DNA of 64,000 bases, taken from Firmicutes bacterium UBA4882. Lineage in GTDB: Bacteria; Bacillota; UBA4882. The position numbers and the translations under genes were made by a program. The DNA is taken from positions 33,847-97,846 of the forward strand of contig DHDG01000039.1 of assembly GCA_002399265.1 (NCBI GenBank). The letters are read 5' to 3'. Of this stretch, positions 1-64,000 are shown piece after piece. The notes beneath the pieces were generated by a model, which was not told where the DNA came from, did no database searches, and worked only from the letters and a program-made list of their open reading frames with translations. Each line of letters begins with the position of its first letter. Positions within the stretch are counted from its first letter, which is position 1.

Positions 1-1
1 T

Positions 2-514
2 AATAAATACTTACATGCCATGGACGTCTGCGTCAACCTGCGTTATCCGGAGGATGGCGAGACCAGTGCCACTATGATTCGGGCATTTGCAGCCGCGAAA
101 CCAGTCTTGTACACACCGTGCGGCGCAGGCGCCGAATTACCGGCGGGGATCGCTTTACCAATCCCGGCTAATTCTTCTGAAATCAGGCTGATTACCACAA
201 CTCTGATCCGGCTTTGCCTTGAACCTCTCCTCAGCAAGCTAATCGGAGAAAAGGCTCGCCGCTATTACAACGCCAATCATTTACCCGAAAGGACCGCCGC
301 AGATTACATACGGATGATTACCACCCTTAGTGGCGGTAGCGGTACCGGTTTCGGTGGGAACGGCAGTGTCGGAGACAGCGCTGGCCGCGGCCTGGGCACC
401 GCCAAGCAAAGCAACAAATCCGAATTCATGCACGGAGGGAACGGTAGTGAAAATAGGAGTGGATCTGCAGGCAATTCAGGGAACGTACAGCGACCGTGGA
501 ATCGGATTCTATAA
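2..514 (+). CDS. 3' part of a glycosyltransferase (GT1-like C-terminal region) that begins upstream of the window; Gly/Ser-rich tail
   Basis: Frame 2 is open from nt 2 with no stop. The sequence resembles the C-terminal half of group-1 glycosyltransferases. The last ~20 codons overlap the next GT gene in another frame. Confidence 0.4.
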   Translation, partial: NKYLHAMDVCVNLRYPEDGETSATMIRAFAAAKPVLYTPCGAGAELPAGIALPIPANSSEIRLITTTLIRLCLEPLLSKLIGEKARRYYNANHLPERTAADYIRMITTLSGGSGTGFGGNGSVGDSAGRGLGTAKQSNKSEFMHGGNGSENRSGSAGNSGNVQRPWNRIL

Positions 515-1787
515 TGAAAGTCTGTTCAAGAAAATAATCGCTGAAAAGCCCGCGCATATGGATTTCTTTTGGTTTTTGCAGCCTCAAAAACCGGTTCCGG
601 AATTTGCCGCGCACTCAGGTCATTCCGTCTTAATGCCAGCGAAAAGGTCAGAACATTGGTACGCAGACATAATCAGTGAGTTGGAACTGGATGTCTTTCA
701 CTGCACCTGTCCTTTCGGCGACTTTCCAGTTCCCAATGTAAGCAATAGCGGTTGCGGGACTATTGCTACCATTTATGACTTAATCCCACTCAAGTTGCCG
801 TTTTATTTCGCGGCAACCGTCAACAAGTCTGATTACATAAGCCGCCTACAGACATTGAAGAAATATCATAGCTTACTGACCATTTCTGACAGTGTCAAAG
901 ATGATATTAGACGCTATTTATCTTATCCGTCTGCGAAAATTTGCGTGATCGGAGCCGGAGTCGATGAGGAATTCTTTCAATGCCCGTCCAATAGCGATAG
1001 GGCTTTGCGCAGTCAGTATCTCATTTCCCAGCCTTATCTATTATGCACCGGCGGGGATGATCCGCGCAAGAACATGCCACGTCTAATTGAAGCGTTTGGG
1101 CTGCTTCCGCCACGCATGTCATCCTGCAAACTAGTAATTGTCTGTGACCTTTCGCCAGCAACGCAAAAAGCACTGTTGGCAAAAGCTGCTGAAGTTGGTG
1201 TTCAGGAACGCCTGATTTTAACCGGTTTTGTGCCCAAAAGCACGCTGATTGCCCTCTACAGATTTGCGGCCGCTTTTGTGTTTCCATCTTTGGCGGAAGG
1301 TTTTGGGTTGCCAATACTGGAAGCCATGGCCTGTGGCACCCCGGTGATCGCTTCCTTTGGTCGACCGTTCACCGACGTGGCCGGAGATGCCGCAATCTAT
1401 TTTGATCCATATAACCCCCATTCAATTGCATTTGCAATGTGCGCTGTGCTGGACAATAAAACCACGCATTTCCTGCTCGGCCAGAAAGGCCTGAAAAAAG
1501 CCGCCTCAAAAACATGGAACGCTGTGGCTCATGCTGCCTTAGCTGCTTATGAGAAGGTCAATGTTAATATTGATCGCCGCCATCGCGCCAATGAAAGCCC
1601 GAAATTGGAACGGCTGCTGACAACGATCCCTCTATCCTTACAGAAAAAACCTGCTCAGCCAGCGGCAGCTTCAGCGCTAACTGCAGCTTCGACACTAGCG
1701 CAGCCGCTAGTACAGGCTCCCCCAAAAAGGCCTTCCGATATCCGGGTATGGCCGGCCGTGTCGCTCAAAAAAGGCTATTTATCCTGA
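447..1787 (+). CDS. Group-1 glycosyltransferase (GT4-like); likely GTG start at 447 (track ORF opens at 330)
   Basis: A GT-B C-terminal signature is present (EGFGLPILEAMACGTPVI). GGAGGG lies 6 nt upstream of the GTG at 447, and the conserved domain begins right after it. There is a Pro/Ala-rich C-terminal tail. Confidence 0.75.
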   Translation: MKIGVDLQAIQGTYSDRGIGFYNESLFKKIIAEKPAHMDFFWFLQPQKPVPEFAAHSGHSVLMPAKRSEHWYADIISELELDVFHCTCPFGDFPVPNVSNSGCGTIATIYDLIPLKLPFYFAATVNKSDYISRLQTLKKYHSLLTISDSVKDDIRRYLSYPSAKICVIGAGVDEEFFQCPSNSDRALRSQYLISQPYLLCTGGDDPRKNMPRLIEAFGLLPPRMSSCKLVIVCDLSPATQKALLAKAAEVGVQERLILTGFVPKSTLIALYRFAAAFVFPSLAEGFGLPILEAMACGTPVIASFGRPFTDVAGDAAIYFDPYNPHSIAFAMCAVLDNKTTHFLLGQKGLKKAASKTWNAVAHAALAAYEKVNVNIDRRHRANESPKLERLLTTIPLSLQKKPAQPAAASALTAASTLAQPLVQAPPKRPSDIRVWPAVSLKKGYLS

Positions 1788-1911
1788 TTGCGTCTGCGCC
1801 CGCAATTGGCCCGACGAAATTCCTTTTTTTACTGTCTGGAAAGTCGGAAAGACTATCAGGCCGCTACCATATGATTAGAAAGGAACATTTATGGAAGAGG
1901 AGCGGTGAGCC

Positions 1912-2994
1912 ATGAAAGCAGTCATCTTGGCGGGCGGATTAGGAACCAGGCTGCGTCCGATGACCTACCGACGCCCAAAACCCGTCATTTCTCTTATGGG
2001 AAGACCTTTTCTGGAATTCCAAATTCGCTGGCTGGAATCATTTGGAGTGGAAGACATCGCTCTGTGCCTGCATTACCAAGCAGATCGGGTTGAGTCTGTT
2101 TTGGGAGACGGAAAACAATACGGCGTTCGTCTACATTACATCTTTGAGGAAACCCCCATGGGAACCGGCGGTGCCCTGGCAAACGCCGCATCTTTTTGGG
2201 GTCAGGATCGGCTTTTAGTCTTGAATGGTGACGTGTTGGTCAATTTTGATCTTTATAGCATGGTAGATATCCATGTGGCACGCAAGTCTGCTGCCACAAT
2301 CGCATTGGCGCGTGTTTCCGATCCGACTTCTTACGGCATGGTAATGGTGAAGCCAGACGGAAAAGTAGCGCGCTTCTTGGAAAAGCCGGCCTGGGATCAG
2401 GTTTCAGTCCGTAGTATCAACGCCGGCGTCTATATTCTGGAGCCGGAAATACTAAAGTTTATCCCGGCAGATCGCGAAATTTCCATCGAACGCGAAACAT
2501 TTCCTGTACTCTTAAGCGCAGGTTTGCCGTTTTATTCCTACCGCGAACCATTTTACTGGCTGGATATTGGGACTCCGGAAAAACTGATGCAAGCCCATTT
2601 TGATCTACTAGATCGTAGGATCTTTGCTAATTTGAATGGCAAACGGGTCAGTGATCACGTATGGGTCGATGATTCTGCCGAGCTGGGGGAGGGTGTCAGT
2701 CTGGTGCCTCCGGTTTTTATCGGAACGCAAGCCAAAATCGGGGCTGGTTCGACTATCGGACCATACGCGGTCATCGGCGCGCAAGCAATCGTAGAGAATG
2801 ATTGTGAGATTCGCCGCTCTGTGCTTTATGAAAACACCATTGTTGGCGCTAACTGCTTTTTATCCTGGTCGCTATTGGATGAACAGTCGCAAATCAGAGA
2901 AGAAGCCAGTATTCAAGGCTTTCTATTTTCCGCGGACTCGGTAATCGGAAAAGGCTGCCGCACTATTAAAGCATCCGAAGCCATTGACTCATAG
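1912..2994 (+). CDS. Sugar-phosphate nucleotidyltransferase (mannose-1-P guanylyltransferase / glucose-1-P thymidylyltransferase-like, with C-terminal left-handed beta-helix)
   Basis: The N-terminal motif MKAVILAGGLGTRLRP is present. An RBS (GAGGAG) lies upstream. A hexapeptide-repeat-like C-terminus is present. Confidence 0.85.
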   Translation: MKAVILAGGLGTRLRPMTYRRPKPVISLMGRPFLEFQIRWLESFGVEDIALCLHYQADRVESVLGDGKQYGVRLHYIFEETPMGTGGALANAASFWGQDRLLVLNGDVLVNFDLYSMVDIHVARKSAATIALARVSDPTSYGMVMVKPDGKVARFLEKPAWDQVSVRSINAGVYILEPEILKFIPADREISIERETFPVLLSAGLPFYSYREPFYWLDIGTPEKLMQAHFDLLDRRIFANLNGKRVSDHVWVDDSAELGEGVSLVPPVFIGTQAKIGAGSTIGPYAVIGAQAIVENDCEIRRSVLYENTIVGANCFLSWSLLDEQSQIREEASIQGFLFSADSVIGKGCRTIKASEAIDS

Positions 2995-3031
2995 AATTTA
3001 GTCGTTTTCAAAACCAGAGGTGATTACCGCC

Positions 3032-4210
3032 ATGTTCAGGTACAGTAACACCACGTTCGGGTTCAGTAATGTGTCATCGTCAAAACCATGTCATGTAAAT
3101 ATCGTCGGGCCGGTATTCGAGCCTACCGGCTACGCGCAGTTGACCAGAAAACTAGCCATGGGGTTGGACGCCGCGGGCATTGCTGTCAGGATCGGCCCTA
3201 TCAAATGGGGAGATGCACCAGAGGGCGTTGATTCCGCCACACGCCTCCGGCTGAATCGCCTGATCGGGGCACCGCTGGCGCAACGCATCACGATTCATAT
3301 CGGGCCACCAGATTTGTATCGTATTCCGGTCGCCGGGTATAGTATCCTGTTCGCTATGCTGGAATCCGACCGCATTCCAGCCCATTGGGCATCAGTCTGC
3401 AATGGCTTCAACGAGATCTGGGTTCCTACCGCATTTAACAAAAGTACTTTTGTCGCTGGCGGGATACGCCCCGGCAAAATCAGAATCGTCCCTTTGGGAG
3501 TGGATCACAGGCTGTTTTTACCACCCGCGGCTGGAACGCGTCCGCATCATCCGTTTACATTCCTGTCAGTGTTCGAGTGGATTCCGCGTAAAGGTTATCA
3601 TTGGCTCATTACAGCGTTTGCACGCATATTCAGCTCGAAGAACGTTCGCTTAGTGCTTAAGGTCCAGAAAAACGCCGGTTATCTGGACTGCCGCACCCAA
3701 ATTATCGCGGAAATCGAATCGCTCTGCAGCCAGGCTGGAAAAACGACCGCTGCACGGCAAATTGAGGTAATCAGCGAGATACTCAATGATAGCGCCATGG
3801 CTTCATTATACGCCCATGCAGATTGTTTTGTCCTGCCCAGCAGCGGGGAGGGGTGGTGCTTCCCCATCGTGGAAGCAGCGGCCGCCGGTCTGCCACTGAT
3901 TACAACTGATTGGGCTGGCCCGGCCGCTTATCTTGACAGAAACAATGCGTACCTGATCCCGGTTAAGAGAATGGTTCCGGCTGGCACAGGCGATCCGTAT
4001 CAGGACTTTCTATATGGCGGCAGCCAGTGGGCAGCACCGGATCCGGAAGTATTGGAACGCGCTATGATGGAAGTTTGGCAAAACCCTGCCTTAGCATTTG
4101 TCCGAGCCGATTCCCAGCGTCAACATATTTTAGGCAATTTTTCCTGGGAATGCGTCATACTAAGGGTAACAGGCCATATCAGAGAGATTCACGGAAATAT
4201 GTCGCGATGA
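3032..4210 (+). CDS. Group-1 glycosyltransferase
   Basis: GT1 C-terminal motifs are present (FVLPSSGEGWCFPIVEAAAAGLPLI). The ATG at 3032 is preceded by AGAGGTG. The track ORF begins at a GTG at 3020. Confidence 0.8.
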   Translation: MFRYSNTTFGFSNVSSSKPCHVNIVGPVFEPTGYAQLTRKLAMGLDAAGIAVRIGPIKWGDAPEGVDSATRLRLNRLIGAPLAQRITIHIGPPDLYRIPVAGYSILFAMLESDRIPAHWASVCNGFNEIWVPTAFNKSTFVAGGIRPGKIRIVPLGVDHRLFLPPAAGTRPHHPFTFLSVFEWIPRKGYHWLITAFARIFSSKNVRLVLKVQKNAGYLDCRTQIIAEIESLCSQAGKTTAARQIEVISEILNDSAMASLYAHADCFVLPSSGEGWCFPIVEAAAAGLPLITTDWAGPAAYLDRNNAYLIPVKRMVPAGTGDPYQDFLYGGSQWAAPDPEVLERAMMEVWQNPALAFVRADSQRQHILGNFSWECVILRVTGHIREIHGNMSR

Positions 4211-4223
4211 GGAGTGGCCGGGC

Positions 4224-5288
4224 TTGAAGAAAATTTTATTTTTATGCCGAGATCGTCTGACAACCAATCGGGCAGGGGACACCATCCAGATCGAGCAAAC
4301 AAAGCAAGCTCTGGAACGACTAAATGTCGAGGTGGACCTGATGACAACGTCCCAAGCTGAAAAGCCGGGTGCTTTTGTGGGACGTTTTTATGACGGAATC
4401 CACTTGTTTAATTTGATCCCGGTGGAAGAGACCTGGAGACAAGCCAGAATTGCAGATAGGCTTGGCATTCCATTCGCTCTGTCAACGATTTACTGGAACA
4501 TCGAGGAATACTTGCAGAAAGGCGGAGAACGGAGCGCCTCAGCGAAGATTTGGTGGCGTCAGGCCCAAACAATCAGACGGCTCCTGGCAGACAGCGCTCA
4601 AATACTACTGCCCAATTCACTGGCAGAAAAGGAGCTGCTCCTTACGGATTTCGGGGAAGATCTGGCCTGGAAAATGCATATTGTTCCCAATGCCGTAGAC
4701 CTGACGTTATCGGAAAACAGCCCTGAGCGATTCCGCACCCAGTTTGGCGTCAAGCGGCAATTTGTGCTCAGCGTGGGACGGATTGTGCGCCGCAAGAATC
4801 AGCTCGCGTTAATCCGCGCTTTGCAGAGTACTAATTTGCAGCTTGTTCTGATCGGTCCGGTCAATGATGCGGACTATTATCGCGAATGCCAAGCAGAAGC
4901 AAGCGACAAAGTGCGTTTTATTCCCGAGTTATCTTCGCAAATGCTGGCGTCCGCCTATGCGGCCGCCCGCGTCCATGCCCTGGTAAGCTGGTATGATACT
5001 CCAGGCCTGGTATCTTTGGAGGCGGCTTTGATGCAGTGTCATATTGTCACTACCGATCGCGGTCCTACCAGAGAGTATTTTGGTGATGATGCTTTTTATT
5101 GCGCGCCGGACTCTCCAGAGTCGATTAAAAATGCGGTGCTTAATGCCTGGAAAGCTTCTGCCAACGATCAATTGCGGGACAAAGTCATCAAAAACTACTC
5201 GTGGCAAAACTCAGCAGCAGCAACTTTGAAAGCCTATGATCATTTTGAAAAAGCAGGCGTGAAGACACGCCTGCTTGAGGAGGGATAG
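4224..5288 (+). CDS. Group-1 glycosyltransferase
   Basis: A GT1 C-terminal domain is present (LSVGRIVRRKNQ...SWYDTPGLVSLEAALMQCHIV). The start is TTG with an upstream GGAGTGG. Confidence 0.8.
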   Translation: MKKILFLCRDRLTTNRAGDTIQIEQTKQALERLNVEVDLMTTSQAEKPGAFVGRFYDGIHLFNLIPVEETWRQARIADRLGIPFALSTIYWNIEEYLQKGGERSASAKIWWRQAQTIRRLLADSAQILLPNSLAEKELLLTDFGEDLAWKMHIVPNAVDLTLSENSPERFRTQFGVKRQFVLSVGRIVRRKNQLALIRALQSTNLQLVLIGPVNDADYYRECQAEASDKVRFIPELSSQMLASAYAAARVHALVSWYDTPGLVSLEAALMQCHIVTTDRGPTREYFGDDAFYCAPDSPESIKNAVLNAWKASANDQLRDKVIKNYSWQNSAAATLKAYDHFEKAGVKTRLLEEG

Positions 5289-5295
5289 GGGAGAG

Positions 5296-5778
5296 TTATA
5301 TGCACGACGCCGGGAAACACCAGATACCTCTGCCCTGTGCCGGACCGGTCGCAAATACTCCGCAATGACCGGTGAGGACATCGATCTGCTCCAGGCTGGC
5401 AACTTTGATTAATACATGAGCCACTACTTTTTCAAGCAAGACTCCGTTGCAGAGCTTGAAATCAACAAAAAGATCCTGCAAGAAATTCTCAACGATGTGA
5501 CCGGGCTGGGTGCCGGGAATATCAGCCGCGATAACGAATGGAATGTCTACCCCTGTATGGCGGACAAAGTTGTCAGCGTCAACCCAGAAAATCTGTTTAT
5601 GAATGAACCCCTGTTTGACGACTTTATTTGGAAACACGTGATCCGTAACGTTCACCAAAGACGCTACTACGCGATCCACTTTAATGGCATCTGGAAGAGG
5701 AACATCAGCCGCCTCTACTATTTGCACCACTTTTTCCCCAACAACCCGCTCTGCTTTAATGCGAACTTTTTTCCACAT
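5296..5778 (-). CDS. Hypothetical protein, paralog 1 of a tandem pair (~160 aa, no recognisable domain)
   Basis: The ORF is ~60% identical to 6011..6496. Both begin MWKK at an ATG preceded by the same AAAGGCAGGTG RBS context. The first 20 codons of the track ORF were trimmed. Confidence 0.6.
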   Translation of the reverse strand: MWKKVRIKAERVVGEKVVQIVEAADVPLPDAIKVDRVVASLVNVTDHVFPNKVVKQGFIHKQIFWVDADNFVRHTGVDIPFVIAADIPGTQPGHIVENFLQDLFVDFKLCNGVLLEKVVAHVLIKVASLEQIDVLTGHCGVFATGPAQGRGIWCFPASCI

Positions 5779-6010
5779 TGAACTGTCCACCTGCCTTTCT
5801 GCTTTCAGCATATGGCCCAAAATCCCTGACTGTAACATGCCGAAAGCACAATCGCGTATTTATTTTATATCCCGATTCGTACCGACCGCCTCATCTCGTG
5901 CGCGTAAAGCGAGGCTATCCTTCCGGACAGCCTCGCCTCACCTAACATCTGAAGTCGCGATCTATATTGGTGATCTGGCCTCTAAAGCCTGTTATCACGG
6001 AATCAGAGAA

Positions 6011-6496
6011 TTAGGGATCGCAACCGAAGAACTGAAATACTGTCTGCCCAGGGGCAGGGCCGCTTGAAAATACACCACATTGGCCTGTGATGACATCAAG
6101 CTGCTCCAGGACGCTAACCTTCACCAGCACATGAGCGACTACTTTTTCGCATAAGAAGCCGTTGACCAGCTGGAAGTCGGTAAATACATCCTGCAGGAAC
6201 AGTTCTACGATTTGACCTGGAGTGGCAGCAGGAATATCGCATGCCGCACAAAACGGAATATCCTGAGCGATATGTCTGACAGTGTTGGTAGAGTCAACCC
6301 AGAATATTTGTTTGTGAACGAATCCCTGCAATACTACTTTGCCAGGGAAGAGATGATGGACGATATTAGTTAACGTGGCGACAATGCGATCCACCTTAAT
6401 GGCACCCGGCAATGCGAGAGCCGGCGCCTCTTCCACAATTTGAGCGATGCATTCGCCGACTACTCGTTCAGCCTTAATACGGGCTTTCTTCCACAT
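6011..6496 (-). CDS. Hypothetical protein, paralog 2 of a tandem pair
   Basis: The ORF is homologous to 5296..5778 along its full length, with the same RBS and the same MWKK start. Confidence 0.6.
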   Translation of the reverse strand: MWKKARIKAERVVGECIAQIVEEAPALALPGAIKVDRIVATLTNIVHHLFPGKVVLQGFVHKQIFWVDSTNTVRHIAQDIPFCAACDIPAATPGQIVELFLQDVFTDFQLVNGFLCEKVVAHVLVKVSVLEQLDVITGQCGVFSSGPAPGQTVFQFFGCDP

Positions 6497-6615
6497 TCGT
6501 GTCACCTGCCTTTCTGATTTCAGCTTATGCTGGCGATGGTCCTAAGTTTCGGGACAGCAGACCAACTTAATGCGCAAAGTGCTTTTAGCCGGACCGAGGC
6601 TTTGGTGTCGGGGCC

Positions 6616-7083
6616 TTAACGCCTGGATTCTAGTCCCGGGGGCGATGAACGGGCTCCTTTGCAATGAGGCGACCGGCGAATGGCAACATAATCAGGCACC
6701 TGCCAGGATGCTCTGGCGATCTGCATGCCATTTTCGAGAAAGACTTCAAAATTGATCAATTCCTTATAGAAGAAACTGCTGTCAAGGGCGGCTGCAAAGG
6801 TCGTTTCCGGAACTGGTTGGGCTATTATTACAGCTTCATGCCCCCGATAATAGACAAACAAGGGTCGAAAGCCATAGCAAGCCAAGATAATGCGGTCTGG
6901 AGGCCATTGCCATTGACCCTGGCTTTGGCTTGGGCAGTTTGCTTCATCGCGAAACTGAGCAAGGGTGGCGAAAACGCTAATACCGGATTGCTTGTTCTCA
7001 TTGCTGTATTCTAAAAAGGATTCCGGATGTAAAGGGATGTACTCGACAGCAGGGAATGGGCAGATTTGACGGGGAACATTCAA
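6616..7083 (-). CDS. Hypothetical protein downstream of the anti-sigma factor gene
   Basis: A 155-aa ORF with a weak RBS. A 116-aa ORF on the opposite strand overlaps it and cannot be excluded. Confidence 0.3.
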   Translation of the reverse strand: MNVPRQICPFPAVEYIPLHPESFLEYSNENKQSGISVFATLAQFRDEANCPSQSQGQWQWPPDRIILACYGFRPLFVYYRGHEAVIIAQPVPETTFAAALDSSFFYKELINFEVFLENGMQIARASWQVPDYVAIRRSPHCKGARSSPPGLESRR

Positions 7084-7209
7084 ATTGATCGCCTCCGCCG
7101 TGTAGTTTATTGCATCCTATGCTCAAATCCCAAAAATGGTTCAGTCACAAAAAATAGGCTGTTCATTGCCGAACAGCCTCAAAAGAATGGGGGATATGAG
7201 TTTACGAGA

Positions 7210-7788
7210 TTACCTATATTGCCCGGAAGGGAAGAGGTTAAGCTCATAGAATCCGGAGGAGGTATCGTCAAAAATCGTCGCAGGATTCTGACCGGCAACT
7301 ACTGACTTGATACTCCACGCCGAGGAAGAGCCATTACCAAGAGTTACCGGAAAATAATAGTGCCGATCTGTAAAAGGCGGGGCTTCTGTCGGAGAATCTG
7401 ACACCACTTGCACCTTGCGCTGCGGATTCTCTTGCGCGTAGCCATCCGGTTTGGCGTTGCGGACAAGTCCGTTCATTGAGAAAATCCCGATGAGCGCCGC
7501 CGCGGCAGCCAACATGAGACCCCGGCTGATCACTTTATGATTACCTGGCACAAATTCTATTGTTACGGAATGGCTTAATTCTTCTTTTACCAATGCTGAG
7601 AAATCATGATAAGGTTTGATGGATTCCAGGCGACCCAACAAACACCGAACCTCTTTCAATTGATCCAGCAAATCGTTGCATTGCCTGCAACTGACCAGGT
7701 GCTGGCGCACCTGCCGTTTTTCTTCAGCATCAAGCTCGTCATCGATAAAAGCCGACAACAGATGTGAAAGACGTGTACAATCCATCAT
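7210..7788 (-). CDS. Anti-sigma factor, zinc-binding (ZAS-type HxxxCxxC) with one transmembrane segment
   Basis: The N-terminal helix MMDCTRLSHLLSAFIDDELD plus the HLVSCRQC motif are typical. A TM segment follows (LMLAAAAALIGIF). GAGGAGG lies 7 nt upstream of the ATG at 7788, and the gene starts 4 nt after the sigma factor stop. Confidence 0.75.
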   Translation of the reverse strand: MMDCTRLSHLLSAFIDDELDAEEKRQVRQHLVSCRQCNDLLDQLKEVRCLLGRLESIKPYHDFSALVKEELSHSVTIEFVPGNHKVISRGLMLAAAAALIGIFSMNGLVRNAKPDGYAQENPQRKVQVVSDSPTEAPPFTDRHYYFPVTLGNGSSSAWSIKSVVAGQNPATIFDDTSSGFYELNLFPSGQYR

Positions 7789-7792
7789 CACA

Positions 7793-8383
7793 CTACCTCC
7801 TCTCACTACTGGAGGCTAAATAGGGCTGGAGTAATTCCCGCAGCTGCCTGCGCCCCCGGTGAATACGGGAACGAACCGTACCAATCGAACAATTTAAAAT
7901 GTGCGAAATCTCCTCATATGAAAAACCTTGCACGTCGCAGAGTATAATTGCGGCGCGAAACTCGGGTGACAGTGTTTTCAATGCCTTGGCGAGAACCCCC
8001 TGAAACTCCAAGCTTTCATAATCCTCAACTGGTCCCGCCGAATTGTCCGCAAGCTCACGCGTAATATCGCCCTCACTGGTACGTATGGGATTATCAAGTG
8101 ATTCCTGACGAATTTTGCGATTCTTACGTACATGATCCAGATAAAGATTATGAATGATACGGTATACCCAGCGGTCAAAACATGTTCCGGGAGTAAACTT
8201 GTCGTAATTCTTATAAGCCCGATAGAATGCCTCCTGAGTCAAATCCTTGGCCTCTTCGGGGTCGCCGGTCAGCCGGTAAGCAAAGTTGTACAGAGCGCGC
8301 TCATGCGTTTGCACCAGTTTCTCAAAAGAATCCCAGCCGTTTTCAAGACCAGTCGGCAATGAGAGCGCTTTGGATTGCAGCAT
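7793..8383 (-). CDS. ECF-family RNA polymerase sigma factor (sigma-70 regions 2 and 4)
   Basis: Sigma region 2 (DLTQEAFYRAYKN) and region 4 (EEISHILNCSIGTVRSRIHRGR) are present. The gene is directly followed by the anti-sigma gene. Confidence 0.85.
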   Translation of the reverse strand: MLQSKALSLPTGLENGWDSFEKLVQTHERALYNFAYRLTGDPEEAKDLTQEAFYRAYKNYDKFTPGTCFDRWVYRIIHNLYLDHVRKNRKIRQESLDNPIRTSEGDITRELADNSAGPVEDYESLEFQGVLAKALKTLSPEFRAAIILCDVQGFSYEEISHILNCSIGTVRSRIHRGRRQLRELLQPYLASSSERR

Positions 8384-8450
8384 ACAGACCCCTCCTCTTG
8401 CAGAGTAAGCTATTGAAATATCTTAGTGGAATAGAATATTGCTATCTTAA

Positions 8451-8479
8451 TTGTATAATTGATTGGCCCTGTTTGTCAA
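8451..8479 (-). promoter_or_regulatory. Candidate sigma-A promoter for the sigma/anti-sigma operon (TTGACA-16/17-TATACA)
   Basis: The minus strand reads TTGACAaacagggccaatcaatTATACAat between the htrA stop and the sigma factor start. Confidence 0.4.
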
Positions 8480-8487
8480 AAGGATGG

Positions 8488-9711
8488 TCATTCCAGCGAA
8501 TCGGGCATTTCCGTTAATTGGATCTGTATTGTACTGCGCTTCCCGTTGCGCAGTAGTTCAAAGCGGCAACGCTCACCCGGTTCTTTCGCACGAATAGCAC
8601 CTTGAGCCTCCGAGGGAGTGTTAATTTCCTTTCCATCGATAGTGAGAATGATATCACCCGCTTCCAGGCCGGCTTTCTGCGCAGGACTGTTGGCGTAGAT
8701 TTCGTAGACTACCACGCCGCGGCCAGGCATCACATTCAGCTGTGCTGCCAAGTCTTTGTTCAACTCCGCCAAAGTTACGCCCAGCCAGGAGCGGGGAACA
8801 TATCCTTTAGTAATCATAATATCCAGCACTTCTTTAGCGGTATTGATCGGAACCGCAAACCCAATGCCTTGCGCAGACTGAATAATGGCGGTATTAATTC
8901 CGATAACCCGCCCATTCAGGTCCACTAATGGACCGCCGCTATTGCCAGGATTAATGGCGGCATCGGTCTGGATAAAACCGCCTTCTCCATCAAGCGAGCG
9001 CCCCAATCCGCTAATAATGCCAGCTGTGACGGTGTCTTTCAATCCGTATGGGTTCCCGATGGCCAGAACCCACTGTCCCGGTTCCAGAGTAGATGAGTCA
9101 CCCAGCTCTACTACAGGAAGGTTTTCGCCAGGGATTTTTAAAACGGCGAGGTCATTAACTTTATCTTTGCCGACTACCGTAGCTTGATATTTACGCCCAT
9201 CCGCCAGCGAGACTGTTACTTCGTCTGCACCACTGACGACGTGTTCGTTGGTTAGCACATAACCATCCTTGGAGATAACGAAACCAGAGCCCTTGCCGGT
9301 GGTTTCCTGCGGCGTTTGGGGCATCGGCATAAAGCCGAAAAAGAAGTTATTGAAATTGTTATTGCCACTGGAGCGAGTCACTGTATCAATGTTAACCACC
9401 GCAGCGGCTACCTTTTTCCTGGCCTGAACAATCGGCTCGTCTTTCCAGTTCTGTGGTAATGAAATCGGAGTTGAGGATTCGGAAGGCGAAACACCAACAT
9501 TTCGACTTTTGGCTGTCTCATCAGGTTCTAATACCGATCCGCCTTTGGCAGTTTCGGAAATCGAGTTTTTATCAGAAGGAATAACCCCGGCAACCGCCAA
9601 AGTAATTACACTAGTGAACACTGAAGCAAAAATGGCTACTATCAAGACGATAAGTAAAGGATCAAAGGATTTTCCGCGCCTAAAATTGCTTGTCACTTGG
9701 ATTACCTCCAC
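8488..9711 (-). CDS. HtrA/DegP-family trypsin-like serine protease with PDZ domain, membrane-anchored
   Basis: The catalytic triad context is present (TNEHVV; GNSGGPL), followed by a C-terminal PDZ-like region and an N-terminal TM helix. Confidence 0.85.
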   Translation of the reverse strand: MEVIQVTSNFRRGKSFDPLLIVLIVAIFASVFTSVITLAVAGVIPSDKNSISETAKGGSVLEPDETAKSRNVGVSPSESSTPISLPQNWKDEPIVQARKKVAAAVVNIDTVTRSSGNNNFNNFFFGFMPMPQTPQETTGKGSGFVISKDGYVLTNEHVVSGADEVTVSLADGRKYQATVVGKDKVNDLAVLKIPGENLPVVELGDSSTLEPGQWVLAIGNPYGLKDTVTAGIISGLGRSLDGEGGFIQTDAAINPGNSGGPLVDLNGRVIGINTAIIQSAQGIGFAVPINTAKEVLDIMITKGYVPRSWLGVTLAELNKDLAAQLNVMPGRGVVVYEIYANSPAQKAGLEAGDIILTIDGKEINTPSEAQGAIRAKEPGERCRFELLRNGKRSTIQIQLTEMPDSLE

Positions 9712-9957
9712 TCACTGAATTGTATGAAATGGGTCTGTCAAATTAAACATGCTGTTACCGCGGCTTCTGTCTAAAAAAACGATTGAAAGACTAAAAAGTT
9801 CCTGAGCGATTACTTGAGCGGTAGCCTAGGCTGTCATTAGTGCGCCTTATCTCAGATTTTATCCGCCAAATCAGGAGGAAATGGGCTGGTGGGGTGGAAT
9901 AAAGGTGAGAGAAAGCATGTGCGCAATTGTGCACATTTTGCTAAAAGGGGATAGAAC

Positions 9958-10836
9958 ATGGCACTTAGTATGACGGGTTTTGGCCGTGGAGAATATAGCA
10001 GTCCGTTCTATAAAGTAAAAATCGAGATTCGCAGCGTTAATCATCGCTATTTGGACCTTTCTTTTCGAATCCCCCGGGCCTATCAGATTCTGGAAGATAA
10101 ACTCAGAACGGTTCTCAACGAAAGCCTTGCGCGCGGCAAGGTTGATATTACTGTTGCAATTCAGCCTGCTTTAGAATCCGAAAAAAAGGTTGAAGTTGAC
10201 TGGGGTCTAGCCGATGGATATGTGGCTGCCCTTAATGCGATCAAAGAGCGTTATGGCTTAGCCGACGAGCTTTCACTAGGCTCATTGCAGATCATGCCGG
10301 ATATTATTAAACCGGCCGAAAACGAACAGGATCTCGAAGTACTCTGGGATGCGGTGCAGCCTGCGCTGATGGAAGCTATTGAAACCCTCCTTGCAACCAG
10401 AAAGCGCGAAGGCAGCGCTATGGCAGCAGATGTTGCCAATCGGTTGGCCACAATTACTGAGCTGACGAAGCAAGTAGCTGAACGCGCGCCCGCCGTAACT
10501 GAGTCTTACCGTAACCGTTTGGAAAAGCGGCTGGCAGAACTAGATTTAGATGTGATGGCCGATCCTGCGCGGATCGCAACCGAAATTGCGCTATACGCTG
10601 ATCGTACCAATATTGATGAAGAAATAACCAGACTGCAGAGCCATCTTGTTCAAGGCCGCGATTTGCTGAAGTCTACTGATTCAATTGGTCGGCGCTTTGA
10701 TTTTCTGCTTCAAGAACTAAACCGCGAAGCCAACACGATTGGTTCAAAGGCCAACGATCTGGCTTTGTCAAATATTGTAATCGAAGTAAAAAGTGAGCTC
10801 GAGAAGATACGTGAACAGATTCAAAACATTGAATAG
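9958..10836 (+). CDS. yicC: YicC-family protein (YloC-like)
   Basis: The N-terminus MALSMTGFGRGEYSS...NHRYLD is characteristic. The gene sits at the conserved position upstream of remA/gmk. Confidence 0.85.
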   Translation: MALSMTGFGRGEYSSPFYKVKIEIRSVNHRYLDLSFRIPRAYQILEDKLRTVLNESLARGKVDITVAIQPALESEKKVEVDWGLADGYVAALNAIKERYGLADELSLGSLQIMPDIIKPAENEQDLEVLWDAVQPALMEAIETLLATRKREGSAMAADVANRLATITELTKQVAERAPAVTESYRNRLEKRLAELDLDVMADPARIATEIALYADRTNIDEEITRLQSHLVQGRDLLKSTDSIGRRFDFLLQELNREANTIGSKANDLALSNIVIEVKSELEKIREQIQNIE

Positions 10837-10849
10837 GGAGGTGAGAATT

Positions 10850-11158
10850 TTGGCCTTGCCAAAGCTTACTCCGGAAGAGAAACTGAAAGCTCTGAAGAAG
10901 GCACAGGAAATGCGGAGTCAGCGGGCTCGCATAAGGCATCAACTCAAATCTGGTCAAACTAATATTCGCGCTATTCTCGATCAAACTTCTGATGATGTAG
11001 TCGCAAAAATGCGAGTTGCTTACCTGATCGAATCATTGCCACGGATTGGAAAAGTTCGTACCCGGAAAATCATGACCGAACTTGGTATTGATGAAACACG
11101 CCGTATCCAGGGGCTCGGGATCAGGCAAAAGAAAGCCCTCCTGGAAAAGTTGGGATAG
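10850..11158 (+). CDS. Integration host factor, actinobacterial-type (mIHF-like) small DNA-binding protein
   Basis: There is a TTG start after GGGAGGTGAG. The sequence ALPKLTPEEK...IMTELGIDETRRIQGLGIRQKKALLEKLG closely resembles mIHF/sIHF proteins. The track ORF begins earlier, at 10793, overlapping yicC. Confidence 0.6.
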   Translation: MALPKLTPEEKLKALKKAQEMRSQRARIRHQLKSGQTNIRAILDQTSDDVVAKMRVAYLIESLPRIGKVRTRKIMTELGIDETRRIQGLGIRQKKALLEKLG

Positions 11159-11168
11159 TCATGATACG

Positions 11169-11206
11169 TCCGGGCAGGATAAGCCTGCCCGGATCATGTC
11201 TTTTTT
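11169..11206 (+). terminator. Rho-independent terminator after the mIHF-like gene
   Basis: The stem tccgggcagg/cctgcccgga is followed by TTTTTT. Confidence 0.6.
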
Positions 11207-11262
11207 GGTTCAGAAGTGAATGATAATAACCGCTATGTCAGTGCCTGGAAGGGGGAACCCTA

Positions 11263-11529
11263 GTGGAAATAAAGCTCATCAACATCGGCTTTGGCAATAT
11301 TGTCGCAGCTAATCGTATTATCGCCATCGTCAGCCCGGAATCGGCGCCAATCAAGCGAATTATTCAGGAAAGTCGTGACCGCGGAATGCTGATCGATGCA
11401 ACTTATGGTCGACGTACCAGAGCTGTCATTATTACCGACAGCGACCATGTTATTCTTTCAGCAGTACAACCGGAGACTGTTGCTAATCGGCTTTCCAGCA
11501 AAGACAACAGCTCCGATCCTGAGGACTGA
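11263..11529 (+). CDS. remA: RemA (YlzA, DUF370) biofilm/matrix regulatory protein
   Basis: Near-identity to the RemA core ([12 protein letters not shown]...PESAPIKR...[20 protein letters not shown]). The start is GTG. Confidence 0.85.
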
Positions 11530-11535
11530 GCAGGG

Positions 11536-12180
11536 TTGAAAATGTCAGACAAAGCAGTGATTGAAAAAGGAATTTTATTAGTAATCTCAGGGCCTTCCGG
11601 AGTCGGAAAAAACAGCGTACTCAACCGGGTGCTGGAATTATCTCCGTGTGTTTATTCCATATCCGCCACTACGAGAACCCCGCGTCCAGGTGAAGTGGAT
11701 GGCAAAAATTATTATTTTTACTCGCCAGACGAATTCCAAAAAGAGATTGACGATCATATGTTTTTGGAATGGGCTTGCGTCTACGGCGATTATTATGGTA
11801 CCCCTGCCGCGCTTGTCAATGATACGCTTAACAAGGGCCAAGATGTGGTACTGGATCTCGACATCCAGGGTGCCAGACAAGTGCGTGCCGCTATGCCTGA
11901 GGCAGTGTTGGTTTTCCTGTATCCGCCATCTCTGCAAGAGTTGTGCAACCGCTTAAGGCATCGGGGTACAGAAAAGGTCGATGCGCAGATCAAACGATTG
12001 GACTACGTGAAAGAAGAATTGGCAGCCGTCAATGAGTATGATTATTTGGTAATTAACGATGATCTCGATAAAGCTGTAGATCAAATCATACATATTTGGC
12101 AGGCTGAGAAATTGCGCGTCTCCAGAAAAAATACCGCCTTTCTGAACGAGTGTTTTTTTGATAAGGGTCAAAGAGGTTAG
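11536..12180 (+). CDS. gmk: Guanylate kinase
   Basis: The P-loop GPSGVGK is present, the length is typical of Gmk, and synteny fits. Confidence 0.9.
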   Translation: MKMSDKAVIEKGILLVISGPSGVGKNSVLNRVLELSPCVYSISATTRTPRPGEVDGKNYYFYSPDEFQKEIDDHMFLEWACVYGDYYGTPAALVNDTLNKGQDVVLDLDIQGARQVRAAMPEAVLVFLYPPSLQELCNRLRHRGTEKVDAQIKRLDYVKEELAAVNEYDYLVINDDLDKAVDQIIHIWQAEKLRVSRKNTAFLNECFFDKGQRG

Positions 12181-12244
12181 CTCAAAGTGGTTAGCTTAAG
12201 GCTAGTTTAGGCTGACTGCTGAGGATTAGCTAAAAAGCCTTTTG

Positions 12245-12280
12245 CCAGAGCCCGTTCGAACGGGCTCTGGTTGTTTAATT
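12245..12280 (+). terminator. Rho-independent terminator after gmk
   Basis: A 12-bp stem ccagagcccgtt/aacgggctctgg is followed by a T-rich run. Confidence 0.6.
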
Positions 12281-12294
12281 CGGAGGAGATCCCC

Positions 12295-14832
12295 ATGAAT
12301 GAAACCATATTTGTCAGAGTGGCATTACCCGTCCCCGGCGGCGACAACGGCATATTTCAATACTCAGTTCCTGAAGAACTGGCGTCCAAAGCTGTTTTGG
12401 GGGCGATGGTCACTGTTCCGCTTAGCAGCCGTAGAGTAACCGGATTTGTTGTCGGCTGCGATGATGTGCCTTTAGCCGGTGTCAGAATTAGACCCATTCT
12501 CGCGGTTGAGGATCAGCCATTGATTTTGCCGCATTTACTCAATCTGGGCGGTACTTGGCTACCTCAACAATACTGTGCCTCGCCGTATTATGGCCTGCGT
12601 TTGATGGTGCCACCTTCCGGTTCCGCGGGCACAAGGGTTACTGTTAAGCCTGAATATGAAACTGTGGCACAGAGCATTGAATGTTATCACTTTCCGCCGG
12701 CCGTTCAGGATCAGCTGCTGGAGTTGCTTCCGGAGTGCGCTACCAGCGGCCTGAGCATGCAAGAAATCAGGCATCGACTTGATAAGCAAGCGATGCTGGC
12801 CTTTAAAACACTGCTTAACGAAGGAATTTTCTTTAATGAGAAAATTAAGGCCCGCGGCAATGATAGCGCGAAATCTGCCGCCAGGCTATTTGCGATAAAG
12901 GCCAATCTGGATCGGGAAGGGCTAAAGCGAAAACAAGCTGCCAGGGAGCTTACCGCAAGGCAGTTTGAAATAGCGGCCAAACTAATCGGGGCAGAACCCG
13001 CCAATATTTCCAAATTGGCTGTCGCCGCCGGATGCGCACCTGCTACCCTCAAGAATCTAATCGAAAAGGACATTCTTAGCGCAGCGACAACGGAGTCACT
13101 GGGGCTGGGGACGGGCGCGGGGGCGGGACAACAGCTGGCTGCCAGCGAATCCCGGACCAGTTGCGCACTGGAACAGCCTCCGGAATTAACCCCGGATCAG
13201 CAAACTGCTGTCGCGCAAATACGGCAAGCATTACATGACAAGGCACCAACTGTTTTCTTACTGCATGGCATTACCGGCAGTGGGAAAACAGAAGTCTACC
13301 TGCGTGTCATTGCAGACGTCTTGGAACGTCAGCAGCAAGCTCTGTTGATTGTGCCGGAGATCTCTCTAACTCCTCAATTAATGAATCGTGTCAGGGCACG
13401 CTTTGGTAACCAGGCAGCCATCCTTCACAGCGCGTTGCCGGCAGCACAGCGGCGCAGTGAATGGCATCGGATCGCAGAAGGGCAAGCGCCCCTGGTGGTA
13501 GGCGCCCGTTCCGCTCTGTTTGCCCCATTGGCAAATCCGGGCGTGATTATCTTGGATGAAGAGCATGAAAACAGCTATAAACAAGACGAAGCTCCGCGCT
13601 ACCACACGCGAGAAGTTGCGGAGCATATGGTGCGCACCACTGGAGGCGTTCTGATATTGGGCAGTGCCACGCCAGCGATTGAGACCTATTATCGCAGCGA
13701 AAATGATCAAATGCGGCGTCTGACGCTGCCATCCAGAATTGGCAACCGGTCTTTGGCGGAGACCACTGTTGTTGATATGAGAGAAGAGCTAAAGAAGGGG
13801 AATCGCACAATCTTCAGTCAGTCACTGCGCGCAGCCGTCACGGAAACTCTGCAGCGGCATGAACAATGCATTCTGTTTCTGAATAGGCGAGGCTATTCTA
13901 CATTTGTGCTATGCCGGGAATGTGGTCATGTAATGAAATGCCCGCATTGCGATGTCAGTCTGACCTACCATGACCCCGACACCATGCTTTGTTGTCACTA
14001 TTGCGGTTTTGAGCAACGCTCACCGGAAATATGTCCCCATTGCGGCGGGAGTGCAATCCGCTTCTTTGGCACGGGGACGCAGAAAGTGCAGGCGGAACTG
14101 AAGCAGCTTTTCCCGCAAGCCCGTGTCGCTCGCATGGATGCCGATACCACAGCGCGCAAAGGCAGTCATGAACAGTTCTATAACGCCTTCGCACGTCATG
14201 AGATTGATATCCTCGTTGGCACGCAAATGGTTGCGAAAGGCCTCGATATCCCAAATGTCACATTGGTAGGCATTATTTCTTCTGATACTGCCCTGCATTT
14301 ACCTGACTTTCGGGCTGCGGAACGCACGTTTCAGCTCATTACACAGGTTTCAGGCAGAGCCGGGCGGGGGACACGACCCGGTAAGGTCATTCTCCAGACT
14401 TATAATCCGTCCCATTACAGCATTGAAATGGCGGCCAGACAGGATTATCCGTCTTTTTATGAGAAAGAGATTCAGTTCAGGGAGGAAGGCTGGTACCCTC
14501 CATTTAGCCGTCTCATTAGCTTTACAGCTCTAGCTGCAGACGAGGAGGCCGCGGAACAAATTCTGGCAGAAACGGCCGACAATCTATCGGAGCGAATTAG
14601 CGCATTAAACAAGGTGCGGCCGGCCCAAAAAGGCATCCGGTCCGAAATTCTGGGACCGATACCGGCGCCCATTGCACGCATTCAAAATAGATATCGCAGC
14701 CGGTTGGTGCTTAAAATCGACACCGATATTAGCCCGGCTGACTTGCTGGACAACGAGTTGGCTGCCAAGCTACGTTCACCAGGTAAAGGAATTTCCGTGA
14801 CAGTCGATATTAATCCCTATTCCATTGTATAA
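12295..14832 (+). CDS. priA: Primosomal protein N' (PriA helicase)
   Basis: The Walker A motif GITGSGKTEVY, the DEEH box, and the Cys4 zinc-binding motifs (CRECGHVMKCPHCDVSL...CHYCG...CPHCG) are present. The ATG at 12295 is preceded by GGAGGAG. Confidence 0.85.
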   Translation: MNETIFVRVALPVPGGDNGIFQYSVPEELASKAVLGAMVTVPLSSRRVTGFVVGCDDVPLAGVRIRPILAVEDQPLILPHLLNLGGTWLPQQYCASPYYGLRLMVPPSGSAGTRVTVKPEYETVAQSIECYHFPPAVQDQLLELLPECATSGLSMQEIRHRLDKQAMLAFKTLLNEGIFFNEKIKARGNDSAKSAARLFAIKANLDREGLKRKQAARELTARQFEIAAKLIGAEPANISKLAVAAGCAPATLKNLIEKDILSAATTESLGLGTGAGAGQQLAASESRTSCALEQPPELTPDQQTAVAQIRQALHDKAPTVFLLHGITGSGKTEVYLRVIADVLERQQQALLIVPEISLTPQLMNRVRARFGNQAAILHSALPAAQRRSEWHRIAEGQAPLVVGARSALFAPLANPGVIILDEEHENSYKQDEAPRYHTREVAEHMVRTTGGVLILGSATPAIETYYRSENDQMRRLTLPSRIGNRSLAETTVVDMREELKKGNRTIFSQSLRAAVTETLQRHEQCILFLNRRGYSTFVLCRECGHVMKCPHCDVSLTYHDPDTMLCCHYCGFEQRSPEICPHCGGSAIRFFGTGTQKVQAELKQLFPQARVARMDADTTARKGSHEQFYNAFARHEIDILVGTQMVAKGLDIPNVTLVGIISSDTALHLPDFRAAERTFQLITQVSGRAGRGTRPGKVILQTYNPSHYSIEMAARQDYPSFYEKEIQFREEGWYPPFSRLISFTALAADEEAAEQILAETADNLSERISALNKVRPAQKGIRSEILGPIPAPIARIQNRYRSRLVLKIDTDISPADLLDNELAAKLRSPGKGISVTVDINPYSIV

Positions 14833-14863
14833 TAGAACTGTGGGATAACTGAGGAGGGCTATT

Positions 14864-15337
14864 ATGGCTATACTTCCAATTCGCGAGTTTGAAGATCCGA
14901 TTTTAAGAAAAAAGGCTCTGCCGGTGGAGAAGATCACACGGCGAACCCAGAGAATTATTAAGGATATGATAGAGACCTTACACGACGCGGAAGGTGCAGG
15001 ATTAGCCGCGCCGCAAATAGGCCTTTCGGAGCGCATGATTGTGGTCGATGTTGGCGAAGGACCGATTGCGCTCATTAATCCGCAAATTCTTGAGGCTGAT
15101 GGCTCTCAGCGCGATGTTGAAGGATGCCTTAGTCTCCCAGGGGTAAGTGGCTACGTGACACGTAAGGACCGTGTTGTCGTAGAAGGGCTTAATGAGAATG
15201 GGAAGGCTGTGCGCCTTGAAGCAAAAGGTCTTATGTCGCGTGCATTCCAACATGAAATCGACCATTTGGACGGGAAGCTGTTTGTTGACTATCTTCCGCA
15301 GGATAAGGCGCATAATAAGACAGGTAATCCAAAATGA
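14864..15337 (+). CDS. def: Peptide deformylase
   Basis: The motifs EGCLSLPG and HEIDHLDG are present. Confidence 0.9.
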   Translation: MAILPIREFEDPILRKKALPVEKITRRTQRIIKDMIETLHDAEGAGLAAPQIGLSERMIVVDVGEGPIALINPQILEADGSQRDVEGCLSLPGVSGYVTRKDRVVVEGLNENGKAVRLEAKGLMSRAFQHEIDHLDGKLFVDYLPQDKAHNKTGNPK

Positions 15338-16302
15338 TGGTAGCATCCAAAATACGGACAGTTTTTATGGGTTCTCCCGAGTTCGCTGTGGAATCATTGA
15401 AGGCCCTTCATCAATGCAGCTTTATTGAGTTGTTAGGAGTCGTAACGCAACCGGATCGACCCAAAGGGCGCGGCTTAAAGATTCAGCCGCCACCTGTAAA
15501 GGTTTTTGCGGAGCAAATTGGTATCCCTGTATGGCAACCGGAGCGCGTTGCTGCACCGGATTTTATGGCGCAGATGCGATTACTCAGCCCTGAGTTAATC
15601 GTTGTGGTCGCGTTTGGACAGAAAATACCGACGGCATTGCTGGAACTACCACCTTTGGGATGCATTAATGTGCATGGCTCGTTATTGCCGGAGTATAGGG
15701 GAGCCGCTCCAATTCATCGAGCTATTATCGATGGTCGCACCGTTACGGGTGTAACCACCATGTATTTAGATGCGGGTTGGGACACTGGCGACATGATTCT
15801 GAAACGGGAATTGACCATCGCTCCGGATGAGACGGTTGGCAGTCTTCACGACCGCATGGCCTTGGCTGGCGGCGGATTATTGGCTCAGACGGCAACGTGC
15901 ATTCGTAACGGAAACGCTCCGCGTATCGCCCAAGATCATCAAAAAGCGACCTACGCGCCGAAGTTGAACTCGGCAGACGGCTTGATCCATTGGGATCAAT
16001 CAGCCTTGGAAATTGGCAATCTCATTCGGGGCTTAGATCCCTGGCCATCCGCTTTTACCTATTATGGTGATCGGCAGTTGCGGCTTTACTGTCCTGAGGT
16101 AATTGACCAGGATGTACGGAACTTTCCAAGCGGTGCAATCGTTAAAATAGATAAGGGGCAAGGTTTTATCGTTAGCACGGGTAAGGGCAGTCTGCTCATC
16201 AAAGAAGTACAGCCTGCTGGCAAAAAAAGAATGTCGGCGGGGGCTTTTCTCCAAGGCTACCCTCTGGAGCAGGGCGATCGGTTCGAGAGTAGGGTTCCTT
16301 AA
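15334..16302 (+). CDS. fmt: Methionyl-tRNA formyltransferase
   Basis: The Fmt N-terminal formyltransferase domain (VFMGSPEFAV...HGSLLP) and C-terminal domain are present. The start overlaps the def stop. Confidence 0.9.
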   Translation: MMVASKIRTVFMGSPEFAVESLKALHQCSFIELLGVVTQPDRPKGRGLKIQPPPVKVFAEQIGIPVWQPERVAAPDFMAQMRLLSPELIVVVAFGQKIPTALLELPPLGCINVHGSLLPEYRGAAPIHRAIIDGRTVTGVTTMYLDAGWDTGDMILKRELTIAPDETVGSLHDRMALAGGGLLAQTATCIRNGNAPRIAQDHQKATYAPKLNSADGLIHWDQSALEIGNLIRGLDPWPSAFTYYGDRQLRLYCPEVIDQDVRNFPSGAIVKIDKGQGFIVSTGKGSLLIKEVQPAGKKRMSAGAFLQGYPLEQGDRFESRVP

Positions 16303-16328
16303 TATATCCTAAAAGAAGGTGGTTGTAA

Positions 16329-17024
16329 ATGTATCCTCTTTTATGGGGAGATGCGACTTTTTTATTAGTGATTCCAGCTTTTTTATTGGCGATATATGCA
16401 CAGATGAAAGTGCAGGGAACGTATAGCAAATATTCAAAAGTGGCAGCCCGCTCCGGGTACACCGGTGCTCAGATGGCTCGCGCCTTATTGGATGCCAACC
16501 AGCTTAGCCATGTGTCCATTGAGATCACCGGCGGGCGGCTTTCGGATCATTATGATCCCGGCGAAAAAGTGCTGCGTCTTTCGCCGGAAGTGTATCACGG
16601 AAAATCTTTGGCAGCATTGGGGATCGCCGCGCACGAAATCGGACACGCTGCGCAGCATGCCAGGGCATATGTGCCTTTGGCCATTCGGAACAGTTTGGTT
16701 CCGATTGCCAATATCGGCAGTAATATGGCATTTCCTCTGTTTTTTATTGGTCTATTGATGCAAACCGGTTGGCTGGTGGACGCCGGGATCATTCTCTTTG
16801 CGGCCGCTGTTGCTTTTCAGCTTTTTACATTACCGGTTGAATTCAACGCCAGTAACAGAGCAATGGCTATGCTTGAAGGTCATGGCTATCTGTCCAGAGG
16901 CGAAGAACTGCAAGGCGCAAAAAAAGTGCTCAGTGCTGCTGCTCTGACTTATATTGCGGCTACTGCTGTCGCGTTGCTGCAATTGGTGCGCTTGCTGCTC
17001 CTGCGCGGGAGAAGGAATGACTAA
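16329..17024 (+). CDS. YugP-family putative zinc metallopeptidase (membrane)
   Basis: The HEIGHAAQH zinc-binding motif is present, and the sequence is close to B. subtilis YugP throughout. Confidence 0.75.
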   Translation: MYPLLWGDATFLLVIPAFLLAIYAQMKVQGTYSKYSKVAARSGYTGAQMARALLDANQLSHVSIEITGGRLSDHYDPGEKVLRLSPEVYHGKSLAALGIAAHEIGHAAQHARAYVPLAIRNSLVPIANIGSNMAFPLFFIGLLMQTGWLVDAGIILFAAAVAFQLFTLPVEFNASNRAMAMLEGHGYLSRGEELQGAKKVLSAAALTYIAATAVALLQLVRLLLLRGRRND

Positions 17025-18462
17025 CACTAGCCTTAAGGGCCACCAGAAGAAACCCAAAGCTCAAGTTAAGGTTCCAGAGGCGCGCACCATGGCGCTTCAG
17101 ATCCTCCTCCAAATAGAAAAAAATGAGGCTTATGCAAACATTGCACTGGATGCTGCCTTTCAAAAGTGGCCGGCATCCAAGCAGGAGCGAGCTTTCTGTA
17201 CTGAGCTGGTCTACGGTACTGTACGTCACCAGCTTACCCTGGATTGGATCGCCGGCATCTTTCTAAATCGTGGTAATACCGAGGACTTAACTCCAGCCAT
17301 CCGCAACATTCTGAGGATGGCTTTTTACCAATTGCACTTCATGCACTATCAACCCGAAGCCGCTGTAGTTGATGAAGCGGTCAAACTGGCATTGCGATTC
17401 GGTCACAGCGGCGTCTCCAAACTGGTGAATGCTGTACTGCGGTCTTATTTGCGCAACCCTGAAAAGGTTGTTTACCCTTCGGTAGAAGCAGAACCTGCCA
17501 AGTATCTTTCGATCAGATATTCCCATCCATCTTGGTTGGTTGAACGCTGGCTGAACCGATTCGGCTTCGAGACCACCGCCAGATTATGCGATTTTAACAA
17601 TGGTCCTGCGCCGGTCTGTATCCGGGTCAATACCTTGCGCTGTAGTAGAGAAGAGCTGATTGAGAGACTTCTTGCTGAGCAGGTCGTGGTAGCTCAATCG
17701 CTGTTGGTCCCTGAAGGACTGACAATCAGTGGTTTTAATCGCATTGAATCGCTTCCGTCGCATCGGGATGGATGGTTTATCGTTCAAGACGAAAGTTCAA
17801 TGATAGTCGGCCATGCGGTGGCTCCAAAACCCGGAGAAACAATCATTGATCTGTGTGGGGCACCAGGCGGCAAAGCTACACATCTGGCTCAATTGATGCA
17901 TAATGAAGGCCAAATTATCAGTGTTGATCTTCATGAGCAAAGGACCAGGCTAATTCAAGAAAATGCTAGCCGGCTCGGTGTCAGGATAATCGCTACAGTG
18001 GCCGGAGACGCTCTGAATTTTAGAATGCCTGCCGACGGCGGAGCAGCGGATGCCGTTTTATTGGATGCGCCTTGCACCGGTACTGGTGTCATCAGGCGGC
18101 GGGCTGATTCCCGCTGGCGCCGCATGCCGCGCGATATCAGTGAGTTGGCTGATTTACAGTACCGGCTACTGGAGCAGGCGGCTACGCTGGTAGAGCAGGG
18201 CGGGCGCTTGGTCTACTCCACCTGTTCTTTAGAGCCGGAGGAAAACCACTTATTAATTGAACGTTTTCTGAAACAGCATCAAGAATTCAGACCGGCCGAT
18301 CTCAGCGGGTTGTTATCCGCCAGACTACAGTCTTCTGCCGGGGCGGACAATCTGGGACGTCCAGAGCATCAGGGGCTTCAGGGGCCGGGCTTTTTTTACT
18401 TACTCCCTTGGGTACATAATACCGACGGTTTCTTTATCTGTCGCATGGAACGGGTCGTGTAA
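17017..18462 (+). CDS. rsmB: 16S rRNA (cytosine967-C5)-methyltransferase RsmB (NusB-like domain + SAM-MTase)
   Basis: The ATG at 17017 follows GGGAGAAGG and overlaps the yugP stop by 8 nt. The NusB fold, the SAM motif DLCGAPGGK, and the catalytic TCS motif are present. Confidence 0.85.
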   Translation: MTNTSLKGHQKKPKAQVKVPEARTMALQILLQIEKNEAYANIALDAAFQKWPASKQERAFCTELVYGTVRHQLTLDWIAGIFLNRGNTEDLTPAIRNILRMAFYQLHFMHYQPEAAVVDEAVKLALRFGHSGVSKLVNAVLRSYLRNPEKVVYPSVEAEPAKYLSIRYSHPSWLVERWLNRFGFETTARLCDFNNGPAPVCIRVNTLRCSREELIERLLAEQVVVAQSLLVPEGLTISGFNRIESLPSHRDGWFIVQDESSMIVGHAVAPKPGETIIDLCGAPGGKATHLAQLMHNEGQIISVDLHEQRTRLIQENASRLGVRIIATVAGDALNFRMPADGGAADAVLLDAPCTGTGVIRRRADSRWRRMPRDISELADLQYRLLEQAATLVEQGGRLVYSTCSLEPEENHLLIERFLKQHQEFRPADLSGLLSARLQSSAGADNLGRPEHQGLQGPGFFYLLPWVHNTDGFFICRMERVV

Positions 18463-18527
18463 TGGCGGCAGGTTTCCACTTACATTTACTGGAATGGCGA
18501 ACGGCCACACAGAACGGCGCAACTTCG

Positions 18528-18556
18528 TTGACAAAGATCGAAAAAGATCATATAAT
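18528..18556 (+). promoter_or_regulatory. Sigma-A promoter for tRNA-Pro (TTGACA-17-TATAAT)
   Basis: Both hexamers are a perfect match to consensus with a 17-nt spacer, about 30 nt upstream of the tRNA. Confidence 0.7.
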
Positions 18557-18586
18557 TATTAGTGTCCCTTTAATCAGACGTTTGTT

Positions 18587-18663
<77 letters not shown>

Positions 18664-18671
18664 TTGAAATC

Positions 18672-18704
18672 AAGGGTTTTGGCTTTTGCCGAAACCCTTT
18701 TTTG
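18672..18704 (+). terminator. Rho-independent terminator after tRNA-Pro
   Basis: The stem aagggttttggc/gccgaaaccctt is followed by TTTTT. Confidence 0.65.
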
Positions 18705-18871
18705 ATAAGTTTTTTGATAGGCATTTCATAGATGCGCCACATCTGCGGGCCGCCGTCCCTTTCCGTTGCGTTTTAAATCCCCGAATCCGAATCAATAGCA
18801 GGAGAGCTGAAAGTTTTGGGGAAATAAAAACAAGATAGTATTTCTTCATTGGTTCCCAAACTAGGGGGGAT

Positions 18872-20410
18872 GTGAAGTTGGTTCGAAAAAAACAACGGTT
18901 ATTCCTATATTTGATGATACTAATCGCAGCTTTAATCGCATTACGGGTTGCTCCGGCAAACGTGGCCGCTCAGACGTCTGCCACAACCTCGACGACTCCG
19001 CAAGCATTGCAGGGCAAGCAGCAACCGGCGGCGCAGCCGTCAGTGGAACCATCCATTCCTCTTTTTGGCAAGCAGGTGCTTTGGGAAGGCTTGCCGCAAT
19101 CTGAGGTCGGATTGCATTTTGCAGACCTCGATTTGGACGGGCTATCCGAAGTCATCTCTGTCTCAGAAGGAAGTGCCAAAATTTACAAGGCGTTTAATCG
19201 CCACTTTGAACTGCAGGCTACCATATTTTTAGAAGGCAAGAATTTCGTTTCCATTAATTCTGCAGATTTAGACGCCGATGGAAGCATTGAAATAATTCTG
19301 GGTACTGACGACCTTGGCTATTTAGCAATATACCGGTGGGATAACCGCCCGGTTCCCGTTGCTGTTAGTCGCCACACCTGGAAACCTGTTGAGCATATTA
19401 TCATTATTGATACTGAAGGAGACGGACTGAAGGAGATCTTCTCTGTCGCCTCTGATGGCGATGCCACCTTGTTTCGTTTTTCAGGTACTTCTATCGACGC
19501 AATCTGGCGCGGAGCAAAGGCGTTTCCTGATATCAAGACTTTTGCGACCATTCAGCTTGACGGAAGTGGACCGGAAGAACTACTGACTGTTGATAAGACC
19601 AGAAATGGTTTTGTGATCTATTCGTGGCAAAAAGGCGTTCTGAAAAAAATGTTGGAAAACTTGCCTTGGGGTGGCATTCTAGACTTTGTCGTCTGTGACA
19701 TCGATGGCGACGGAGCTGATGACATTCTAGCCATATCCGCCAGACGCATGTTTTACGCTTTTACTTGCATCGAGGGGGGCGTGCAGCAGAAAATTGCACC
19801 ATTTGAAACGCCAACCTTATGCGGCCGGATTTTCCAGTCTACTGACTTTCCGGGATCCTTTGCTTTAATTAGCAACTCATCATCGCAAGTGTTCAGTTAT
19901 TTTTGGAATAACGGTTCCCCAAAGGAACTAGCCCGCAGCACTACTTTTGGCCGTTCGCGTTTATTTACACTACTGCGTAATGAGGAGCTACTTTTCATTC
20001 TCAATACGGGAGAAATGATTTCGGTGGCCATGACGGCCCCTGAAAAACCGGATTTGATTGGCGTAATACTTAAAGATCGGCTGACAGTCTGGGAGCATTC
20101 ACCGCAGTTAGTGGAAGGCCATCCATACCTGCCATTGAGTGAGCTTGAGAGTATTCTTCCTCTGGAATGTGTTTTGTCTACAGAAAGTGGGGTAGGATAT
20201 CTTACGGCTTGGACAGGCACTTTTGCTTTCAAAACCGATAGCCCAATACTACTATTTACGATATTGCCCGACTGCACGCCGGAAATTCTGGCCAACCCGG
20301 TCCGCACATTTAGTGACGGGCAAGTTTACCTTCCATTAGAAATGATTAACCGGGTCCTACCCGGAAGAATTAAATGGGATGGCGACCGGGTAATATTGAT
20401 TGTCGGATGA
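18872..20410 (+). CDS. Secreted FG-GAP/VCBS-like repeat protein with C-terminal copper-amine-oxidase N-terminal-like (stalk) domain
   Basis: A signal peptide is present. Repeated DxDGDG calcium-binding-like motifs occur (DLDGLSE, DLDADGS, DIDGDGADD). The C-terminal ...GQVYLPLEMINRVLPGRIKWDGDRVILIV motif is present. The start is GTG after AGGGGGGA. Confidence 0.6.
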   Translation: MKLVRKKQRLFLYLMILIAALIALRVAPANVAAQTSATTSTTPQALQGKQQPAAQPSVEPSIPLFGKQVLWEGLPQSEVGLHFADLDLDGLSEVISVSEGSAKIYKAFNRHFELQATIFLEGKNFVSINSADLDADGSIEIILGTDDLGYLAIYRWDNRPVPVAVSRHTWKPVEHIIIIDTEGDGLKEIFSVASDGDATLFRFSGTSIDAIWRGAKAFPDIKTFATIQLDGSGPEELLTVDKTRNGFVIYSWQKGVLKKMLENLPWGGILDFVVCDIDGDGADDILAISARRMFYAFTCIEGGVQQKIAPFETPTLCGRIFQSTDFPGSFALISNSSSQVFSYFWNNGSPKELARSTTFGRSRLFTLLRNEELLFILNTGEMISVAMTAPEKPDLIGVILKDRLTVWEHSPQLVEGHPYLPLSELESILPLECVLSTESGVGYLTAWTGTFAFKTDSPILLFTILPDCTPEILANPVRTFSDGQVYLPLEMINRVLPGRIKWDGDRVILIVG

Positions 20411-20493
20411 TTGTCAACTGATTGCTGATTTGCCCTGGCGGGTCATAAGTGCGTTTCCCTCCTGCATAGTAATATTGTAGATGTAGGAGGGGA

Positions 20494-20895
20494 GTGTCCG
20501 ACATGAAAGATAACGCGGTTAGGGAAAATAGCTCTACGATTGGTGCCATTGTGCGCGGCTTGTTTATTTCCCTGCTGTTTGGCGTTGTGGTACTAATTCT
20601 GTTTACGATCGTTTTGTCCGTAATGGGCGCGCGTCCAACCGACGTACCGATGACGATTGTTCTTCTTTCGTATGTTACTGCCCTATTTGGCAGTATCACT
20701 GCTGGCAGACACTCGCCAAACCGCGGATGGCTGGCAGGCGGCTTAACTGGTGCTTTGTTTATGATCCTGCTGCTATTGTTCTTTGCCATGATTCCGGAAT
20801 CTGTTCTGAGCTGGCCTTTGGCGCTACTTCGCATTGCCTGCGCTTTTCCGGTGGGTGCGCTTGGCGGAATGCTGGGGGTCAACATTGGAACGTGA
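20494..20895 (+). CDS. Small integral membrane protein (4 predicted TM helices)
   Basis: The hydrophobicity pattern supports TM helices. AGGAGGGGAG lies upstream. Confidence 0.5.
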   Translation: MSDMKDNAVRENSSTIGAIVRGLFISLLFGVVVLILFTIVLSVMGARPTDVPMTIVLLSYVTALFGSITAGRHSPNRGWLAGGLTGALFMILLLLFFAMIPESVLSWPLALLRIACAFPVGALGGMLGVNIGT

Positions 20896-20979
20896 GTGGG
20901 TGAGTGAGCAGCAGGAGTAGGGGAGCTGATTGGGTAGTGTCTGGGTGGGGTGAGACTTAGAATGGTTTCAAATGCCTGC

Positions 20980-21008
20980 TTGACGTCCCTTTGTAGATCG
21001 AGTATAAT
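20980..21008 (+). promoter_or_regulatory. Sigma-A promoter for tRNA-Trp (TTGACG-17-TATAAT)
   Basis: Near-consensus hexamers with a 17-nt spacer lie ~20 nt upstream of the tRNA. Confidence 0.7.
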
Positions 21009-21026
21009 AAAAAAGCACTCACACGC

Positions 21027-21102
21027 AGGGGAGTAGCTCAATTGGTAGAGCATCGGTCTCCAAAACCGAGGGCTGCGGGTTCAAGTCCTGTCTCCCCTGC
21101 CA
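21027..21102 (+). tRNA. tRNA-Trp (anticodon CCA)
   Basis: The acceptor stem is aggggag/ctcccct. The anticodon loop reads cuCCAaa. The sequence ends in ...CCCCTGCCA, like Bacillus tRNA-Trp. Confidence 0.85.
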
Positions 21103-21112
21103 AATATGATTT

Positions 21113-21145
21113 CGCGGCCTTTGGTGGAACCAGAGGCTTTTTTTG
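21113..21145 (+). terminator. Probable terminator after tRNA-Trp
   Basis: An 8-bp stem gcctttgg/ccagaggc (one G-U pair) is followed by TTTTTTT. Confidence 0.45.
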
Positions 21146-21195
21146 TTATTCATCGACGAAGGACTTTCTTGGACAATAGCGTATTCATTAGAATG

Positions 21196-21215
21196 GTAAT
21201 AATACGTGTTATTAC
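21196..21215. promoter_or_regulatory. 20-bp perfect inverted repeat (gtaataa-tacgtg-ttattac) immediately upstream of the -10 TATAAT of pduL: candidate operator
   Basis: The palindrome abuts the tataat at 21218-21223 in the pduL upstream region. Confidence 0.4.
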
Positions 21216-21240
21216 GGTATAATAAGAGGGGGATGCATCT

Positions 21241-21825
21241 ATGGAAAAACAACCTTTATCAATCCCGGTCGGGGTTTCCAATCGGCATCTGCATCTGAGC
21301 CAAGCTGATCTGGAAGTGCTTTTTGGCAAAGGCTATCAATTGACAGTTAAGAAAGATCTCGGCCAGCCGGGTCAATTCGCTGCTGAAGAGACTGTTGATG
21401 TCCAGGGCCCGAAAAACACGATCAGCCGAATCCGGATTCTTGGTCCGATCAGAAAGCAGACCCAGATCGAAGTATCACTTACTGATTCCTTTACATTAGG
21501 CATTACGCCGCCAGTGCGTGATTCCGGTTCGCTGGCTGGATCACCTGGCGTGATCGTTAAAGGACCGCAAGGACAGATTGAGTTAAAAGAAGGCGTTGTC
21601 GCAGCCAAGCGTCACATCCATTGCACTCCGGAAGAAGCCGTCCAGCTTGGTGTAAAAGATATGGACATCGTTTCTGTTGCTGTGAAAGGCGGCGAGCGTT
21701 CCTTGACTTTTGGTGACGTCCTTGTACGCGTGCGTAATGACTTCGCCCTTGAATTCCATGTTGACACCGATGAAGCTAATGCCGCCGCTCTCAAGAACGG
21801 TGACTTGGTGCATATCGTACGTTAA
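21241..21825 (+). CDS. pduL: Phosphate propanoyltransferase PduL-like (EutD-type phosphotransacylase)
   Basis: Two PduL half-domains are present, with SNRHLHLS and AAKRHIHC motifs. RBS AGAGGGGGA is present. Confidence 0.75.
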   Translation: MEKQPLSIPVGVSNRHLHLSQADLEVLFGKGYQLTVKKDLGQPGQFAAEETVDVQGPKNTISRIRILGPIRKQTQIEVSLTDSFTLGITPPVRDSGSLAGSPGVIVKGPQGQIELKEGVVAAKRHIHCTPEEAVQLGVKDMDIVSVAVKGGERSLTFGDVLVRVRNDFALEFHVDTDEANAAALKNGDLVHIVR

Positions 21826-21851
21826 ATAACAGATTGAATCAGGTGAGAAGA

Positions 21852-22052
21852 ATGCCACTCTATGAATTTATCTGTGCCTCTTGTGGGAAAAAGTTTGAGG
21901 AATTATGTCGCACCTCTGAACAGACAGATGTTAGGTGTCCAGCATGTGGCTCGGAGAAAGCCGCACGTCAATTATCTGCATTTGCATGCAAAGGTGGCGG
22001 CTCCAGCTGCGGTGGTTCCTGTTCTGGCGGCTCGTGTTCGTCTTGTCACTAA
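21852..22052 (+). CDS. FmdB-family zinc-ribbon protein with Gly/Ser/Cys-rich tail
   Basis: The N-terminus MPLYEFICASCG...CPACGS is the FmdB CxxC...CxxC pattern. The ATG follows AGGTGAG. The track ORF starts 18 nt earlier. Confidence 0.65.
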   Translation: MPLYEFICASCGKKFEELCRTSEQTDVRCPACGSEKAARQLSAFACKGGGSSCGGSCSGGSCSSCH

Positions 22053-22107
22053 AGAACGTCCCAAGCCTAGAACCAGGCCAAAGAATGTCCTTAAATAAAC
22101 CCGAATT

Positions 22108-22133
22108 AAACCCGCCTCTTTGGGCGGGTTTTA
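22108..22133 (+). terminator. Rho-independent terminator
   Basis: The stem aaacccgcc/ggcgggttt is followed by T-rich sequence. Confidence 0.6.
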
Positions 22134-22241
22134 GCATCAGGATCCCGATTTCAAAATTCTAGTTTACATAAGATATATTATAGGACTCAAAAAATCGAAA
22201 AGGCAGACACCACCGAAGCTCAAATTTGGGCTGTGGCTCGA

Positions 22242-22523
22242 TTATTTTGACTTTAAGGTGTAAACCTCAGCCGAGCTTTTCTTGGTTAGTCTGAGCCTTT
22301 GTAGGGACTTCCCGGGAGACTTAAATGGCTTTAGCGCGGGTTTCGATGTCTCCGGACCTTCTTGCTGCCATAAAATCTCGGTTACTTCAATCGCTCTGTA
22401 ATCTGCGTCAAGGCCGATACAGGCCCCGCAGTTGTCGCAAATCTTAGAAGGATCTACGTCGCACTTCAAGCACTCTCCGCAGTTATTGCAGATTTTGTCC
22501 TCGGTCAATACACACTCTTTCAA
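22242..22523 (-). CDS. Small cysteine-rich protein (three CxxC(G)xC motifs, putative zinc ribbon)
   Basis: The start is TTG, preceded by AGGCGGTG. Regularly spaced Cys pairs occur. The gene is not recognised. Confidence 0.35.
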   Translation of the reverse strand: MKECVLTEDKICNNCGECLKCDVDPSKICDNCGACIGLDADYRAIEVTEILWQQEGPETSKPALKPFKSPGKSLQRLRLTKKSSAEVYTLKSK

Positions 22524-22635
22524 AACAGCACCGCCTATATTTAAAATCCAGAGATCACAACTTCGGTCCTGCTTGTTTTTCTTCCTGACGGCGCAAATCC
22601 CTTTATTGGACTAGACAATCAGATATATTTGTTGT

Positions 22636-22932
22636 TTATGGAAGCTGTAAAAGCATGCCAGGCTGAAGATTTTTGGATGCCAGGCCATTGAGCTTGCAGA
22701 TCTGATTAACTGTAACGCGTGGGTCGCAATCTGGATTATGCTTAACAGCAATATTCCACAAAGTATCTCCTGGACGAACTACCGTAAATTCTTCGTTTTG
22801 AGCAGGTTTTTCACTAGATAGCGCTGTTGTTGCCAAGATTAAGAATAACACAGAAAGTATTGCCATATTTCGAAGAAATATAAGCGGTCTCCAACGCAAA
22901 CGTTTTTTTACCTGCATTATTCCCCACCCCAA
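22636..22932 (-). CDS. yneA: LysM-domain membrane protein, YneA-like SOS cell-division inhibitor candidate
   Basis: A LysM motif (VRPGDTLWNIAVKH...) follows an N-terminal TM helix. The gene is divergent from lexA and shares the LexA-box region with it. Confidence 0.6.
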   Translation of the reverse strand: MGWGIMQVKKRLRWRPLIFLRNMAILSVLFLILATTALSSEKPAQNEEFTVVRPGDTLWNIAVKHNPDCDPRVTVNQICKLNGLASKNLQPGMLLQLP

Positions 22933-22943
22933 ACATTCGTTCG
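22931..22943. promoter_or_regulatory. LexA (Cheo) box 1: CGAACgaatGTTT on the minus strand
   Basis: Matches the GAAC-N4-GTTC/T Firmicute SOS box. Confidence 0.6.
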
Positions 22944-22961
22944 TTCATTTGAATTATAGCA

Positions 22962-22975
22962 CGAACATATGTTCC
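22962..22975. promoter_or_regulatory. LexA (Cheo) box 2: CGAACATATGTTCC, perfect
   Basis: Exact CGAACRNRYGTTYC consensus. Confidence 0.8.
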
Positions 22976-22989
22976 GGTCAATGCTAAAT

Positions 22990-23003
22990 CGAACAAATGT
23001 TTG
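22990..23003. promoter_or_regulatory. LexA (Cheo) box 3: CGAACAAATGTTTG, overlapping the lexA -35
   Basis: GAAC-N4-GTTT. The box overlaps the TTGCAT hexamer of the lexA promoter. Confidence 0.65.
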
Positions 23004-23029
23004 CATATTGAAAATGATTATGTTATAAT
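23001..23029 (+). promoter_or_regulatory. Sigma-A promoter for lexA (TTGCAT-17-TATAAT)
   Basis: Hexamers with a 17-nt spacer lie ~65 nt upstream of the lexA GTG. Confidence 0.65.
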
Positions 23030-23093
23030 TTTCCTAGGACTAATAAGTCTGTTTTTTTCTTGCCTTTATATGTTTTGAGAGGAGTGTCGAGTT

Positions 23094-23702
23094 GTGGAAG
23101 ATCTGACTGCTCGCCAACAAGAAATCCTCGATTTTATTAGAAAAGAAGTGCGCGAAAAGGGCTATCCTCCCTCTGTACGTGAAATTGGCGAAGCTGTAAA
23201 CCTGAGCTCAAGTTCTACAGTTCATTCCCACTTAGAACGTCTCGAGAAGCTCGGATACATCCGTCGAGATCCGACCAAGCCGAGAGCCATTGAAATCCTT
23301 TCTGAATCATCAACCGCCCCTGCCCCTGTAATCAATGTACCTTTAATTGGACGGGTGGCGGCCGGCTCGCCCATTCTCGCCGAACAAAATGTTGAGGACA
23401 TCTATCCCCTGCCAAAAGACTTTGTCTTATACGAAGATGCTTTTATGCTTAAAGTCCGTGGCGACAGCATGATTGAGACGGGCATCTTCGATGGAGATTT
23501 GGTAGTAGTGCGTCGCACGACCGATGCCAGGAACGGAGAGATCGTGGTCGCACTTGTCGGAGAGGAAGCTACCGTAAAGCGCTTTTTCCGCGAAAAAGAC
23601 TGCATCCGTCTTCAACCCGAAAATTCAGCTATGGAGCCTATTATGGTGAAAGATGTTACAATCTTGGGTAAGGTCACGGGCCTGCTACGCAAGATTCATT
23701 AG
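23094..23702 (+). CDS. lexA: LexA repressor
   Basis: The N-terminal wHTH ([13 protein letters not shown]...[10 protein letters not shown]) and the C-terminal S24 peptidase motifs (VAAG...GDSM) are present. The start is GTG after GAGAGGAG. Confidence 0.9.
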
Positions 23703-23726
23703 TACTCAATCATCTAAAGCACAAAG

Positions 23727-23767
23727 AACCCGCAGAAGCTTGAGCCTCTGCGGGTTCGTCATTTTTC
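23727..23767. terminator. Bidirectional rho-independent terminator between lexA and the convergent surE-side operon
   Basis: The stem gaacccgcagaag/cctctgcgggttc has U-rich flanks on both strands. Confidence 0.55.
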
Positions 23768-23804
23768 AACAAATGTTCCAAGCAATAGGGTCTGTCCCAA
23801 CGGA

Positions 23805-24008
23805 TTACTCCCTGGAATCGCCTTCGGGATGATCGTTGCTAGATGAGTCGTATATGATAATGCGGTAATTTGTGCCGTCCAGTGTTAATCCAAAAATCAA
23901 ATCCCGGTCTTTGAGGGTTTTGTTCAGGAATGTCACTAGTTGGTGCGTTTCTCCTTTAAGACGAAATGACTTTTCGCCTAAAATCGGAAGCTTGGTGTGC
24001 TGCGTCAT
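23805..24008 (-). CDS. Small hypothetical protein (67 aa) translationally coupled to surE (ATGA overlap)
   Basis: The ATG overlaps the surE TGA stop. No homolog is recognised. Confidence 0.45.
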   Translation of the reverse strand: MTQHTKLPILGEKSFRLKGETHQLVTFLNKTLKDRDLIFGLTLDGTNYRIIIYDSSSNDHPEGDSRE

Positions 24009-24874
24009 GGTGTACCTCCCGAAAGGTCGTCTACATTAAGAGCAGACCCATACGTGTTTTGGGCGTTTTTGGCGCTAGCGCCGGTCGGCTGTTTGAAAGG
24101 AACCGTAGCAAAACACGCTTCATCAATGACCTTACTGACGGCCGGTATGATATCCGCACGCGTCAGGTCAAATTGAAGCGGTGTCACAGACACTTTGTTC
24201 TGAAGGATAGCATCAAGATCGGTATCTTTTTCGCTGTTCATAACCGGCTCTCCGGCAATCCAGTAGTAGACTTTTCCCCGGGGGTCGACCCTCCTCTCAA
24301 TCACTTTGCTGTATTGGCGTCTTCCCAAACGTGCCACTGCGATGCCAGCAAGTTCCTCAGATCGCACTCCTGGGACATTAATGTTCAACAGCGTATTCTG
24401 TGGTAAAGGGTTTTTCAGCATAACAGCGGCAATTTCGGCGGCAACTTCTGCTGCCAACTCGAATCCGTCTCCAGAAAGGTCACAGAGCGAGACAGCCATC
24501 GCCGGAAAGCCAATCAGCGTGGCTTCAATGGCGGCTGATACAGTCCCGGAATAAAGAACATCTGTGCCTAGATTAGAGCCACGGTTAATGCCCGAGATTA
24601 CCAGATCCGGTTGCTCTGGTAGCAGCGCCCCTTCAATCGCCAGCTTGACGCAGTCTGCAGGTGTGCCGTCGACTTCCCAAGCCTGGGCCGCACCAGGAAT
24701 TTTGCGTTCTAACATACGTAGCGGGCGATGCAACGATATTGCATGCCCGCATGCACTCTGTTCGCGATCTGGAGCGATAACGTAGACTTTTCCCAGTTGT
24801 GAAATTCGATTACACAAAATATGCAAGCCTTCGGAATGGATGCCATCGTCATTCGCCAGTAGAAAAACAGCCAT
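24005..24874 (-). CDS. surE: 5'/3'-nucleotidase SurE
   Basis: The N-terminal motif LLANDDGIHSEGL is present, with full-length SurE similarity. Confidence 0.9.
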   Translation of the reverse strand: MAVFLLANDDGIHSEGLHILCNRISQLGKVYVIAPDREQSACGHAISLHRPLRMLERKIPGAAQAWEVDGTPADCVKLAIEGALLPEQPDLVISGINRGSNLGTDVLYSGTVSAAIEATLIGFPAMAVSLCDLSGDGFELAAEVAAEIAAVMLKNPLPQNTLLNINVPGVRSEELAGIAVARLGRRQYSKVIERRVDPRGKVYYWIAGEPVMNSEKDTDLDAILQNKVSVTPLQFDLTRADIIPAVSKVIDEACFATVPFKQPTGASAKNAQNTYGSALNVDDLSGGTP

Positions 24875-25530
24875 TATAAGTTTCTCACCCGTACTTTCAA
24901 AATTCCCTCAACATCTTTTAGTTCCCCAGCCAGTTGTGCAACCCCTGATCCACGTCCTGTTACATGTAGCGTCATATTAGCTTCTCCTTGATCGTCAGGT
25001 TCGATATTCACGTCCCGGATACTGAAATGCAGATTGCCAAGGACAACTGCAATAGCTCCCAATTGACCGGGACGATCCAGGATCCGGCACTCAATGATCA
25101 AAGTTTTCGAAGAAACAATATTTCTCTCGGCCTTATCCAGCAGCGTCAGGGTGCCTACAGCCATAAAGGCCGTAATCACAGCAGGAAGATAAAAACCGCT
25201 TCCCACCGCCAGACCAATTCCAGCAACCACCCAAAGACTCGCGGCAGTAGTCAGACCCCTGATGTTGGCACCTTCACGCATAATTGTGCCAGCTCCCAAG
25301 AAGCCAATTCCGCTAACCACCTGGGCTGCCAATCGAGCTGGATCGCGGGCTGTACCAAATTCGGGAAACGCATAGGCCGACACAATCATAATCAAGGCCG
25401 AACCGACACAAACGAGAATATGTGTGCGCAATCCCGCAGGTCGTCCGTGGCTTTCGCGCTCCAGTCCTATAAAGCCGCCCAAAATGCCGGCGCTAATCAA
25501 ACGGGCGATAATCTGCCAGTTATTGCCCAC
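24874..25530 (-). CDS. mgtC: MgtC/SapB-family membrane protein
   Basis: The MgtC signature ARLISAGILGGFIGLERE and an ACT-like C-terminal domain are present. The stop overlaps the surE start by 1 nt. Confidence 0.8.
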   Translation of the reverse strand: MGNNWQIIARLISAGILGGFIGLERESHGRPAGLRTHILVCVGSALIMIVSAYAFPEFGTARDPARLAAQVVSGIGFLGAGTIMREGANIRGLTTAASLWVVAGIGLAVGSGFYLPAVITAFMAVGTLTLLDKAERNIVSSKTLIIECRILDRPGQLGAIAVVLGNLHFSIRDVNIEPDDQGEANMTLHVTGRGSGVAQLAGELKDVEGILKVRVRNL

Positions 25531-25582
25531 TCCTACTCACATCCCCTGCCATCCATGCTTTCACAATATTGATGCCTCATTC

Positions 25583-27346
25583 TTATTGTGATAGATTTTG
25601 AATAAAATAACCAAACATCGCAGGCGTTATTCCGGGAAACGCTCTGCAAAGAGCTTCTATATCGATGGTATTGCTCTTAGCAAAAACGCGCAGTTGCTCC
25701 AGTGTATTTTCAATCTCAGGAATGGTCGAACCGCCAAGCGGGGTCAGGGTATTATTGCTCCATTTCAGTACCAGCTGGGACGATTGAAGCCAAAGGTTAG
25801 GATCAACCATTTCATCAATCAAGACAAGCTTGGGTGAAAGTGCTGCCAGCAACTCACATGACTCAGTATTTTGAGAATCCAGTAAAAACAGTGATGGCTT
25901 ATCCAGAAACTCCAATGCAATAGCAGGGACTGGCGCGTTCTTTGTCTTATTAATCCCTTGCAGCAGTGCAATGCTGAACCGGTCAGCGGCAATTGCTTTT
26001 CGCAGGCTTTTGGCCAAATCAGCGCGGGCCTCGGGAGAATCAGCATTCAGTGTGAGCTTTGCTAACAAACCTAAAAGTGACTCCAATTCCGATTGGATGC
26101 GACTTAATTGGAACTGCACAACTACCTTTTCCTGATCGGCAACCAGACCGCCATATTTGCCAGAATATCTGTTCAATAAATCTGACAGACGGCTCAGACT
26201 TTTTTCATATTTTCGCTGGGCCTTAGACGGGCTACTCTTGCCAGGATCCTTAAGCAGTTCACTTTCAATTTTAATGGTCTTTGATAGTGCCTTATAGACT
26301 TTTCTATTATCGAGAAACAGCGCCGGGTTAAACTGAATGGCCGGAACAGGCATTGCTTTTAGCCGACCTAAATCTTTAATAAGCGCATTCTCTTCACCCT
26401 TGAGTTTTCCATATTGATCAAGCAAGACCAAATGTTGTTCAAGAGTTTTGATTTCCTTTTCCAGGGAATCAAGCACTTCTTGCCTGAATGATAACTGCTG
26501 CCAGACCTGAACAAGCTGCTGCGATAGATCATATAGCTCTTTTTCTCCGCCGTAATAGGCAGGCGGATCCATCTGAGACAGACAGTCTTTTAAAGTGCCA
26601 ACAATTGGACCTGACATGACACAAGCCACAAATTTCTTGCGTTCATCTTTGAGAGAGAAGGACCATTTTATCAATGCAGCGGCGATTTCGGGGAGCGGAG
26701 CTGAATTCCAGTTCAGAGGCAGATATTTGTTTTTGAGTATAGCAACCTGCTGCTCAGTGATTTCTTTACCGACCAGCTGTGCAAAGCAGTCCGGTGAATG
26801 CGCAGGTACAACTTGAGGTACTGTGGCCCCGGAGAAAAAACTTCCGACATTCTGATTGCCCGCCAGAGTTTTGGAACCAGCCATGTCGTTCATGTTATTT
26901 AGAAAAGCAGTATAATCGCTTTTGGGTAACTCAAATTGCAGGACATCAGAAATCTCCTGATTACCCGTATTATCCAGCAGGTTCTGATGATCATACCCCG
27001 GAATTATTATTTCCCAACGCATCGGCAGCTGCTGCCCATATGCTGACATTAAATCGAAAATGTCATGTGAAAGCTTAAAGCAATGTATCACACAAATAAC
27101 GGTGCCCTGTCCGCCTGGGTGCGCGACAGGGCCACCGCATTCAAGCACTGTGTCACCGGCGACTAAGTAAACTGTTTTGTTCTTTTCGGCCCCGGTGATC
27201 TTTTTTTTGAGTAATGAGTTTAATTCATCACGGACTTTTTCATCTGAATCAATTGACGTTGCCCCAAGAATACTACGCAATTCGCTCCAGGATGCATGAT
27301 CAAATGTCAAGAAATAGTTGTCCGTGGATTGTCCTAAATTATGCAA
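25583..27346 (-). CDS. Hypothetical 587-aa soluble protein (N-terminal alpha/beta region, central coiled-coil-rich region); third gene of a cryptic three-gene operon
   Basis: No recognisable domain or nucleotide-binding motif. The ATG is preceded by GGGGGG 12 nt upstream. The gene follows gene B after a 60-nt spacer without a terminator. Confidence 0.6.
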   Translation of the reverse strand: MHNLGQSTDNYFLTFDHASWSELRSILGATSIDSDEKVRDELNSLLKKKITGAEKNKTVYLVAGDTVLECGGPVAHPGGQGTVICVIHCFKLSHDIFDLMSAYGQQLPMRWEIIIPGYDHQNLLDNTGNQEISDVLQFELPKSDYTAFLNNMNDMAGSKTLAGNQNVGSFFSGATVPQVVPAHSPDCFAQLVGKEITEQQVAILKNKYLPLNWNSAPLPEIAAALIKWSFSLKDERKKFVACVMSGPIVGTLKDCLSQMDPPAYYGGEKELYDLSQQLVQVWQQLSFRQEVLDSLEKEIKTLEQHLVLLDQYGKLKGEENALIKDLGRLKAMPVPAIQFNPALFLDNRKVYKALSKTIKIESELLKDPGKSSPSKAQRKYEKSLSRLSDLLNRYSGKYGGLVADQEKVVVQFQLSRIQSELESLLGLLAKLTLNADSPEARADLAKSLRKAIAADRFSIALLQGINKTKNAPVPAIALEFLDKPSLFLLDSQNTESCELLAALSPKLVLIDEMVDPNLWLQSSQLVLKWSNNTLTPLGGSTIPEIENTLEQLRVFAKSNTIDIEALCRAFPGITPAMFGYFIQNLSQ

Positions 27347-27406
27347 ACGGACTTCCCCCCTAAATGGGTGAGGCCAGAATGTTGAATCGTTATTGCTCAG
27401 TCAGAC

Positions 27407-29221
27407 TCATTGGCCGCCTTTTAATTTAGCAATCATATCATCGATTTGCTTCTGGGACATGATCGGTTCTCCCTCATCTTTTGCCGGTCCTGCCATTATA
27501 GGAGCAGTTGTCTTGCCAGACGTGACTGGCAAAGGCGCCATCCCCATCCGGTTAGTTTGGAACGGCTGAACCTGCGACTGGCCCAAAGAAGGAGTCCTTA
27601 GACCAGGTTGACTTGTGGAAGGTTCCGGCATGGTTCGATTAACCGGCTGTGCGTTAAATGGCCGCGGTTGTGGCGGTTGTTGCTGCTGTGGTTGTTCCGG
27701 CAGGAACGGCTGTGCCGGCAACACGCTTCTTTGAAATTGAGCCATCGTGTCCGGATTGGAGGGCACCTGCCGAGCAAAAGGCTGCGACAGCGAGTTCGAG
27801 TTCGAGTTCAAGTTCGAATCAGCAGGTTTAGGATCATCACTATCGTTATTAGGGGCAAACTGCCTGAAAAGGTCGTCAATCGATTTCTGACTCATTGATA
27901 CTGCACTATAAGAACTTGGCTTAATACGATTCCCGGCCACATCTTTCATTGAATCGTTCATAGCGCGGCCTTCAGACGATGCTGCAACCTCTGGAACGGA
28001 ATAACCGGGCTTTTTAAGCAGCCTATCCGCTACATCTTGGGAAACATCGCCTTCTACAGCATAACTTTCGCTATATTTAATTTTTACCTTACCCTTATCA
28101 TTATAATCGGCGCTACCAGCACTGGGTTCGGAAACCAACTTTTCTGAAACACTCTCGACGTTTTTGGTAGCTTCATTTTCTCTCGGAAACACCCAGCCAT
28201 CCAATATGTTATTGGCAGGCTGTGCGTTGGCGGTTTGTGCACTGGTATTGCCAGAAATGAAGGGAGCACTATTTGCTTTGACGTCCAGAGAAAAGAGCGA
28301 ATCGCTCTGCTCTTGTTCCGGTACGGCGCTTCCGTTTGACAAATCTCCGCCGACCGAAAGGTCAAAATGAAGCTCTTCAGTTTGCGGAGCAGATTGCGCG
28401 TTCATTTCGAAACCCGGCACCGAACTTGCACCAACCTCCGCTGGTATTGCTGCTTCCTTAAAGAAAACAGGAGCTTGCTCAGCTGCCGGCGTTGATGGCA
28501 TCACCGGTGTCGGTGCAACTGGCATCGCTGAGGCCACGAATTCGTCGAAAGCAGGCGCAGGATCTGATTCTACTACTGGTGACGAAGGAGCAGCTTTGAC
28601 AATTTCCACCCAAGGCTTAGGCTGCGGCGCAGAAGGCCTTTCGCTGACTACTTCAGCCACTGGAGATACTGCAGGTTTTACCATTGGGGCCGCTGCAGGT
28701 TGTACCACTGGCGGTGGAGCTGGCGCTGCTGCGGGTTGTGCTGGCCTTTCGCTTTTGTAATAATGTGACTCTGAGGCGGATTCCTCCGGAAAGAAAAAGG
28801 AATAAAGCGCTTCTGCTGAAGGCGTGGGAATAAATTCATCTTCAGGCAAAAGGATTTCCCATGAAGCTTTAATTAAAACGCCTTCATTAAAGGCTGTCAC
28901 TGCATCACCATCGGAAGTTTGACGGCAGGAATGCACTCTCAATACCGAACCGGTATCCTTACGCACGAGCGTACAAGGTAGCACAAAGCATCTGGATAGC
29001 AGCAGCAGGTTGTTGCCTTCTTTAATAGCCCAAATATCCGACTCCAGAGTTTTCTGCAGCGTTGTTCTTGGATCGGAGGTGCGCGGATCGATTGGTAATT
29101 GTTTCTTTACTTCAGCGGGAATTTGAAACAGGATGCGCATGAATCCGTTCCAGCTGGCTTCTGTAAATTGCAGAGAGACTTCTTGTTCAATGCTAAATTC
29201 TCGTCCATGAAGTTGTTGCAT
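27407..29221 (-). CDS. Hypothetical protein: ~170-aa N-terminal globular domain followed by a ~430-aa Pro/Ala/Gln/Ser/Asn-rich disordered region
   Basis: The ATG (MQQLHG...) lies 1 nt after the gene C stop, with GGGGGG inside the gene C 3' end. The low-complexity region is extreme (PAQPAAAPAPPPVVQPAAAP..., NSNSNS, QPQQQQPPQPRP). No TM segment. The track ORF starts 14 codons earlier. Confidence 0.6.
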   Translation of the reverse strand: MQQLHGREFSIEQEVSLQFTEASWNGFMRILFQIPAEVKKQLPIDPRTSDPRTTLQKTLESDIWAIKEGNNLLLLSRCFVLPCTLVRKDTGSVLRVHSCRQTSDGDAVTAFNEGVLIKASWEILLPEDEFIPTPSAEALYSFFFPEESASESHYYKSERPAQPAAAPAPPPVVQPAAAPMVKPAVSPVAEVVSERPSAPQPKPWVEIVKAAPSSPVVESDPAPAFDEFVASAMPVAPTPVMPSTPAAEQAPVFFKEAAIPAEVGASSVPGFEMNAQSAPQTEELHFDLSVGGDLSNGSAVPEQEQSDSLFSLDVKANSAPFISGNTSAQTANAQPANNILDGWVFPRENEATKNVESVSEKLVSEPSAGSADYNDKGKVKIKYSESYAVEGDVSQDVADRLLKKPGYSVPEVAASSEGRAMNDSMKDVAGNRIKPSSYSAVSMSQKSIDDLFRQFAPNNDSDDPKPADSNLNSNSNSLSQPFARQVPSNPDTMAQFQRSVLPAQPFLPEQPQQQQPPQPRPFNAQPVNRTMPEPSTSQPGLRTPSLGQSQVQPFQTNRMGMAPLPVTSGKTTAPIMAGPAKDEGEPIMSQKQIDDMIAKLKGGQ

Positions 29222-29222
29222 C

Positions 29223-30581
29223 TTAATTCCCCCCGCCAGGATTGATAAGAGGGTTAATATCACTCATAACCCAGAACTTTTGCAGACCGGGAGCCAGAAA
29301 CTCCCACCACCCGGAATCCTTGACGCCACTTCGATAACGATGTCGAACTGCAACCGCTGGAATATCATGACTCAATACCGAAAGCTTGCCGACATTCAAA
29401 TCTGATTCAGTGTAGATATTTGTTCCGGCCTTCAAATAGTCAAAAGCGATCTGATCCTGCTTTATCCAGCCATCTAGTTGTGAATTCTGTACGTAAAGCC
29501 ACGGTTCCTGCAAGGAGTCATAATCTCTTTCGAGAATATCCAGTTTTTCACCGGATTGAAAGCGACCCTGAGGATCCCCTCCGCCAACTCTCGGGAAAAC
29601 ATTGACAACGCCTTTGGCATAACCGCGGATTGTTGTAACCGAAAACTCCTCACTGATAGGCAGTCGCAACGTTTTTGCTATCTCAGGAGCAGTCTCCCCC
29701 ACCCAATACTTGGCGATATACCAGGCTTGCTGAAAATACATCGGTTTGAACTGGTAGGCCCCGAAAAAAACTCCACCAATAATCATCAGGACCAGAGCTA
29801 CCTTAGCCAACTTTGACGAAGATCTGCTTCTGGATCTGGATATAGACTTTGATTTGGCACGGCGTTCAAATCGTCTTTGGGCTGGCCGCGGCTCCGTTCG
29901 TGGACCGGTGCTGCACTCAAAAGCAGTTACGTGAAAACGCTCTAACTCAATTGAATCCAAGACTTTCGGAAACTTGCCGAAATAGGCGTCTAAATCGGAC
30001 GGTTTCAAGATCCTGTATGGAAAAGGCAAGAAATTATATTGCTTGTCTTGCGGAAAATCATGCAAAATTATGATGCTCGGTATAACATTGAGGGTTGCTT
30101 TTTTTACGCGTGCCTGTGTCCATTGGCAGACAGCGAGGATTGTTTCCTGCAACTCTGTTTTGGAATCAGCAAGATTCTGACCCTCTAAATCAGCCCTGTC
30201 AAATATAACGAAGATACCTGCAGAACCTGACGCAATAAGGGCCGGATCCCTTTTTTGGATAGACCAGTCATCCGGCATTTGTATCAGTTTCCCGGCTGCC
30301 TGAATTTTGGCTTGATGTTCAAATACCCACTGGGCATCCTGATCATTTTTCGAAAACAAAGCGATCATGAAAAGAGCAACTACAGCTAACAGAAATAAAA
30401 GCCCGCCCGCCATTGCGAATCTGAAATCAACAAACCCGCCAATGGCCAGGATTACCATAGCTGTTGTTATAACCAGCCCGCCGATTGAGATCAGCAACAG
30501 GAAATTGAAAATGCGGTTTTTCGGAGAAAAACCCTTAGCGGGTGAAACATCCGCTATAATGCTCGTCAATAACCCGGCCAA
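29223..30581 (-). CDS. Membrane protein with 3 TM helices: cytoplasmic NERD-like segment between TM2 and TM3, basic Ser/Arg-rich linker, extracytoplasmic LysM-like + SH3b-like C-terminal region
   Basis: The start is TTG after AGGTGG, 6 nt upstream. The motif GSAGIFVIFDRADLEG...W resembles the NERD core GIFVIEVK...W. The C-terminal GEKLDILERDYD...WLYVQNSQLDGWIKQDQIAF is SH3b-like. The segment GETAPEIAKTLRLPISE is LysM-like. Confidence 0.55.
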   Translation of the reverse strand: MAGLLTSIIADVSPAKGFSPKNRIFNFLLLISIGGLVITTAMVILAIGGFVDFRFAMAGGLLFLLAVVALFMIALFSKNDQDAQWVFEHQAKIQAAGKLIQMPDDWSIQKRDPALIASGSAGIFVIFDRADLEGQNLADSKTELQETILAVCQWTQARVKKATLNVIPSIIILHDFPQDKQYNFLPFPYRILKPSDLDAYFGKFPKVLDSIELERFHVTAFECSTGPRTEPRPAQRRFERRAKSKSISRSRSRSSSKLAKVALVLMIIGGVFFGAYQFKPMYFQQAWYIAKYWVGETAPEIAKTLRLPISEEFSVTTIRGYAKGVVNVFPRVGGGDPQGRFQSGEKLDILERDYDSLQEPWLYVQNSQLDGWIKQDQIAFDYLKAGTNIYTESDLNVGKLSVLSHDIPAVAVRHRYRSGVKDSGWWEFLAPGLQKFWVMSDINPLINPGGGN

Positions 30582-30699
30582 TTACAGCCACCTGCACTTC
30601 CAAGAAACATACTCCAAATAAAGATACCTTTTACTATTTATCGGCAAAAGGCACTGTCATCTTTAGCTGTTATAGAGAAATATCTCCAGACATTTAGGT

Positions 30700-30729
30700 A
30701 AAAAAACAAGCCCGGGCTCTTCCCGGGCT
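30700..30729 (-). terminator. Rho-independent terminator after speH, upstream of the three-gene operon
   Basis: The stem gcccggg/cccgggc is followed by UUGUUUUUUU on the minus strand. Confidence 0.65.
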
Positions 30730-30766
30730 ACCTGTAGCGCCCTTAGTTAATTACTTACTCTTCATT

Positions 30767-31150
30767 TTACGAAATTTTTTCCAAAACCATTTCGTTTGCA
30801 GTGAACAAACCGCGTTTAACTTCTGTAGCGCTCATATGTCCGGCTCGGAAACGTTTCGTAATATAATTACAAGCCTTCCAAGGATCAACGCTATCACCGC
30901 ATGTGAAAACGTCTAATGCGGCGTAACCCAGCTCAGGCCAGGTGTGAATGGTTAAATGAGACTCGGATATAACCACTACACCGCTGACACCCTGGGGGCT
31001 AAATTTATGGAAGGCGACCTCCCGAACTTCCGCTCCAGCACCCAAAGCCGCTTCGACCATGATTTGTTCGATCGCTTTACGATCATCCAACACCTTAGGG
31101 TCACACCCATGGACTTCACATAAGATATGACGCCCCAAAGCATTGTTCAT
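30767..31150 (-). CDS. speH: S-adenosylmethionine decarboxylase proenzyme (class 1B SpeH/SpeD)
   Basis: The motif ISESHLTIHTWPE (serine self-cleavage site) is present, and the size matches. Confidence 0.85.
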   Translation of the reverse strand: MNNALGRHILCEVHGCDPKVLDDRKAIEQIMVEAALGAGAEVREVAFHKFSPQGVSGVVVISESHLTIHTWPELGYAALDVFTCGDSVDPWKACNYITKRFRAGHMSATEVKRGLFTANEMVLEKIS

Positions 31151-31234
31151 TTACATTCTTTGCCCCCTTCATTCTTCAGGTGCGCTTAACGCACTAAATC
31201 CCACGCTCCTGACTGCAAAATCTAATCAAAATTT

Positions 31235-31262
31235 ATTTTAACAGAGTACCCCCAAAAGTCAA
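31235..31262 (-). promoter_or_regulatory. Candidate sigma-A promoter for speH (TTGACT-16-TAAAAT)
   Basis: The minus strand reads TTGACTtttgggggtactctgtTAAAAT, ~90 nt upstream of the ATG. Confidence 0.4.
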
Positions 31263-31302
31263 GAGTTAAGCAGATATTTTCCTCTAAACCTTCTTGCCTA
31301 TA

Positions 31303-32574
31303 CTATCTTATACTATGCAAATTTCGGAAAGCGTTTACTATTGCCGGGACTATTTGCTCGATAGCAAATCCGCCCTGGACAAATACTGTATATGGTTCGC
31401 GCAATGGGGCGTCTGCGGATAGTTCCATGGAAGCGCCCTGGACAAATGTCCCACCAGCCATTACTACCGGATCAGGGTAACCAGGCATTGGTGCCGGTTC
31501 AGGATAAATGTGCGCTCCCACCGGCGATGCCTGCTGTAATCCTCGGCAGAATGCGACCAATAATTCTGCTCTGCGCAGATTAACAGACTGAATAATATCA
31601 GTGCGATTATCGTCAGGTCCAGGACTGCAGTAGTACCCTAATCGGCCGCCAAGTGCCGCCGTAAATACCGCGCCTGTCAGGGATTCCGTCACAAAGTGCG
31701 GCGCGAGAAACAGCCCCTGAAAAAGCAGCCTGTTGCCTGTCAGACTTGGCCCGATTTCGCCTTTAATCACCGGCGCATACAACCTGGCAGCTACCCTGTC
31801 AACCATCTCCTTTTTGCCGGCAACATAGCCGCCGCCTGGAGCCAAACCTCCTCCGGGATTCTTGATTAACGATCCGGCGGTCAAATCTGCGCCCAAAGAT
31901 GGAGGTTCAGCCTGCTCAACAAATTCTCCGTAACAGTTGTCTACCAAAATAACTGTGCCAGGCGCTTTCTGTTTTGCCAGAGCAATAATCTGACTTATTT
32001 GTGAAAGTGTCCGTGAAGGCACATTGCTGTAACCGCGTGAACGTTGAACCAGAAGCACTTTTGGCGATTTAAGCAAAAGCCGCTCCAATGCGCTCCAATC
32101 TATACTTCCGTCAGCGGTCAGCTCACATTCCAGATAATTAATCCCGCTATCAATCATACTGCCCGGTTCTGGCGCGCCTCCTGCGCCGATTACACGGCGC
32201 AGGGTATCATAGGGTGCTCCGGCAGCACTGATCAGGAGATCGCCAGGTTGCAGCAACGCACCCAGGCATAGTGCCAAAGCGTGAGTCCCAGAAACGATCT
32301 GCTGCCTGACCAAGGCGGCCTCTGCGCCGAATATTTGAGCATAAACTGTCTCCAAAGCCTCCCGGCCGGCATCATCATAACCATAACCATCTGTGGCAGA
32401 AAAATGATGATAATCAAGCCTCACGCTGGTGAAGGCCTTTCTGATCCGTTCGGTCCATAAAAAAGAGTTCTCCAAAAATTTAGGGCGGTGTTCCATACTG
32501 CACTCGAAGGACTCCGTCGCCGCCTTACGCAAATCGTCCGTAACATCTCCCAGGAAAAGATCTTTACTAATCAT
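31303..32574 (-). CDS. PLP-dependent Cys/Met-metabolism family protein (YnbB / aluminium-resistance-protein-like, methionine gamma-lyase family)
   Basis: Full-length similarity to YnbB-type proteins. A Gly-rich PLP region is present (KNPGGGLAPGGGYVAGKKE). Confidence 0.7.
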   Translation of the reverse strand: MISKDLFLGDVTDDLRKAATESFECSMEHRPKFLENSFLWTERIRKAFTSVRLDYHHFSATDGYGYDDAGREALETVYAQIFGAEAALVRQQIVSGTHALALCLGALLQPGDLLISAAGAPYDTLRRVIGAGGAPEPGSMIDSGINYLECELTADGSIDWSALERLLLKSPKVLLVQRSRGYSNVPSRTLSQISQIIALAKQKAPGTVILVDNCYGEFVEQAEPPSLGADLTAGSLIKNPGGGLAPGGGYVAGKKEMVDRVAARLYAPVIKGEIGPSLTGNRLLFQGLFLAPHFVTESLTGAVFTAALGGRLGYYCSPGPDDNRTDIIQSVNLRRAELLVAFCRGLQQASPVGAHIYPEPAPMPGYPDPVVMAGGTFVQGASMELSADAPLREPYTVFVQGGFAIEQIVPAIVNAFRNLHSIR

Positions 32575-32597
32575 AGGTCGCCTCCAGCTACCAATCT

Positions 32598-32637
32598 GCT
32601 TCTTTCAATGAAAGCAGCGGCCTGACAGGCCGCTGCT
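32598..32637 (-). terminator. Hairpin after hfq (weak U-tract; possible partial terminator)
   Basis: A perfect 10-bp stem agcagcggcc/ggccgctgct sits between hfq and the downstream gene. Confidence 0.35.
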
Positions 32638-32668
32638 TGCGCTTGCGCTAAAAGATAACTACTAGGAT

Positions 32669-32932
32669 TTAGGATTCATCAGTAAAGGTGCTCTCAGTAC
32701 GTGGTGCATCACTCGCAAAGTCGAGCGCTTTGGCGGGAATAATCGTGGAAATCGCATGTTTATAAACTAGTTCGTGCTTACCGTCATTCTCGAGAATGAT
32801 CGTGAAATTATCAAATCCACGGACAATGCCACGCACCTGAAAGCCATTTACCAGGTAGATGGTTACTATTACGGCGTCTTTGCGCACCTGATTCAAGAAA
32901 CCATCCTGCAAATTTATGGCGGGTTTATTCAT
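32669..32932 (-). CDS. hfq: RNA chaperone Hfq
   Basis: The Sm motifs are present ([25 protein letters not shown]). Confidence 0.9.
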
Positions 32933-32966
32933 GAAAATCCCTCCAGTGTTAACAATCGTTGGTTCC

Positions 32967-33914
32967 TTATTCGCCGTTACAGATTGACCTTCCTTCTAGC
33001 ATTGCTGATATTTGTCCACTCATTTCGGTAGTGCTCTTGCCCGTATGATCCAGCCAAACCGCGTTTTCTTCCCGGCGAAACCAAGTTAACTGCCTTTTGG
33101 CAAATCTGCGTGTGTTACGCTTAATTATTTCAACCGTCTCTGCCAGCGTCGCCCTCCCGTAAAGATAATGCACGATTTCAGCATACCCCAGAGCGGAAAG
33201 CGGGCCTTTATGAGTATTGTACCCTTTGGCTAATAGGTACTGCGTTTCAGCGATCCATCCAGCGGCCATCATTTTTTCGGTTCGCAAGTTAATGCGTTCA
33301 TACAATTCACTACGGTCCCTATCCAAACAAAGCATCAGGCAGTTATATCTTTCTTCAGAACTCTGAAGACATTTGGCTTGTTGGCTGACCGGGAAACCAC
33401 TCTGGTGATAAACTTCTAGTGCCCGAATAATTCTGACCCTGTCGTTCACATGAATGCGTGCTGCAGACACCTGATCAACTTCCTGCAGCTTTTCCCAAAG
33501 GTGTTTATTACCGTACATCTCAGCTTCCTGTTCCAATTCGTAGCGATAGTGCTCGTCCCGACCGGGGCTTGGAAAAAGAAAACCTGTTACGGCAGCACGA
33601 ATATATAATCCGGTTCCGCCCACCAAAATCGGAATGTGACCGCGCCCGACAATCTCCGGCACAATGCGGCTGACATCGGCAGCGAACTGGGCGGCATTAT
33701 AAATCTCATCAGGTTCGGCAATATCGATCAAATGATGCCGCACCAGCAATTGCTCTTCTTTGGACGGTTTGGCGGTACCGATATCGAAATAACGATAGAC
33801 CTGCATCGAATCGCCGGAAATGATCTCGCCGCCTAATTTTTGAGCAATATGTAGAGCCACATCACTTTTGCCGCTGGCGGTTGGCCCGACAATCGCCAAG
33901 AGCGGATACTTCAT
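32967..33914 (-). CDS. miaA: tRNA dimethylallyltransferase MiaA
   Basis: The P-loop GPTASGKS is present. The ATG at 33914 is preceded by AGGTGA. The track ORF starts 8 codons earlier, abutting the mutL stop. Confidence 0.9.
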
Positions 33915-33934
33915 CTGCTGCTCACCTGCATCTG

Positions 33935-35758
33935 TCACTTGCGTCGGAAGCGCCGGTCTAATTCGTCCCGGCTTAACCTAATCATAGTTGGACGTCCGTG
34001 AGGACATGTATATGGATTTCTGGTTTTCCAAAGATCAGACAGCAACTGCTCCTTTTCAAGGTTTGCCAGTCTGTCGCCAGCCTTAACAGCGGCCCGACAA
34101 GACATAGTGATTAAGAAAGCTTCCTGAATTTCTTTAGGATTATTGAATCTTTCGGTGGCCAGCAATTGCTCGATCAAATCCAGCAGTAAAGGTTTATGAT
34201 CTGAAATTCCCCTAATGACCGGAACAGCTCTAATTACAATTGTTTTCCCCCCGAATGGCTCTAAGTCATAACCCAGACTCTTAAAAACGGGGATTTTCTC
34301 CGAAGCCATTTTGTATTGCCTGTAATTAAGCTCCATCGTTTCCGGTATCACCAGCAGTTGGCTGTTATCGGGACGCAACGTTTGCATCAGCCTGTCAAAA
34401 ATCACTCTTTCATGAGCGGCATGTTGATCAATTAATATTAATCCATCACCACCGGTGGCGAAAAGATAAGTACGATCGAGTTGCCCTTCCAGACAATGCA
34501 CTTCCGTTTTTTCCGAGGGGCGGTTGTCTCCTGCCACGCCGGCCTCACTGCGCCACGCATCTACAACCTCCGGACCCGGATCAACTATAACCGCAGCAGC
34601 ATTGTCAGCGGCATTTGCTTCACTGGCAGACGTAGCCGCAATGTAGCCAGCGCTACTTTTCGAATCCGAATGAGCAAATTGCAGTTGCGGTTGCGGCAAC
34701 GTCCCTGACGTCCCGGGCATCCCTGACGTCCCGGGCAAATCATCTTTCATTTTCCATGAAGGAATCAACTCATTCAACCTGAGAGCATTGCTGACTGCTC
34801 GGTAAACCGCAGAAAAAATGGCGTCTTCCCTGCTAAATTTGACTTCAGCCTTGGTAGGGTGCACATTGACATCCACTTCTGTGCCTGGTAGCTCCATGAA
34901 AATTACTGCCAAAGGAAATCTGGCAATCGGAAGCAACGTTTTATATGCTTTCTCCAAAGCGGCCCCGATCAACGGGCTACGTACCGTCCTGCCACTCACA
35001 AAGAAATGCTGCGAATGTCTGTTAGATCTGGCATGCTCCGGTTTGCCAATGAATCCGCTAATTCTAAGGTTCTCAGCCTCATAGCCAATCTCCAGCAAAT
35101 CCTTGGCAATATCTTTCCCCAAAACGGCACTTAAAACTTCGGCCATGTTTCCAGTACCATGCGTGAACAAGACCTCAAAATCGCCATGCAACAACCTAAA
35201 GGAAACATCCGGCCGTGACATGGCCAGCCGACCAATCAAGTCGGCTATGTAAGAGGCCTCTGTTGGAATCGACTTCATATATTTGAGTCTGGCAGGAACA
35301 TTAAAAAACAAATCCCGGATGGTAATGGTCGTGCCAACCGCCGCTCCGGCTTCCTGAACACTCTTGATTACGCCCGCCTTGGCTTCCAAAGCAGTGCCGA
35401 TGCTGCCACTTTTCGGGACGGTGACCAGTTTGAAAATAGATACCGCGGCGATACTGGCGAGTGCCTCGCCACGGAAGCCAAGGGTTTTTAAGCTTTCCAG
35501 GTCTTCCGACTCTCTGATTTTGCTCGTGGAATGACGTTCCAGTGCCATGACCGCATCATCCCGGTCCATGCCCGCTCCGTTATCGGTAACCCTAATCAAC
35601 TGACGGCCCCCGGCTCTGATTTCTACTTCTATTCTGGTCGCACCCGCGTCCAGAGAGTTTTCTAATAGTTCTTTAACCACGGAAGCGGGACGCTCAATAA
35701 TTTCCCCGGCGGCTATTTTATTAATCGTTGCTTCGGAGAGCAATCTGATGTTACCCAT
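33935..35758 (-). CDS. mutL: DNA mismatch repair protein MutL
   Basis: The GHKL ATPase motifs are present (ELLENSLDAGAT; DNGAGM). The ATG at 35758 (MGNIRLL) is preceded by GGGAGAGG and overlaps the mutS stop by 8 nt. Confidence 0.9.
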   Translation of the reverse strand: MGNIRLLSEATINKIAAGEIIERPASVVKELLENSLDAGATRIEVEIRAGGRQLIRVTDNGAGMDRDDAVMALERHSTSKIRESEDLESLKTLGFRGEALASIAAVSIFKLVTVPKSGSIGTALEAKAGVIKSVQEAGAAVGTTITIRDLFFNVPARLKYMKSIPTEASYIADLIGRLAMSRPDVSFRLLHGDFEVLFTHGTGNMAEVLSAVLGKDIAKDLLEIGYEAENLRISGFIGKPEHARSNRHSQHFFVSGRTVRSPLIGAALEKAYKTLLPIARFPLAVIFMELPGTEVDVNVHPTKAEVKFSREDAIFSAVYRAVSNALRLNELIPSWKMKDDLPGTSGMPGTSGTLPQPQLQFAHSDSKSSAGYIAATSASEANAADNAAAVIVDPGPEVVDAWRSEAGVAGDNRPSEKTEVHCLEGQLDRTYLFATGGDGLILIDQHAAHERVIFDRLMQTLRPDNSQLLVIPETMELNYRQYKMASEKIPVFKSLGYDLEPFGGKTIVIRAVPVIRGISDHKPLLLDLIEQLLATERFNNPKEIQEAFLITMSCRAAVKAGDRLANLEKEQLLSDLWKTRNPYTCPHGRPTMIRLSRDELDRRFRRK

Positions 35759-38522
35759 TGCGTTCCTCTCCCTCTGATGTCGCCGCAACTTCCGCTATCT
35801 TTTGGGAAGTAGCGGCTGCTGCAACCTTGTTGGAGGCTGTAGCCTCACTATTTGACTTACTATTTGGCTCACTATTTAACTTACTGTATCTATGCTGCCA
35901 TTCATGAAGCAATGTTAAAGCTTCAAGCGGGGTCAGTCTTGATAAGTCAAGCCTGGCTAGTTCAGCAGCGAGTGGCTCCGGTGTAGGTTGAAATAACGCC
36001 AACTGTTGTACAGGTTTGGCGTTTTCGGAGTCGGCAGCAACAGCGGATGCGACTGATGTACCAGTTTTCCGCACTACCATACTCAATTCATCCGCAGCAG
36101 TTCTTTCCAAATCCACAAGAATTTCGCGGGCACGTTCCAGAACCGCAGCAGGCAGGCCTGCCAGCCTGGCAACCTCAATGCCATAACTGCGATCCGCACC
36201 GCCCGGCACGATTTTTCTAAGAAAGACAATGTCTTCTCCGTGCTTGCTAACGGAAACCTGAACATTCTTGATGCCTGGCAGTCGCCCTTCTAATTCTGTC
36301 AGTTCGTGATAGTGCGTGGCAAAAAGCGTTTTTGCACCAATATTCTCCGGATCCTGCAAGTACTCAATGACTGCCCAGGCAATACTGAGTCCGTCATAGG
36401 TACTTGTCCCGCGGCCAATTTCATCCAGAATCAACAGGCTGTTTTTGCCGGCATGATTGAGAATGTTGGCGAGTTCATTCATTTCCACCATGAAAGTACT
36501 CTGTCCGGTCGCCAGATCGTCACTAGCCCCTACCCTTGTGAAAATGCGATCCACAATGGCCAGCCTGGCGTAAGAAGCCGGTACAAAAGAACCGATCTGG
36601 GACAGCAGTACGATCAGCGCTGTCTGTCTCAGAAAGGTACTCTTACCAGCCATATTCGGTCCAGTCACAATCATAATCCGATTATCTTTGAGATCCAAAT
36701 AGAGATCATTCGCCACAAAACTTCCGGCATCGCTCATTTTTTCTACTACAGGATGCCGCCCATCTTTATAAAAAAGCTCTCCTCCTGTGACCAGTTCCGG
36801 ACGAACATAATTATTGCGTACGGCGGTTTCAGCAAACGCGCTCAAAACATCCATTTCGGCAAGAGCCTGGGCGTTTTCCTGCATGATTGACGTAAAACCG
36901 GAGATCGTCTCACGCAGTTTAACAAAGAGCTCATATTCAAGAAGCGCGCCTTTTTCATCGGATCCTAGAATGATATCTTCGTATTTCTTCAGATCAGAGG
37001 TCACAAACCGCTCGCAGTTTGCTAACGTCTGCTTACGCGTATAGTCAGCAGGAACCAGATGCAGATTGGGATTGGTTACTTCTATGTAATATCCGAACAC
37101 CTGATTGAATCCGACCTTGAGTGATTTGATGCCGGTACGTTCTTTTTCCGCCGCTTCAAAGGTGCCCAACCATTCTTTCGCACCAACAGCCACAGTTCTC
37201 AATTCATCGAGTGCCTTGGAAAAGCCTGGTTTAATCAGGCCGCCTTCTTTAATCGCCACAGGCGGATCCTCTACGATGGCTTGGGTGATCGCTGACACTA
37301 CCTCGACCAGTGGATTAATGCGCTGGCAAATGGCAGATAAGGTCGCACTATTAAACCCACCCAGAATACTAATGACTGATGGCAACCGTGACAAAGTCAA
37401 CTGCAATGCATTTAAGTCACGTGCGTTAGCACTGGCGGCGGCAATTCTCCCCGCCAAACGCTCCAAGTCATAAACGCCGTCCAGAGCCATGCGCAGATCA
37501 CCGCGCGCCTGATTATCAGTAGCCAACGCCTCAACCGCTGCATGCCTTTTGCAAATTTCGGCCTGATTGATCAACGGTTGCTCAACCCATTTGCGAATTA
37601 GGCGCCGGCCCATGGGTGTCACAGTGGCATCCAGCACCCAGAGCAAGGAGCCTTGATAATCCCCTTCCCGCAAAGTCCTGGTAAGCTCCAGATTTCTTCT
37701 GGTCGAACTGTCCAGATACATATATTTGCTTGTCTGATAAGAGCTTAGTTTCAGAATCTGCGGAATCGCATGTTTCTGTGTTTCTCGTAAATAGGACAGC
37801 AAAGCCCCAGAGGCCGTGATCGCCAGCGGCCATTCTGAACATCCGAATCCTTCCAAAGAGACTACGCCAAATTGCTCTAAGAGCTCATTGCGTGCATTAT
37901 CATACTGGAAAAAGCGTTCCGCAGTTTCATCGCGATAAATCCCTGGCAGTCTGTCGAAAATGCCGCTCTCCTTGAGCCATGCGGTCTGACGCGGGGCTGT
38001 GATTATTTCCAACGGCGTAATTCTATATAACTCATCCGCCAAAATACCAGCGCAGTTCGCGCCTTCGATTTGGGTGGTAAAAAATTCGCCTGTGGAAATA
38101 TCGGCAAAGGCAAAACCGTAGGCTTCTTTACCAACATAAATACAGGCAATATAACCGTTTTGGCCTTCAAAAGCCGATCCCTCAGCAAATGTGCCCGGCG
38201 TAACTACCCGGACTACTTCTCTTTTCACCAGACCCTTGGCTTCACGCGGATCTTCCACCTGCTCGCAAATAGCCACTTTATAGCCTTTTTCGACCAGCCG
38301 CCCAATATACGACGAGGCGGCATGATATGGCACTCCGCACATCGGCACGCGGTTGTCTTTTCCGGCGTCACGAGAAGTCAGCGTCAATTCAAGTTCTTTA
38401 GAGCCAATCAGGGCGTCGTCATTAAACATCTCATAGAAATCACCCAGCCTGAAGAAAAGAATAGCCCCCGGGTTATCCTTCTTGATTGATAAGTATTGTT
38501 CCAGCATGGGTGTTACAGCCAA
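35751..38522 (-). CDS. mutS: DNA mismatch repair protein MutS (with low-complexity C-terminal tail)
   Basis: The Walker A motif GPNMAGKST, the mismatch-binding N-terminus (LGDFYE), and the clamp domain are present. The start is TTG after GAGGAGG. Confidence 0.9.
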   Translation of the reverse strand: MAVTPMLEQYLSIKKDNPGAILFFRLGDFYEMFNDDALIGSKELELTLTSRDAGKDNRVPMCGVPYHAASSYIGRLVEKGYKVAICEQVEDPREAKGLVKREVVRVVTPGTFAEGSAFEGQNGYIACIYVGKEAYGFAFADISTGEFFTTQIEGANCAGILADELYRITPLEIITAPRQTAWLKESGIFDRLPGIYRDETAERFFQYDNARNELLEQFGVVSLEGFGCSEWPLAITASGALLSYLRETQKHAIPQILKLSSYQTSKYMYLDSSTRRNLELTRTLREGDYQGSLLWVLDATVTPMGRRLIRKWVEQPLINQAEICKRHAAVEALATDNQARGDLRMALDGVYDLERLAGRIAAASANARDLNALQLTLSRLPSVISILGGFNSATLSAICQRINPLVEVVSAITQAIVEDPPVAIKEGGLIKPGFSKALDELRTVAVGAKEWLGTFEAAEKERTGIKSLKVGFNQVFGYYIEVTNPNLHLVPADYTRKQTLANCERFVTSDLKKYEDIILGSDEKGALLEYELFVKLRETISGFTSIMQENAQALAEMDVLSAFAETAVRNNYVRPELVTGGELFYKDGRHPVVEKMSDAGSFVANDLYLDLKDNRIMIVTGPNMAGKSTFLRQTALIVLLSQIGSFVPASYARLAIVDRIFTRVGASDDLATGQSTFMVEMNELANILNHAGKNSLLILDEIGRGTSTYDGLSIAWAVIEYLQDPENIGAKTLFATHYHELTELEGRLPGIKNVQVSVSKHGEDIVFLRKIVPGGADRSYGIEVARLAGLPAAVLERAREILVDLERTAADELSMVVRKTGTSVASAVAADSENAKPVQQLALFQPTPEPLAAELARLDLSRLTPLEALTLLHEWQHRYSKLNSEPNSKSNSEATASNKVAAAATSQKIAEVAATSEGEERNG

Positions 38523-38595
38523 TGGGTCGAGGCCTCCTCGCAGAACTTTTTAGAGAACAGGTAGAGGACAAGCGCGGCACATGCGCCGGACTCCT

Positions 38596-39978
38596 CTAAC
38601 TCTGCCTGGTCCCATAAAGTGTATGGGTTTGCCCTTCGGTGATCAGAACTTTAATAGTCTGGCCAACTGCCATACCGACTTCATAATTGAAATGAACCAG
38701 CTTATTACTTCTAGTGCGGCCTACCCAGACGGTCTCTTCCCGCTGGCTGGGACCTTCCACCAGGATCTCGTGAACGCGCCCGGTCTCAGCCTGATTTAGT
38801 TCCAGACTGATCCCGTTTTGCAGGTTAATAAGCTGCTGCAAGCGTTCTTGTTTGATCGCAGCATCAACTTGCTCATTACTTGCGGCCGCCGGCGTGCCCT
38901 TTCTGGGAGAATAGGCAAAGGTAAAGGCGGAATCATATCGGACTGCCTTCATAACCGCCAGCGTATCCTCAAAATCCGCAGCACTTTCACCCGGAAACCC
39001 GACAATAATATCAGTTGTCAGCGAAATTTCAGGCATGGCATGACGGAGACCGTCGACAATATTGAGATAATGTGCCACAGTATAACCCCGGTTCATCAAG
39101 CGCAAAACGCGATCACTACCTGCCTGCAGTGGCAAATGCAAGTGTTCACAGACTTTCTCACAATCTGCCATCGTCTGGATCAGTTTAGTTGTGACATCAC
39201 GGGGATGGGAAGTCTGAAAACGAATGCGCTCTATTCCGGGCACACCATTGGCAGCCCGTAGCAGATCAGCAAAATCAGGCTGCCCGTCCAAATCTTTTCC
39301 ATAAGAGTTGACGTTCTGCCCTAGCAATGTAACTTCGCGCACACCAGCATTACCCAGCATAGAAAGTTCGGCAAGAATGTCACTCATTTGTCGACTTTTT
39401 TCGCGACCCCGCACATAGGGAACAATGCAGTAGGAACAAAAGTTATTGCACCCGTGCATAATCGTAACCCAGGCTTTGAGTTGCGAAGCTCGCTTAACCG
39501 GAATGTCCTCAACGACATCCCCTTCTGCCAGAATTTCGCAAATCGGTTTTCCGGTCTCTTTGAACCTGGCAATCAGCTCCGGAAGCCTGTGGGTATTATG
39601 TGTGCCAAATACTAAATCAACATGCGCTAATTGCCGCATAAGCGCTGCTGCTTCTCCGGGCTGCTGCGGCAGACAGCCGCATACACCAATTATAGCGTCG
39701 GGCTTGGTTTTCTTAATCCTTTTTAGACTGGCGACATGTCCATAAAGCCTTTGCGCAGCATTTTCCCGAACACAGCAAGTGTTGAATAGCGTTACGTCTG
39801 CCTCATCAGATTCCGTTCGTTGATAGCCCATTTTTTCCAAAATTCCGGCCAGTATCTCGGAATCGTGTTCATTCATCTGACATCCAAAAGTTACAATGCG
39901 ATAAGTTTTTGTTTCCAAAGAACTAATCCTCCGTTTGGCTATGTATCTATCATAACACAAAACAAGTTTTTCCCACAC
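38596..39978 (-). CDS. miaB: tRNA-i6A37 methylthiotransferase MiaB (radical SAM)
   Basis: An MTTase N-domain, a radical-SAM CxxxCxxC (CNNFCSYC) and a TRAM domain are present. Confidence 0.9.
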   Translation of the reverse strand: MWEKLVLCYDRYIAKRRISSLETKTYRIVTFGCQMNEHDSEILAGILEKMGYQRTESDEADVTLFNTCCVRENAAQRLYGHVASLKRIKKTKPDAIIGVCGCLPQQPGEAAALMRQLAHVDLVFGTHNTHRLPELIARFKETGKPICEILAEGDVVEDIPVKRASQLKAWVTIMHGCNNFCSYCIVPYVRGREKSRQMSDILAELSMLGNAGVREVTLLGQNVNSYGKDLDGQPDFADLLRAANGVPGIERIRFQTSHPRDVTTKLIQTMADCEKVCEHLHLPLQAGSDRVLRLMNRGYTVAHYLNIVDGLRHAMPEISLTTDIIVGFPGESAADFEDTLAVMKAVRYDSAFTFAYSPRKGTPAAASNEQVDAAIKQERLQQLINLQNGISLELNQAETGRVHEILVEGPSQREETVWVGRTRSNKLVHFNYEVGMAVGQTIKVLITEGQTHTLYGTRQS

Positions 39979-40072
39979 TCCACCAATGACGGAACAACAA
40001 AAAAGTCACTAAAAAGCCGGCTGAAAATGCATATTTTCCAGCCGGCGATCAAATCAGTACCAGAGAATCAAA

Positions 40073-40297
40073 CTACTTGGAGCTTGAATCACCAGATGCC
40101 TTGGCTACAGGTTTATGGCTGCGGTTATCAGTTGAATAAAAACCGCTGCCCAAGAAGATAATGTTAGCATTGCGGCTAATTAGACGGCGGATATCCTCCG
40201 AACCGCACTGCGGACAAACTTTGAACGGTGCTTCGGTAATTCTTTGTAAAGCTTCAAATCGACCACAGTGATGGCATTCATAATCATAAGTAGGCAT
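40073..40297 (-). CDS. FmdB-family zinc-ribbon protein (second copy in window)
   Basis: MPTYDYECHHCG...CPQCGS. Confidence 0.6.
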   Translation of the reverse strand: MPTYDYECHHCGRFEALQRITEAPFKVCPQCGSEDIRRLISRNANIIFLGSGFYSTDNRSHKPVAKASGDSSSK

Positions 40298-40363
40298 TTT
40301 AGCAGCATCTCCTGACGAGTGATAATTGTTATAAGAATAGTATATCCCTGCCCAAAAGGCGTG

Positions 40364-41035
40364 TCAAGATACCGGACTACTGCCGCTAAACAACTCCTGA
40401 ACCTCTTTTTCCCGGTATGGCTGACATAATGCCAAAACCTGATCGCCGGCCTGAACTAGAGTACTACCACGCGGTACTTTAGCGGAATTCTCTTTGAAAA
40501 TGGTTATGATAATACATTCCGCTGGCAACTCCAGTTCGTTAATACGCTTGCCGACAGCTTTGGAATCGGAAGCTACCTGAATCTGAGTCATGCGCAAATC
40601 GCCTATTGAGCGTGGCAGAATGGCCCCGACTAATTTGGCATCTACTTCTTTTTGAATCAGACCGGCCAGCAGTGACGTAGGACAGACCGTCATGTTAACG
40701 CCCAGCCACCTAAACAGCTCAGCGTTGCCCGGATTATTAACCAAAGTAAAAGTACGCTCTACTTTAAAATGTCTCTCAGCTAACTGGCAAATTACCAGAT
40801 TATCATGATCGTCATTGGTTAGCGCAACAACGGCCTGAGCCCGCTCGGCATCCGCTTTCTTCAGAAAATTCTCTTCAGCTCCATCGCCATGGATTACCTT
40901 GACGTTCAGATCTTTCTTTATTTGCCGACATTTTTCGGAATCGCGCTCTATTACACAAACCTCATGATCGTTTTGGCTGAGCATCTTAGCGAGATGATAT
41001 CCCGAGCGCCCGCCACCGATGATGATTATATACAT
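40364..41035 (-). CDS. trkA: TrkA/KtrA-type potassium transporter NAD-binding subunit
   Basis: An RCK_N Rossmann motif (IIIGGGRSG) and an RCK_C domain are present. The ATG at 41035 (MYIIII) was chosen. The track ORF starts 8 codons earlier. Confidence 0.75.
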   Translation of the reverse strand: MYIIIIGGGRSGYHLAKMLSQNDHEVCVIERDSEKCRQIKKDLNVKVIHGDGAEENFLKKADAERAQAVVALTNDDHDNLVICQLAERHFKVERTFTLVNNPGNAELFRWLGVNMTVCPTSLLAGLIQKEVDAKLVGAILPRSIGDLRMTQIQVASDSKAVGKRINELELPAECIIITIFKENSAKVPRGSTLVQAGDQVLALCQPYREKEVQELFSGSSPVS

Positions 41036-41145
41036 CTTGCGAATGACCCCCTCTTCCAACCTTATCTATTTTATCAGTCCGAGAGGGCCTAATCAACTCC
41101 ACTTCATCTTTTATCGATAATCTTTCATAAGTTTTCTTTTCCAGG

Positions 41146-42009
41146 TTATCTTTTATCCAACTCTTTTGCCATCGCGATTGCGGCAATCTGCCCCTGACCA
41201 ACTGCTCTGGCAATTTGCCATGGTCTTCCGGTGCAATCGCCAGCCGCATAAACTCCAGGAATATTGGTCTCCATATTTTCATCAATAATGATCTTTTCAT
41301 TGACAATCTGCAATCCGTCGATCAGTTTTAAAGGCGGGATGCCTGGTCGCTCAATGAAAATCCCTTGAACAGACAGACTTTGATCGCCAATTTCGATCGC
41401 CGCGACCGTCTCTTGGCCGGTAATGCTCTTCGGCACTCCGGATAAAATGGTGACATTTTCCGCAATGCTTTGAGGCAGCGGCCGGTATTGCGGTATATAA
41501 TAAACTCGCCTGCAAATACCAGCCAAAAAGCGCGCTTCTGTTTCAGCTTCCGGTAAATAGGCAATCATAGCTACGTCTTTGCCCCTAAAAAAGGCACCAT
41601 CGCAAGTGGCACAATAGCTGACACCCTTACCTTCAAATTCATTTTCTCCTGGAATGCTTTTATTTTCCATTACTCCTACGGCCAATAATAGTTTTCTGGC
41701 CTGATACTGCTCCTCACGCCCCATCACCCAGAAAACATCGCCGTCTTTGACAATCTGCTGCGCCTCATCGCGTTTGAATTCAGTTCCCATGGCGCTGGCA
41801 TGCTCATATAAAGCTTTGCCTAGCTCTGTGCCTGTAATGTCGGCAATTCCAGGATAATTGGCAACTTTAGGCGCGGCCTGCAGTTTATGGCTAATCTGCT
41901 CTTTTGCCAGCACCAAGACTTGTTTGTTTCTCTTGCGGGCATTAATCGCGGCCGAAAGCCCCGCCGGACCTCCACCGATAATCAAAATCGGCCAGACAAA
42001 TGTACTCAA
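41146..42009 (-). CDS. Thioredoxin-disulfide reductase family flavoprotein (TrxB-like)
   Basis: The FAD motif IIGGGPAG, the redox-active CATCDG and a second dinucleotide motif are present. The likely start is the TTG at 42009, preceded by GGGAGGT 9 nt upstream. The track ATG at 42027 has no SD. Confidence 0.75.
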   Translation of the reverse strand: MSTFVWPILIIGGGPAGLSAAINARKRNKQVLVLAKEQISHKLQAAPKVANYPGIADITGTELGKALYEHASAMGTEFKRDEAQQIVKDGDVFWVMGREEQYQARKLLLAVGVMENKSIPGENEFEGKGVSYCATCDGAFFRGKDVAMIAYLPEAETEARFLAGICRRVYYIPQYRPLPQSIAENVTILSGVPKSITGQETVAAIEIGDQSLSVQGIFIERPGIPPLKLIDGLQIVNEKIIIDENMETNIPGVYAAGDCTGRPWQIARAVGQGQIAAIAMAKELDKR

Positions 42010-42035
42010 TGGACTGATACCTCCCACATTGTCTG

Positions 42036-42278
42036 CTAAAAGTAGGATGTTCTCACTGTCACCCCGCCTATTTGAGTCAACTCCTGTTCCAGATTTTTGA
42101 TCTCTTCCGTATCAGCTTCCAGACTTAATGTAATTAACCCGTTATTCCCGTTTTCCTGGGAAACGCCCGTGCGACAGCGGATGATTGTGCCATGCTCGGT
42201 CAGAACCTCCTGGAGTTGTGGTGCGTTTTGGCACCGATTGTCAACTAACAGACCCATAACAGCCATTTTTTTGCTCAT
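42036..42278 (-). CDS. Small ACT-like regulatory protein, TM1266 family (putative iron-only hydrogenase system regulator-like)
   Basis: About 80 aa with the MAVMGLLVDNR...GLITLSLEADTEEIKNLEQ pattern. The ATG at 42278 is preceded by AAAGGA. Confidence 0.45.
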   Translation of the reverse strand: MSKKMAVMGLLVDNRCQNAPQLQEVLTEHGTIIRCRTGVSQENGNNGLITLSLEADTEEIKNLEQELTQIGGVTVRTSYF

Positions 42279-42457
42279 AATATGCATCCTTTCTCTGCCC
42301 TTTTTCATTAATGACACTGTTTACTGTAACCCGAATACCAAGATTTCTATTCGACCACCTGCGCAGGGTTTAATAGCTGAGATTTCCGATTGTGCCAGTA
42401 AAATAGTATAATCACGCGGACCTTTATCGACCAAAATACTAGCGAGGAGGTGATCTA

Positions 42458-42814
42458 ATGGGCAGTGGGCAAAAATCTAATACTCCTGTTGTTCAGCAGG
42501 CATATAAAGCCCTGGATCAATTCAAATATGAAGTTGCCAATGAGCTTGGCATTGATCAAAACCAGATCTACGGCGGCTACTGGGGCAACCTAACTTCTCG
42601 CGACTGCGGAGCAGTCGGGGGACATATGGTACGCCGCATGATTGAAGCTGCTGAACGTTCCCTGGCCGAACAGACTATGGCAGGCGTAAAAACCGGCTTC
42701 CAGTCGGCTTTCAACGCTAGCAGCAATCTGAACGTCAATCCGAACAATATTACCGGTACGAAACCCAGTTTCACCCAGTCTCCGTCCAGTGAGGGACCCA
42801 CTCGTTACGTATAA
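42458..42814 (+). CDS. Small acid-soluble spore protein, alpha/beta type, with ~45-aa Q/N/S-rich C-terminal extension
   Basis: The SASP signatures KALDQFKYEVANELGI and GGHMVRRMIEAAE are present. A strong RBS AGGAGGTGAT is present. Confidence 0.85.
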   Translation: MGSGQKSNTPVVQQAYKALDQFKYEVANELGIDQNQIYGGYWGNLTSRDCGAVGGHMVRRMIEAAERSLAEQTMAGVKTGFQSAFNASSNLNVNPNNITGTKPSFTQSPSSEGPTRYV

Positions 42815-42870
42815 TAGTTCCTGTATAAGCAAATAAGCAAATTCCCAAATAACACATGGAGGTGTAATTC

Positions 42871-43203
42871 ATGGGTAGTGGACAGAGAAGCAATGCTCCC
42901 GTAGTCCAGCAGGCGTACAAAGCCCTGGATCAGTTTAAATACGAAATCGCCAATGAGCTCGGCATTGATCAGAATCAAATCTATGGCGGTTACTGGGGTA
43001 ACCTGACCTCCCGTGACTGCGGAGCAGTCGGAGGTCATATGGTACGGCGCATGATCGAAGCTGCTGAACAATCATTGGCTCAGCAGGCCCTGGCTGGTAT
43101 GAAAACCGGATTCCAGACCGGCTTTAATGCGGCGGGAAGCAACCCGAACCAGAGTGTGAAAATCGGCACCACACCAAACCAAGGTCCGAATACCTATCAG
43201 TAA
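42871..43203 (+). CDS. Small acid-soluble spore protein, alpha/beta type (second tandem copy), extended C-terminus
   Basis: The conserved core is the same. RBS GGAGGTG is present. Confidence 0.85.
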   Translation: MGSGQRSNAPVVQQAYKALDQFKYEIANELGIDQNQIYGGYWGNLTSRDCGAVGGHMVRRMIEAAEQSLAQQALAGMKTGFQTGFNAAGSNPNQSVKIGTTPNQGPNTYQ

Positions 43204-43272
43204 ACTCAACTGTAAACACAATAGCAAACGCAACAATAAACTTAATACCGAACGTTACTTAGGCGGCTAAGA

Positions 43273-43305
43273 ACAAAAAGCGGGGCTGCCAATGGCGGCC
43301 TCGCT
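43273..43305 (-). terminator. Terminator-like hairpin after the SLH-domain gene
   Basis: An imperfect GC-rich stem is followed by UUUUUGUUC on the minus strand. Confidence 0.4.
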
Positions 43306-43320
43306 TATGCTACGCAGCAG

Positions 43321-44058
43321 TTACGGGAACAGCACTCCCAAGACGCCAGCGGCAACGGCTAATACGATCGCGATAATGCTCCAGACACGAGCGTCTTTTT
43401 GCGCTTTTTCGGCATCTGCCTTGGCAGTTTCCAATTCGGAATTCAGCTGCGCTATTTCAGCGTCGTGTTTTTCATCCGCCGCTGCGGAATCCTCTGTAAG
43501 TGCGGCCACAGAATTCTCAAGAGCGGAAAGATCCGTTTCCATGCCTGTCAATTTTTGTTCTGCTTCGGTAACCCTGTTTTTGAGGGCGATGATTTCCTGC
43601 AAGGATTTGGCCATTTCATCCCGCACCTGACCGGTCTCTGTTTTCCAGGCTGCCATATCAGCACCCATCGCAGTGCGATCACGCTCGTATTGTGCGAGCG
43701 CTTCTTCCAGATTTTTTGTGCGCAAAGAAAGAGCTACTAGTTCTTGCCGAAATTCACCAGTTAGCCGGCGCATCAGATCAGCGTCTTCCTGATTCATGCT
43801 AATGGAACCCGCCACTGAGTCACCGAGCAGTCTTGAGACAACCACGGCCAACGTGAAACGATCGACCGGTTGGTTCCCCCTGAAAGTATTGTCAGCGTAT
43901 AATCCTAAGTACCCTTCTGAAACAAGCTTTTTCACGGCCTGGTACGCCCAATGGTTTGACTGGACATCCGCAATCTGCGGATCAGCCGCTGACGCGACAG
44001 CAGCTGTCGAAACTGCCAGGGTGAGTGCCAGTATGAGAGCGATCGACAAACGTTTCAT
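43321..44058 (-). CDS. SLH-domain protein with coiled-coil region and C-terminal TM anchor
   Basis: A signal peptide and an SLH motif (WAYQAVKKLVSEGYLGLYADNTFRGNQPVDRFTLAVVVSRLL) are present. The ATG at 44058 is preceded by AGGAGG. Confidence 0.7.
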   Translation of the reverse strand: MKRLSIALILALTLAVSTAAVASAADPQIADVQSNHWAYQAVKKLVSEGYLGLYADNTFRGNQPVDRFTLAVVVSRLLGDSVAGSISMNQEDADLMRRLTGEFRQELVALSLRTKNLEEALAQYERDRTAMGADMAAWKTETGQVRDEMAKSLQEIIALKNRVTEAEQKLTGMETDLSALENSVAALTEDSAAADEKHDAEIAQLNSELETAKADAEKAQKDARVWSIIAIVLAVAAGVLGVLFP

Positions 44059-44143
44059 GCCCGTACCTCCTGCCTTTTTATTCAATCTTATTTGGCATGC
44101 CGCCACTGACTGCTATGGCGCAATCAGCTTATGGCGCAACCTA

Positions 44144-46126
44144 CTATTGATCCTTATTCTCGCTGACTGCGGTGACTGGCACAGGTTTTCCAGACGGATC
44201 CAGCAAGCGCAGAACGGCACTCTGCATGGCCAGCGGACCGTTACCGCCGGACTTTCTCCTGACCCAAACCGTGGCAAAATTCTCAAACTGTTTGCCTGTC
44301 GCTGTGGAACGGGTAGCTTCCAGCAACACCGCGTTCCCTTCCATGACAGGCTCTCTCAGCCAAGATAAAACTTTGCCGTCTTGCACCATAAACCCGCCTC
44401 TTTGAACAGCCAGCAGTTCTGTATCCGAATCAAAAGTTACCCGCAGCGCGAGCTGGGACGCTTCTGGCAGATTGACCAGGTCAATATCCACTTGGTACCA
44501 TCCTGGCCGTTCCGTGACCGGTGCAGAAACGCTCCTTATCTGACGAGGTAAATCAGGCCATTGAATCGCATTGGACCCAGAAATTACCTTGTTTTCATTA
44601 CATCCCGTCAAGATCTTGAACCCGGTAGAACCTACCCCACCCGAAGAAACAACGGACCAGCGTACCAACACTTCAGTGCCGGGGGCAAGTTTGCCAATAT
44701 AGCGGCGTGACGACTCTCCAGGGGCCAGTTCAATGCCGTTACCCGGAGCCAGCTCAGCCCAGGTATCAGTTGCAACATCTCCGCCATCATTGGAGACAAT
44801 CGCCTGCACTGCCACAGGATACGGTTCATATCGTCCCGTGACTGATTTAACCATAGGCGGGTCCAAGACCGTCAATCCCAGTTTGGGAGGGGCAATCAGC
44901 TTGATTTTGCGTTCGACGATGACCGGGTCACTTTCAAAGGCGTGACCGCGAACATTAATGGTTGCTGTCCCGGAGCCTACCGCTGTGAAAGTCCAAGCGG
45001 CTTGACGCGTTTCGCCCGGCTTTAGTGACCCAATATCTACTTTAATGGGGTTCAAAAGCCGCAATGAATTGGGAACGTCAATAGTCAGTGATACGTCACG
45101 TGCTACACCTTCACCGCGGTTTTCCAGATAGGCTAATACAATGTACTGCTCGGTAGTTCCCGACTGAACAGACGCCGGCGCGGTGACACCCAGTGTCAAC
45201 TCGCCCTTAGAAATGGTGACGCCACCCAGGCCATAATATGTTACCCGTGACAGAGCGGCTCCGGGAGGTAAATCCGTTGCATCCCACATTAGAGCTACGG
45301 CACTATCATATTCAAATTCACCAACTCTGGTAAAGTCTCTGCCCGCAATCAAGACGGGGTTCCATGGCTGATCCGCAAAGGTGCCCCAGTTGGAAAAGAA
45401 AAGACGATCAGGGGTGGTCAGCTCACCGCCGGCAAGTGTCCCCTGGGCGATGACTTTGGGCTCTTCCAGAGAATCAAAAGCCTGCCAGTATGACTGGATA
45501 GTTGAGCCCTGCGCGCCATAATCCGTAAGGATCTGTTTCTCGCCCATACGGAACGGAGCACCGTCATTTTCCCCAAGCATGGCGTCAATGCAAACCCGCA
45601 AACCGACTGAATGGTAGACTTGTCCTCTGTTCACCATGGTATACGCAATTCTGGCGGTATCCGGCAACCCGGTAGTTGGCCCGTCAACAATCGAGATGTA
45701 TTGCGTTACTTCCAGATCACCATAGCGCCACGCCGTGACAATTGCCCCGTCGCGCACTTCCGGTTTTTGAATCATCAGGCCGGTGGCCAACCCCTCGCCG
45801 GCACGCTTTGATACCGGACCGCCAAACGCGAACAATAAGCCGTTCATATTAATCGTGGTATAAGAGGTCCAGGGAAGAGGGCGGCCATAAATCAAAGGCT
45901 GGTTATCGTCGTCATCACGTTCAGGATCTCCGCCTGTTACATCAACCGCAAAACGGCCGCGCCCATCCGCGGTATTATTGACAAAAACCTTGATATATTC
46001 GTTTTCAATTGTCACCAAGGACTGGTCTTCCGCAGAAACCAGCGCACCCAATAAAAAGGCGACCGCAATTACGGCTGTCCAAAGCAGGGTAAATGAAGTA
46101 TACTTCTTCGCGTGTCTCATTCTCAT
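44144..46126 (-). CDS. Large secreted protein (660 aa, signal peptide, beta-rich; no recognisable catalytic motif), translationally coupled to tonB
   Basis: The ATG overlaps the tonB TGA (ATGA). The N-terminus is signal-peptide-like (KKYTSFTLLWTAVIAVAFLLGALVSA). The protein does not look like a TonB-dependent receptor (no plug, no C-terminal aromatic residue). Confidence 0.6.
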   Translation of the reverse strand: MRMRHAKKYTSFTLLWTAVIAVAFLLGALVSAEDQSLVTIENEYIKVFVNNTADGRGRFAVDVTGGDPERDDDDNQPLIYGRPLPWTSYTTINMNGLLFAFGGPVSKRAGEGLATGLMIQKPEVRDGAIVTAWRYGDLEVTQYISIVDGPTTGLPDTARIAYTMVNRGQVYHSVGLRVCIDAMLGENDGAPFRMGEKQILTDYGAQGSTIQSYWQAFDSLEEPKVIAQGTLAGGELTTPDRLFFSNWGTFADQPWNPVLIAGRDFTRVGEFEYDSAVALMWDATDLPPGAALSRVTYYGLGGVTISKGELTLGVTAPASVQSGTTEQYIVLAYLENRGEGVARDVSLTIDVPNSLRLLNPIKVDIGSLKPGETRQAAWTFTAVGSGTATINVRGHAFESDPVIVERKIKLIAPPKLGLTVLDPPMVKSVTGRYEPYPVAVQAIVSNDGGDVATDTWAELAPGNGIELAPGESSRRYIGKLAPGTEVLVRWSVVSSGGVGSTGFKILTGCNENKVISGSNAIQWPDLPRQIRSVSAPVTERPGWYQVDIDLVNLPEASQLALRVTFDSDTELLAVQRGGFMVQDGKVLSWLREPVMEGNAVLLEATRSTATGKQFENFATVWVRRKSGGNGPLAMQSAVLRLLDPSGKPVPVTAVSENKDQ

Positions 46127-46869
46127 GGCTGCGCTTCGCTCCTTTCCCACTGCTCGCTGCCCTGAAAAACAACTTTGACTTCGCCGCTGCGGAAAATGAG
46201 GGCGATCTTTATTTTCACAGGGAATGCCGGACGCGTATATTGCCATGCCTCTTTCAGAGCACGCAGTGAATAGGAATCCAGCCTTTGATCACCGGAAGCT
46301 GATAGCAGTACCACCTGAATCTCACCTTCCGGAGTCAACCTGACCTCTGTCAATACTTCTCCTTCTGAGCCTTCGTTCTGAGCATTTTTAGGATAAGTCA
46401 CCGGTTGACTGAGAACAAAGCCTTCCCCACTGCCGAGTCCCAGTCCCTTGTTTCCGCCTTGCGATGCACCGTTATTGCCGGCGCCCGATCCAGGCGAGCC
46501 AGGCGATGAATCAGACGGCACCGGCGGCACTGTGGAGCTATCTTGGGGCAATGTTTTGATCGGTTCATTAGTCTTGGGCTGCTGGGCGGTTTTTATTGGC
46601 GGGGATTCCTTTGGAGGTGGTTCTTTTTGCTGCGGCCGTTGTTGCTGTTCTTGAGCAGCTTCATTGACATTAATCTGCACAGCAGCAGTTTGCTCGGCGC
46701 GGCCGTCAGAAATCGTTGGACCCAGTTCGACAAAGCCGACCTCCAAAACTTCCATGCCGTTGCCTGCGGAAAGTCCTCCGCCAGGTACTGACGCCAACAG
46801 CAATAAGACTACATGCAGGATCAGTGATATGGTCCAGGAAATACCTTTACGCCAACCTGCGCTCATCAA
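46123..46869 (-). CDS. tonB: TonB-like energy transducer (TM anchor, Pro-rich spacer, TonB C-terminal domain)
   Basis: The architecture and the C-terminal domain pattern fit TonB. The gene follows exbD with a 4-nt overlap. Confidence 0.7.
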   Translation of the reverse strand: MMSAGWRKGISWTISLILHVVLLLLASVPGGGLSAGNGMEVLEVGFVELGPTISDGRAEQTAAVQINVNEAAQEQQQRPQQKEPPPKESPPIKTAQQPKTNEPIKTLPQDSSTVPPVPSDSSPGSPGSGAGNNGASQGGNKGLGLGSGEGFVLSQPVTYPKNAQNEGSEGEVLTEVRLTPEGEIQVVLLSASGDQRLDSYSLRALKEAWQYTRPAFPVKIKIALIFRSGEVKVVFQGSEQWERSEAQP

Positions 46870-47294
46870 TCAATCACCCCGTCATCGGAGGGACCTTGAT
46901 CCACGCGGCGTACACCCAGCGCAGGTCTTTCTGCTCCTCCCTCCCTAATCAGGTCCAGAGCGGCCACCAGGTCTTCGTATGCCACTTTGCGATCCGGATA
47001 CAAGACTACTTGCATCTGCGGGTTATCGATCAATGATTGCGTAACCCGCGCGGAGACTTCCGCAGCAGGAATCCGCAGACCTTCGATGAAATATTGCCCC
47101 TCGGTATCAAGCGCCACAACCAATTGCTCAATCTCAGCGACCGGGGCAGTGCTTGAGTCTGGAAGAGAAACCGGAATGGAAGCTGCTCCATTATCAAAAG
47201 TACCATAGATCACGAAAAAGAAGACCAGCATTACCATTACATCGATCAGAGGTACAATGTCAACCCTGGCTTTACGCTTCCAGTATCGAGCCAT
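46866..47294 (-). CDS. exbD: Biopolymer transport protein ExbD/TolR
   Basis: The N-terminus IVPLIDVMVMLVFFF is typical, and the size matches. Confidence 0.85.
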   Translation of the reverse strand: MARYWKRKARVDIVPLIDVMVMLVFFFVIYGTFDNGAASIPVSLPDSSTAPVAEIEQLVVALDTEGQYFIEGLRIPAAEVSARVTQSLIDNPQMQVVLYPDRKVAYEDLVAALDLIREGGAERPALGVRRVDQGPSDDGVID

Positions 47295-47910
47295 GGTTAC
47301 CCCTCCGATCTTTTAACATTGCCGAGAAATCAATTGTCTCACGTTCCAGCATCTCGGCGACGGATTCAGCGCGATGCACAAAATAGTTCATGGCCACCAG
47401 TGTAGGAATCGCAATAATTAATCCTGATGCAGTAGTAATCAGCGCTTCAGCAATACCCAAGCCAACCGATTCCATCCTGGCCATCGCCGAGGCTGCGCCA
47501 AGCAAGCGGAAAGTATTGAGAATGCCAGTAACAGTACCCAACAGTCCCAGAAGGGGCGCTGCCGTTACGATTGTGTCCAGAATGGAGAGCCCCGAAAATA
47601 ACTTTTTTCTTTCCAGACTGGCGGCCGCTTGCATTTCAAGCTCAGCATTTTCAGGATTTGCCGCTGCCAGGCCATTTGATAAAACCCGCATTACTGGACC
47701 GTCCGAATCGTTAAACAGTAGAACCGCTTCATTGGTAGCACCGGCGGCAATCAGCTTCCGGGCTGCTCTGAGACGATCCGATAATCCATTTTCCGTTTTG
47801 CGCAGCCGGACAAAAAAGATGATCCTTTCTACTATCACCGCCAGAGCCGTGACAGAACACAGCAACAGAGGATACATAACGGGCCCGCCTTTGGAAATTA
47901 TTGTGAACAT
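47272..47910 (-). CDS. exbB: MotA/TolQ/ExbB proton-channel protein
   Basis: Three TM helices and the conserved C-terminal helix region are present. RBS AAGGAGGA lies 7 nt upstream. Confidence 0.85.
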   Translation of the reverse strand: MFTIISKGGPVMYPLLLCSVTALAVIVERIIFFVRLRKTENGLSDRLRAARKLIAAGATNEAVLLFNDSDGPVMRVLSNGLAAANPENAELEMQAAASLERKKLFSGLSILDTIVTAAPLLGLLGTVTGILNTFRLLGAASAMARMESVGLGIAEALITTASGLIIAIPTLVAMNYFVHRAESVAEMLERETIDFSAMLKDRRGNHGSILEA

Positions 47911-48075
47911 AGAAATTCCTCCTTACTGTTTTAGGGTCTTTTCACTGGCGCACACATCTAAAAAGCAATCCATTTCCTGAATCCTTTTCACAAACGCACT
48001 TCTTTTTATTTCTTTTCCAGGGACTCCTATTCCTGCCCAGAAAATATTTAAGAAGATATGCAAAAACTGGAAACA

Positions 48076-48110
48076 CCAAAAAGGCTATCCGATGCTGAAT
48101 AGCCTTTTTG
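48076..48110. terminator. Bidirectional rho-independent terminator between deoC and exbB
   Basis: The stem aaaaaggctat/atagccttttt has flanking A/T runs on both strands. Confidence 0.6.
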
Positions 48111-48155
48111 CACACATGCCTGGACGCGCTGCAGTGTGCAGCGCCATGTCCGAAA

Positions 48156-48839
48156 CTAATATGAACTCTGCCCAGCCGATCCAGTGACGACCGCGACACC
48201 GGCACTCAGACCGAGACGACTGGCACCGGCTTCCACCATTCGCAACGCCGTTTCGCGATCTCTGATTCCGCCGGAGGCCTTCACGCCAATCTCTGAACCC
48301 ACCATGGCCCGCATCAGCTTCACATCTTCAACGGTGGCACCACCGCGACTGAACCCAGTTGATGTCTTGACGAAATTGGCACCAGCTTCCACTGCGATTT
48401 TGCAGGCGGTTTTCTTCTCTTCATCAGTTAATAATGCGGTTTCAATAATCACCTTAACCAAACGTCCGCCGGACGCATCCACAACGGCGGCGATATCGCG
48501 GTGCACTTCCTGATAAAGCCCAGATTTCAGTGCGCCAATTCGTATCACCATATCAAGCTCATCGGCTCCCATGGCAGCTGCATCTCTAGCTTCGGCGGCT
48601 TTGGCAAAAGCAGACGTAGCCCCCAGGGGAAATCCAATAACAGTACAGACTTTGACCGGCGATCCAGCCAGTTCCTGCTTAGCCAGCGGTACAAAGACCG
48701 GATTCACGCAAACCGAACAGAACTGATATTCCCGTGCTTCCTGACAGAGCTTCCGGATGTCTGCAGGCGTAGCCTCCGGTTTTAAAAGAGTATGATCAAT
48801 TATGCCAGCCAGTTCTTTGTCAAAATAACTATTTGCCAT
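48156..48839 (-). CDS. deoC: Deoxyribose-phosphate aldolase
   Basis: Begins [24 protein letters not shown]. The Schiff-base lysine context is present. A strong internal RBS AAGGAGG lies 8 nt upstream of the ATG at 48839. Confidence 0.85.
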
Positions 48840-49445
48840 TGGCAGTTCCTCCTTTTTGCATCGCTGCATAATATTCAGTGCCAGTTGTACAGCAGGTCCG
48901 ACACCTGCAATGCCAATAATTGACCCGATTCCTACCGGACCCCCCAGGATATATCCCAGCACGGCTGCAAAGACGTCCAATAGTATCCGCACTAACCCAG
49001 GCTTAATTTTCAATTTTTCGCTGATCCCGACCATAGCGAGTTCAATGGGACCCTCGCCGAGATTACCGCTGATATAGATTGCTGAGCCAAAGCCGATCGC
49101 AAAAACCGCAATCACGATAAAAAGGATTTGCAGATGAATGATACCGCCAACCTCAGGTAATATTCCCAGCAGACAGTCCAGTATCAGGCCTACCAAAAAA
49201 AAGTTGGCCAGTGTGGCAAGCCCCGGCTTTCTCTTCAGAATCAGCAAACAAAAGACAATCAACAGAAGACCAACAATTTGAGAGGCTCTCCCGGGAGTAA
49301 TCCCTGCCGCCTTAGACAGTCCCAGAGTCAGGATTGTCCAAGGATCAACTCCCAATTCCGCCCTGACATATAACGCGATGCCAAATCCAATTAGAGCAAT
49401 ACCGACTAAAACGGTTAGCCCGCGCCAAAAGCAATTTTTTAGCAG
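48156..49445 (-). CDS. YczE-like (4-5 TM) membrane domain read through in-frame into deoC with no intervening stop; possible natural fusion or lost stop
   Basis: The track ORF is continuous from the membrane domain into DeoC. The only plausible start downstream of the purD stop is a CTG (49445) after AAAGGAG, which makes the start uncertain. Confidence 0.4.
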
Positions 49446-49461
49446 TTGAGGAGACTCCTTT

Positions 49462-50763
49462 CTAACGGGCAATATCTTTGCGATAGACCATGCCGTCGAA
49501 ATGAACGTGTGCGAGGCCTTGATACGCCAAGTCAGCCGCCTGCGCCACGCCAGCGTCGGATTGCGCCACCACATTCAGAACTCTTCCGCCAGCGGTTACC
49601 AGACCATCAGGACTGTCGGCCGTGCCAGCGTGAAAGATCTGACACCCCAATGCTTCCGCTTCCGACAGGCCTGTGATAATTTTACCGCTTCGATACTTTC
49701 CCGGATAACCTTGGGACGCCGCAACCACACATACAGATGATCTATTTTCCCATTGCAGCGCTTTTCCTGCAAGCTTTTTCATGACAGCCGCCCATAAAAT
49801 TTCCGCCAGATCCGTCTGCAGCAGAGGCAGCAAGGCTTGTGTTTCTGGATCACCAAAACGAGCATTAAATTCGACAACTTTAGGTCCATCTCCTGTCAGC
49901 ATTAACCCGGCATAGAGCAGACCTGTGAACGGCCGTCCCATTTCCGCCAAGGTTTTCAGAACTGGATCAATAATTGAGTTCTTCACCAACTCTGCCAAAT
50001 TGTCCGGCGCATCAGCAACTGGGGCAAACGCGCCCATCCCTCCGGTATTGGCACCGGTATTCCCTTCGCCAATTGCTTTATGATCACGTGCCGGAATCAT
50101 GATTACCGAATCAGTGCCACTGCAGACTGCAAAAACAGAAGCTTCTTTGCCTGCCATAAACTCTTCAATTAAGACACAGTTATCCCCGGAAGATTGTGCC
50201 TTGGACGATTGCAGCCCGCCAGGATGCTCTTCGCAACATTGTGGCAAGAATTCGCAGATGGTCTCCTCAGCTTCGCTTAGGCTATGACAGATCCGCACCC
50301 CTTTTCCGGCAGCCAAGTTGTTCATCTTAAGCACTACAGGAAAATTGGCCGAAGAAAGGGAGCGCAAACCCGTTTTTCTATCGTGAACCTCCTGATAAGT
50401 GGCAGTCGGCACTTTCGCCTTGCGCATTACCTGCTTGGCGAAGACTTTACTGGTCTCGATTTCAGCGGCGGCTGCGGATGGACCAAAGGCAGGAATACCA
50501 GCTCTGGTGAGCATGTCAGACAGACCGGCCGCCAAATATATTTCCGGACCGATTACAACTAAATCGGGCCGTGCATTGACAGCCCAATCATAGATCGCGC
50601 CGGCACTCAAGTCACCAGGCCGAACATTTTCGGCGTATCTGGCTGTCCCGGGATTGCCCGGTGCGCAATATAGCTTTTTTACCAATGGACTGCGGGATAA
50701 CTTCCAACAGAGAGCATCCTCTCTGGCTCCGCTTCCGACAATTAGAATTTTCATTGTGCTCAT
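49462..50763 (-). CDS. purD: Phosphoribosylamine-glycine ligase
   Basis: The ATP-grasp motifs are present, with full-length PurD similarity. Confidence 0.9.
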
Positions 50764-50832
50764 GCTATGCTACCTCCTGCTGATGGGCAATCATGCTGCC
50801 CGGTAATATCACGCCCGTCTCTCCAGTAATCT

Positions 50833-52476
<1,644 letters not shown>

Positions 52477-52501
52477 GTGATGTCCCTCCTAATCCATCTC
52501 C

Positions 52502-53107
52502 CTAATCCAAGATGCGCACTTTACGGCCTTCAATTTGCAGCCGTCCTTGCGCAAACAGACTGACTGCCAAAGGAAACAGTCGGTGTTCGACCTGCAGCAC
52601 CCGGGCAGCCAGATTATCCTCGTCATCATCTGGAAGAACCGGAACCGCCTCCTGCAAAATAACCGGACCGCTGTCGATTCCGCCATCCACAAAGTGCACA
52701 GTACACCCGCTAATCTTGGCACCGTAGCGCAGTACATCCCGATGCGGATGGGCACCGGGAAACGCAGGCAGCAAAGCAGGATGAATGTTCATGATTTTTC
52801 CCTGATAGCGCTCCAGAAAATGTCCTCTCAACAAATACATAAAACCCGCCGTCAAGACCAGATCCGGATTGTAAGGCGCGATCAGTTCCGCCATGGCATC
52901 ACCATATAAGTCCGGATTGGAATCCGGCTTTCTGGATATTATCGCGACCGGAATATTGTTTTCTTTGGCATACAATAGGCCCGGAACTTCTGGAGCACTA
53001 CTAACAACGGCCACGATGCTGCCGTCGATTTGCCCCGCTGCAATGGCGTCGATAATCGCTTTCAGGTTGCTGCCTCTGCCTGATATCAAGACTACTATGC
53101 GAATCAA
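52502..53107 (-). CDS. purN: Phosphoribosylglycinamide formyltransferase
   Basis: The N-terminus MIRIVVLISGRGSNL and the formyltransferase His/Asp motifs are present. Confidence 0.9.
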   Translation of the reverse strand: MIRIVVLISGRGSNLKAIIDAIAAGQIDGSIVAVVSSAPEVPGLLYAKENNIPVAIISRKPDSNPDLYGDAMAELIAPYNPDLVLTAGFMYLLRGHFLERYQGKIMNIHPALLPAFPGAHPHRDVLRYGAKISGCTVHFVDGGIDSGPVILQEAVPVLPDDDEDNLAARVLQVEHRLFPLAVSLFAQGRLQIEGRKVRILD

Positions 53108-53111
53108 ACAA

Positions 53112-54134
53112 TCACTTCCTATAGGTCACTCCCGGAAGATCGGTAATCTCACCGACTACCCAGGCGTTGATTCCCGCTTCTGCCAGGAATGAGACCGCCT
53201 TCACGGCCTGTTTCTCCGGCACAACAGCGACCATTCCCAGACCCATATTAAATGTGCGGAACATTTCCGCCTCGTCTACGCCAGCGGTATTAGCCAAAAA
53301 TCCGAAAATTGGGGGTACTGGCCAAGAGGACAAATTAAAGACCGCCCCGTTACCCTCCGGCAGAATTCTGGGCACATTTTCGGTTAGGCCGCCGCCGGTA
53401 ATATGAGCCAATCCGCGAACCTCCACCTCTTTGATCAGACCCAAAACAGGTTTGACATAAATCTGAGTCGGCGTAAGCAGTACTTCTCCCAGAGGTTTAC
53501 GGAAACCAGCGACATAGTCCTCATAGGACAGCCGATGGTCTTTCATGATCTTGCGTACCAATGAAAAGCCATTACTATGTACACCGGTGGAAGCCATACC
53601 GATTATGGCGTCCCCTTTTTGGATAGAACGGCCGTCAATGATCTGATCATGTTCCACCACGCCGACAGAAAAGCCAGCAATGTCGCATGAGCCAGCCTCC
53701 ATATGACCGGGGTGTTCGGCAGTCTCTCCGCCAATCAGCGAACAGCCTGCCTGACGGCAACCTTCCGCCACGCCCGCGATCACGGCCGCCCCAACATTGA
53801 CGTCCAGTTTGCCGGTCACGAAATAGTCCAGAAAGAAGAGCGGTTCCGCTCCCACCACCACCAAGTCATTGACACACATTGCTACCGCGTCTATACCAAT
53901 CGTATCATGCTTATCCATAAACTGGGATATCATTACTTTAGTGCCGGCACCGTCTGTTGAGGAAACCAGCACCGGGCGCCGATAACCGCCAGGTAGGTCA
54001 CACAAAGCTCCAAAGCCGCCAATGCTGGAGAGTACTTCTGGCCTGCGGGTTGAGGCGGTGTAAGGCGCGATTCTGCGCACAAATTCATTTCCGGCATCAA
54101 TGTTGACACCTGAATCCCGGTAAGTTAAAGACAT
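53112..54134 (-). CDS. purM: Phosphoribosylformylglycinamidine cyclo-ligase (AIR synthetase)
   Basis: A PurM-like N-domain and C-domain are present. The gene overlaps the purF stop by 10 nt. Confidence 0.9.
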   Translation of the reverse strand: MSLTYRDSGVNIDAGNEFVRRIAPYTASTRRPEVLSSIGGFGALCDLPGGYRRPVLVSSTDGAGTKVMISQFMDKHDTIGIDAVAMCVNDLVVVGAEPLFFLDYFVTGKLDVNVGAAVIAGVAEGCRQAGCSLIGGETAEHPGHMEAGSCDIAGFSVGVVEHDQIIDGRSIQKGDAIIGMASTGVHSNGFSLVRKIMKDHRLSYEDYVAGFRKPLGEVLLTPTQIYVKPVLGLIKEVEVRGLAHITGGGLTENVPRILPEGNGAVFNLSSWPVPPIFGFLANTAGVDEAEMFRTFNMGLGMVAVVPEKQAVKAVSFLAEAGINAWVVGEITDLPGVTYRK

Positions 54135-55612
54135 GCTTGCTCCTCCTCCAGAATGTGCTTGCTTCCGCAGTCGCAGCCCCGCGGTATGCCAAATGGATAT
54201 TCTCCGTTAAAGCAGGCTAGACAAAGTCCGTCCGGCAGACCGATCGATTGCTGCAAGCCTTCAATCGTCTGGAAATGCAGTGAATCTGCACCAATAGAGC
54301 GGCGCATCTCATCCACCGAACAAGTAGCGGCAATCAGTTCACGGCTAGCCGAAATATCAATTCCGTAAAAGCAAGGGTATTTAAGGGGCGGTGAACTGAT
54401 AAACATGTGCACCTCTTTTGCTCCAGCCTCATGCAACATTTTGACCAAGAGCTTACTGGTCGTGCCTCTGACAATCGAATCGTCGATGATGACAATCCGT
54501 TTGCCTCTTAAGATCTGGCTGATCGGATGCAGCTTCAGGTTAACCCCCATGTTGCGCTCCGCCTGAAGCGGCCTAATAAAGGTTCTTCCCACATAACGAT
54601 TCACTACCAGCGCGGTATCAAGCGGTAATCCCGATTGTTCGGCGTACCCGATCGCTGTGGAAAAACCGCTCTCTGGAACTGGTACTACCAAATCGGCGTC
54701 AATCTCACTGACCCGCGCTAGTTGGCGTCCCATTTCCTTCCTGGTTTCGTGAACCAGTCGTCCCTCAATGACACTGTCCGCTCTGGAAAAATAGACGAAC
54801 TCCATAGCGCACAGAGCCCGTTTAGTCGGTGGCAACACGCGCTGCGAGCGTATACCATCCGGAGACAAAATCACCATTTCCCCGGGGTCGATATCACGCA
54901 AGACTTCTCCACCAATAGAACTGATCGCGCTCGATTCAGAAGCCACGACATAGCCTTCCGGCACGATCCCGAGGGACAGGGGGCGATTGCCGCCACCGTC
55001 CCTGACAGCGTAAACAGTATTACCGTGCAGAACGACCAGCGAAAAACTACCTTTTAATTTGGACACCGTTTTGCGGATCGCTGATTCGATCGATTCCGTA
55101 CTATATCTGGCAATTAAATTTAAGATTACTTCTGTGTCAGAAGTAGTTTGAAATACTGAACCGCCCTGCGCCAGTTCGTCGCAGAGGGCGGCAGTATTGA
55201 TCAAATTCCCATTATGAGCGACCGCCAGCATGCCCTTCAGACAACGTGCCACGATCGGCTGTGCGTTCACTACTGAGCTGGTGCCGGTCGTTGAGTAACG
55301 CACATGCCCGATTGCTGAGGTTCCAATCAAACCGTCGATAATCGTTTCGTCAAAGACATGCCGGACCATGCCCATGTTTTTATGACAGATCATTTTATGA
55401 CCGTCCGACACGGTGATTCCGGCACTCTCTTGACCGCGGTGCTGCAGTGCATATAACCCCATATAAGACATGCGCGCTGCAGCGCAACCTGAACGCCCGG
55501 CCACCCCAAACACGCCGCATTCCTCGTGCAGACGATCCTCAAAGATGTCTTCTGAGCCTTCCACTGCGCCTGCTATTGGGCCTTCATGCAGTTGGCAATA
55601 CTGTTTTTCCAT
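54125..55612 (-). CDS. purF: Amidophosphoribosyltransferase (with ~30-aa propeptide before the catalytic Cys)
   Basis: The motif ECGVFGV, a PRTase motif, and [4Fe-4S] Cys residues are present. The ATG at 55612 overlaps the purL 3' end by 40 nt. Confidence 0.9.
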
Positions 55613-58572
55613 CTCTGCTCCATCTCCCTTACGGGTACGTCGACACAGGGGGACGGTTCTTCTGTGCTATTTTGATCGCAACAACAAGAGCAAGCGTACT
55701 TTCCCTGTTTAGCTGGCTCGATTGTGATTTGCAGATTCATACCGCCCACTGTTCCCAGTTTAGTAGCACTAATGCCATAATGTCCGGCAAGCTCCACGAT
55801 TGCCGCCGACGACTCCGCCGGAGCTGAGATCAAAATCCGGCTTTGGCTCTCACCGAATAACAGCGCATCGGGCCTGATCAAATTGGAATTAGAATCGGTA
55901 GCCGGCAGGCGCAGTGTGGCACCTTTACCGCCGGCAATACAGCATTCTGCGGCTGCAACCGCCAGACCACCCTCGCTGAGATCATGCGCCGAAACAATGA
56001 GGCTCCGGTCAATGAGCTCCAGAATCAGACTAATCAGCTGCTTCTCTTTCTTAAGATCAAGTTCTGGAACTCGGCCAGCAACCGTTTGGGCACAGACCTT
56101 CAAATACTCGCTGCCGCCAAGCTCTTCCCTGGTCTCGCCCAGCAGAATGACACTGTGGTCCTCTACTTTAAAGGCCATGTCGCATCTTTTGCTAATGTCG
56201 TTTATGAGCCCGAGCATGCCAATAATCGGCGACGGGTAGATCGGCTGGCCGTTGGTTTCGTTGTAAAAACTAACATTACCGCCGATCACCGGCGTTTCAA
56301 GTTCTCGGCAAGCGTCGGCAATCCCGTCAACCCCTCTGGCGAATTGCCAATAAACATCGGGCTTCTCCGGATTACCGTAGTTCAGCCCATCAGTGACTGC
56401 CACCGGTTTGGCACCTGTGCAAGCTACGTTCCGAGCGGCTTCCGCGACTGCAGCAGCTGCACCGGTATAGGGATCGAGATAGCAAAGACGCCCGTTACCA
56501 TCGATTGAAAACGCAATACCCTTTTGCGTATCTTTTACGCGCAAAACAGCAGCATCCGCACTGCCAGGGACGAGTACCGTATTATTTTGGATCATATGAT
56601 CGTATTGCCGATACACCCATTCTTTACTGGCTATGCCCGGAGACGCCAACAGCTTCAGCAGGCACGCATTAAAATCGGACGGCAAAGGGACTGCGTTCAT
56701 ATCATAGTTATTCAGCTCGTCAAGATAGGCGGGCTTTTCACATTCAGTAACGTACTTTGGAGCACCTTGCGTTGACAATGACCAGGCCGGTACTTCTGCC
56801 ACCACTTGGGGTCCTTCATAAAGTCGCAGCATGCCATCGTCGGTTACGGTGCCGACAATATTACAATCCAAACCCCAGCGCTCATAAATGGCGGTGACCG
56901 CTTCCTCGCAACCCGGCTTGGGCACGAGCAGCATCCGTTCCTGAGACTCCGAAAGCATCATTTCATAGGGTGTGATACCTTCTTCGCGGCGTGGCACTTT
57001 CAGCAAATCCATTTCAATGCCGGTATCGGCTCTGGCAGCCATTTCACAAGCTGAGCTGGTCAATCCGGCTGCTCCCATATCCTGAACCCCAACAAGCAAT
57101 TTTGCTTTGATTACTTCCAGAGTAGCTTCAATGAGCAGTTTCTCGGTAAAGGGGTCGCCAACCTGAACGGCGGGCCTTTTTTCTTCGGAGTTTTCATTGA
57201 GCTCACCAGAAGCAAAGCTGGCACCTAAAATGCCATCGCGTCCAGTATTGGCACCAGCCACCATTACAGCATTGCCGACGCCACTAGCGGAAGCGGTGAT
57301 AATATCGTCTGTTTTAGCCAATCCAACACACATCACGTTGACAAGAGGATTACCATAATAACAAGAATCAAACTGAATCTCGCCGCCAATAGTTGGCACG
57401 CCGACACAATTACCATATCCGGCGATGCCAGACACTACGCCCGAAAATAAGTAACGGGTGCGGTCATCCGTCAGTGGACTAAAGCGCAGCGAATTCAGAC
57501 AAGCAACCGGCCGGGCGCCCATAGTGAAGATATCGCGCAGAATGCCGCCAATGCCGGTAGCTGCTCCCTGATAAGGCTCGATCGCCGAAGGATGATTATG
57601 GCTTTCTACTTTCATCACGACCGCCATACCATCGCCAATGTCGATAATGCCGGCGTTTTCACCCGGTCCCTGCAGAATATGGGGGCCTTCTGTAGGAAAG
57701 CGCGAGAATAAAGCCCGGGAATGTTTGTAGGCACAATGTTCAGACCACAGAGCGGCGAACATACCTAATTCAGTAAGATTCGGTTCACGACCAAGCTGGC
57801 TGATGATTCTGTCGTATTCGGCAGAAGTAAGGCCAAGCTCAACTGCTTTTGCTCTCATGCTCATGCTGTCCACCTGCCGCTTCCTGATTAGTGACTTGAT
57901 GATCGACTTAAAAATGTAATTGCCGTCTTCAGAGCCGAGAATGCTTTCCCCGGCCCGCTCTGGATGCGGCATCAGTCCAAAAACGTTGCCGCTTTCATTA
58001 ACAATACCCGCGATATTGGCGACGGAACCATTTGGATTATGCTCGGGAAGCACCGTTCCATTAGAACCGCAATAGCTTAGAACAATACCGCCATAACCGC
58101 GCAAGCGCTCCAAGCCTGTCTCATCAATATAGAAATTGCCGTCCATGTGGGCAATGGGGATGCTCAAAACTTGATCAGGAGTACAGGTGTTCGTAAAAAT
58201 GGTTTCGTTATTTTCAACCTTTAAAAATGTATTATTGCAAATAAAACTGATTCCCTCATTGCGCCGCAGCGCGCCGGGGAGTAAGCCAGACTCCGTCAGA
58301 ATTTGAAAGCCGTTACAGATGCCAATCACTGGACCACCAGATTCCGCAAAACGTCGGACAGCTTCCATGATTGGGGAAAAACGGGCAATCGCGCCTGGAC
58401 GCAAATAATCGCCATAAGAAAAGCCTCCGGGCAGAACGATCGCATCGATATCATTGAACGCCTGCTCACCGTGCCAAATATATTCGGTCTCTTGCTGCAG
58501 CACATCTTCCAGCGCGTGACGGCAATCATCGTCGCAGTTCGATCCCGGGAAAACAACTATTCCAAAGCGCAT
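55573..58572 (-). CDS. purQL: Fused PurQ-PurL: N-terminal glutamine amidotransferase (aa 1-236) joined in-frame to FGAM synthase II (aa 237-999)
   Basis: The PurQ catalytic region (GICNGFQIL...HPER) is followed, with no stop, by a canonical PurL N-terminus [18 protein letters not shown]...[10 protein letters not shown]. An internal ATG at 57864 is preceded by AGGTGG 5 nt upstream. The PurL C-terminus matches the expected ...ELxRAWKxxIxxxLK ending. Confidence 0.85.
55642..55666. repeat. 25-nt repeat copy 2 (GACACAGGGGGACGGTTCTTCTGTG), inside the purL 3' coding region, 30 nt upstream of the purF ATG
   Basis: 24/25 identity with 60511..60535. It contains an imperfect inverted repeat. It encodes ...TEEPSPCVD... 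in PurL. Confidence 0.7.
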
Positions 58573-58573
58573 C

Positions 58574-58834
58574 TTAGTTCTGCACCTCCGTCAGAGTACA
58601 GCTGAAAGTCTCAATAACCGGGTTAGACAACACCCGCCGTGCAATTTCTTCTAATGTCTTTTGGGCCTCTTGTTGGGTTTTGGCATTGATGCTTAGCTCA
58701 AAATACCTTCCCGAACGAACATTAGCAGCACAATCGTAGCCCAGTTTGGCTAATGCACCTTCCACTGCCTTCCCCTGCGGATCAAGAATGCCTTCCTTCG
58801 GCAAAACCCGCACTACTCCCTTAAACATCGTCAA
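58574..58834 (-). CDS. purS: FGAM synthase PurS subunit
   Basis: An 86-aa PurS fold sequence ([19 protein letters not shown]). The gene ends 1 nt before the purQL start. Confidence 0.85.
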
Positions 58835-58863
58835 TCATCCTTTCAGCTGCAATTTTAATTATC

Positions 58864-60261
58864 CTAATTCCGATGATAGAGTTGTTCTTCCCAACAAGCG
58901 CAGACTGTTTCAGTCTTTTGAGACGCAATCCCAAGATAATCAAGCGGATTTTCCAGAGCATCACTGCCTCGTTTGCTGATGGTGCCCAGATACTTTGTCA
59001 AAGTCGGCTCCTGTTGGACGATCTCTTTTAGGGATTGGCCTTTTTGATCAGCTTCCAGTGTCATTTTTCGGACGGCTTCATGGGCATTGGGATGACCGGC
59101 GGCCGCCAAGCAAATATAGAGCGGTTCTGCGACAAAGCGTTCGGAAGATTGCTGCGCATTGGCGCGCATCTGGTCAGAATCGACCGTCATTTTCCGGAGC
59201 ACCCGCGTGGTGCGGTCCAGTGCCAAAATGAATCCAGTGACCAGCTCAGGCGCAAACCGGCCGGAAGCCGAATTGGTTAGATCACGCTGATGTTCCGAAA
59301 TTTGATCCATGTAAGCCGTCATGATGCGTGGGGCAAAGCTTTTCCAGAGACTTTTGATATGTTCGAAATTCCAGGGATTTCTCTTATGGGGCATGGTCGA
59401 AGATCCAACTTGCGTAGCAGAAAAGGCCTCGCTGATCTCAGCAATTTCGCTGCGCTGCAGATTACGGAAATCATCCGCTAAATTGGCCAGCACGCCAAAA
59501 GCAGAGACAATGCCATGCAGGTAGTCGAGCAAAAACTCGGGCGCCACAATTTGCGTACTATGCGTGGCTGGCTGCAGGCCAAGTTTTGCCAGGACATTCT
59601 TTTCGAATGCCTCAGGATTATCAATAATGAGCGCGGAAGCGTTATAAGCGCCTACCGCTCCGGCCATTTTTCCTTTCAGCTGTGCAACACCATGATCCAA
59701 ATAAGTAATGCGTTCGCCGAGCCTGGCAACGTATTCCGCAACAGCAAAGCCAAACGTGATGGGTACAGCGTGTTGTCCATGGGTTCTTCCAATTTGAACT
59801 GTGTCTTTTTCGCGTCTGGCCAAGTCGATGAGCTCTTGCTCCAATGCCAGCAACATAGGCCGCAGCAGCTCATGGTAAGCGTCGCGGAACCGCAGTGCAT
59901 TCGCCGTATCCAGAATGTCGACAGAAGTGGCTGTTAAGTGAATATATGGTCGGACGGACTCACTGACCCGCTGGGCAATACAATTCGTCAGAGCCCTGAT
60001 ATTATGATGCGTTCTTTCTTCTTCCTGGTAGACAGCGTCGGGATTAATCGCTGCACAAGCCTTCTCGATTTCGGCAGCAGTTCCGATTGGACAAATACCT
60101 GCTTCTTCTAACCCCTGCGCCAAGGCTGTTTCCACCCGGAGCTGGTAGTGGACGGCTGCATTTTCACTGAAGTAGCTGGACACCTTGTCCATTAACTCTT
60201 GGTTGGATTTATAGTAGCGGTGATCTAGAGGACTGATCTGATCAAATATGTCTCGTTTCAT
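58864..60261 (-). CDS. purB: Adenylosuccinate lyase
   Basis: The fumarate-lyase signature GSSTMPHKRNP is present, with full-length similarity. RBS GGGGAGG lies 7 nt upstream. Confidence 0.9.
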   Translation of the reverse strand: MKRDIFDQISPLDHRYYKSNQELMDKVSSYFSENAAVHYQLRVETALAQGLEEAGICPIGTAAEIEKACAAINPDAVYQEEERTHHNIRALTNCIAQRVSESVRPYIHLTATSVDILDTANALRFRDAYHELLRPMLLALEQELIDLARREKDTVQIGRTHGQHAVPITFGFAVAEYVARLGERITYLDHGVAQLKGKMAGAVGAYNASALIIDNPEAFEKNVLAKLGLQPATHSTQIVAPEFLLDYLHGIVSAFGVLANLADDFRNLQRSEIAEISEAFSATQVGSSTMPHKRNPWNFEHIKSLWKSFAPRIMTAYMDQISEHQRDLTNSASGRFAPELVTGFILALDRTTRVLRKMTVDSDQMRANAQQSSERFVAEPLYICLAAAGHPNAHEAVRKMTLEADQKGQSLKEIVQQEPTLTKYLGTISKRGSDALENPLDYLGIASQKTETVCACWEEQLYHRN

Positions 60262-60330
60262 TTGCGAACCTCCCCGCCTATTTTCCTATTCTCAATATGC
60301 TCCAAAAATCGGTGATTCAGCAAACGCTTT

Positions 60331-60369
60331 CAAAAAAATAAGCAGACAGAACCGGATAATTCTGTCCGC
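60331..60369 (-). terminator. Intrinsic terminator-like hairpin in the purB 5' leader (between promoter and RBS): candidate attenuator
   Basis: On the minus strand, a 10-bp stem gcggacagaa/uucugucugc with an 8-nt loop is followed by UUAUUUUUUUG. It lies ~40 nt downstream of the predicted +1. Confidence 0.5.
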
Positions 60370-60413
60370 CGGAGTCTATCACTTCGTGGCGTAGCGCGTG
60401 GCGTGACACCTAA

Positions 60414-60442
60414 ATTGTACAAGTACTGTTGTCGGTTGTCAA
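60414..60442 (-). promoter_or_regulatory. Sigma-A promoter upstream of purB (TTGACA-17-TACAAT)
   Basis: A perfect -35 and a near-perfect -10 with a 17-nt spacer on the minus strand. Confidence 0.6.
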
Positions 60443-60510
60443 TACAAGTTGTGTGACTTTTTTGTTAGGCGGGCAAAAATAGGATTTGGCGTCACAATAT
60501 TCTGACATTT

Positions 60511-60535
60511 GACACAGGGGGACGGTTCTCCTGTG
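60511..60535. repeat. 25-nt repeat copy 1 (GACACAGGGGGACGGTTCTCCTGTG) forming an 8-bp-stem hairpin, immediately after the purE stop
   Basis: The perfect inverted arms GACACAGG/CCTGTGTC (60511-18 / 60530-37) flank an 11-nt loop. It is 24/25 identical to 55642..55666. Confidence 0.7.
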
Positions 60536-60538
60536 TCC

Positions 60539-61039
60539 CTAATAATTGCGCCAGCCATTTTGCTGGAGGCGGTTGTCTTTATCTAAAACCTGTTGTACCA
60601 TGCGTGCTTTGTATGCTTTCATTTTTTCGCGCAATGCTGCGTCGGACAGGCTTAGTATTTGCACGGCCAGAATCCCGGCGTTACGGGCAGCCCCCACTCC
60701 TACGCAGGCAACCGGTATTCCTGATGGCATCTGCACCATGGAAAGCAATGAATCAAGTCCACTAAGGCTCGCACCCAGAATCGGTACCGCAATGACCGGC
60801 AACGTTGTTTCGGAGGCAATTACGCCCGCCAAATGGGCTGCACCGCCAGCTCCAGCGATAATTGCACCGAAACCCTCTGCAGCGGCGGCTTTGGCAAATG
60901 CAGTTGTCTGATCCGGAGTCCGATGCGCCGATAAAATGCGCATACAATATTCGACCCCAAACTCCTCCAGCACCTCGCCGGCCGCTTTCATGATCCCTAA
61001 ATCGGAGTCGCTGCCCATCATGATGGCAACTTTCTGCAT
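60539..61039 (-). CDS. purE: N5-carboxyaminoimidazole ribonucleotide mutase PurE
   Basis: The N-terminus MQKVAIMMGSDSDL and the PurE fold are present. RBS GAGGAGG lies 8 nt upstream. Confidence 0.9.
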   Translation of the reverse strand: MQKVAIMMGSDSDLGIMKAAGEVLEEFGVEYCMRILSAHRTPDQTTAFAKAAAAEGFGAIIAGAGGAAHLAGVIASETTLPVIAVPILGASLSGLDSLLSMVQMPSGIPVACVGVGAARNAGILAVQILSLSDAALREKMKAYKARMVQQVLDKDNRLQQNGWRNY

Positions 61040-61217
61040 TTTGCCAGCCTCCTCGCATCTAGATTTTTATTAAGTCGTATATCTTAATTTTAGCGTTTTA
61101 AAGCATAGTAACTAGACGCATGGGACACAACCTGCTGCCCACTGCTCAGCCCAGCACTTGCACAATAATAGGAGCAACCACTTTTTGTCGCGGCCGCTCC
61201 ATCCGAATGAAAAGTAA

Positions 61218-62510
61218 TCAGGCTTCTGCCTGCTTCTGCACGTGTTCTTTTTCTTTGTTCTTGCCAGTCAGCTGGAAGAGCAGGTTCAGGATCACCCCAG
61301 CCAATGTGGCGAACGCCATGGAACTAACCTGAATAACGTTGCCGAAGGCGTGCGCATTCAGTTTGGCACCGCCAATACCAAGAGTCAGTACTACAGACGA
61401 CAAGAGCAGGTTATGCTTGTCCGTATAATCGACGCCGGAAGAAACCAGCATTCTGAGCCCGGAAGCAGCAATAATACCGAACAACGCCATGCAGATCCCG
61501 CCCATAACAGGTTGCGGAATAGAGGAAATAAAGGCTTCAAATTTCCCGAAAACCGAAAGCAGAATGGCCAATACCGCTGCTCCGCCAGTCACCCAGACGC
61601 TGTATACTTTGGTGATTGCCATTACGCCGATGTTTTCGCCGTAAGTAGTATTAGGTGGTCCGCCAACAAGTCCCGCAAAAGAGGTGGCCAATCCGTCGCC
61701 AAGCAGCGTACGGTGCAGCCCTGGATTGGCTGTGAAATCTCTTCCGGTAACGCCACTGAGCGTCAGAATATCTCCGATATGCTCTGCCATTGTTACCAGA
61801 GCTACGGGAGCGATTCCAGCAATCGCAGGCAGGCTAAATTCCGGAAGTGTGAACTTCGGCACAGAGAACCAGACTGCTCCTTCTATGATCTTCAAATCAA
61901 CCAGTCCGGTAAGCAATCCCGTAAAATAACCGGCAGCAATTCCAAACAGGATCGGAATAACCCCTAAAAAACCCTTGAAGAAAACCGAGGCAATAATCGT
62001 CACTGCCAGTGTCACCAGCGCGGTAAATACGCCAGGATTTGATAATGCCGCCGTATCACTGTTAAGGACAGCCATTGATATCGCAGTCGGCGCCAGACCC
62101 ATCCCGATGACAATGATTACAGAACCGACTAGCACCGGCGGGAAAAACTTTTTAATCCACCCGGTACCAATTAAAGAGATGATTGCAGAAGCAAGGACAT
62201 AAATCAGTCCGGCAGCGATTGTTCCGCCTAATGCAGCAGGTATGCCGTACTGTTCTTTAGCGGCAATAATCGGACCGATGAAAGCAAATGAAGAGCCAAG
62301 ATAAGCCGGCACTTTTCCTTTCGTGCACACGATAAAAATCAGTGTGCCGAAGCCACTGGTAAACAGTGCGACTGCAGGACTCAGTCCGGTTAAAAAGGGC
62401 ACCAGCACAGTGGCACCAAACATAGCCAAAAGGTGCTGCAGGCTTAAGGCGATCCACTTGTGTGGCGCAGGGCGCTCATGAACCTCAATGGTCTTCTGCG
62501 ATGATTTCAT
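61218..62510 (-). CDS. pyrP: Uracil permease (NCS2 family, UraA/PyrP)
   Basis: The N-terminal motif ERPAPHKWIALSLQHLLAMFGATVLVP matches UraA. The ATG at 62510 is preceded by GGGAGG 7 nt upstream. The gene lies directly downstream of pyrR. Confidence 0.85.
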   Translation of the reverse strand: MKSSQKTIEVHERPAPHKWIALSLQHLLAMFGATVLVPFLTGLSPAVALFTSGFGTLIFIVCTKGKVPAYLGSSFAFIGPIIAAKEQYGIPAALGGTIAAGLIYVLASAIISLIGTGWIKKFFPPVLVGSVIIVIGMGLAPTAISMAVLNSDTAALSNPGVFTALVTLAVTIIASVFFKGFLGVIPILFGIAAGYFTGLLTGLVDLKIIEGAVWFSVPKFTLPEFSLPAIAGIAPVALVTMAEHIGDILTLSGVTGRDFTANPGLHRTLLGDGLATSFAGLVGGPPNTTYGENIGVMAITKVYSVWVTGGAAVLAILLSVFGKFEAFISSIPQPVMGGICMALFGIIAASGLRMLVSSGVDYTDKHNLLLSSVVLTLGIGGAKLNAHAFGNVIQVSSMAFATLAGVILNLLFQLTGKNKEKEHVQKQAEA

Positions 62511-62554
62511 CTTGCTTCCTCCCAGCATTATTATGGTATTGTTAATAAAACCGG

Positions 62555-63127
<573 letters not shown>

Positions 63128-63143
63128 TCAACCGTCACCTCAC

Positions 63144-63230
63144 AAAAAAGCCTTCCCCGGCTGCCGCCGCAAGAAGGTTTAACTCAAACACAGAGTTTAC
63201 TCTCCTTGCCGACCTCACGGGATCGTACTT
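63144..63230 (-). promoter_or_regulatory. PyrR-dependent transcription attenuator in the pyrR leader (PyrR-binding loop GAUCCCGUGAGGUC + terminator hairpin)
   Basis: On the minus strand, a motif matching the PyrR binding-loop consensus (UCC-G-GAGG) is followed by the stem ccuuc...gaagg plus CUUUUUUG, directly before the pyrR RBS. Confidence 0.6.
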
Positions 63231-63254
63231 AAAGGATTTGCGCTACACACTCTT

Positions 63255-63283
63255 ATTAAACATTAGGCAGATCATAAAGTCAA
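63255..63283 (-). promoter_or_regulatory. Sigma-A promoter for the pyrR operon (TTGACT-17-TTTAAT)
   Basis: Hexamers with a 17-nt spacer lie upstream of the attenuator. Confidence 0.5.
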
Positions 63284-63330
63284 CATTTTTATGGGCTCTC
63301 CAGGCCTTCCGGGCCCCCCTGATGTTCCTG

Positions 63331-63918
63331 TTACAGGCCTTCGCTATGCTCGCGGCCTTCTTGGCGCGCGGTGACCGGCCCGAATTCAGACAGAGGCCAC
63401 AGACGCCAAACCACCCGGCCCTGCATCTGCACCCGCGGAACAGAACCAATCGCCGGATCCCTGCTGTCCAAACTATGATCACGATTATCGCCCATCAGGA
63501 AATAACGGTCGGTAGGAACCAGCAACGGCTCAAGATTAGTCCAAGGTCCCATTATGCCATTAATATAGCTCTCCTGTTGCACAAGGCCGTTCACAGACAG
63601 CGTGCCACTGACAATCGCGATCTGGTCTCCCGGAAGTGCCACAACCCTTTTGATGAGAATCCCTTCTGCTGCAGCGCAGGTAAATCCGTATATTTCCCCT
63701 GGCTCAGGCTGATGCCAGATTCCGGACAGTTTTTCCGTGACCACAATGTCCCCGTCTGCCAGAGTCGGACGCATGGAATCGCCGGAGATGACAATAATTC
63801 TTCCGATAAAAAGTATGAAAACGCTGGCTACCACGGAGGCCAGCGCCAGCCATTCCAGCCATTCGCGCAAAAATGTTTTTTTCACAGCCAGACCACTCAA
63901 GACTGCCAGCCCCCTCAA
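63331..63918 (-). CDS. lepB: Signal peptidase I
   Basis: The SPase I boxes are present (GDSMRPTL, GDNRDHSLDSR). The start codon is uncertain: the TTG at 63918 and the GTG at 63885 both lack a good SD. Confidence 0.8.
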   Translation of the reverse strand: MRGLAVLSGLAVKKTFLREWLEWLALASVVASVFILFIGRIIVISGDSMRPTLADGDIVVTEKLSGIWHQPEPGEIYGFTCAAAEGILIKRVVALPGDQIAIVSGTLSVNGLVQQESYINGIMGPWTNLEPLLVPTDRYFLMGDNRDHSLDSRDPAIGSVPRVQMQGRVVWRLWPLSEFGPVTARQEGREHSEGL

Positions 63919-63927
63919 ACGAAAAGG

Positions 63928-63948
63928 AGGGCTGATTTAATCAGCCCT
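63928..63948 (-). other. Perfect 9-bp-stem hairpin (agggctgat-tta-atcagccct) overlapping the rplS stop codon, followed by a short U-run: leaky terminator or processing element between rplS and lepB
   Basis: A palindrome was read directly in the sequence. A weak U-tract (ccuuuucguuu) follows on the minus strand. Confidence 0.4.
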
Positions 63949-64000
63949 CTGAAACGTTGATGCCTTTACGGCGCTCAGTAATACGCGCAGCACGGCCGGA
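63941..64000 (-). CDS. rplS: 3' end of the ribosomal protein L19 gene (continues beyond the window)
   Basis: The minus-strand translation ...SGRAARITERRKGINVSEG* resembles the L19 C-terminus (GKAARIKERR). The rplS-lepB arrangement is common. Confidence 0.4.
   Translation of the reverse strand, partial: SGRAARITERRKGINVSEG

Follow-up and report, generated by a model that had tools for sequence, protein, structure and literature searches.

As judged from their sequences, two adjacent minus-strand genes in the 64-kb stretch of DNA analyzed here (the window) encode uncharacterised members of the known SPOCS/DUF3794 family (SPOCS, SpoVID-CotE-SipL) and do not represent a new protein family. These genes, designated SPOCS-A and SPOCS-B (A and B for short), probably specify structural or scaffolding parts of the spore envelope, in an outer coat or an exosporium-like layer, of an uncultured endospore-forming member of the Bacillota. 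The coordinates of the two genes and of the features around them are given in Table 1.

Table 1. Positions of A, B and associated features in the window.
Feature	Position	Strand	Basis or remark
SPOCS-A, 161 aa	6011..6496	-	ORF; one complete SPOCS/DUF3794 domain (residues ~1-139) followed by a 22-residue tail, GQCGVFSSGPAPGQTVFQFFGCDP
SPOCS-B, 160-aa paralog of A	5296..5778	-	ORF; own conserved tail GHCGVF.TGPA.G..IWCFP.C
Extended Shine-Dalgarno/5'UTR element of A, AGAAAGGCAGGTG	6503..6515	-	13-mer count, ortholog conservation
Extended Shine-Dalgarno/5'UTR element of B, AGAAAGGCAGGTG	5788..5800	-	Same 13-mer as A
SigmaK-type promoter-like element of A, AC-N16-CATAAGCTG	6521..6547	-	Motif scan and ortholog conservation
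SigmaK-type promoter-like element of B, AC-N17-CATATGCTG	5806..5833	-	Motif scan and ortholog conservation
SigmaK-type promoter-like element of the 155-aa ORF, AC-N17-CATAGGATG	7113..7140	-	Motif scan
Conserved 155-aa ORF directly upstream of A	6616..7083	-	Conserved in L001, L007, L022 and L023
Hairpin and U-run after B, intrinsic-terminator-like	5252..5275	-	Inside the convergent GT gene, at its 3' end
Strong hairpin with weak U tract, A-B intergenic region	5904..5942	-	Folding
Terminator-like site after the anti-sigma gene	7179-7156	-	Strict terminator scan
Convergent sugar-nucleotide/GT4 glycosyltransferase operon	1..5288	+	Pfam; part inside the window: four GT4 genes, one NTP-transferase gene

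Both ORFs are uninterrupted and lie where the original prediction had placed them. BLASTP aligned A and B end to end with 65% identity across 156 residues (E 9e-74), which is slightly higher than the roughly 60% claimed for this pair of full-length tandem paralogs. The shared N-terminus MWKK(A/V)RIKAERVVGE opens both proteins, valine makes up 14.3% and 17.5% of A and B, respectively, and neither contains a transmembrane segment or a signal peptide (maximal 19-residue Kyte-Doolittle means of 1.47 and 1.49), all in agreement with the earlier description. There are six cysteines in A and four in B. The longer ORFs with starts at 6505 and 5838 had been suspected of being over-extended at their N-termini, and the orthologs bear this out with in-frame stops just 5' of the conserved ATG. 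Such a stop lies 9-30 nt 5' of this codon in the A ortholog of L023 and in the B orthologs of L007, L023 and L010, with no other start codon in between. In public records, A, B and the 155-aa ORF upstream of them are DHD79_01625, DHD79_01630 and DHD79_01620, all annotated as hypothetical proteins of a 'Firmicutes bacterium' MAG. The exact proteins recur on many fermentation-metagenome contigs, and a variant of A differing by one residue carries the database name 'DUF3794 domain-containing protein'.

The original prediction held that no family was recognisable in either protein. Instead, A exceeds the gathering score of Pfam PF12673 (SipL/SPOCS, formerly DUF3794), with 24.3 bits against a cutoff of 23.6 (E 3.7e-5) over residues 50-99. 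B alone has no Pfam match, PF12673 included; it is grouped in the same profile family as A by its identity to A and by searches with A/B-type profiles. Profile searches had been proposed as a check, and their outcome is the SPOCS/DUF3794 family. A word-indexed search retrieved 14 close relatives, and a profile built from their alignment matched 228 proteins in the word-indexed set, mostly of 168-200 aa. Most of these are named 'DUF3794' or 'SPOCS domain-containing protein' at NCBI and come from Bacillota MAGs, and nearly all have precomputed PF12673 assignments. When the same profile was run with hmmsearch against 1.84 billion representatives, 352 proteins were found at E<=1e-3. The best of them (E 1e-60 to 1e-92) are 400-830 aa long and repeat the whole unit as three to six tandem copies; all ten top matches that were scanned are PF12673 proteins (E 1e-21 to 1e-65). 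A local hmmsearch of 148 representatives gave a median unit length of 136 aa. Among these, 27 proteins have one SPOCS unit, 23 have two, 73 have three, 17 have four and 8 have five, such that three-unit proteins are the commonest relatives and account for about half. The Pfam model with its 78 positions spans only about half of the real domain. Based on the profile matches to multi-unit relatives, A and B each consist of one complete SPOCS unit with a tail of ~22 residues. The family is thus a described one, an outcome that the original prediction had named as refuting it, although the single-domain subfamily has no experimentally studied member.

The structure of A was predicted as a monomer by AlphaFold2 from a 113-sequence alignment. 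The model (pLDDT 87.5) contains six long beta strands over residues 1-139, with residues 140-161 forming a disordered tail. Structure prediction, another check that had been proposed, thus yields a confident all-beta domain with a cysteine-bearing C-terminal tail that is conserved although disordered. SPOCS has been described in publications as a beta domain with two three-stranded sheets, and the six-strand model agrees with this, the comparison being one by description. Searches of the PDB found no solved structure with significant resemblance to the model of A, and the fold assignment of A and B therefore rests on sequence. The tail of A is near-invariant among its orthologs, although their overall identity is only ~76%, and B orthologs have in common a tail of their own (Table 1). 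Cysteine-carrying C-termini recur across the single-SPOCS subfamily.

At least four related lineages have kept the pair. A scan of a genome collection identified a single locus, L001, from a Bacillota MAG, and the source records of the relatives are likewise Bacillota MAGs. The tandem arrangement was found in L001, L007-9, L011-14, L019, L023 and L024. Counting the window, five related lineages show it wherever the contig permits: the window, L001/L024, L007-9 and L023, plus L010 and L022 at contig ends. A third paralog, P0012 (DHD79_01105, 181 aa, ~48% identical), is encoded at another locus of the same MAG. The wider subfamily of the P0012 type has one copy within +-5 kb in 27 of 27 metagenomic loci. 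The question of one or two copies raised by the original prediction is thus answered as two in the relatives of the window and one, at its own locus, in the wider subfamily. In a neighbor-joining tree, all A and B sequences form one group that is sister to the P0012-type sequences. Within this group the A orthologs cluster, and four B orthologs (window, L001, L007 and L010) form a second clade; the B copy of L023 and the sequence P0007 fall beside the A clade with ambiguous placement. Relative to the wider single-SPOCS subfamily, A and B make up an additional pair specific to their lineage.

The same 13-nt element, AGAAAGGCAGGTG, precedes both genes, which substantiates the identical initiation context reported earlier. 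It occurs exactly twice in the window versus 0.08 occurrences expected by chance, and it is unchanged in all ten ortholog upstream regions. The element is complementary to nearly all of the canonical 16S 3' end, pairing over 13 bp with one bulged C. The predicted duplexes have energies of -18.2 kcal/mol for A and -17.2 kcal/mol for B, calculated with the canonical Bacillota anti-Shine-Dalgarno sequence and not with this organism's own. The invariance of this extended Shine-Dalgarno (SD) element and of the 5'UTR suggests that A and B may be highly expressed.

Farther upstream, A, B and their orthologs follow the pattern (A/T)AC, 15-17 variable bases, and (C/A)ATAnGCT(G/A)AA..CAGAAAGGCAGGTG. Orthologs keep the AC at -35 and the CATAnGCT at -10 but not the spacer between them, the pattern that a promoter would show. 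The consensus for sigmaK has AC at -35 and CATA---T(A) at -10, whereas that for sigmaE differs in having ATA at -35 (PMC3789822). With a spacer of 16-17 nt, the elements of A and B fit the sigmaK consensus, a short and degenerate one taken over from B. subtilis and C. difficile; the last base of their -10 box is G instead of the usual A. The motif AC-N16/17-CATAnnnT[GA] has eight matches in the window versus 4.3+-2.1 expected, and three of the eight sit 28-55 nt 5' of three consecutive genes, namely the 155-aa ORF, A and B. A fourth one, AC-N17-CATAGTATG, is found in L019 35 nt 5' of the epimerase gene heading the glycosyltransferase (GT) operon, and a 616-aa gene has an AC-N15-CATATAGTA element. 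In the wider subfamily, a CATAnnnT box occurs on the sense strand within <=130 nt upstream in 17 of 23 loci, not all of which are independent, as compared with 4 of 23 on the antisense strand and 3.9+-1.8 in shuffles. As a positive control, the SASP genes of the window (see below) were inspected by eye for a sigmaG-type promoter on their 5' sides, and none was clearly recognisable. From the elements at A and B we infer that each gene would be transcribed by the sigmaK RNA polymerase of the mother cell late in sporulation.

Each gene is also followed by a hairpin. The one after B folds with -20.1 kcal/mol (z -7.75), and the one in the A-B intergenic region may terminate the A transcript or stabilise its 3' end. 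A strict terminator scan flagged neither of them, given their short T-runs, although folding shows both to be strong. Since each gene has its own promoter-like element, SD and 3' hairpin, A and B are likely separate transcription units. We conclude from the shared upstream elements that the duplication would have carried promoter and leader together with the gene.

The gene order around the pair is kept among relatives: htrA, the ECF sigma gene, a zf-HC2 anti-sigma gene, the terminator-like site, the 155-aa ORF, A, B and the convergent GT4 operon. The 155-aa ORF accompanies the pair in every lineage with sequence at that place. It matched no Pfam family and has only five close homologs, and its AlphaFold2 model (pLDDT 50) is too poor for use. 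On the other side, synteny of the GT operon is kept in L007-L010 and L019. The first gene of this operon, the epimerase gene, lies just left of the window together with its sigmaK-type promoter-like element, as do genes for two large unknown proteins and for an 815-aa multi-SPOCS protein.

The window contains two tandem genes for alpha/beta-type SASPs at 42458-42814 and 42871-43203 (PF00269, E 6e-27 and 3e-27). Alpha/beta SASPs are a hallmark of endospore formers, and it is from these two genes only that the organism is taken to be a spore former; among the window ORFs scanned, no sporulation genes other than the SASP genes were found. TonB/ExbB/ExbD and an SLH protein are also encoded in the window. 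The gene content of this stretch may point to a diderm lineage, with an outer membrane.

Known SPOCS proteins provide a frame for the role of A and B. The literature recognizes one class of coat morphogenetic proteins, SpoVID, CotE and SipL, and a second class that self-assembles into disulphide-stabilised envelope lattices, CsxA, CsxC and probably CdeC. By this division, Cys-rich SPOCS proteins are lattice formers and Cys-poor ones are organisers. In their phyletic distribution, SPOCS proteins co-vary with SpoIVA, SpoVK and SafA. CsxA and CsxC of Clostridium sporogenes are Cys-rich SPOCS proteins of exosporium or parasporal lattices (bioRxiv 10.64898/2026.09.03.749163). A and B resemble them in being small and made in the cytoplasm, with one SPOCS beta domain and with cysteines for cross-linking. 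The CsxC family model (CsxC_fam, NCBIfam NF045794) matches the two window proteins in their N-terminal halves with 15.4 and 14.4 bits (E 0.015 and 0.03). Because 14-15 bits are far under the cutoff of 135, A and B are not members of the CsxC family, and the kinship is a remote one. They are also not Cys-rich, with 4-6 cysteines as opposed to 14 in CsxC and 24 in CsxA, which makes extensive disulphide lattices less certain for them. They further differ from CsxA and CsxC in coming from another, uncultured Bacillota lineage and in forming a tandem pair beside a GT operon.

The organiser class shows a different mixture of likeness and difference. PF12673 is named after SipL of C. difficile, and the relatives of A and B mostly have three units, as does SipL. 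SipL, however, combines its three SPOCS units and a C-terminal LysM in one chain, while each of A and B comprises just one unit, with no match to LysM or any other anchoring domain. SipL is an early, sigmaE-dependent organiser of the basement layer that binds SpoIVA, as opposed to the sigmaK-type elements of A and B. CotE and the N-terminal domain of SpoVID of Bacillus subtilis belong to the SPOCS fold class, as A and B do, although no sequence similarity of A or B to CotE or SpoVID was detected. The window has no CotE-like gene between miaB and mutS, the position of cotE in B. subtilis. CotE has been reported to form trimers and to serve as a hub for outer-coat organisation, and the organiser role of CotE and SpoVID differs from the structural role proposed for A and B. 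A and B also resemble the single-SPOCS subfamily of ~170-200 aa exemplified by P0012, which is widespread in uncultured Bacillota and is 35-50% identical to them over the whole domain. Its members have in common with A and B the length class, a C-terminal Cys tail and, in most loci, the CATAnnnT box upstream. They differ in having another gene context (PNP_UDP_1 / OPT), a single copy at the locus, a loop insertion and the tail motif ..FPK.NS..C.

Most likely, A and B serve as abundant, late-made components of an outer spore layer. This reading draws on the SASP genes, the absence of an export signal, the promoter-like elements and the strong SD, and also on the conserved Cys tails and on the GT operon and giant SPOCS protein as neighbors. 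We propose that mother-cell sigmaK RNA polymerase would transcribe the two genes separately, late in sporulation, and that the mRNAs would be translated efficiently from their near-complete complement to the anti-SD. The products, which have no signal peptide, would be made in the mother-cell cytoplasm and laid on the forespore surface. There, single units probably trimerise, as homotrimers or A/B heterotrimers, and tile into a layer. Trimers are suggested by analogy, because about half of the relatives have three units and because CsxA, CsxC and CotE have been modelled as strand-swapped trimers. The C-terminal tails may supply inter-subunit strands and disulphide cross-links. The neighboring GT operon probably builds glycan on or around the layer, or, put more cautiously, we infer that a glycan made by this operon is possibly associated with it.

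Two other explanations were considered for the pair as it stands in the genome. The possibility that just one copy is functional and the other a decaying or redundant duplicate derives from B scoring below the Pfam threshold and from the differences in its C-terminal residues among lineages. Yet no lineage examined has a broken frame in either gene, and comparison of the window with L001 gave dN/dS values of 0.027 (A) and 0.063 (B), indicating strong purifying selection on both. Synonymous sites between A and B are saturated (pS ~0.8); together with the low dN/dS, this shows that the duplication is ancient and that neither copy has been lost. B has conserved promoter boxes, an SD and a hairpin of its own, and A and B orthologs form separate clades with distinct conserved tails. 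This explanation is therefore extremely improbable; it was rejected on the grounds of dN/dS and conservation and is largely refuted, and at the sequence level neither copy looks like the pseudogene or silent copy that the original prediction had warned of. In the other explanation, A and B are controlled by the neighboring ECF sigma factor and serve vegetative cells under envelope stress, along with HtrA, a tie implied when the pair was first described as sitting next to this module. The proximity to the htrA, ECF sigma and zf-HC2 anti-sigma genes is indeed kept in all relatives, and the -35 region of A, GAAAC, resembles an ECF -35 box. That adjacency, however, is interrupted by the terminator-like site, where the ECF operon ends, and by the 155-aa ORF. 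A classic ECF promoter, GGAACTTTTTAG-N-AATCGT, precedes the htrA operon at 9802-9778 in the window and is conserved in L001 (GGAAC-N16-CGT), whereas the -10 of A and B is CATA and not CGT, and B copies carry TTAC, CCAC or TCAC at -35. Moreover, the domain family is tied to sporulation, and proteins that have no signal peptide or TM segment could not reach the vegetative envelope by Sec. Because the promoter type differs and the terminator-like site intervenes, the ECF operon is probably unrelated to A and B, and shared regulation was rejected as very unlikely.

A further alternative accepts a role in the spore and differs in the kind of role. A and B might be morphogenetic adaptors in the manner of the Cys-poor SipL, SpoVID and CotE and not bulk building blocks; they would then recruit or arrange other coat proteins (the product of the 155-aa ORF, perhaps, or the 815-aa multi-SPOCS protein) and would not form a layer themselves. 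Their few cysteines (4-6 per protein), the assignment of Cys-poor SPOCS proteins to organisers in the literature, and the giant SPOCS protein and uncharacterised partner ORF that they have as conserved neighbors are all consistent with such a role. We nevertheless consider it unlikely, since neither protein has an anchoring domain such as LysM, and since the extended SD and invariant 5'UTR suggest a level of expression that is more typical of structural proteins. Their conserved terminal Cys motifs resemble cross-linking tails, and sigmaK-type elements would make them late, whereas organisers of the basement layer are early and under sigmaE.

The structural role that we favor could also take a more specific form. 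A and B may be minimal single-domain subunits of an undescribed heteromeric, glycan-associated outermost spore layer in a possibly diderm Bacillota lineage, an idea that we regard as tentative and somewhat doubtful. Here, an island of ~15 kb, comprising the 815-aa multi-SPOCS protein, the two large unknown proteins, the epimerase/GT4 operon, B, A and the 155-aa ORF, would be one sigmaK-controlled 'spore surface' module. The disordered conserved tails would act as inter-subunit latches, and the invariant SD-containing 5'UTR would double as an mRNA stabiliser.

With these results, the locus would no longer be labelled as a tandem pair of unknown proteins next to a stress module but as genes for spore-envelope SPOCS proteins in a probable sigmaK-controlled island for surface-layer formation and glycosylation. 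SPOCS proteins have recently been recognized as a widespread scaffold of clostridial coat and exosporium layers. A single-unit SPOCS protein beside three-unit relatives offers a natural system for how trimers and lattices may be built from one beta domain, with A and B as candidates for a heteromeric variant. In practical terms the gain is modest: a clade of Bacillota MAGs from fermentation and digester samples can be annotated better; if a member of this clade is cultured, the pair would provide a defined candidate locus for studies of the spore surface.

For SPOCS-B, one of the two tandem SPOCS paralogs, public gene calls give lengths of 160, 171 and 180 aa. The disagreement arises because the window lineage has an in-frame ATG within its putative −10 box (CATATGCTG). 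The original prediction held that the longer ORFs of both copies are over-extended at the N-terminus. This is borne out by the orthologs, where in-frame stops identify the 160-aa form of SPOCS-B as correct. The region between SPOCS-A and SPOCS-B varies from 150 to 318 nt among lineages and, in the window, holds a hairpin (MFE of −51 kcal/mol for the 126-nt region 5890-6015). No proper U tract follows this hairpin, a possible terminator or 3′ stabiliser.

Features of the window and of the related locus L019 (window position = L019 position − 8089)
Feature	Position	Strand	Remarks
815-aa protein, then 616-aa and 739-aa proteins	L019 1-6161		directly left of window start
N-terminal over-extensions of SPOCS-B and SPOCS-A ORFs	5779-5838; 6497-6505	−	differing public gene calls for SPOCS-B; orthologs
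SPOCS-A/SPOCS-B intergenic hairpin	5904-5942	−	17 bp, very stable; folding
Conserved 155-aa ORF, no family	6616-7083	−	CxxPAVEYIPL and YYRGH...GFFYK
Its promoter-like element	7140-7113	−	AC-N17-CATAGGATG
Sigma-70-like element	~8470-8442		TTGACA-N17-ATACAA; directly upstream of sigma gene
Classic ECF-type promoter, upstream of htrA	9778-9802	−	GGAAC-N16-CGTT; conserved in related locus L001
227-aa ORF	20370-21053	−	
Divergent gene pair, lexA and small LysM protein	22636-22932 (−) and 23094-23702 (+)	−; +	
587-, 618- and 452-aa ORFs	25583-27346; 27407-29263; 29223-30581	−	
MiaB-like gene, then mutS-mutL-miaA	38596-39978; 35751-38522	−	
Tandem alpha/beta-type SASP genes	42458-42814; 42871-43203	+	PF00269, E 6e-27 and 3e-27
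TonB_C, ExbD, ExbB; SLH-domain coiled-coil protein	46123-47910; 43321-44106	−	
700-aa ORF	44144-46246	−	

In every lineage with sequence there, the SPOCS pair lies directly downstream of the 155-aa ORF. The L001 ortholog of this ORF carries a low-complexity insert (QSQYQSQ), and the pLDDT of its AF2 model, at 50, is too low for use. On the other side of the pair, the epimerase/glycosyltransferase operon continues into the window from the left, where the genes for the 815-, 616- and 739-aa proteins sit upstream of it in L019. The 815-aa protein contains at least four SPOCS units, while the other two have no Pfam match. Together with the operon, SPOCS-A and SPOCS-B, these three proteins look like one spore-surface island of ~15 kb. 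The ECF-type promoter upstream of htrA suggests that htrA and the genes for the ECF sigma factor and its anti-sigma factor form an autoregulated operon.

Elsewhere in the window, none of five sizeable ORFs had a Pfam match, and the three of them also scanned against NCBIfam (587, 618 and 227 aa) had none there either; three of the five are consecutive at 25.6-30.6 kb. The lexA gene, followed by a DUF4264 gene in public gene calls, and the divergent LysM gene form the arrangement of a YneA-like SOS cell-division inhibitor.

The SASP genes, a second tandem paralog pair, encode proteins of 110-118 aa, which exceed the 59-position SASP model because of a C-terminal extension of ~45 residues. On the strength of this pair, we assign the genome to an endospore former. 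The TonB_C, ExbD and ExbB genes and the SLH protein gene hint at an outer membrane in a spore-forming member of the Bacillota, and possibly at one of the diderm lineages, for example Negativicutes or Limnochordia. In B. subtilis, cotE occupies the position matching the junction of the MiaB-like gene and mutS, whereas in the window these genes are separated by only 74 nt, with no CotE-like gene between them. This absence is consistent with a non-Bacilli spore former that relies on other SPOCS proteins.

Follow-up and report, generated by a model that had tools for sequence, protein, structure and literature searches.

Between speH and mgtC lie three tightly linked minus-strand genes whose products could be assigned to no known protein family. 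Are they genuine genes, and what might their products do together? We refer to them as C, B and A, in that order along the minus strand, and by the window we mean the whole 64-kb stretch of DNA that was analysed.

Organisation of the locus

The ORFs of C, B and A are all present on the minus strand (Table 1), and both their placement between the speH terminator and mgtC-surE and their spacing (1 nt between C and B, 60 nt between B and A) are as the preliminary description had given them. The ATG of B at 29221 lies 1 nt past the C stop codon and is preceded by a GGGGGGA Shine-Dalgarno sequence. A longer GTG-initiated ORF, extending to 29263, was rejected as the start of B because the orthologues begin at the same MQQL... 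residue. In the related locus L030 the 1-nt C/B gap is replaced by a 4-nt overlap, and from this arrangement C and B are predicted to be translationally coupled.

The speH terminator is also kept in locus L001. Between this strong element (30729-30709) and the terminator that probably closes the unit (23757-23726) we found no further strong one on the minus strand, only weak pattern matches, and the 52-nt gap between A and mgtC likewise contains no strong one. The suggested run-on into mgtC-surE is thus upheld, and A, B and C are probably co-transcribed with these genes, whose order downstream of the cassette is the same in L001, L002, L030 and L034. The GC content of the trio resembles that of its flanks, there are no meaningful DNA tandem repeats in the cassette, and an Rfam search for an upstream RNA element gave no match.

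Table 1. Features of the cassette and its surroundings (positions in the window).
Feature	Position	Strand	Basis or remark
speH intrinsic terminator, upstream unit boundary	30709..30729	-	8-bp GC-rich stem, then T-run
Gene C, 452-aa membrane protein with three TM segments	29223..30581	-	TTG start, AGGTGG ribosome-binding site
C residues ~25-78, N-terminal TM hairpin (TM1, TM2)	30348..30509	-	Kyte-Doolittle windows >1.6
C residues 79-257, predicted cytoplasmic domain, then Arg/Ser/Lys-rich linker	29811..30347	-	positive-inside rule, conservation
C residues 258-276, TM3	29754..29810	-	hydropathy
C residues 277-452, predicted extracytoplasmic domain with SH3b-like region (336-375)	29226..29753	-	sub-threshold SH3_3
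Gene B, 604 aa, folded N-domain and long disordered tail	27407..29221	-	ORF, start site, orthologue alignment
B residues 1-148, folded N-domain paralogous to the A N-terminus, putative RelE/ParE-like fold	28778..29221	-	fold model
B residues 149-604, Pro/Ala/Ser-rich variable tether, predicted disordered, with conserved islands	27410..28777	-	composition, evolution
B residues ~443-456, internal short helical motif, MSQKSIDDLFRQF	27854..27895	-	six-orthologue alignment, motif HMM
B residues 586-604, extreme C-terminal motif, PIMSQKQIDDMIAKLKGGQ-COOH	27410..27466	-	alignment, motif HMM
Gene A, 587 aa, soluble	25583..27346	-	TTG start, GGGGGGAAG ribosome-binding site
A residues 1-120, N-domain paralogous to the B N-domain	26987..27346	-	hhalign, joint alignment, AF2 secondary structure
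A residues 269-467, long helices, coiled-coil-like rod	25946..26542	-	AF2 secondary structure, pLDDT 57-75
A residues 471-587, C-terminal alpha/beta region, conserved, with ...FPGIT... helix pair at its end	25586..25936	-	orthologue conservation
mgtC	24874-25530	-	downstream of A, probably co-transcribed
surE	24005-24874	-	downstream of mgtC, probably co-transcribed
67-aa DUF4264 ORF	23805-24008	-	after surE, probably co-transcribed
Strong intrinsic terminator, likely end of the transcription unit	23726..23757	-	14-bp stem with 9 GC pairs

Distribution and conservation

The initial impression that these proteins belong to no recognisable family was correct. Pfam, NCBIfam, PADLOC and PHROGs gave no match above threshold for A, B or C, the HMM searches that had been proposed as a check gave no confident family match for any of the three, and PDB sequence profiles for A, C, the B N-domain, the A C-terminus and the C cytoplasmic domain returned chance matches only. 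In public MAGs members of the trio are labelled 'hypothetical protein'. With A, C and the joint N-domain profile as queries, a word-indexed search covering 5.8 billion proteins recovered the cassette's own lineage only. The A profile was also run by HMMER against all of 1.84 billion representatives and gave no match outside that lineage; those inside it were the query's own cluster and two distant orthologues, both at loci of this type. Among GTDB species representatives we found no A homologue, and in phages, plasmids and viral contigs no copy of the trio. Neighbouring Bacillota MAGs that share the ynbB-(speH)-mgtC-surE backbone are without it. The trio was also absent from MgtC-anchored loci in 26 other Bacillota MAGs, which carry ynbB-(speH)-mgtC or a SigH-like gene at its position. 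Conservation across Negativicutes and Clostridia, which the preliminary description had raised, was therefore not found, the trio being limited to one narrow uncultured Bacillota lineage.

Every related locus recovered from this lineage carries the three genes together. The order C-B-A between speH and mgtC is found in the window and in L001, L003, L034 and L030, with L002 and L031 partial, and the position of the locus is identical in all seven. Inheritance is strictly vertical at a single core chromosomal locus, and a mobile-element origin is disfavoured.

Against orthologues, dN/dS is 0.21-0.29 for A, B and C, compared with 0.07-0.13 for the flanking genes, and it falls to 0.05-0.07 in the B N-domain; purifying selection is strongest on this domain, on the outside domain of C and on the C-terminal region of A. 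The cassette has diverged more quickly than the genes around it (identity in L030 is 23-34% for the trio, versus 57-87% for the flanking genes), and reading-frame length, starts and gene order are preserved among relatives down to 23% identity. Given dN/dS values of about 0.2-0.3 and the conserved order and place, A, B and C are genuine genes, more than chance ORFs. That they are decaying or spurious frames without function, as the lack of homologues beyond one lineage and the low-complexity sequence in B might suggest, is scarcely credible in view of the dN/dS values, the full-length frames kept in distant relatives and the confident model of a folded domain in B.

Membrane protein C

C had been described as a membrane protein with cytoplasmic and extracytoplasmic parts, and hydropathy together with the positive-inside rule predicts just this. 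The predicted topology is based on three hydrophobic segments and on the presence of 12 Lys or Arg residues just ahead of TM3 (residues 225-258), which by the positive-inside rule would place residues 79-257 in the cytoplasm. In comparisons with orthologues (P0005-P0008 and L030:7171-8481), Trp85, Asp105, Trp106, Gly119, Gly122, Trp154 and Lys161 of this domain are invariant. The isolated domain gave no Pfam match at E up to 10 with five orthologues, and no PDB match. A NERD domain, for which we looked for a PF08378 match and a conserved D...ExK motif, was rejected, as there was no match at E up to 10 and the D-K-A candidates are not kept in L030. Matches of the TM hairpin to DUF4231 (E 0.19) and phrog_3093 were treated as reflecting TM composition.

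The predicted outside domain is the best conserved part of C, with 81% identity to L001. Residues 336-375 match SH3_3 (PF08239) below threshold in four of the five orthologues (best E 0.0015), and C from the window scores 15 bits against a Pfam gathering cutoff of 27. This region likely resembles SH3b and is at most a putative member of the family. The match falls in the predicted outside part of the protein, in keeping with bacterial SH3b wall-binding domains, although C, unlike bacterial SH3b proteins, has no attached enzymatic domain and scores under the cutoff. No tandem second SH3b copy was detected in C, nor any domain common to C and A.

A common N-terminal domain in A and B

The N-terminal domains of A and B are homologous, as judged by hhalign. 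In their joint alignment Leu, Phe, Trp, Leu, Cys and Trp positions are invariant across both families, and the AF2 models of both have a beta-alpha-alpha-beta4 secondary structure. The fold model of the B domain is confident. RelE/ParE/HigB/YoeB toxins dominate its structural matches, with low fold scores, so that the closest likeness, to RelE/ParE toxins, is a weak one; at the sequence level Pfam, NCBIfam and the PDB gave no RelE/ParE-superfamily match for either domain. The residues common to A and B form a hydrophobic core with a Cys and are not of catalytic type, and the conserved polar residues Arg77, His97, Arg100, Glu60 and Glu68 are found in B only. RelE/ParE toxins are small stand-alone proteins (about 85-115 residues) encoded beside an antitoxin gene, whereas the domains described here (about 120-148 residues) are fused to 450-470 further residues, and no small conserved ORF or antitoxin gene was found beside A or B in the window or in the loci of relatives.

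Beyond the N-domain, the view of the soluble protein A as a coiled coil holds for residues ~269-467, where AF2 gives long helices, and fails for the rest. The full-length model is poor (pLDDT 47.8), particularly in the C-terminal region, and its Foldseek matches are coiled-coil noise. This C-terminal region is 81-82% identical to close orthologues, with Pro484, Phe487, Pro505, Pro536, Gly539, Pro571 and Gly572 invariant, but neither Pfam nor the PDB yielded a match for it at E up to 10; HhH and Response_reg assignments were rejected on this ground, and the candidate acidic residues are not invariant. Against Pfam at E up to 1, A gave nothing beyond weak coiled-coil matches. A relation to SMC, LmuB, SbcC or RacA was also rejected, since the matches (LmuB, E 0.014-0.033; SbcC, E 0.005; RacA, 15 bits with the cutoff at 165) lie only in the helical part and far below threshold, and we read them as composition artefacts. 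A resembles these proteins in its central long helices but has neither an ATPase head nor partner genes. No model match supports the label that IMG gives to A, 'regulator of replication initiation timing'.

The B tail and its two helical motifs

B had been taken for a huge Pro/Gln-rich disordered protein. Its tail is indeed predicted to be disordered, but is rich in Pro (13%), Ala (12%) and Ser (12%) rather than Pro and Gln (Gln 7%), and disorder does not extend throughout the protein, residues 1-148 forming a well-folded, highly conserved domain in the model. This folded part, the N-domain common to A and B and two conserved short motifs in B had all been missed. The tail evolves rapidly, with many indels, yet it contains conserved islands, and the only strongly conserved ones are two copies of a single motif, an amphipathic helix with the consensus [LM]-x-Q-x-x-I-D-x-[LMI]-[ILV]. 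In the internal copy (LSQAAIDAML or LSQSTIDAML in orthologues) Gln445, Ile448 and Asp449 are invariant in all six orthologues, and the motif HMM scores 30-35 bits, against at most 5.7 bits in 311,000 background residues. In the C-terminal copy (33-41 bits) Pro586, Gln590, Ile593, Asp594, Leu600 and Gly602 are invariant.

When the motif HMM was run on 14 E. coli flagellar and chemotaxis proteins, FliM ranked first and CheZ second, both aligned on their CheY-binding peptides (FliM 5-15, 10.8 bits; CheZ 198-212, 6.9 bits), although 10.8 bits corresponds to an E of about 3 at PDB size, the level of chance for a database-wide search. An unbiased PDB scan with the motif profile did not retrieve FliM or CheZ and returned unrelated proteins, with lysozymes at 15.9 bits. 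The faint likeness is that of a short amphipathic helix, [LM]SQxxIDxL[LI] in B against LSQxEIDALL in FliM and SQDQVDDLL in CheZ, and one of the B copies, like the CheZ peptide, ends the protein and follows a long flexible linker. Outside the motifs B is unrelated to either protein.

Possible roles of the cassette

Our preferred reading, which we hold only tentatively, is that A, B and C build an envelope-anchored cytoplasmic scaffold encoded by a lineage-specific, vertically inherited cassette. Its insertion into the conserved ynbB-speH/mgtC-surE neighbourhood would go back to the origin of one uncultured Bacillota lineage. C would be the anchor, through its TM hairpin, cytoplasmic domain and third TM segment, and its SH3b-like outside region may attach it to the wall. 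A and B would be cytoplasmic, each docking through its paralogous N-domain, a putative RelE/ParE-like fold without obvious common catalytic residues, either on the cytoplasmic domain of C or on one another. A would supply a helical rod of ~200 residues for self-assembly and its conserved C-terminal domain, and B a disordered tether of ~450 residues displaying the two amphipathic-helix motifs that could capture partners. Antitoxin C-terminal helices bind RelE/ParE toxins, and the partners of the B motifs may in the same manner be the RelE-like domains themselves; alternatively, like the FliM and CheZ peptides, these motifs may bind an external protein with a receiver domain or an ATPase of MinD/FlhG type. 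A cell-biological role would agree with inheritance that is vertical at a single locus, without mobile or defence signals. No hint of a partner or process for the trio was found in the 64-kb window.

The likeness to FliM and CheZ could instead mean that the trio is a transmembrane signalling unit, in which C would sense wall material by its SH3b-like region, the B peptides would recruit a CheY-type regulator or an FlhG/MinD-type ATPase, and A would serve as adaptor. The HMM ranking and the CheZ-like C-terminal placement point this way, the EIDAL motif has both CheY-P and FlhG as binding partners (bioRxiv 10.1101/2022.04.21.489128), and the CheZ C-terminal peptide, as cited in PMC5242315, binds CheY (Guhaniyogi et al. 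2006). We nevertheless consider this unlikely, given the noise-level motif scores and the outcome of the PDB scan. Moreover, the Glu of EIDAL is not conserved in the B motif, where it is usually Gln, Thr, Ser or Ala, and no receiver, kinase, flagellar, MinD-like or FlhG gene was found in the window or in the loci of relatives (up to 10 kb each side). The suggestion in the preliminary description of a module for sporulation or envelope morphogenesis, which would be produced at a particular developmental stage and act on cortex, coat or outer envelope, is unlikely to the same degree. It could draw on the SH3b-like outside region of C, on the diderm-type envelope genes of the window (SLH, TonB, ExbB and ExbD) and on a gene for a SigH-like sigma factor that relatives carry in the corresponding place. 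Fast-evolving, low-complexity, lineage-specific proteins are, besides, typical of coat and morphogenetic proteins. However, inspection by eye gave no convincing sporulation-sigma promoter upstream of the trio, where the sequence is poorly conserved, and no sporulation gene was seen in the window. A and B lack signal peptides, the large loop of C is predicted to be cytoplasmic, and the cassette is apparently co-transcribed with mgtC-surE.

Conflict systems, too, characteristically evolve fast, and a defence unit had also been proposed. In such a system the RelE/ParE-fold domains of A, B or both would be effectors, restrained by the cassette and freed on a membrane or wall signal sensed by C. 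The toxins that dominate the structural matches, the B-only polar residues, which could in principle make an RNase site, the rate of evolution relative to the neighbours and the weak coiled-coil matches to LmuB and SbcC would all be compatible with this. Yet the fold scores are low, the residues common to A and B are not catalytic, and there is no small antitoxin gene beside these long fusion proteins. PADLOC gave no significant match, only LmuB on the A coiled coil and nothing for B or C. The trio has been inherited vertically at one core locus across a deep divergence, with no copy found outside the lineage among 1.84 billion representatives or in phages, plasmids and viral contigs. We therefore regard a toxin or defence function as very improbable.

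If the scaffold reading is true, the lineage assembled a membrane-anchored organising complex from scratch, with a toxin-type fold re-used for docking and with partners caught by short helical peptides along a disordered tether. The trio would also define three new protein families, namely the C family, the A/B N-domain and the A C-terminal domain. The practical importance of the cassette is limited at present, as it is confined to one uncultured Bacillota lineage.

Comparison with envelope-anchored hubs

The boldest version of the scaffold reading, and one we think decidedly unlikely, is a cell-organising hub of a previously unseen kind. In it, a paralogous pair of domesticated RelE/ParE-fold docking domains would sit on a wall-anchored membrane protein, and the 450-residue tether, with two antitoxin-like or FliM/CheZ-like peptides, would capture the docking domains, a response regulator or a ParA/MinD-type ATPase. 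HubP/FimV, SpmX-PopZ and MapZ are envelope-anchored landmarks or hubs in which a domain that binds the wall is combined with a TM segment and an extended disordered stretch. In such hubs the wall module is LysM or lysozyme-like, and the disordered region is acidic or Pro-rich and carries short partner-binding motifs. The trio resembles them in its putative outside wall module, its anchoring, its disordered motif-bearing region and its potentially self-associating helical component. It differs in splitting these functions over three proteins, in having an SH3b-like wall module and in bearing no sequence relationship to any of them.

Organisation, probable transcription unit and conservation of the trio

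The three minus-strand genes C, B and A were located exactly where the preliminary description had placed them, with the claimed spacings of 1 nt from the stop codon of C to the ATG of B and 60 nt from the stop of B to the TTG of A. The start residues of all three are matched by orthologue starts, which rules out the longer ORF with a GTG codon as the true reading of B. The placement of the unit between the speH terminator and mgtC-surE was also confirmed, the next strong terminator on this strand being reached only downstream of both. Together these two terminators delimit what, from the sequence, is likely a single transcription unit, C-B-A-mgtC-surE-DUF4264. Its last gene is probably the 67-aa ORF, which shares 4 nt with the end of surE and stops shortly ahead of the terminator, and whose DUF4264 counterpart is conserved in three of the related loci (L001, L002 and L030). 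The GC content of the trio is like that of its flanks.

C, B and A are real genes. Measured against the orthologues in L001 and L003, C has a dN/dS of ∼0.23, B of ∼0.25-0.29 and A of ∼0.21, compared with 0.07-0.13 in flanking genes. Constraint within B is uneven, at 0.05-0.07 in the N-terminal domain shared with A (N-domain) and 0.36-0.38 in the remaining tail; the best-conserved parts of C and A are the outside domain and the C-terminus, respectively.

Coordinates of features in the window and in related loci
Feature	Position	Strand	Remarks
Gene C	29223-30581	-	ORF, 452 aa; TTG start preceded by AGGTGG
Gene B	27407-29221	-	ORF, 604 aa; ATG start preceded by GGGGGGA Shine-Dalgarno
Gene A	25583-27346	-	ORF, 587 aa; TTG start preceded by GGGGGGAAG
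Strong terminator after speH	30729-30709	-	
Next strong terminator	23757-23726	-	beyond mgtC, surE and 67-aa ORF
mgtC	24874-25530	-	
surE	24005-24874	-	
67-aa ORF	23805-24008	-	counterpart of gene marked DUF4264 in related loci
SLH, TonB_C, ExbD, MotA/ExbB family genes	43321-47910	-	
SLH-domain protein	43321-44106	-	
700-aa ORF	44144-46246	-	no Pfam match; between SLH-domain protein and TonB/ExbD/ExbB cluster
TonB/ExbD/ExbB cluster	46123-47910	-	
ECF-type sigma factor	7793-8383	-	
zf-HC2 anti-sigma factor	7210-7806	-	
Two ORFs after zf-HC2 gene	6616-7083 and 6011-6505	-	no Pfam match
Three GT4 glycosyltransferases and sugar nucleotidyltransferase cluster	330-5288	+	
Sigma factor gene in trio slot	L009:9142-9777		Bacillota MAG locus without trio
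Sigma factor gene in trio slot	L012:9294-9929		Bacillota MAG locus without trio
Sigma factor gene in trio slot	L013:6620-7279		Bacillota MAG locus without trio
Sigma factor gene in trio slot	L017:9260-9895		Bacillota MAG locus without trio
Sigma factor gene in trio slot	L023:9066-9779		Bacillota MAG locus without trio

Distribution and inheritance

Gene order was compared across six related loci (L001, L002, L003, L030, L031 and L034, the last on an 878-kb contig). The arrangement mutS-mutL-miaA-hfq-ynbB-speH-C-B-A-mgtC-surE-DUF4264, followed by lexA and a LysM gene, is common to every readable locus, so that the expected co-conservation of the trio in related genomes was borne out. In L030 the trio proteins are only 25%, 34% and 23% identical to those of the window, compared with 57-87% for flanking proteins; the order is nevertheless kept, indicating co-conservation across deep divergence.

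Beyond the lineage, sequence searches turned up next to nothing. When 5.8 billion proteins were searched by word index, A and C each yielded only four clusters (all 56-100% identical). The A profile, run in HMMER against the full set of 1.84 billion representatives, retrieved three proteins, namely the cluster of the query itself and two distant relatives of full length, P0009 (E 4e-22) and P0010 (E 2.5e-20). No relatives of A were found among 185,579 GTDB species representatives, and no copies of the trio in viral contigs, phage records or plasmids. The trio is also absent from 26 MgtC-anchored Bacillota MAG loci (MgtC ≤62% identical), in which ynbB-(speH)-mgtC-surE is present. The closest MgtC relatives belong to MAGs of unclassified Bacillota, Limnochordia and Peptococcaceae, at ≤62% identity. 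The presence of the same locus in relatives and its absence elsewhere mark the cassette as a vertically inherited, lineage-restricted insertion in an older conserved neighbourhood; a mobile island was rejected, given the single conserved locus and the lack of viral, phage or plasmid copies. Orphan operons restricted to one lineage are common in uncultured bacteria.

The organism is represented by dozens of public contigs (39-48 with the exact proteins), yet no GTDB species representative has this locus, nor an MgtC of above 62% identity. It seems that the GTDB-representative set lacks the lineage or this part of its genome. In several TPA MAGs named 'Firmicutes/Bacillota bacterium', the NCBI annotation of all three proteins is 'hypothetical protein'. 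The JGI/IMG label 'regulator of replication initiation timing' on identical copies of A is supported by no model, and we take it as a coiled-coil artefact.

In some MAGs without the trio (Limnochordia-like and other Bacillota) a sigma factor gene of ∼211 aa, presumably SigH-like (motif ...AIKGTTRQKHIPLNSY...), lies between ynbB/speH and mgtC. Elsewhere the window contains core housekeeping genes (pur operon, priA, def, fmt, rsmB). Its SLH protein and ExbB/ExbD/TonB suggest a diderm-type envelope, and the 700-aa ORF between them may encode a protein, so far uncharacterised, of the envelope or outer membrane in a diderm Firmicute. Two of the three GT4 glycosyltransferases also match the 'GT4-conflict' Pfam model, with scores below those of general GT1 models.

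Domain structure of the three proteins

No component could be assigned to a known family, in agreement with the preliminary description. Protein C contains three hydrophobic segments (approximately residues 25-48, 55-78 and 258-276), and a stretch containing 12 Lys/Arg lies directly ahead of the third. The positive-inside rule then predicts a cytoplasmic location for residues 79-257 and an outside one for residues 277-452. Sub-threshold SH3_3 matches fall in the outside part in four of five orthologues (best E 0.0015); a second SH3b copy was looked for in C and was not detectable. The cytoplasmic domain gave no Pfam match and no match to PDB sequences, and a NERD-like reading of it was not supported.

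Residues 1-148 of B form a folded domain (AF2 pLDDT 84.6, pTM 0.79, from an 8-sequence alignment), in which a beta strand and two helices are followed by four beta strands and a final alpha-beta-alpha. Residues 1-120 of A are homologous to it (hhalign probability 86.7%, E 4.4e-6, 105 columns), and L17, F19, W24, L59, C83 and W121 are invariant in the joint alignment. The top Foldseek matches are YoeB/ParE (6n90, E 0.024, probability 0.80), RelE (2khe) and RelBE2 (3g5o), with none below E 1e-3. We read the modelled N-domain as a RelE/ParE-like fold and not as a member of the RelE/ParE superfamily. A sequence signal for the superfamily is lacking, as is an antitoxin gene; the domain is fused to large extensions, and what A and B have in common is hydrophobic core residues and Cys, not a catalytic set. 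C83 and C99 of B (window 28925-28975) and the matching positions of A are invariant or nearly so across both N-domain families, which have no polar catalytic-type residues in common; these cysteines may belong to the core or make up a metal or redox site.

The remainder of A comprises long helices (residues 269-467, AF2) and a well-conserved C-terminal region (residues 471-587) that had no match in searches. The full-length AF2 model is poor (pLDDT 47.8), and its fold matches are accordingly regarded as coiled-coil noise.

The tail of B (residues 149-604) is a fast-evolving stretch of 456 residues, Pro/Ala/Ser-rich and acidic, with many indels. It holds conserved islands, the clearest being a short amphipathic-helix motif in two copies, one internal (MSQKSIDDLF in the window; LSQAAIDAML or LSQSTIDAML in distant orthologues) and one at the extreme C-terminus, e.g. 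EPLMSQNQIDALIASLKGGQ-COOH. All 12 instances have the same Q, I and D, and a motif profile scores 30-41 bits at the B sites and ≤5.7 bits elsewhere (311,000 residues translated from ORFs in the window and the loci). Further islands (window 27410-28340) are KIKYSEGYTVEG..D..D.LLKKPG, [ED]xLF[SRK][LW][DG], QPVNRTMPEP and QTNRMGMA.

We take the motif to resemble two peptides that bind CheY, one in FliM (LSQAEIDALL) and one in CheZ (ASQDQVDDLLDSLGF). Among 14 E. coli flagellar and chemotaxis proteins, with sequences taken from the annotated genome, the motif profile ranked FliM first (10.8 bits, residues 5-15, a score that would be worth about E 3 in a search the size of PDB) and CheZ second (6.9 bits, residues 198-212), and the alignments coincide exactly with the CheY-binding peptides. 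An unbiased PDB scan with the profile retrieved neither FliM nor CheZ, returning lysozymes and other unrelated proteins instead, and the likeness is suggestive only. The EIDAL motif binds CheY-P and the MinD-like ATPase FlhG (bioRxiv 10.1101/2022.04.21.489128), and binding of CheY by the CheZ C-terminal peptide is attributed to Guhaniyogi et al. 2006 in PMC5242315. Alternatively we infer, by analogy only, that the two B helices might bind the two RelE-like domains within the cassette. Antitoxin C-terminal helices bind RelE/ParE toxins.

Possible roles of the cassette

The most attractive mechanistic leads come from weak similarities. We tentatively favour an envelope-anchored scaffold. Parts list, paralogy, conservation pattern and vertical inheritance are observed; the role of the scaffold and every contact within it we infer. 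C would be anchored in the membrane and held to the wall by its outside SH3b-like region, the common N-domain would be the docking module of A and B, A would extend as a helical rod, and the long, flexible tail of B would be a tether on which two capture peptides are displayed.

A signalling unit recruiting a receiver or FlhG-type protein, to which the FliM and CheZ ranking points and the PDB scan does not, appears rather unlikely, and a developmental or envelope morphogenesis module has an equally small chance of being correct. A toxin or defence system with a RelE-fold, suggested by the Foldseek matches, is more improbable still, given how the N-domain departs from the toxins, and non-functional ORFs are scarcely credible beside the dN/dS values. 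The remaining probability belongs to explanations outside these. The cassette is new in its protein families and architecture, and its nearest analogies, which are functional and not evolutionary, are anchored hubs of the HubP/FimV, SpmX or MapZ type.

Follow-up and report, generated by a model that had tools for sequence, protein, structure and literature searches.

A motif-bearing protein with a probably disordered tail in a three-gene chromosomal locus of uncultured Bacillota

Gene B, found at positions 27407..29221 on the reverse strand of the 64,000-nucleotide stretch of DNA analysed here (the window), is a real, constrained gene. It encodes a protein of 604 amino acids (plus stop codon) that consists of a small folded head and a long, probably disordered tail. 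A plausible but tentative reading is that this protein is a cytoplasmic, modular tether or adaptor within an envelope-associated module formed with the products of its neighbours, genes A and C. The compact N-terminal domain would probably anchor the protein in a complex. The neighbouring coiled-coil protein C appears to begin with a paralogous domain, and expression of the membrane protein A would be translationally coupled to that of gene B. The tail of about 450 residues may provide a flexible, length-tolerant spacer presenting four or five conserved short motifs. The best kept of these, two predicted amphipathic helices with the pattern [LM][ST]Q..IDAL[LI], one of them at the extreme C-terminus, are putative docking sites for a partner. 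Taken together, A, B and C would constitute a lineage-specific module at the cell envelope, in which B associates with A and C and recruits further proteins through its motifs.

If this reading is right, gene B represents a new protein family whose head domain is shared by two adjacent genes and is unmatched in the PDB and in the predicted viral structures of BFVD. It would also provide a disordered tail with unusually clear conserved short linear motifs, set in a fixed three-gene module. Short linear motifs in the disordered regions of bacterial proteins are poorly catalogued, and the two conserved FliM-like helices pose a concrete, testable question about a peptide partner. The general impact is modest for now, because the family comprises about nine uncultured lineages and its function is inferred.

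Gene structure and composition

The assignment of gene B relies on its open reading frame and ribosome binding site, on homologues and on dN/dS. Its start is an ATG preceded by GGGGGGA, 1 nt past the stop codon of the upstream gene A. This start codon is fixed by the homologue in lineage L010, where a 185-bp gap separates a partial gene A fragment from gene B. A GTG further upstream, at 29263, would lengthen the protein by MILTLLSILAGGIK; it was not accepted as the start because it overlaps the conserved C-terminus of gene A and because the L010 homologue begins at the aligned Met beyond its gap. The frame is conserved in relatives and under purifying selection, with dN/dS values of 0.05-0.07 for the head and of 0.22-0.35 for the tail; every indel preserves the reading frame. 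These observations speak against a wrong or untranslated frame, an outcome that an earlier reading made from the sequence only had named as a refutation.

Gene B is the top compositional outlier among the 47 ORFs of the window. Pro, Ala, Ser, Gln and Asn together make up a fraction of 0.44, compared with a median of 0.29, and in the best 150-residue segment 0.57, compared with 0.33. Residues 156-604 contain 13.4 % Pro, 12.2 % Ala, 11.8 % Ser, 8.2 % Val, 7.3 % Gln and 4.9 % Asn. The sequence-only reading had described a Pro/Ala/Gln/Ser/Asn-rich region; the tail is indeed rich in Pro, Ala and Ser, but Asn shows no notable enrichment. The strings quoted there (PAQPAAAPAPPPVVQPAAAP, NLNSNSNS, QPQQQQPPQPRP and QKQIDDMIAKLKGGQ) all occur in the translation. 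The description of the protein as almost entirely low complexity is too strong, as entropy in 30-residue windows ranges from 2.9 to 3.7 bits and the tail contains conserved islands. The sole other Pro-rich ORF within the window encodes a TonB-like protein.

No hydrophobic segment is found in gene B, the maximum 19-residue Kyte-Doolittle average being 1.08, in agreement with the earlier statement that it lacks a transmembrane segment and a signal peptide. With neither of these features and with the start codon fixed, the protein is probably cytoplasmic.

The N-terminal head

Residues 6-150 (28772..29206, reverse strand) form a folded alpha/beta domain in the AlphaFold2 (AF2) model, with a pLDDT of 85.4 and a pTM of 0.81. 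A confident model was obtained only after distant homologues had been added and the query cropped to the head; full-length gene B modelled with five sequences reached a pLDDT of 35. The globular N-terminus had been put at about 170 residues, and in the model the fold stops at about residue 150. The general architecture proposed from the sequence, a small folded head followed by a long disordered tail and a short C-terminal helix, is borne out by AF2 and hydropathy.

Among solved (PDB) and predicted viral (BFVD) structures there is no convincing fold match for the head. Foldseek TM-scores did not exceed 0.32, and none of its E-values reached 0.001. In the comparison with the hypothetical protein PYCH_01220 of Pyrococcus yayanosii (PDB 6l7q) and with the RelE/ParE toxin fold, only about half of the head aligns, at around 10 % identity. 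No function is known for 6l7q itself, and a literature search on PYCH_01220 found nothing.

The head could be read as a RelE/ParE-like toxin or another enzymatic domain regulated by the tail, with A-B-C as a conflict or defence module. Seven residues of the head are invariant (Cys83, His97, Ser98, Cys99, Arg100, Asp104 and Asp106) and could make up an active or metal site, and for the transmembrane region of gene A DUF4231 is a very weak hit (E 0.19). Yet homology would call for far higher structural scores, and the head has no clear fold match to solved toxins of the RelE/ParE superfamily. No small antitoxin gene lies beside gene B, its neighbours being the 452-residue A and the 587-residue C. 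Gene B has no match in PADLOC or PHROGs, and tblastn of its N-domain against plasmid and phage records gave none either. Even between species whose dS is saturated, the locus keeps its place and its synteny in the core chromosome, and its typical GC content favours a vertically inherited gene of housekeeping type. A toxin or defence function is therefore very improbable.

The tail and its conserved motifs

The remainder of the protein, residues 151-604 (27410..28771, reverse strand), is a Pro/Ala/Ser-rich tail. Its composition, its low pLDDT (below 50 nearly everywhere) and its evolutionary behaviour, as seen in indels and dN/dS, point to disorder over about 450 residues. AF2 models helices only at residues 395-401, 445-454 and 590-601, and all three coincide with conserved islands.

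These islands, all encoded on the reverse strand, keep a constant order across nine homologues while the spacers between them vary in length. The first, SLFSLD (an xLFxL island; residues 308-313, 28283..28300), is kept in eight of the nine. Two of the three distant homologues retain the LF island as PLFKLGE and PLFRLGE, and L010 has no LF at the aligned position. The second island, VKIKYSESYAVEG..QDVADRLLKKPG (KYSEGYTVE…LLKKPG; residues 379-406, 28004..28087), is found in all nine and contains the helix at 395-401. It is followed by an internal motif copy, MSQKSIDDLF (residues 443-452, 27866..27895), within which the helix at 445-454 is largely placed. Two further islands, QPVNRTMPEP (residues 525-534) and QTNRMGM (residues 555-561), lie within 27539..27649; in the homologue comparison, the five close homologues share them without change, while the distant ones have degenerate versions. 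The C-terminal peptide EPIMSQKQIDDMIAKLKGGQ (residues 585-604, 27410..27469), identified by conservation and AF2, holds the second motif copy. It is the sole tail segment with a pLDDT of 56-72 and includes the helix modelled at 590-601.

The two copies conform to the pattern [LM][STK]Q..ID[ADE][LMI][LIVF], which has exactly two matches in every one of the nine homologues. The C-terminal copy invariably starts 16-17 residues from the end of the protein. The chance frequency of the pattern is 2.5e-8 per position, and no further match occurs in 197,000 residues of six-frame ORFs.

Gene B thus shows what marks the disordered linker-and-motif class: a fast-evolving, indel-tolerant spacer of biased composition interspersed with conserved short motifs. 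The suggestion that it acts as a scaffold or spacer suits this anatomy. The C-terminal linker and tail peptide of FtsZ and the tail of SSB exemplify a linker-plus-terminal-peptide architecture, which is a class and not a family. Like gene B, these proteins combine a folded domain, a fast and variable spacer and a conserved end peptide. Unlike them, gene B carries several internal motifs too, and its head is neither a GTPase nor an OB fold, with no kinship to either in sequence or fold.

Gene neighbourhood

Gene A (29223..30581, reverse strand) encodes a 452-residue predicted membrane protein, as judged from hydropathy, charge and SH3_3 matches. Two transmembrane segments at the N-terminus are followed by a soluble domain, then by a basic linker with a net charge of +10, another transmembrane segment and a C-terminal region. 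The latter gives SH3_3 matches in four of six homologues, with a best E-value of 0.0015 that lies under the Pfam gathering threshold. In the topology predicted from hydropathy and the +10 linker, the SH3b-like region lies on the periplasmic or cell-wall side, and the basic linker and the soluble middle domain on the cytoplasmic side. Gene A is always directly 5′ of gene B, and stop and start abut or overlap wherever both genes are complete.

The predicted position of the SH3-like region of gene A outside the membrane would suit an exported gene B, serving as an extracytoplasmic Pro/Ala-rich envelope spacer of the TonB/TolA-linker or wall-spanning kind, whose PxxP-rich stretch might touch that region. 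Pro/Ala-rich segments are typical of linkers that span the envelope, the other Pro-rich ORF of the window is TonB-like, and gene B shares with TonB and TolA an extended Pro/Ala-rich linker and an envelope-related gene neighbourhood. Against export, hydropathy and Pfam reveal no signal peptide, transmembrane segment, LPXTG, SLH or LysM in gene B, which also lacks the N-terminal membrane anchor and the TonB_C or TolA domain of those proteins. Conservation of its hydrophilic N-terminus starts at Met1, the invariant Cys and His of the head are more typical of a cytoplasmic protein, and the C-terminus (...AKLKGGQ) is no sorting signal. Export is thus unlikely, and a cytoplasmic tether or adaptor is preferred.

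Gene C (25583..27346, reverse strand) encodes 587 residues arranged as a B-like N-domain, a middle part resembling a coiled coil and a conserved domain at the C-terminus, a division based on hhalign and HMM comparisons. The N-domain of gene B aligns with gene C at an E-value of 2.2e-4 over 108 co-linear columns (hhalign probability 45 %), compared with an E-value of 0.11 over 14 columns in a control against gene A. Genes B and C are also each other's best non-self HMM match. Paralogy of the two N-domains is therefore moderately supported by sequence comparison. Elsewhere gene C gives weak coiled-coil-type matches only, and a PDB profile search of genes A and C returned weak SH3 or coiled-coil noise only. 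A JGI name for gene C, ‘regulator of replication initiation timing’, was dropped because no replication-related match accompanies these coiled-coil hits. Gene C lies downstream of gene B in every lineage but L010 and, being missing there, is not obligatory.

The chromosomal gene order is constant, speD-[A-B-C]-mgtC-surE (save for gene C in L010). An intrinsic terminator of speD with an 8-bp stem, seven GC pairs and a T run (30709..30729, reverse strand) is kept in L001, L004 and L013 and delimits the A-B-C transcription unit on its upstream side. Between it and gene A lies a candidate promoter of sigma-70-like type, ATGACA-16-AATAGT (30633..30660, reverse strand), found by a consensus scan. 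The block is conserved amid an otherwise diverged intergenic region, and TATAAT stands in L004 and L013. The next strong terminator past gene A follows DUF4264. The genes might equally well be transcribed together with mgtC, surE and ypmA, which offers no clue to function.

The regulatory context bears on another possibility, namely that gene B is, like SpoVID, SipL and SafA, a sporulation-specific scaffold for morphogenesis or the coat. Coat morphogenetic proteins are scaffolds that are often modular and possess long disordered regions. The organism may be a spore former, given that the window also encodes, at 6011..6505, a protein with a SPOCS (SipL) domain (E 3.8e-5). However, genes A, B and C contain no SPOCS, LysM or other coat-protein domain, and no homology between gene B and SpoVID, SipL or SafA is detected. 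The element upstream of gene A is, by consensus match alone, of the housekeeping sigma-70 type, and the operon neighbours speD, mgtC and surE are not sporulation genes. A role in the coat is accordingly improbable. Lacking SPOCS and LysM and with a sigma-70-like promoter candidate upstream, gene B lends no specific support to the examples offered with the scaffold suggestion, which were spore-coat proteins, divisome linkers and phase-separating factors.

Resemblance to the FliM docking peptide

The two helices of the tail raise the question of what they might bind. They could mimic the N-terminal ‘EIDAL’ peptide of FliM and FliY, in which case gene B would dock a phosphorylated CheY-like receiver or a MinD/FlhG-type ATPase and thereby couple signalling or a positioning ATPase to the A/C envelope module. 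The EIDAL peptide is the docking site for CheY-P and FlhG (PMC6946799; bioRxiv 10.1101/2022.04.21.489128). The positions L-S-Q-x-x-I-D-A-L-L are common to gene B and FliM/FliY, and in both the helical peptide stands beside a disordered stretch. The pattern derived solely from the 18 B-family motifs matches residues 6-15 of Salmonella FliM, LSQAEIDALL (PDB 8umd_C), a match that is no independent test because FliM was picked for its resemblance. Such a pattern is expected about 0.025 times per million residues. It also matches FliM and FliY of Bacillus subtilis. The C-terminal helix of gene B would be displayed at a chain terminus beyond a disordered stretch, in the manner of FliM.

Other observations count against this mimicry. 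In a search of the motif profile against 177,635 PDB sequences, FliM ranks 11th (E 1.4), behind lysozymes containing LTQNQFDALV, so its likeness is statistically inseparable from that of a generic capped helix. None of the 18 B-family motifs has the Glu of EIDAL; the residue preceding I-D is Q, S, T, D or A. In FliM this Glu is highly conserved, and its replacement by Lys (E9K) impairs chemotaxis (bioRxiv 10.1101/2022.04.21.489128). The motifs of gene B are internal and C-terminal, unlike the N-terminal peptide of FliM. No FliM, FliN, CheC or SPOA domain is found in gene B with Pfam or NCBIfam, the short C-terminal and internal peptides give no FliM or FliN match in these databases, and no flagellar, che or minD-like genes are seen in the window or in the homologous loci. 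Docking of the EIDAL type is hence of low probability.

A broader version would make A-B-C a new envelope-associated machine of an uncultured Bacillota lineage that is probably diderm, with a B/C fold unmatched in the PDB and BFVD. Gene B would then act as a disordered hub with two degenerate EIDAL-type helices, through which it would recruit a CheY-like receiver or an ATPase of the MinD/FlhG/ParA type. Though quite improbable, this would, if true, constitute the first use of a flagellar-switch docking peptide outside the flagellar C-ring. The A-B-(C) module, the N-domain common to gene C and the two FliM-like helical motifs were absent from the sequence-only reading.

Distribution and length variation

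The gene B family is found in about nine lineages, all of them uncultured Bacillota, and the nine homologues comprise five close ones, three distant ones and that of L013. The contigs bearing these loci derive from anaerobic-digester or fermentation samples. Pfam, NCBIfam, PHROGs and PADLOC scans of genes A, B and C with nine relatives yielded nothing above noise. Gene B itself has no sequence match in these databases or in the PDB, nor does it match Pfam together with eight relatives at E-values up to 1, and PDB profile searches with the full-length protein or its N-domain were likewise negative. Membership in a surface-anchored family, which had been considered earlier, finds no match, and neither does any other family. 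A hit to P0017 (E 6.7e-5) was rejected as a spurious match to a repeat protein. GTDB genomes scanned with gene B patterns gave nothing, and a metagenome scan added one locus only. A SpeD scan led to L005, a metagenome-assembled genome (MAG) of the same clade that ends after speD, and to L006, a Peptococcaceae MAG without synteny.

Within the family, each pair of species differs by about 20 in-frame indel events in the tail, and the length of gene B ranges from 460 to 617 residues between species. The underlying DNA had been called repeat-prone, which is marginally true: Tandem Repeats Finder (TRF) detects two micro-repeats (9 bp x3.1 and 6 bp x4.5) in a sequence otherwise weakly repetitive. 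Variation in length among strains had also been anticipated, and it is present but small, amounting to (NS)2-3 and (PTAx)3-5. In a sister species, proteins of 615, 611 and 607 residues differ through PTA[IV] units, present as (PTAx)3-5. The 6-bp microsatellite (27791..27817; CGAGTT x4.5 on the forward strand), which encodes (NS)n in gene B on the reverse strand, is strain-polymorphic: cluster members of 604 and 602 residues are one NS unit apart, with (NS)3 and (NS)2 at this repeat.

Gene B, a constrained orphan

Gene B is an ORF of 604 aa in the window (at 27407..29221, reverse strand). Its ATG at 29221 is preceded by the Shine-Dalgarno sequence GGGGGGA, and the TAA of the upstream gene ends 1 nt before it. 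A longer start at GTG 29263 is unlikely, as it would overlap the conserved C-terminus of the upstream membrane protein, gene A; it is also disfavoured by a distant homologue (L010), whose aligned Met comes after a 185-bp intergenic gap separating a partial A fragment from B. In every locus with complete copies of the two genes, A abuts or overlaps B.

The frame is under selection. By the Nei-Gojobori method, dN/dS is 0.05-0.07 in the N-terminal domain (head) and 0.22-0.35 in the remainder (tail), and the roughly 20 indel events per species pair are every one in frame, indicating that the B frame is the translated one. The sequence-only reading had named an untranslated frame, or conservation of another frame in relatives, as what would count against it; the constraint found here speaks for the B frame. 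The neighbouring SpeD is 96-97% identical between genomes whose B proteins share only 43-52%, which marks the B tail as fast-evolving.

The distribution of B is narrow. When 5.8 billion proteins were searched with a word index, the only matches were its identical cluster and four relatives (43-52% identity). Three distant members (460-501 aa) came from an exhaustive HMM search of 1.84 billion representatives, run with the N-domain profile, and one extra locus from a metagenome scan. NCBI records label the sources as ‘Firmicutes/Bacillota bacterium’ MAGs. On sequence comparison, B is a genuine gene under constraint, and its relatives are very few. Genes A and C, which flank it, are equally orphan (four proteins each). 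No library searched describes the B family, its head fold or the A-B-C module; the architecture itself, in which a folded domain leads into a disordered linker carrying short motifs, belongs to a well-known class. B is a clean, well-delimited orphan, and its motifs are testable.

Head domain

AlphaFold2 (AF2) gave a pLDDT of 35 for full-length B (five sequences). Cropped to aa 1-160 (seven sequences), the head reached pLDDT 85.4 and pTM 0.81, with four of five models at pLDDT about 80 or more; it is confidently predicted to fold as an alpha/beta domain, from about aa 6 to 150. Foldseek found no match to this model in PDB or BFVD at E <= 0.001 (TM-scores at most about 0.35), so the predicted fold has no convincing structural neighbour in these collections. 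Invariant head residues include C83, H97, S98, C99, R100, D104 and D106. That the head is a toxin-like enzymatic domain is highly improbable.

Predicted disordered tail and conserved islands

The tail is rich in P, A, S, V and Q (13.4, 12.2, 11.8, 8.2 and 7.3% of aa 156-604), and of the window's 47 plausible ORFs, B is the top compositional outlier (P+A+S+Q+N fraction 0.44 versus a median of 0.29). All peptide strings cited in the sequence-only reading are found in B, which also lacks any hydrophobic segment, in agreement with the absence of a TM segment or signal peptide noted there; a role as an exported envelope spacer is very unlikely. ‘Almost entirely low complexity’ was an overstatement, as windowed entropies of B are 2.9-3.7 bits. 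Nor is the DNA as repeat-prone as proposed: Tandem Repeats Finder reports just two micro-repeats. The predicted length variation between strains does occur, on a small scale. Members of the same 90% cluster measure 604 or 602 aa, a difference of one NS unit encoded by a 6-bp repeat (27791..27817), and in another species (P0005) lengths of 615, 611 and 607 aa correspond to 5, 4 and 3 PTA[IV] units. A tandem array of this tetrapeptide lies at aa about 175-200 of the L004/L013 homologue.

Aligned across nine homologues, the tail is a chain of conserved islands with variable spacers between them. One island, xLFxL, is kept in eight of nine and absent from L010; a second reads ‘V.hKhS.GYTLEG..P.D.V..LLKK’. 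The pattern [LM][STK]Q..ID[ADE][LMI][LIVF] occurs twice, as an internal copy and as one always 16-17 residues from the C-terminus. The only tail helices in the full-length AF2 model (aa 395-401, 445-454 and 590-601) all coincide with islands.

The twice-occurring motif has a chance frequency of about 2.5e-8 per position, and in the six-frame ORFs of the window and all fetched loci (197,000 residues) only B proteins match it. The motif resembles the N-terminal LSQxEIDALL peptide of FliM/FliY, a docking site for CheY-P and FlhG (PMC6946799; bioRxiv 10.1101/2022.04.21.489128), and the pattern, built from B alone, matches residues 6-15 of Salmonella FliM. However, in a PDB profile search with 14 motif instances FliM ranked 11 (E 1.4), below phage lysozymes, and the motif peptides had no match in NCBIfam or Pfam. 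The Glu of EIDAL, which is functionally important (bioRxiv 10.1101/2022.04.21.489128) and present in the FliM peptide, is missing from all 18 B-family instances. These results weaken the link, and B as an EIDAL-mimic docking platform is very unlikely. As a lead, the likeness suggests that the helices may act as docking peptides; it is not evidence of family membership.

The best-supported reading, tentative and at slightly less than an even chance, makes B a cytoplasmic tether or adaptor, with a head that would join A and/or C in a complex. The tail would act as a flexible spacer, tolerant of length change, that presents its conserved short motifs to partners.

Partner genes A and C

Gene A (29223..30581, reverse strand) encodes an orphan predicted to be a membrane protein with three TM segments. 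Two of them lie at the N-terminus; a soluble domain and a linker separate these from TM3, beyond which comes the C-terminal region. The linker before TM3 is Arg/Ser/Lys-rich (RRFERRAKSKSISRSRSRSSSK; net charge +10), and the C-terminal region gives weak, sub-threshold bacterial SH3 (SH3_3) matches in four of six homologues. By the positive-inside rule, this SH3-like part is probably outside the membrane, in the periplasm.

Gene C (25583..27346, reverse strand; 587 aa) consists of an N-domain, a coiled-coil-like centre, visible only as weak SMC, RacA and LmuB-type noise, and a conserved C-terminal domain. Its N-terminal residues (about 110) align co-linearly with the B head, and the N-domain appears paralogous to that head. 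BLASTP gave E 0.04 and hhalign, after addition of the distant B sequences, E 2.2e-4 (probability 45%); the control, B head versus A, gave E 0.11 over 14 columns. The two are each other's best non-self HMM match, and C83 and C99 of B align with the invariant C70 and C89 of C. The JGI name for C, ‘regulator of replication initiation timing’, found no replication-related match in any tool applied to C, only weak coiled-coil-type ones.

Gene neighbourhood

Every locus has the order miaB-mutS-mutL-miaA-hfq-(Met gamma-lyase family)-speD-[A-B-C]-mgtC-surE-DUF4264, then divergent lexA. C lies downstream of B except in L010; L011 and L012 show only the beginning of it. In L010 (1911..2085), a GC-rich hairpin (GCCCTGCCATGGCCGGCAGGGC) and then mgtC come directly after B, suggesting that C is dispensable or has been relocated in that lineage. 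Downstream of speD is a strong terminator, upstream of A a conserved sigma-70-like block, and beyond DUF4264 the next strong terminator. At the mgtC/surE junction, a near-consensus sigma-70 promoter-like site (TTGAAA-16-TATAAT, 11/12 matches; 24873..24900, reverse strand) may give surE its own internal promoter inside a putative long operon.

In GC content the module is in line with the DNA around it, and tblastn of the B N-domain against plasmid and phage records found no match. That the module keeps its syntenic place while dS is saturated favours vertical inheritance over a mobile defence island.

The window carries TonB_C, ExbB and SLH genes, plus a SPOCS-domain gene, pointing to a Bacillota of diderm type, perhaps a spore former. 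A role for B as a sporulation coat scaffold is given very low probability. Genes for an SLH-domain protein, a 700-aa protein without Pfam match, a TonB_C protein and an ExbB/MotA-family protein cluster at 43321..47910 (reverse strand), suggestive of an outer-membrane (diderm) envelope in this MAG. The SPOCS gene is a 164-aa ORF (6011..6505, reverse strand) whose SipL/SPOCS spore-coat morphogenesis domain (PF12673, E 3.8e-5) is barely over the gathering score; an ECF sigma factor and zf-HC2 anti-sigma pair (7210..8383) adjoins it.

What the first reader, a model, noticed from the sequence alone, without database searches (positions are those of the whole stretch)
43321..47910. exbB-exbD-tonB operon translationally coupled to a 660-aa secreted protein and followed by an SLH-domain protein, with no TonB-dependent receptor
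The operon order on the minus strand is exbB, exbD, tonB. A large signal-peptide-bearing beta-rich protein follows, whose ATG overlaps the tonB TGA (ATGA). An SLH-domain, coiled-coil, TM-anchored protein follows that. SLH domains tether the outer membrane to peptidoglycan in diderm Firmicutes. The 660-aa protein has none of the hallmarks of a TonB-dependent transporter (no TonB box or plug, no terminal aromatic residue). This suggests a TonB-energised function other than classical siderophore uptake, for example a surface or secretion-linked process, or a new partner type.
Basis: partly seen in the sequence, partly recalled or inferred. Interest (0 to 1): 0.6.

Follow-up and report, generated by a model that had tools for sequence, protein, structure and literature searches.

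The report
TonB-type motor operon without a receptor
This operon joins a proton-driven ExbB-ExbD-TonB motor to a secreted sugar-binding-like protein and a cell-wall-anchoring coiled-coil protein instead of the usual outer-membrane transporter. The same five genes recur in dozens of uncultured and cultured lineages, so it looks like an undescribed envelope machine.

Summary
On the minus strand, exbB, exbD, a tonB-like gene, a 660-aa secreted protein ("X", ATGA overlap with tonB) and an SLH/coiled-coil/C-terminal-helix gene form one unit. It has a sigma-H-type promoter and lies between two terminator hairpins.

X is not a TonB-dependent transporter. A confident AlphaFold model (pLDDT 90) shows a signal peptide, a galactose-mutarotase-like supersandwich, two Ig-like domains and a cohesin domain.

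The fifth protein resembles the SLH-plus-stalk part of OmpM/SlpA, but a single hydrophobic helix replaces the barrel, as in Thermotoga Omp-alpha.

The block is strongly conserved. Of 64 distinct loci, 48/48 with enough flank carry exbB, exbD and a tonB-like gene upstream, and 57/61 carry the SLH gene downstream. Hosts include cultured Halanaerobiales (among them Halothermothrix orenii, reported in 2009 to have a Ton system without receptors), Limnochordia-type genomes, unnamed Bacillota, and a low-GC marine lineage with LPS-transport genes.

My best reading, which is inference, is a Tol-Pal-like, proton-motive-force-driven system that acts on an envelope tether. I found no paper describing it.

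Verdict: a new variant of a known kind; interest about 0.7.

The parts
48072..48106 (-). Terminator hairpin of the upstream deoC-fusion gene. It marks the upstream boundary of the unit.
   Evidence: A 14-bp stem, -19.3 kcal/mol, z = -4.8, followed by a U-run. It is conserved in the 80%-identical relative L001.
48007..48036 (-). Sigma-H-type promoter: -35 GCAGGAATA, a 12-nt spacer, then -10 AAAGAAATA.
   Evidence: It matches RNAGGAWWW / RNNGAATWW (consensus as quoted in PMC8510167). It is conserved in L001. The same bipartite motif lies upstream of exbB in 15-30 of 56 unique loci, against at most 1.2 expected. It also lies upstream of spoIIAA in L010, which serves as a positive control.
47272..47910 (-). 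exbB/tolQ-like proton-channel subunit, 212 aa.
   Evidence: PF01618 at 104.8 bits. It scores 100.9 bits on the TolQ model and 64.5 on the ExbB model, both below their cut-offs. In the PDB, TolQ 8vlw scores 57.7 bits and ExbB 5sv0 scores 49.8.
46866..47294 (-). exbD/tolR-like subunit, 142 aa, with a conserved Asp in the transmembrane segment (PLIDVM).
   Evidence: PF02472 at 86.1 bits.
46123..46866 (-). TonB/TolA-like transducer. It has an N-terminal transmembrane helix with an SxxxH motif (SLILH), a Pro/Gln/Lys-rich linker, and a C-terminal TonB domain with a YP motif.
   Evidence: TonB_C at 38.7 bits, above the cut-off of 24.6, and TIGR01352 at 28.9 bits, above 27.1. PDB TonB C-terminal domains 5lw8, 6sly and 1xx3 match.
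44144..46126 (-). X, a 660-aa secreted protein. Residues 1-32 are the signal peptide (VSA|ED). Residues 37-306 (46018-45209) form a mutarotase-like supersandwich. Residues 310-411 (45199-44894) and 416-523 (44881-44558) are Ig-like domains. Residues 529-657 (44542-44156) form a cohesin domain.
43321..44058 (-). Tether-like protein, 245 aa. It has a signal peptide, an SLH domain (about residues 30-68, 43971-43855), a coiled coil, and a C-terminal hydrophobic helix (residues 225-245, 43386-43324) with no tail after it.
   Evidence: SLH at 32.6 bits. It matches SlpA 7zgx at 1e-14 over residues 5-204, and OmpM 8bys at 7e-12. The same architecture is seen in 43/46 homologues.
43274..43304 (-). Terminator-like hairpin with a U-run. 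It marks the downstream boundary.
   Evidence: -18.2 kcal/mol, z = -4.4, with 0 of 200 shuffles folding as well.

Best explanation
This is a self-contained five-gene envelope module.

Shown by sequence and model:
- An ExbB/ExbD (TolQ/TolR-like) proton-channel motor.
- A TonB/TolA-like transducer anchored in the cytoplasmic membrane.
- A Sec-exported soluble protein, X, made of a carbohydrate-binding-type supersandwich, two Ig-like domains and a cohesin domain.
- An OmpM/SlpA-type SLH domain and coiled-coil stalk that ends in one hydrophobic helix instead of a beta-barrel.

Inferred:
- The motor uses the proton-motive force to pull, through the TonB-like C-terminal domain, on X rather than on a TonB-dependent transporter.
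- X in turn engages the SLH/coiled-coil tether or the wall polymer that the tether binds.
- Attachment between peptidoglycan and a membrane can therefore be loaded, released or relocated on demand.

In that sense it would work like Tol-Pal: TolQ-TolR-TolA-TolB-Pal has the same gene order and the same logic. The periplasmic parts are not homologous, however, and the hosts tether the envelope through SLH domains and are reported to lack Tol-Pal. In Firmicute hosts the operon appears to be read from a sigma-H-type promoter, which would place its expression at the transition to stationary phase or sporulation.

My confidence that this is a dedicated, transporter-independent Ton/Tol-like module is about 0.85. 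My confidence that its job is Tol-Pal-like control of an envelope tether is about 0.35-0.4.
For: Anatomy:
- Genes overlap or are tightly spaced, and junctions are similarly tight across loci.

X is not a barrel:
- The AF2 model has pLDDT 90.4.
- Foldseek finds no full-length analogue.

Conservation:
- 48/48 loci have ExbB and ExbD upstream.
- TonB is detected in 41/48 by tblastn. The other 7 carry a TonB-like ORF with an S..H transmembrane helix, a Pro-rich linker and a YPK C-terminal domain.
- 57/61 have the SLH gene downstream.
- The three characterised exceptions (L068, L069, L088) keep a signal peptide, coiled coil and C-terminal helix but lack SLH. The fourth, L078, has only about 0.8 kb of downstream flank and was not examined.

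Hosts:
- All named Halanaerobiales genera sampled carry X.
- H. orenii has the full block, and its genome paper found no TonB-dependent receptor (PMC2626281).
- Limnochordia-type loci carry it.
- A 30%-GC marine lineage carries it next to lptF/G and lnt.

Tol-like features:
- Gene order matches Tol-Pal.
- The tonB-like gene always sits with its motor. PMC12204202 says this is typical of tolA and not of tonB.
- ExbB and ExbD score higher on the TolQ and TolR models.
- Tol-Pal is reported only in Gracilicutes, and Ton systems with transporters only in Negativicutes among Firmicutes.

Length matching:
- TonB-like length correlates with tether length (Spearman 0.48, p = 5e-4, n = 49), consistent with both spanning the same gap.

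Promoter:
-.
Against: - No interaction has been tested.
- X is not homologous to TolB and the fifth protein is not homologous to Pal.
- Tether lengths range from about 160 to 1939 aa, which is hard to reconcile with a simple perpendicular spacer.
- Which membrane holds the C-terminal helix is unknown. After Sec export a stop-transfer helix would normally stay in the inner membrane, yet basic residues precede the helix and the tail after it is about 1 aa.
- The length correlation is not corrected for phylogeny, and a few ORF calls in it are wrong.
- Whether the window's own organism is a diderm was not established. Its nearest named MutS relatives are only 53-54% identical.
- Distant relatives of the X N-domain occur in clearly extracellular proteins with RHS repeats or dockerin-like ends. 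That would also fit a surface-binding role.
- The sigma-H assignment rests on motif matches only.
Confidence: 0.4

Rival explanations
1. Nutrient or glycan acquisition. X is a substrate-binding receptor that uses its supersandwich and Ig-like domains to bind a polysaccharide. TonB-driven force releases or passes the substrate through an unlinked outer-membrane channel such as OmpM. The SLH protein only positions the complex.
For: - The supersandwich fold is typical of carbohydrate-active enzymes and sugar-binding modules.
- Many Asp, Asn, Arg and Trp residues in the N-domain are invariant, which suggests a ligand site.
- TonB systems classically import nutrients.
- Relatives of the N-domain occur in extracellular proteins.
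Against: - No transporter, ABC importer or glycoside hydrolase is conserved next to the block. Flanking genes differ between lineages.
- The module sits in conserved housekeeping neighbourhoods in every lineage examined, which is unlike niche-specific uptake loci.
- There is no Fur box.
- The strictly conserved partner is a wall-binding coiled-coil protein.
Confidence: 0.2
2. A sporulation or germination device of diderm spore-formers. The helix-anchored SLH tether is inserted into the mother-cell membrane that becomes the outer spore membrane and later the outer membrane. The motor and X remodel wall-membrane attachment during engulfment or outgrowth.
For: - A sigma-H-type promoter is conserved upstream of exbB in about half of the unique loci, and the same motif lies upstream of spoIIAA.
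- Sporulation genes are neighbours in three lineages: two SASP genes in the window; dacF-spoIIAA-AB-sigF upstream and spoVAC/D/E downstream in Limnochordia-type loci; spoVS-spmA-spmB upstream and a SleB-like hydrolase downstream in H. orenii and Natroniella.
- A helical anchor can be inserted without the BAM machinery, which fits a membrane derived from an inner membrane (context: PMC13018214).
Against: - The same module occurs in a marine lineage with no sporulation genes in view and no sigma-H motif.
- Many loci lie next to pur, miaB or mutS genes instead.
- Sigma-H also controls non-sporulation genes (from my own knowledge).
- Gene adjacency to sporulation genes is common in spore-former genomes.
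Confidence: 0.15
3. Surface display. X (cohesin plus Ig-like domains) and the SLH protein are cellulosome-like or S-layer-type surface-anchoring components. The motor genes are co-transcribed but serve assembly or export, or are functionally unrelated.
For: - Database names such as 'cellulosome anchor protein' and 'cohesin domain-containing protein'.
- SLH and cohesin together are the classic anchoring-scaffoldin combination (from my own knowledge).
Against: - Here cohesin and SLH are on two different proteins.
- No dockerin partner or glycoside hydrolase is linked.
- The hosts include LPS-bearing diderms, where a protein with only a Sec signal would stay in the periplasm.
- 48/48 linkage to exbB-exbD-tonB, with overlapping stop and start codons, argues for one machine.
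Confidence: 0.08

Closest known systems
Ton system (ExbB-ExbD-TonB with TonB-dependent transporters, e.g. E. coli FhuA/BtuB)
   Same: - The motor families are the same (PF01618, PF02472).
- The TonB-like protein has an SxxxH transmembrane helix, a Pro-rich linker, and a TonB_C domain with the YP motif.
   Different: - The conserved partner is a soluble supersandwich/Ig/cohesin protein with no plug and no barrel.
- The tonB-like gene is always fused into one operon with its motor and two periplasmic partners.
- H. orenii, which carries the module, was reported to have no receptors.
Tol-Pal system (tolQ-tolR-tolA-tolB-pal)
   Same: - The five-gene order and logic match: motor, motor, transducer, periplasmic beta-rich protein, peptidoglycan-binding membrane-anchored protein.
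- ExbB and ExbD score best on the TolQ and TolR models.
- The transducer is encoded with its motor.
   Different: - X has no beta-propeller.
- The fifth protein binds the wall through an SLH domain rather than an OmpA-like domain, and is anchored by a helix rather than a lipid.
- The NCBIfam TolQ and TolR equivalog cut-offs are missed by a wide margin.
- Tol-Pal is reported only in Gracilicutes.
OmpM / SlpA outer-membrane tethers of diderm Terrabacteria
   Same: The N-terminal SLH domain and coiled-coil stalk are sequence-similar to D. radiodurans SlpA (1e-14, residues 5-204) and V. parvula OmpM (7e-12).
   Different: There is no C-terminal beta-barrel. A single hydrophobic helix of about 20 aa ends the protein.
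Thermotoga Omp-alpha (OmpA1)
   Same: Same architecture: SLH domain, long coiled coil, and about 20 hydrophobic C-terminal residues thought to anchor it in the toga (PMC3387000; PMC10160955).
   Different: - Omp-alpha is encoded next to a porin-like Omp-beta, not next to a motor.
- Sequence orthology was not tested.
- The stalk here varies from about 70 to about 1800 residues.
Other TolQR/ExbBD-type motors with non-transporter outputs (Myxococcus Agl-Glt gliding, Bacteroidetes GldLM/PorLM). This comparison is from my own knowledge.
   Same: A proton-driven 5:2-type stator is coupled to a periplasm-spanning partner that does mechanical work other than import.
   Different: The partner proteins are different. 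No motility or secretion genes are conserved next to this module.

Membership tests
Ton system | ExbB (MotA/TolQ/ExbB family) and ExbD proteins with a transmembrane Asp | tested here: met
   PF01618 at 104.8 bits and PF02472 at 86.1 bits. The PLIDVM Asp is present.
Ton system | TonB: N-terminal SxxxH anchor, Pro-rich linker, TonB C-terminal domain | tested here: met
   TonB_C at 38.7 bits, above 24.6, and TIGR01352 at 28.9 bits, above 27.1. SLILH and YPK motifs are present. PDB TonB C-terminal domains match.
Ton system | The cognate partner is a TonB-dependent transporter (TonB box, plug, 22-strand barrel) | tested here: not met
   X is a supersandwich, two Ig-like domains and a cohesin (pLDDT 90.4). 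The window contains no TonB-dependent transporter among the ORFs of at least 150 aa that were scanned against Pfam. Absence from the whole genome could not be tested here. The literature reports none in H. orenii.
Tol-Pal | TolQ, TolR and TolA orthologues (NCBIfam equivalogs) | tested here: not met
   TolQ scores 100.9 bits against a cut-off of 221. TolR scores 53.8 against 127.3. tolA_full scores 24.8 against 59.45. These are the best-scoring models but fall well below their cut-offs.
Tol-Pal | TolB beta-propeller protein and Pal (OmpA-like lipoprotein) | tested here: not met
   X has no propeller. The fifth protein has an SLH domain, no lipobox and no OmpA domain.
Tol-Pal | Operon logic: motor, motor, transducer, periplasmic protein, wall-binding anchor | tested here: met
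   The gene order is conserved in 48/48 and 57/61 loci. This is an analogy, not homology.
OmpM/SlpA superfamily | N-terminal SLH domain followed by a coiled-coil stalk | tested here: met
   SLH at 32.6 bits. SlpA 7zgx at 1e-14 and OmpM 8bys at 7e-12.
OmpM/SlpA superfamily | C-terminal outer-membrane beta-barrel | tested here: not met
   The protein ends in one helix of about 20 aa. 43/46 homologues do the same.
Thermotoga Omp-alpha type | SLH domain, long coiled coil and hydrophobic C-terminus | tested here: met
   compared with the description in PMC3387000.
Thermotoga Omp-alpha type | Sequence orthology to TM0477 and location in the outer sheath | not tested
Localisation needs an experiment.
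Cohesin (scaffoldin) modules | Cohesin fold | tested here: met
Cohesin (scaffoldin) modules | A dockerin-bearing partner | not tested
   No dockerin gene lies in the conserved block. A genome-wide search was not possible.
Sigma-H regulon (Firmicutes) | Promoter matching -35 RNAGGAWWW and -10 RNNGAATWW | tested here: met
   In the window, GCAGGAATA, 12 nt, AAAGAAATA, with one mismatch. The motif is enriched 15-30 of 56 loci against at most 1.2 expected. Actual dependence on sigma-H cannot be tested with these tools.

The most novel reading that the evidence does not exclude
This module is the missing functional counterpart of Tol-Pal in bacteria that tether their outer membrane through SLH domains (diderm Terrabacteria). 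It would be an ancient proton-driven machine in which a TonB/TolA-like arm pulls on a cohesin-bearing periplasmic protein to load, release or relocate a helix-anchored, OmpM-like wall tether. Because the tether needs no BAM machinery, it could also hold the wall to a membrane of inner-membrane origin during sporulation, linking the module to the inner-to-outer membrane conversion of diderm spore-formers.
Probability: 0.25. Interest if true: 0.85.

Novelty: new variant of a known kind. Interest (0 to 1): 0.72.

Why it matters
Tol-Pal is reported only in Gracilicutes. Among Firmicutes, transporter-linked Ton systems are reported only in Negativicutes (PMC12204202). How the other SLH-tethered diderms couple inner-membrane energy to their outer envelope is therefore open. 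The receptor-less Ton genes of Halothermothrix orenii have been an unexplained remark since 2009 (PMC2626281).

This work shows that those genes belong to a strictly conserved five-gene module with two dedicated, previously unnoticed partners. One partner is an OmpM-like tether that earlier surveys would have missed, because they defined OmpM as an SLH domain plus a beta-barrel. The module is present in cultured, sequenced species: H. orenii, Halanaerobium praevalens, Orenia marismortui and Natroniella. The question is therefore directly testable by genetics, fractionation and cryo-tomography.

Tried and rejected
- **TonB-X fusion structure.** I submitted a linker fusion of the TonB C-terminal domain and the X N-domain to look for an interface.
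- **AlphaFold-database fold search.** I wanted it to get organism names, but the library was not available.
- **Genome scan.** An alignment query would have been better.
- **Names for distant family members.** The look-ups were almost all unnamed. The only taxon label obtained for a non-Firmicute-type member was a doubtful 'Actinobacteria bacterium'.
- **Fur box.** The 7-1-7 pattern with up to 3 mismatches gave 5 hits in the window, none near exbB and no more than chance. Iron regulation is not supported.
- **RNA families.** Rfam found nothing in 42000-49000.
- **Other promoters.** There is no sigma-70 consensus upstream of exbB. Sigma-F, -G, -E, -K and -A regexes gave 0 hits upstream of exbB across loci.
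- **Natural TonB-X fusion.** P0296 (983 aa) looked like a candidate, but its N-terminal extension is an acidic low-complexity region, not TonB.
- **My own ORF caller.** It mis-called antisense ORFs, so the conservation counts rest on tblastn instead.
- **Fortuitous adjacency.** Rejected on the 48/48 and 57/61 linkage.
- **X as a divergent TonB-dependent transporter.** Rejected on the confident all-beta multidomain model, which has no barrel.

Full report
**What is in the window**

Five co-directional genes lie on the minus strand between 47910 and 43321.

- exbB, 47910-47272: 212 aa, PF01618 at 104.8 bits.
- exbD, 47294-46866: 142 aa, PF02472 at 86.1 bits. It overlaps exbB by 23 nt.
- A tonB-like gene, ATG at 46866 (or TTG at 46869) to 46123. 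TonB_C scores 38.7 bits against a cut-off of 24.6, and TIGR01352 scores 28.9 against 27.1.
- A 660-aa ORF, X, whose ATG at 46126 overlaps the tonB TGA as ATGA.
- After an 85-nt gap with an AGGAGG site, a 245-aa SLH protein, 44058-43321. SLH scores 32.6 bits against a cut-off of 20.8.

The motor proteins carry the expected functional residues. ExbD has the transmembrane Asp in PLIDVM. The TonB-like protein has an SxxxH (SLILH) anchor, a Pro/Gln/Lys-rich linker and a YPK-type C-terminal domain.

Stable hairpins followed by U-runs bracket the unit. One lies at 48106-48072, after the upstream deoC-fusion gene (z = -4.8). The other lies at 43304-43274, after the SLH gene (z = -4.4).

**What the 660-aa protein is**

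Pfam and NCBIfam give nothing above threshold. The protein nevertheless belongs to a large family of proteins of very uniform length. There were 299 hits with X as the query and 594 with its Natroniella homologue P0095.

Homologues have ordinary cleavable signal peptides with AxA-type sites and no lipobox. An AlphaFold model built on 41 homologues is confident, with mean pLDDT 90.4:

- signal helix, residues 4-28;
- an all-beta domain, residues 37-306;
- two Ig-like domains, residues 310-411 and 416-523;
- a C-terminal domain, residues 529-657.

The N-domain has many invariant Asp, Asn, Arg and Trp residues. It defines a family of about 2,160 representatives at 50% identity, 377 of them at E ≤ 1e-30. 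A few distant members are extracellular proteins with RHS repeats or dockerin-like ends.

**What the fifth protein is**

In the loci read by eye and in 43 of 46 surveyed homologues, it has a signal peptide, an SLH domain (DVPxDHWAY...GYL...FQG...PVDRYTLA), a coiled coil, and one C-terminal hydrophobic helix. About one residue follows the helix, and basic residues lie just before it. Total protein length ranges from about 160 to 1939 aa.

By sequence, its SLH-plus-stalk part matches D. radiodurans SlpA (7zgx, 1e-14, residues 5-204) and V. parvula OmpM (8bys, 7e-12). It is therefore an OmpM/SlpA-type tether in which a helix replaces the barrel. That is the architecture described for Thermotoga Omp-alpha/OmpA1: an SLH domain, a 316-aa coiled coil and about 20 hydrophobic C-terminal residues (PMC3387000; PMC10160955).

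Three high-GC loci carry a shorter version with a signal peptide, coiled coil and helix but no SLH domain.

**Is the block conserved?**

A genome scan, exact-protein look-ups and a metagenome scan gave 97 loci. The 91 in hand at the time of counting fall into 64 groups at no more than 90% DNA identity.

- All 48 groups with at least 2.5 kb of upstream flank have exbB and exbD directly upstream on the same strand.
- 41 of these have a tblastn-detectable TonB. The other 7 have a 311-411-aa ORF in the same slot with an S..H anchor, a Pro/Glu-rich linker and a YPK-type C-terminal domain.
- 57 of 61 groups have the SLH gene directly downstream.

Gene junctions are short or overlapping throughout. 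Outside the five genes, the neighbourhood differs between lineages. Fortuitous adjacency is excluded.

**Who has it**

Named carriers are as follows.

- Cultured Halanaerobiales: Natroniella, Orenia marismortui, Halanaerobaculum, Halanaerocella, Halonatronum, Halanaerobacter, Fuchsiella, Sporohalobacter, Selenihalanaerobacter, Halanaerobium saccharolyticum, H. praevalens and H. congolense, and Halothermothrix orenii.
- MAGs labelled Limnochordia.

No named hit is a Negativicute. Only about a quarter of hits carry names, so this is suggestive only.

The complete H. orenii genome has the full block: spoVS-spmA-spmB-PHP-exbB-exbD-tonB-X-SLH-sleB-like. This is the ExbB/ExbD/TonB set that the 2009 genome paper noted as having no detectable outer-membrane receptor (PMC2626281).

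The window's own organism is an uncultured Bacillota lineage. Its MutS is only 53-54% identical to any named species, and I could not establish whether it has an outer membrane.

Unexpectedly, the same five genes occur in a marine lineage of about 30% GC, from Tara Oceans and other samples. There the order is the Na+-NQR operon, rlmN, a LOG-like gene, exbB, exbD, tonB (172-179 aa, TonB_C at 60.8 bits), X (629-652 aa) and an SLH/coiled-coil/helix protein (160-162 aa, SLH just above the Pfam cut-off). In L095 and L096 this is followed by holB, rpsU, lptF/G, an LptD_N-like protein and lnt. L097 shares the block through holB and then diverges. The module is therefore not confined to Firmicutes, and it sits among outer-membrane biogenesis genes in that lineage.

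**Regulation**

I found no Fur box, no Rfam element and no sigma-70 consensus upstream of exbB.

Aligning the upstream region with the 80%-identical relative exposed a conserved bipartite motif. Across 56 unique loci, AGGAWW-N12-14-..GAA lies upstream of exbB in 27-30 loci, against at most 1.2 expected from shuffles or random windows. The strict form occurs in 15 loci against 0.14 expected. The motif is strand-specific, with 0-2 matches on the reverse complement, and lies 33-130 nt from the start codon in nearly all cases.

It matches the sigma-H consensus, -35 RNAGGAWWW and -10 RNNGAATWW (quoted in PMC8510167). The 11-12 nt spacing is from my own memory. In the window the site is GCAGGAATA (48036-48028), a 12-nt spacer, then AAAGAAATA (48015-48007).

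The same motif lies just upstream of spoIIAA, a classical sigma-H target, in locus L010. It is absent from the marine and high-GC loci.

**How it most likely works**

Shown: the parts list, their export signals and their strict co-inheritance.

Inferred: the ExbB/ExbD channel converts proton flow into movement of the TonB-like protein. The C-terminal domain of that protein binds X, possibly through the unusually conserved first beta-strand of mature X or through an Ig-like domain. X, through its cohesin or its sugar-binding-type domain, engages the SLH tether or the wall polymer the tether binds.

This is the logic of Tol-Pal. The gene order is the same. The transducer is encoded with its motor, as tolA is and tonB usually is not (PMC12204202). 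ExbB and ExbD score higher on the TolQ and TolR models than on the ExbB and ExbD models, although all scores are far below the cut-offs. The hosts are lineages for which Tol-Pal and transporter-linked Ton systems are reported absent.

The lengths of the TonB-like protein and of the tether co-vary (Spearman 0.48, p = 5e-4, n = 49). This is not corrected for phylogeny, and a few ORF calls are wrong. It fits two proteins that span the same compartment.

Weak points are these. No contact has been tested. Stalks of up to 1,900 residues cannot be simple perpendicular spacers. It is not known which membrane holds the C-terminal helix.

**Rivals**

- A glycan or nutrient uptake role for X is plausible from the fold. 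It lacks any conserved transporter or enzyme neighbour.
- A sporulation or germination role is supported by the sigma-H motif and by sporulation-gene neighbours in three lineages. The marine lineage has the module without them.
- A cellulosome-like surface-display reading follows the database names. It does not explain the invariant linkage to a motor.

**Comparison and novelty**

The motor and transducer are members of the ExbB/ExbD/TonB families. The system fails the defining Ton feature, a transporter partner. It also fails the defining Tol-Pal features, a TolB propeller and a Pal lipoprotein. The fifth protein passes the SLH-plus-stalk test of OmpM/SlpA but fails the barrel test.

Full-text searches found no description of this module. 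The key papers on diderm Firmicutes that I checked do not mention TonB, ExbB or Tol genes in this context.

I file it as a new variant of a known kind: a Ton/Tol-type motor with a new, conserved output module.

Noticed in passing
L095 7449-11451; L096 7438-11393; L097 8429-12428: The same five-gene module occurs in a marine lineage of about 30% GC. It lies next to the Na+-NQR operon and, in L095 and L096, next to lptF/G, an LptD_N-like protein and lnt. One member is labelled 'Actinobacteria bacterium' at NCBI, which looks wrong given LptFG and a sigma-54 activator. The true phylum was not determined.
   Followed up: partly
L094 4821-5633; L008 7168-7995; L011 6293-7111 (and about 20 other loci): A PHP-domain protein of about 270 aa lies directly upstream of exbB in Halanaerobiales. 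It also lies upstream, separated by a GNAT acetyltransferase, in Limnochordia-type loci. It may be a sixth, lineage-restricted member of the module. It is absent from the window.
   Followed up: partly
window 42458-42814 and 42871-43203 (+): Two tandem alpha/beta-type SASP genes (PF00269 in the public gene calls) encode unusually long proteins of 118 and 110 aa with C-terminal extensions. They lie immediately downstream of the operon on the opposite strand, and they show the host is a spore-former.
   Followed up: no
window 25583-27346, 27407-29263, 29223-30581 (-): Three consecutive large ORFs (587, 618 and 452 aa) have no Pfam hit at E ≤ 0.05, apart from a faint SH3_3 hit in the third. This is an uncharacterised gene trio.
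   Followed up: partly
window 48156-49574 (-): A deoxyribose-phosphate aldolase (DeoC) domain is fused to an N-terminal YitT/DUF6198-type multi-pass membrane domain (472 aa). This is an unusual fusion, and public callers place its start differently (438 or 399 aa).
   Followed up: no
window 7210-9711 (-): An ECF-type sigma factor (7793-8383) and a zf-HC2 anti-sigma factor (7210-7806) lie next to an HtrA-like protease with a PDZ domain (8488-9711). This is a likely envelope-stress unit. A SipL/SPOCS-like ORF lies at 6011-6505.
   Followed up: no
L068 10001-10390; L088 9908-10432; L069 about 6174-7151: In three high-GC loci the fifth gene lacks the SLH domain but keeps the signal peptide, coiled coil and C-terminal helix (129-174 aa in L068 and L088; the L069 ORF was not cleanly delimited). 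The coiled coil and helix therefore look like the conserved core of that protein.
   Followed up: partly
P0365, P0375: Distant relatives of the X N-domain plus Ig-like cassette are fused to RHS/YD repeats (1088 aa) or to a dockerin-like C-terminus (1183 aa). The N-domain is therefore an unnamed, widespread extracellular module (about 2,160 representatives) with no Pfam family.
   Followed up: partly
L006 12133-17952: In one Limnochordia genome the tether homologue is 1939 aa long, nearly all coiled coil. That would be about 270 nm if fully extended, far longer than any periplasm.
   Followed up: no
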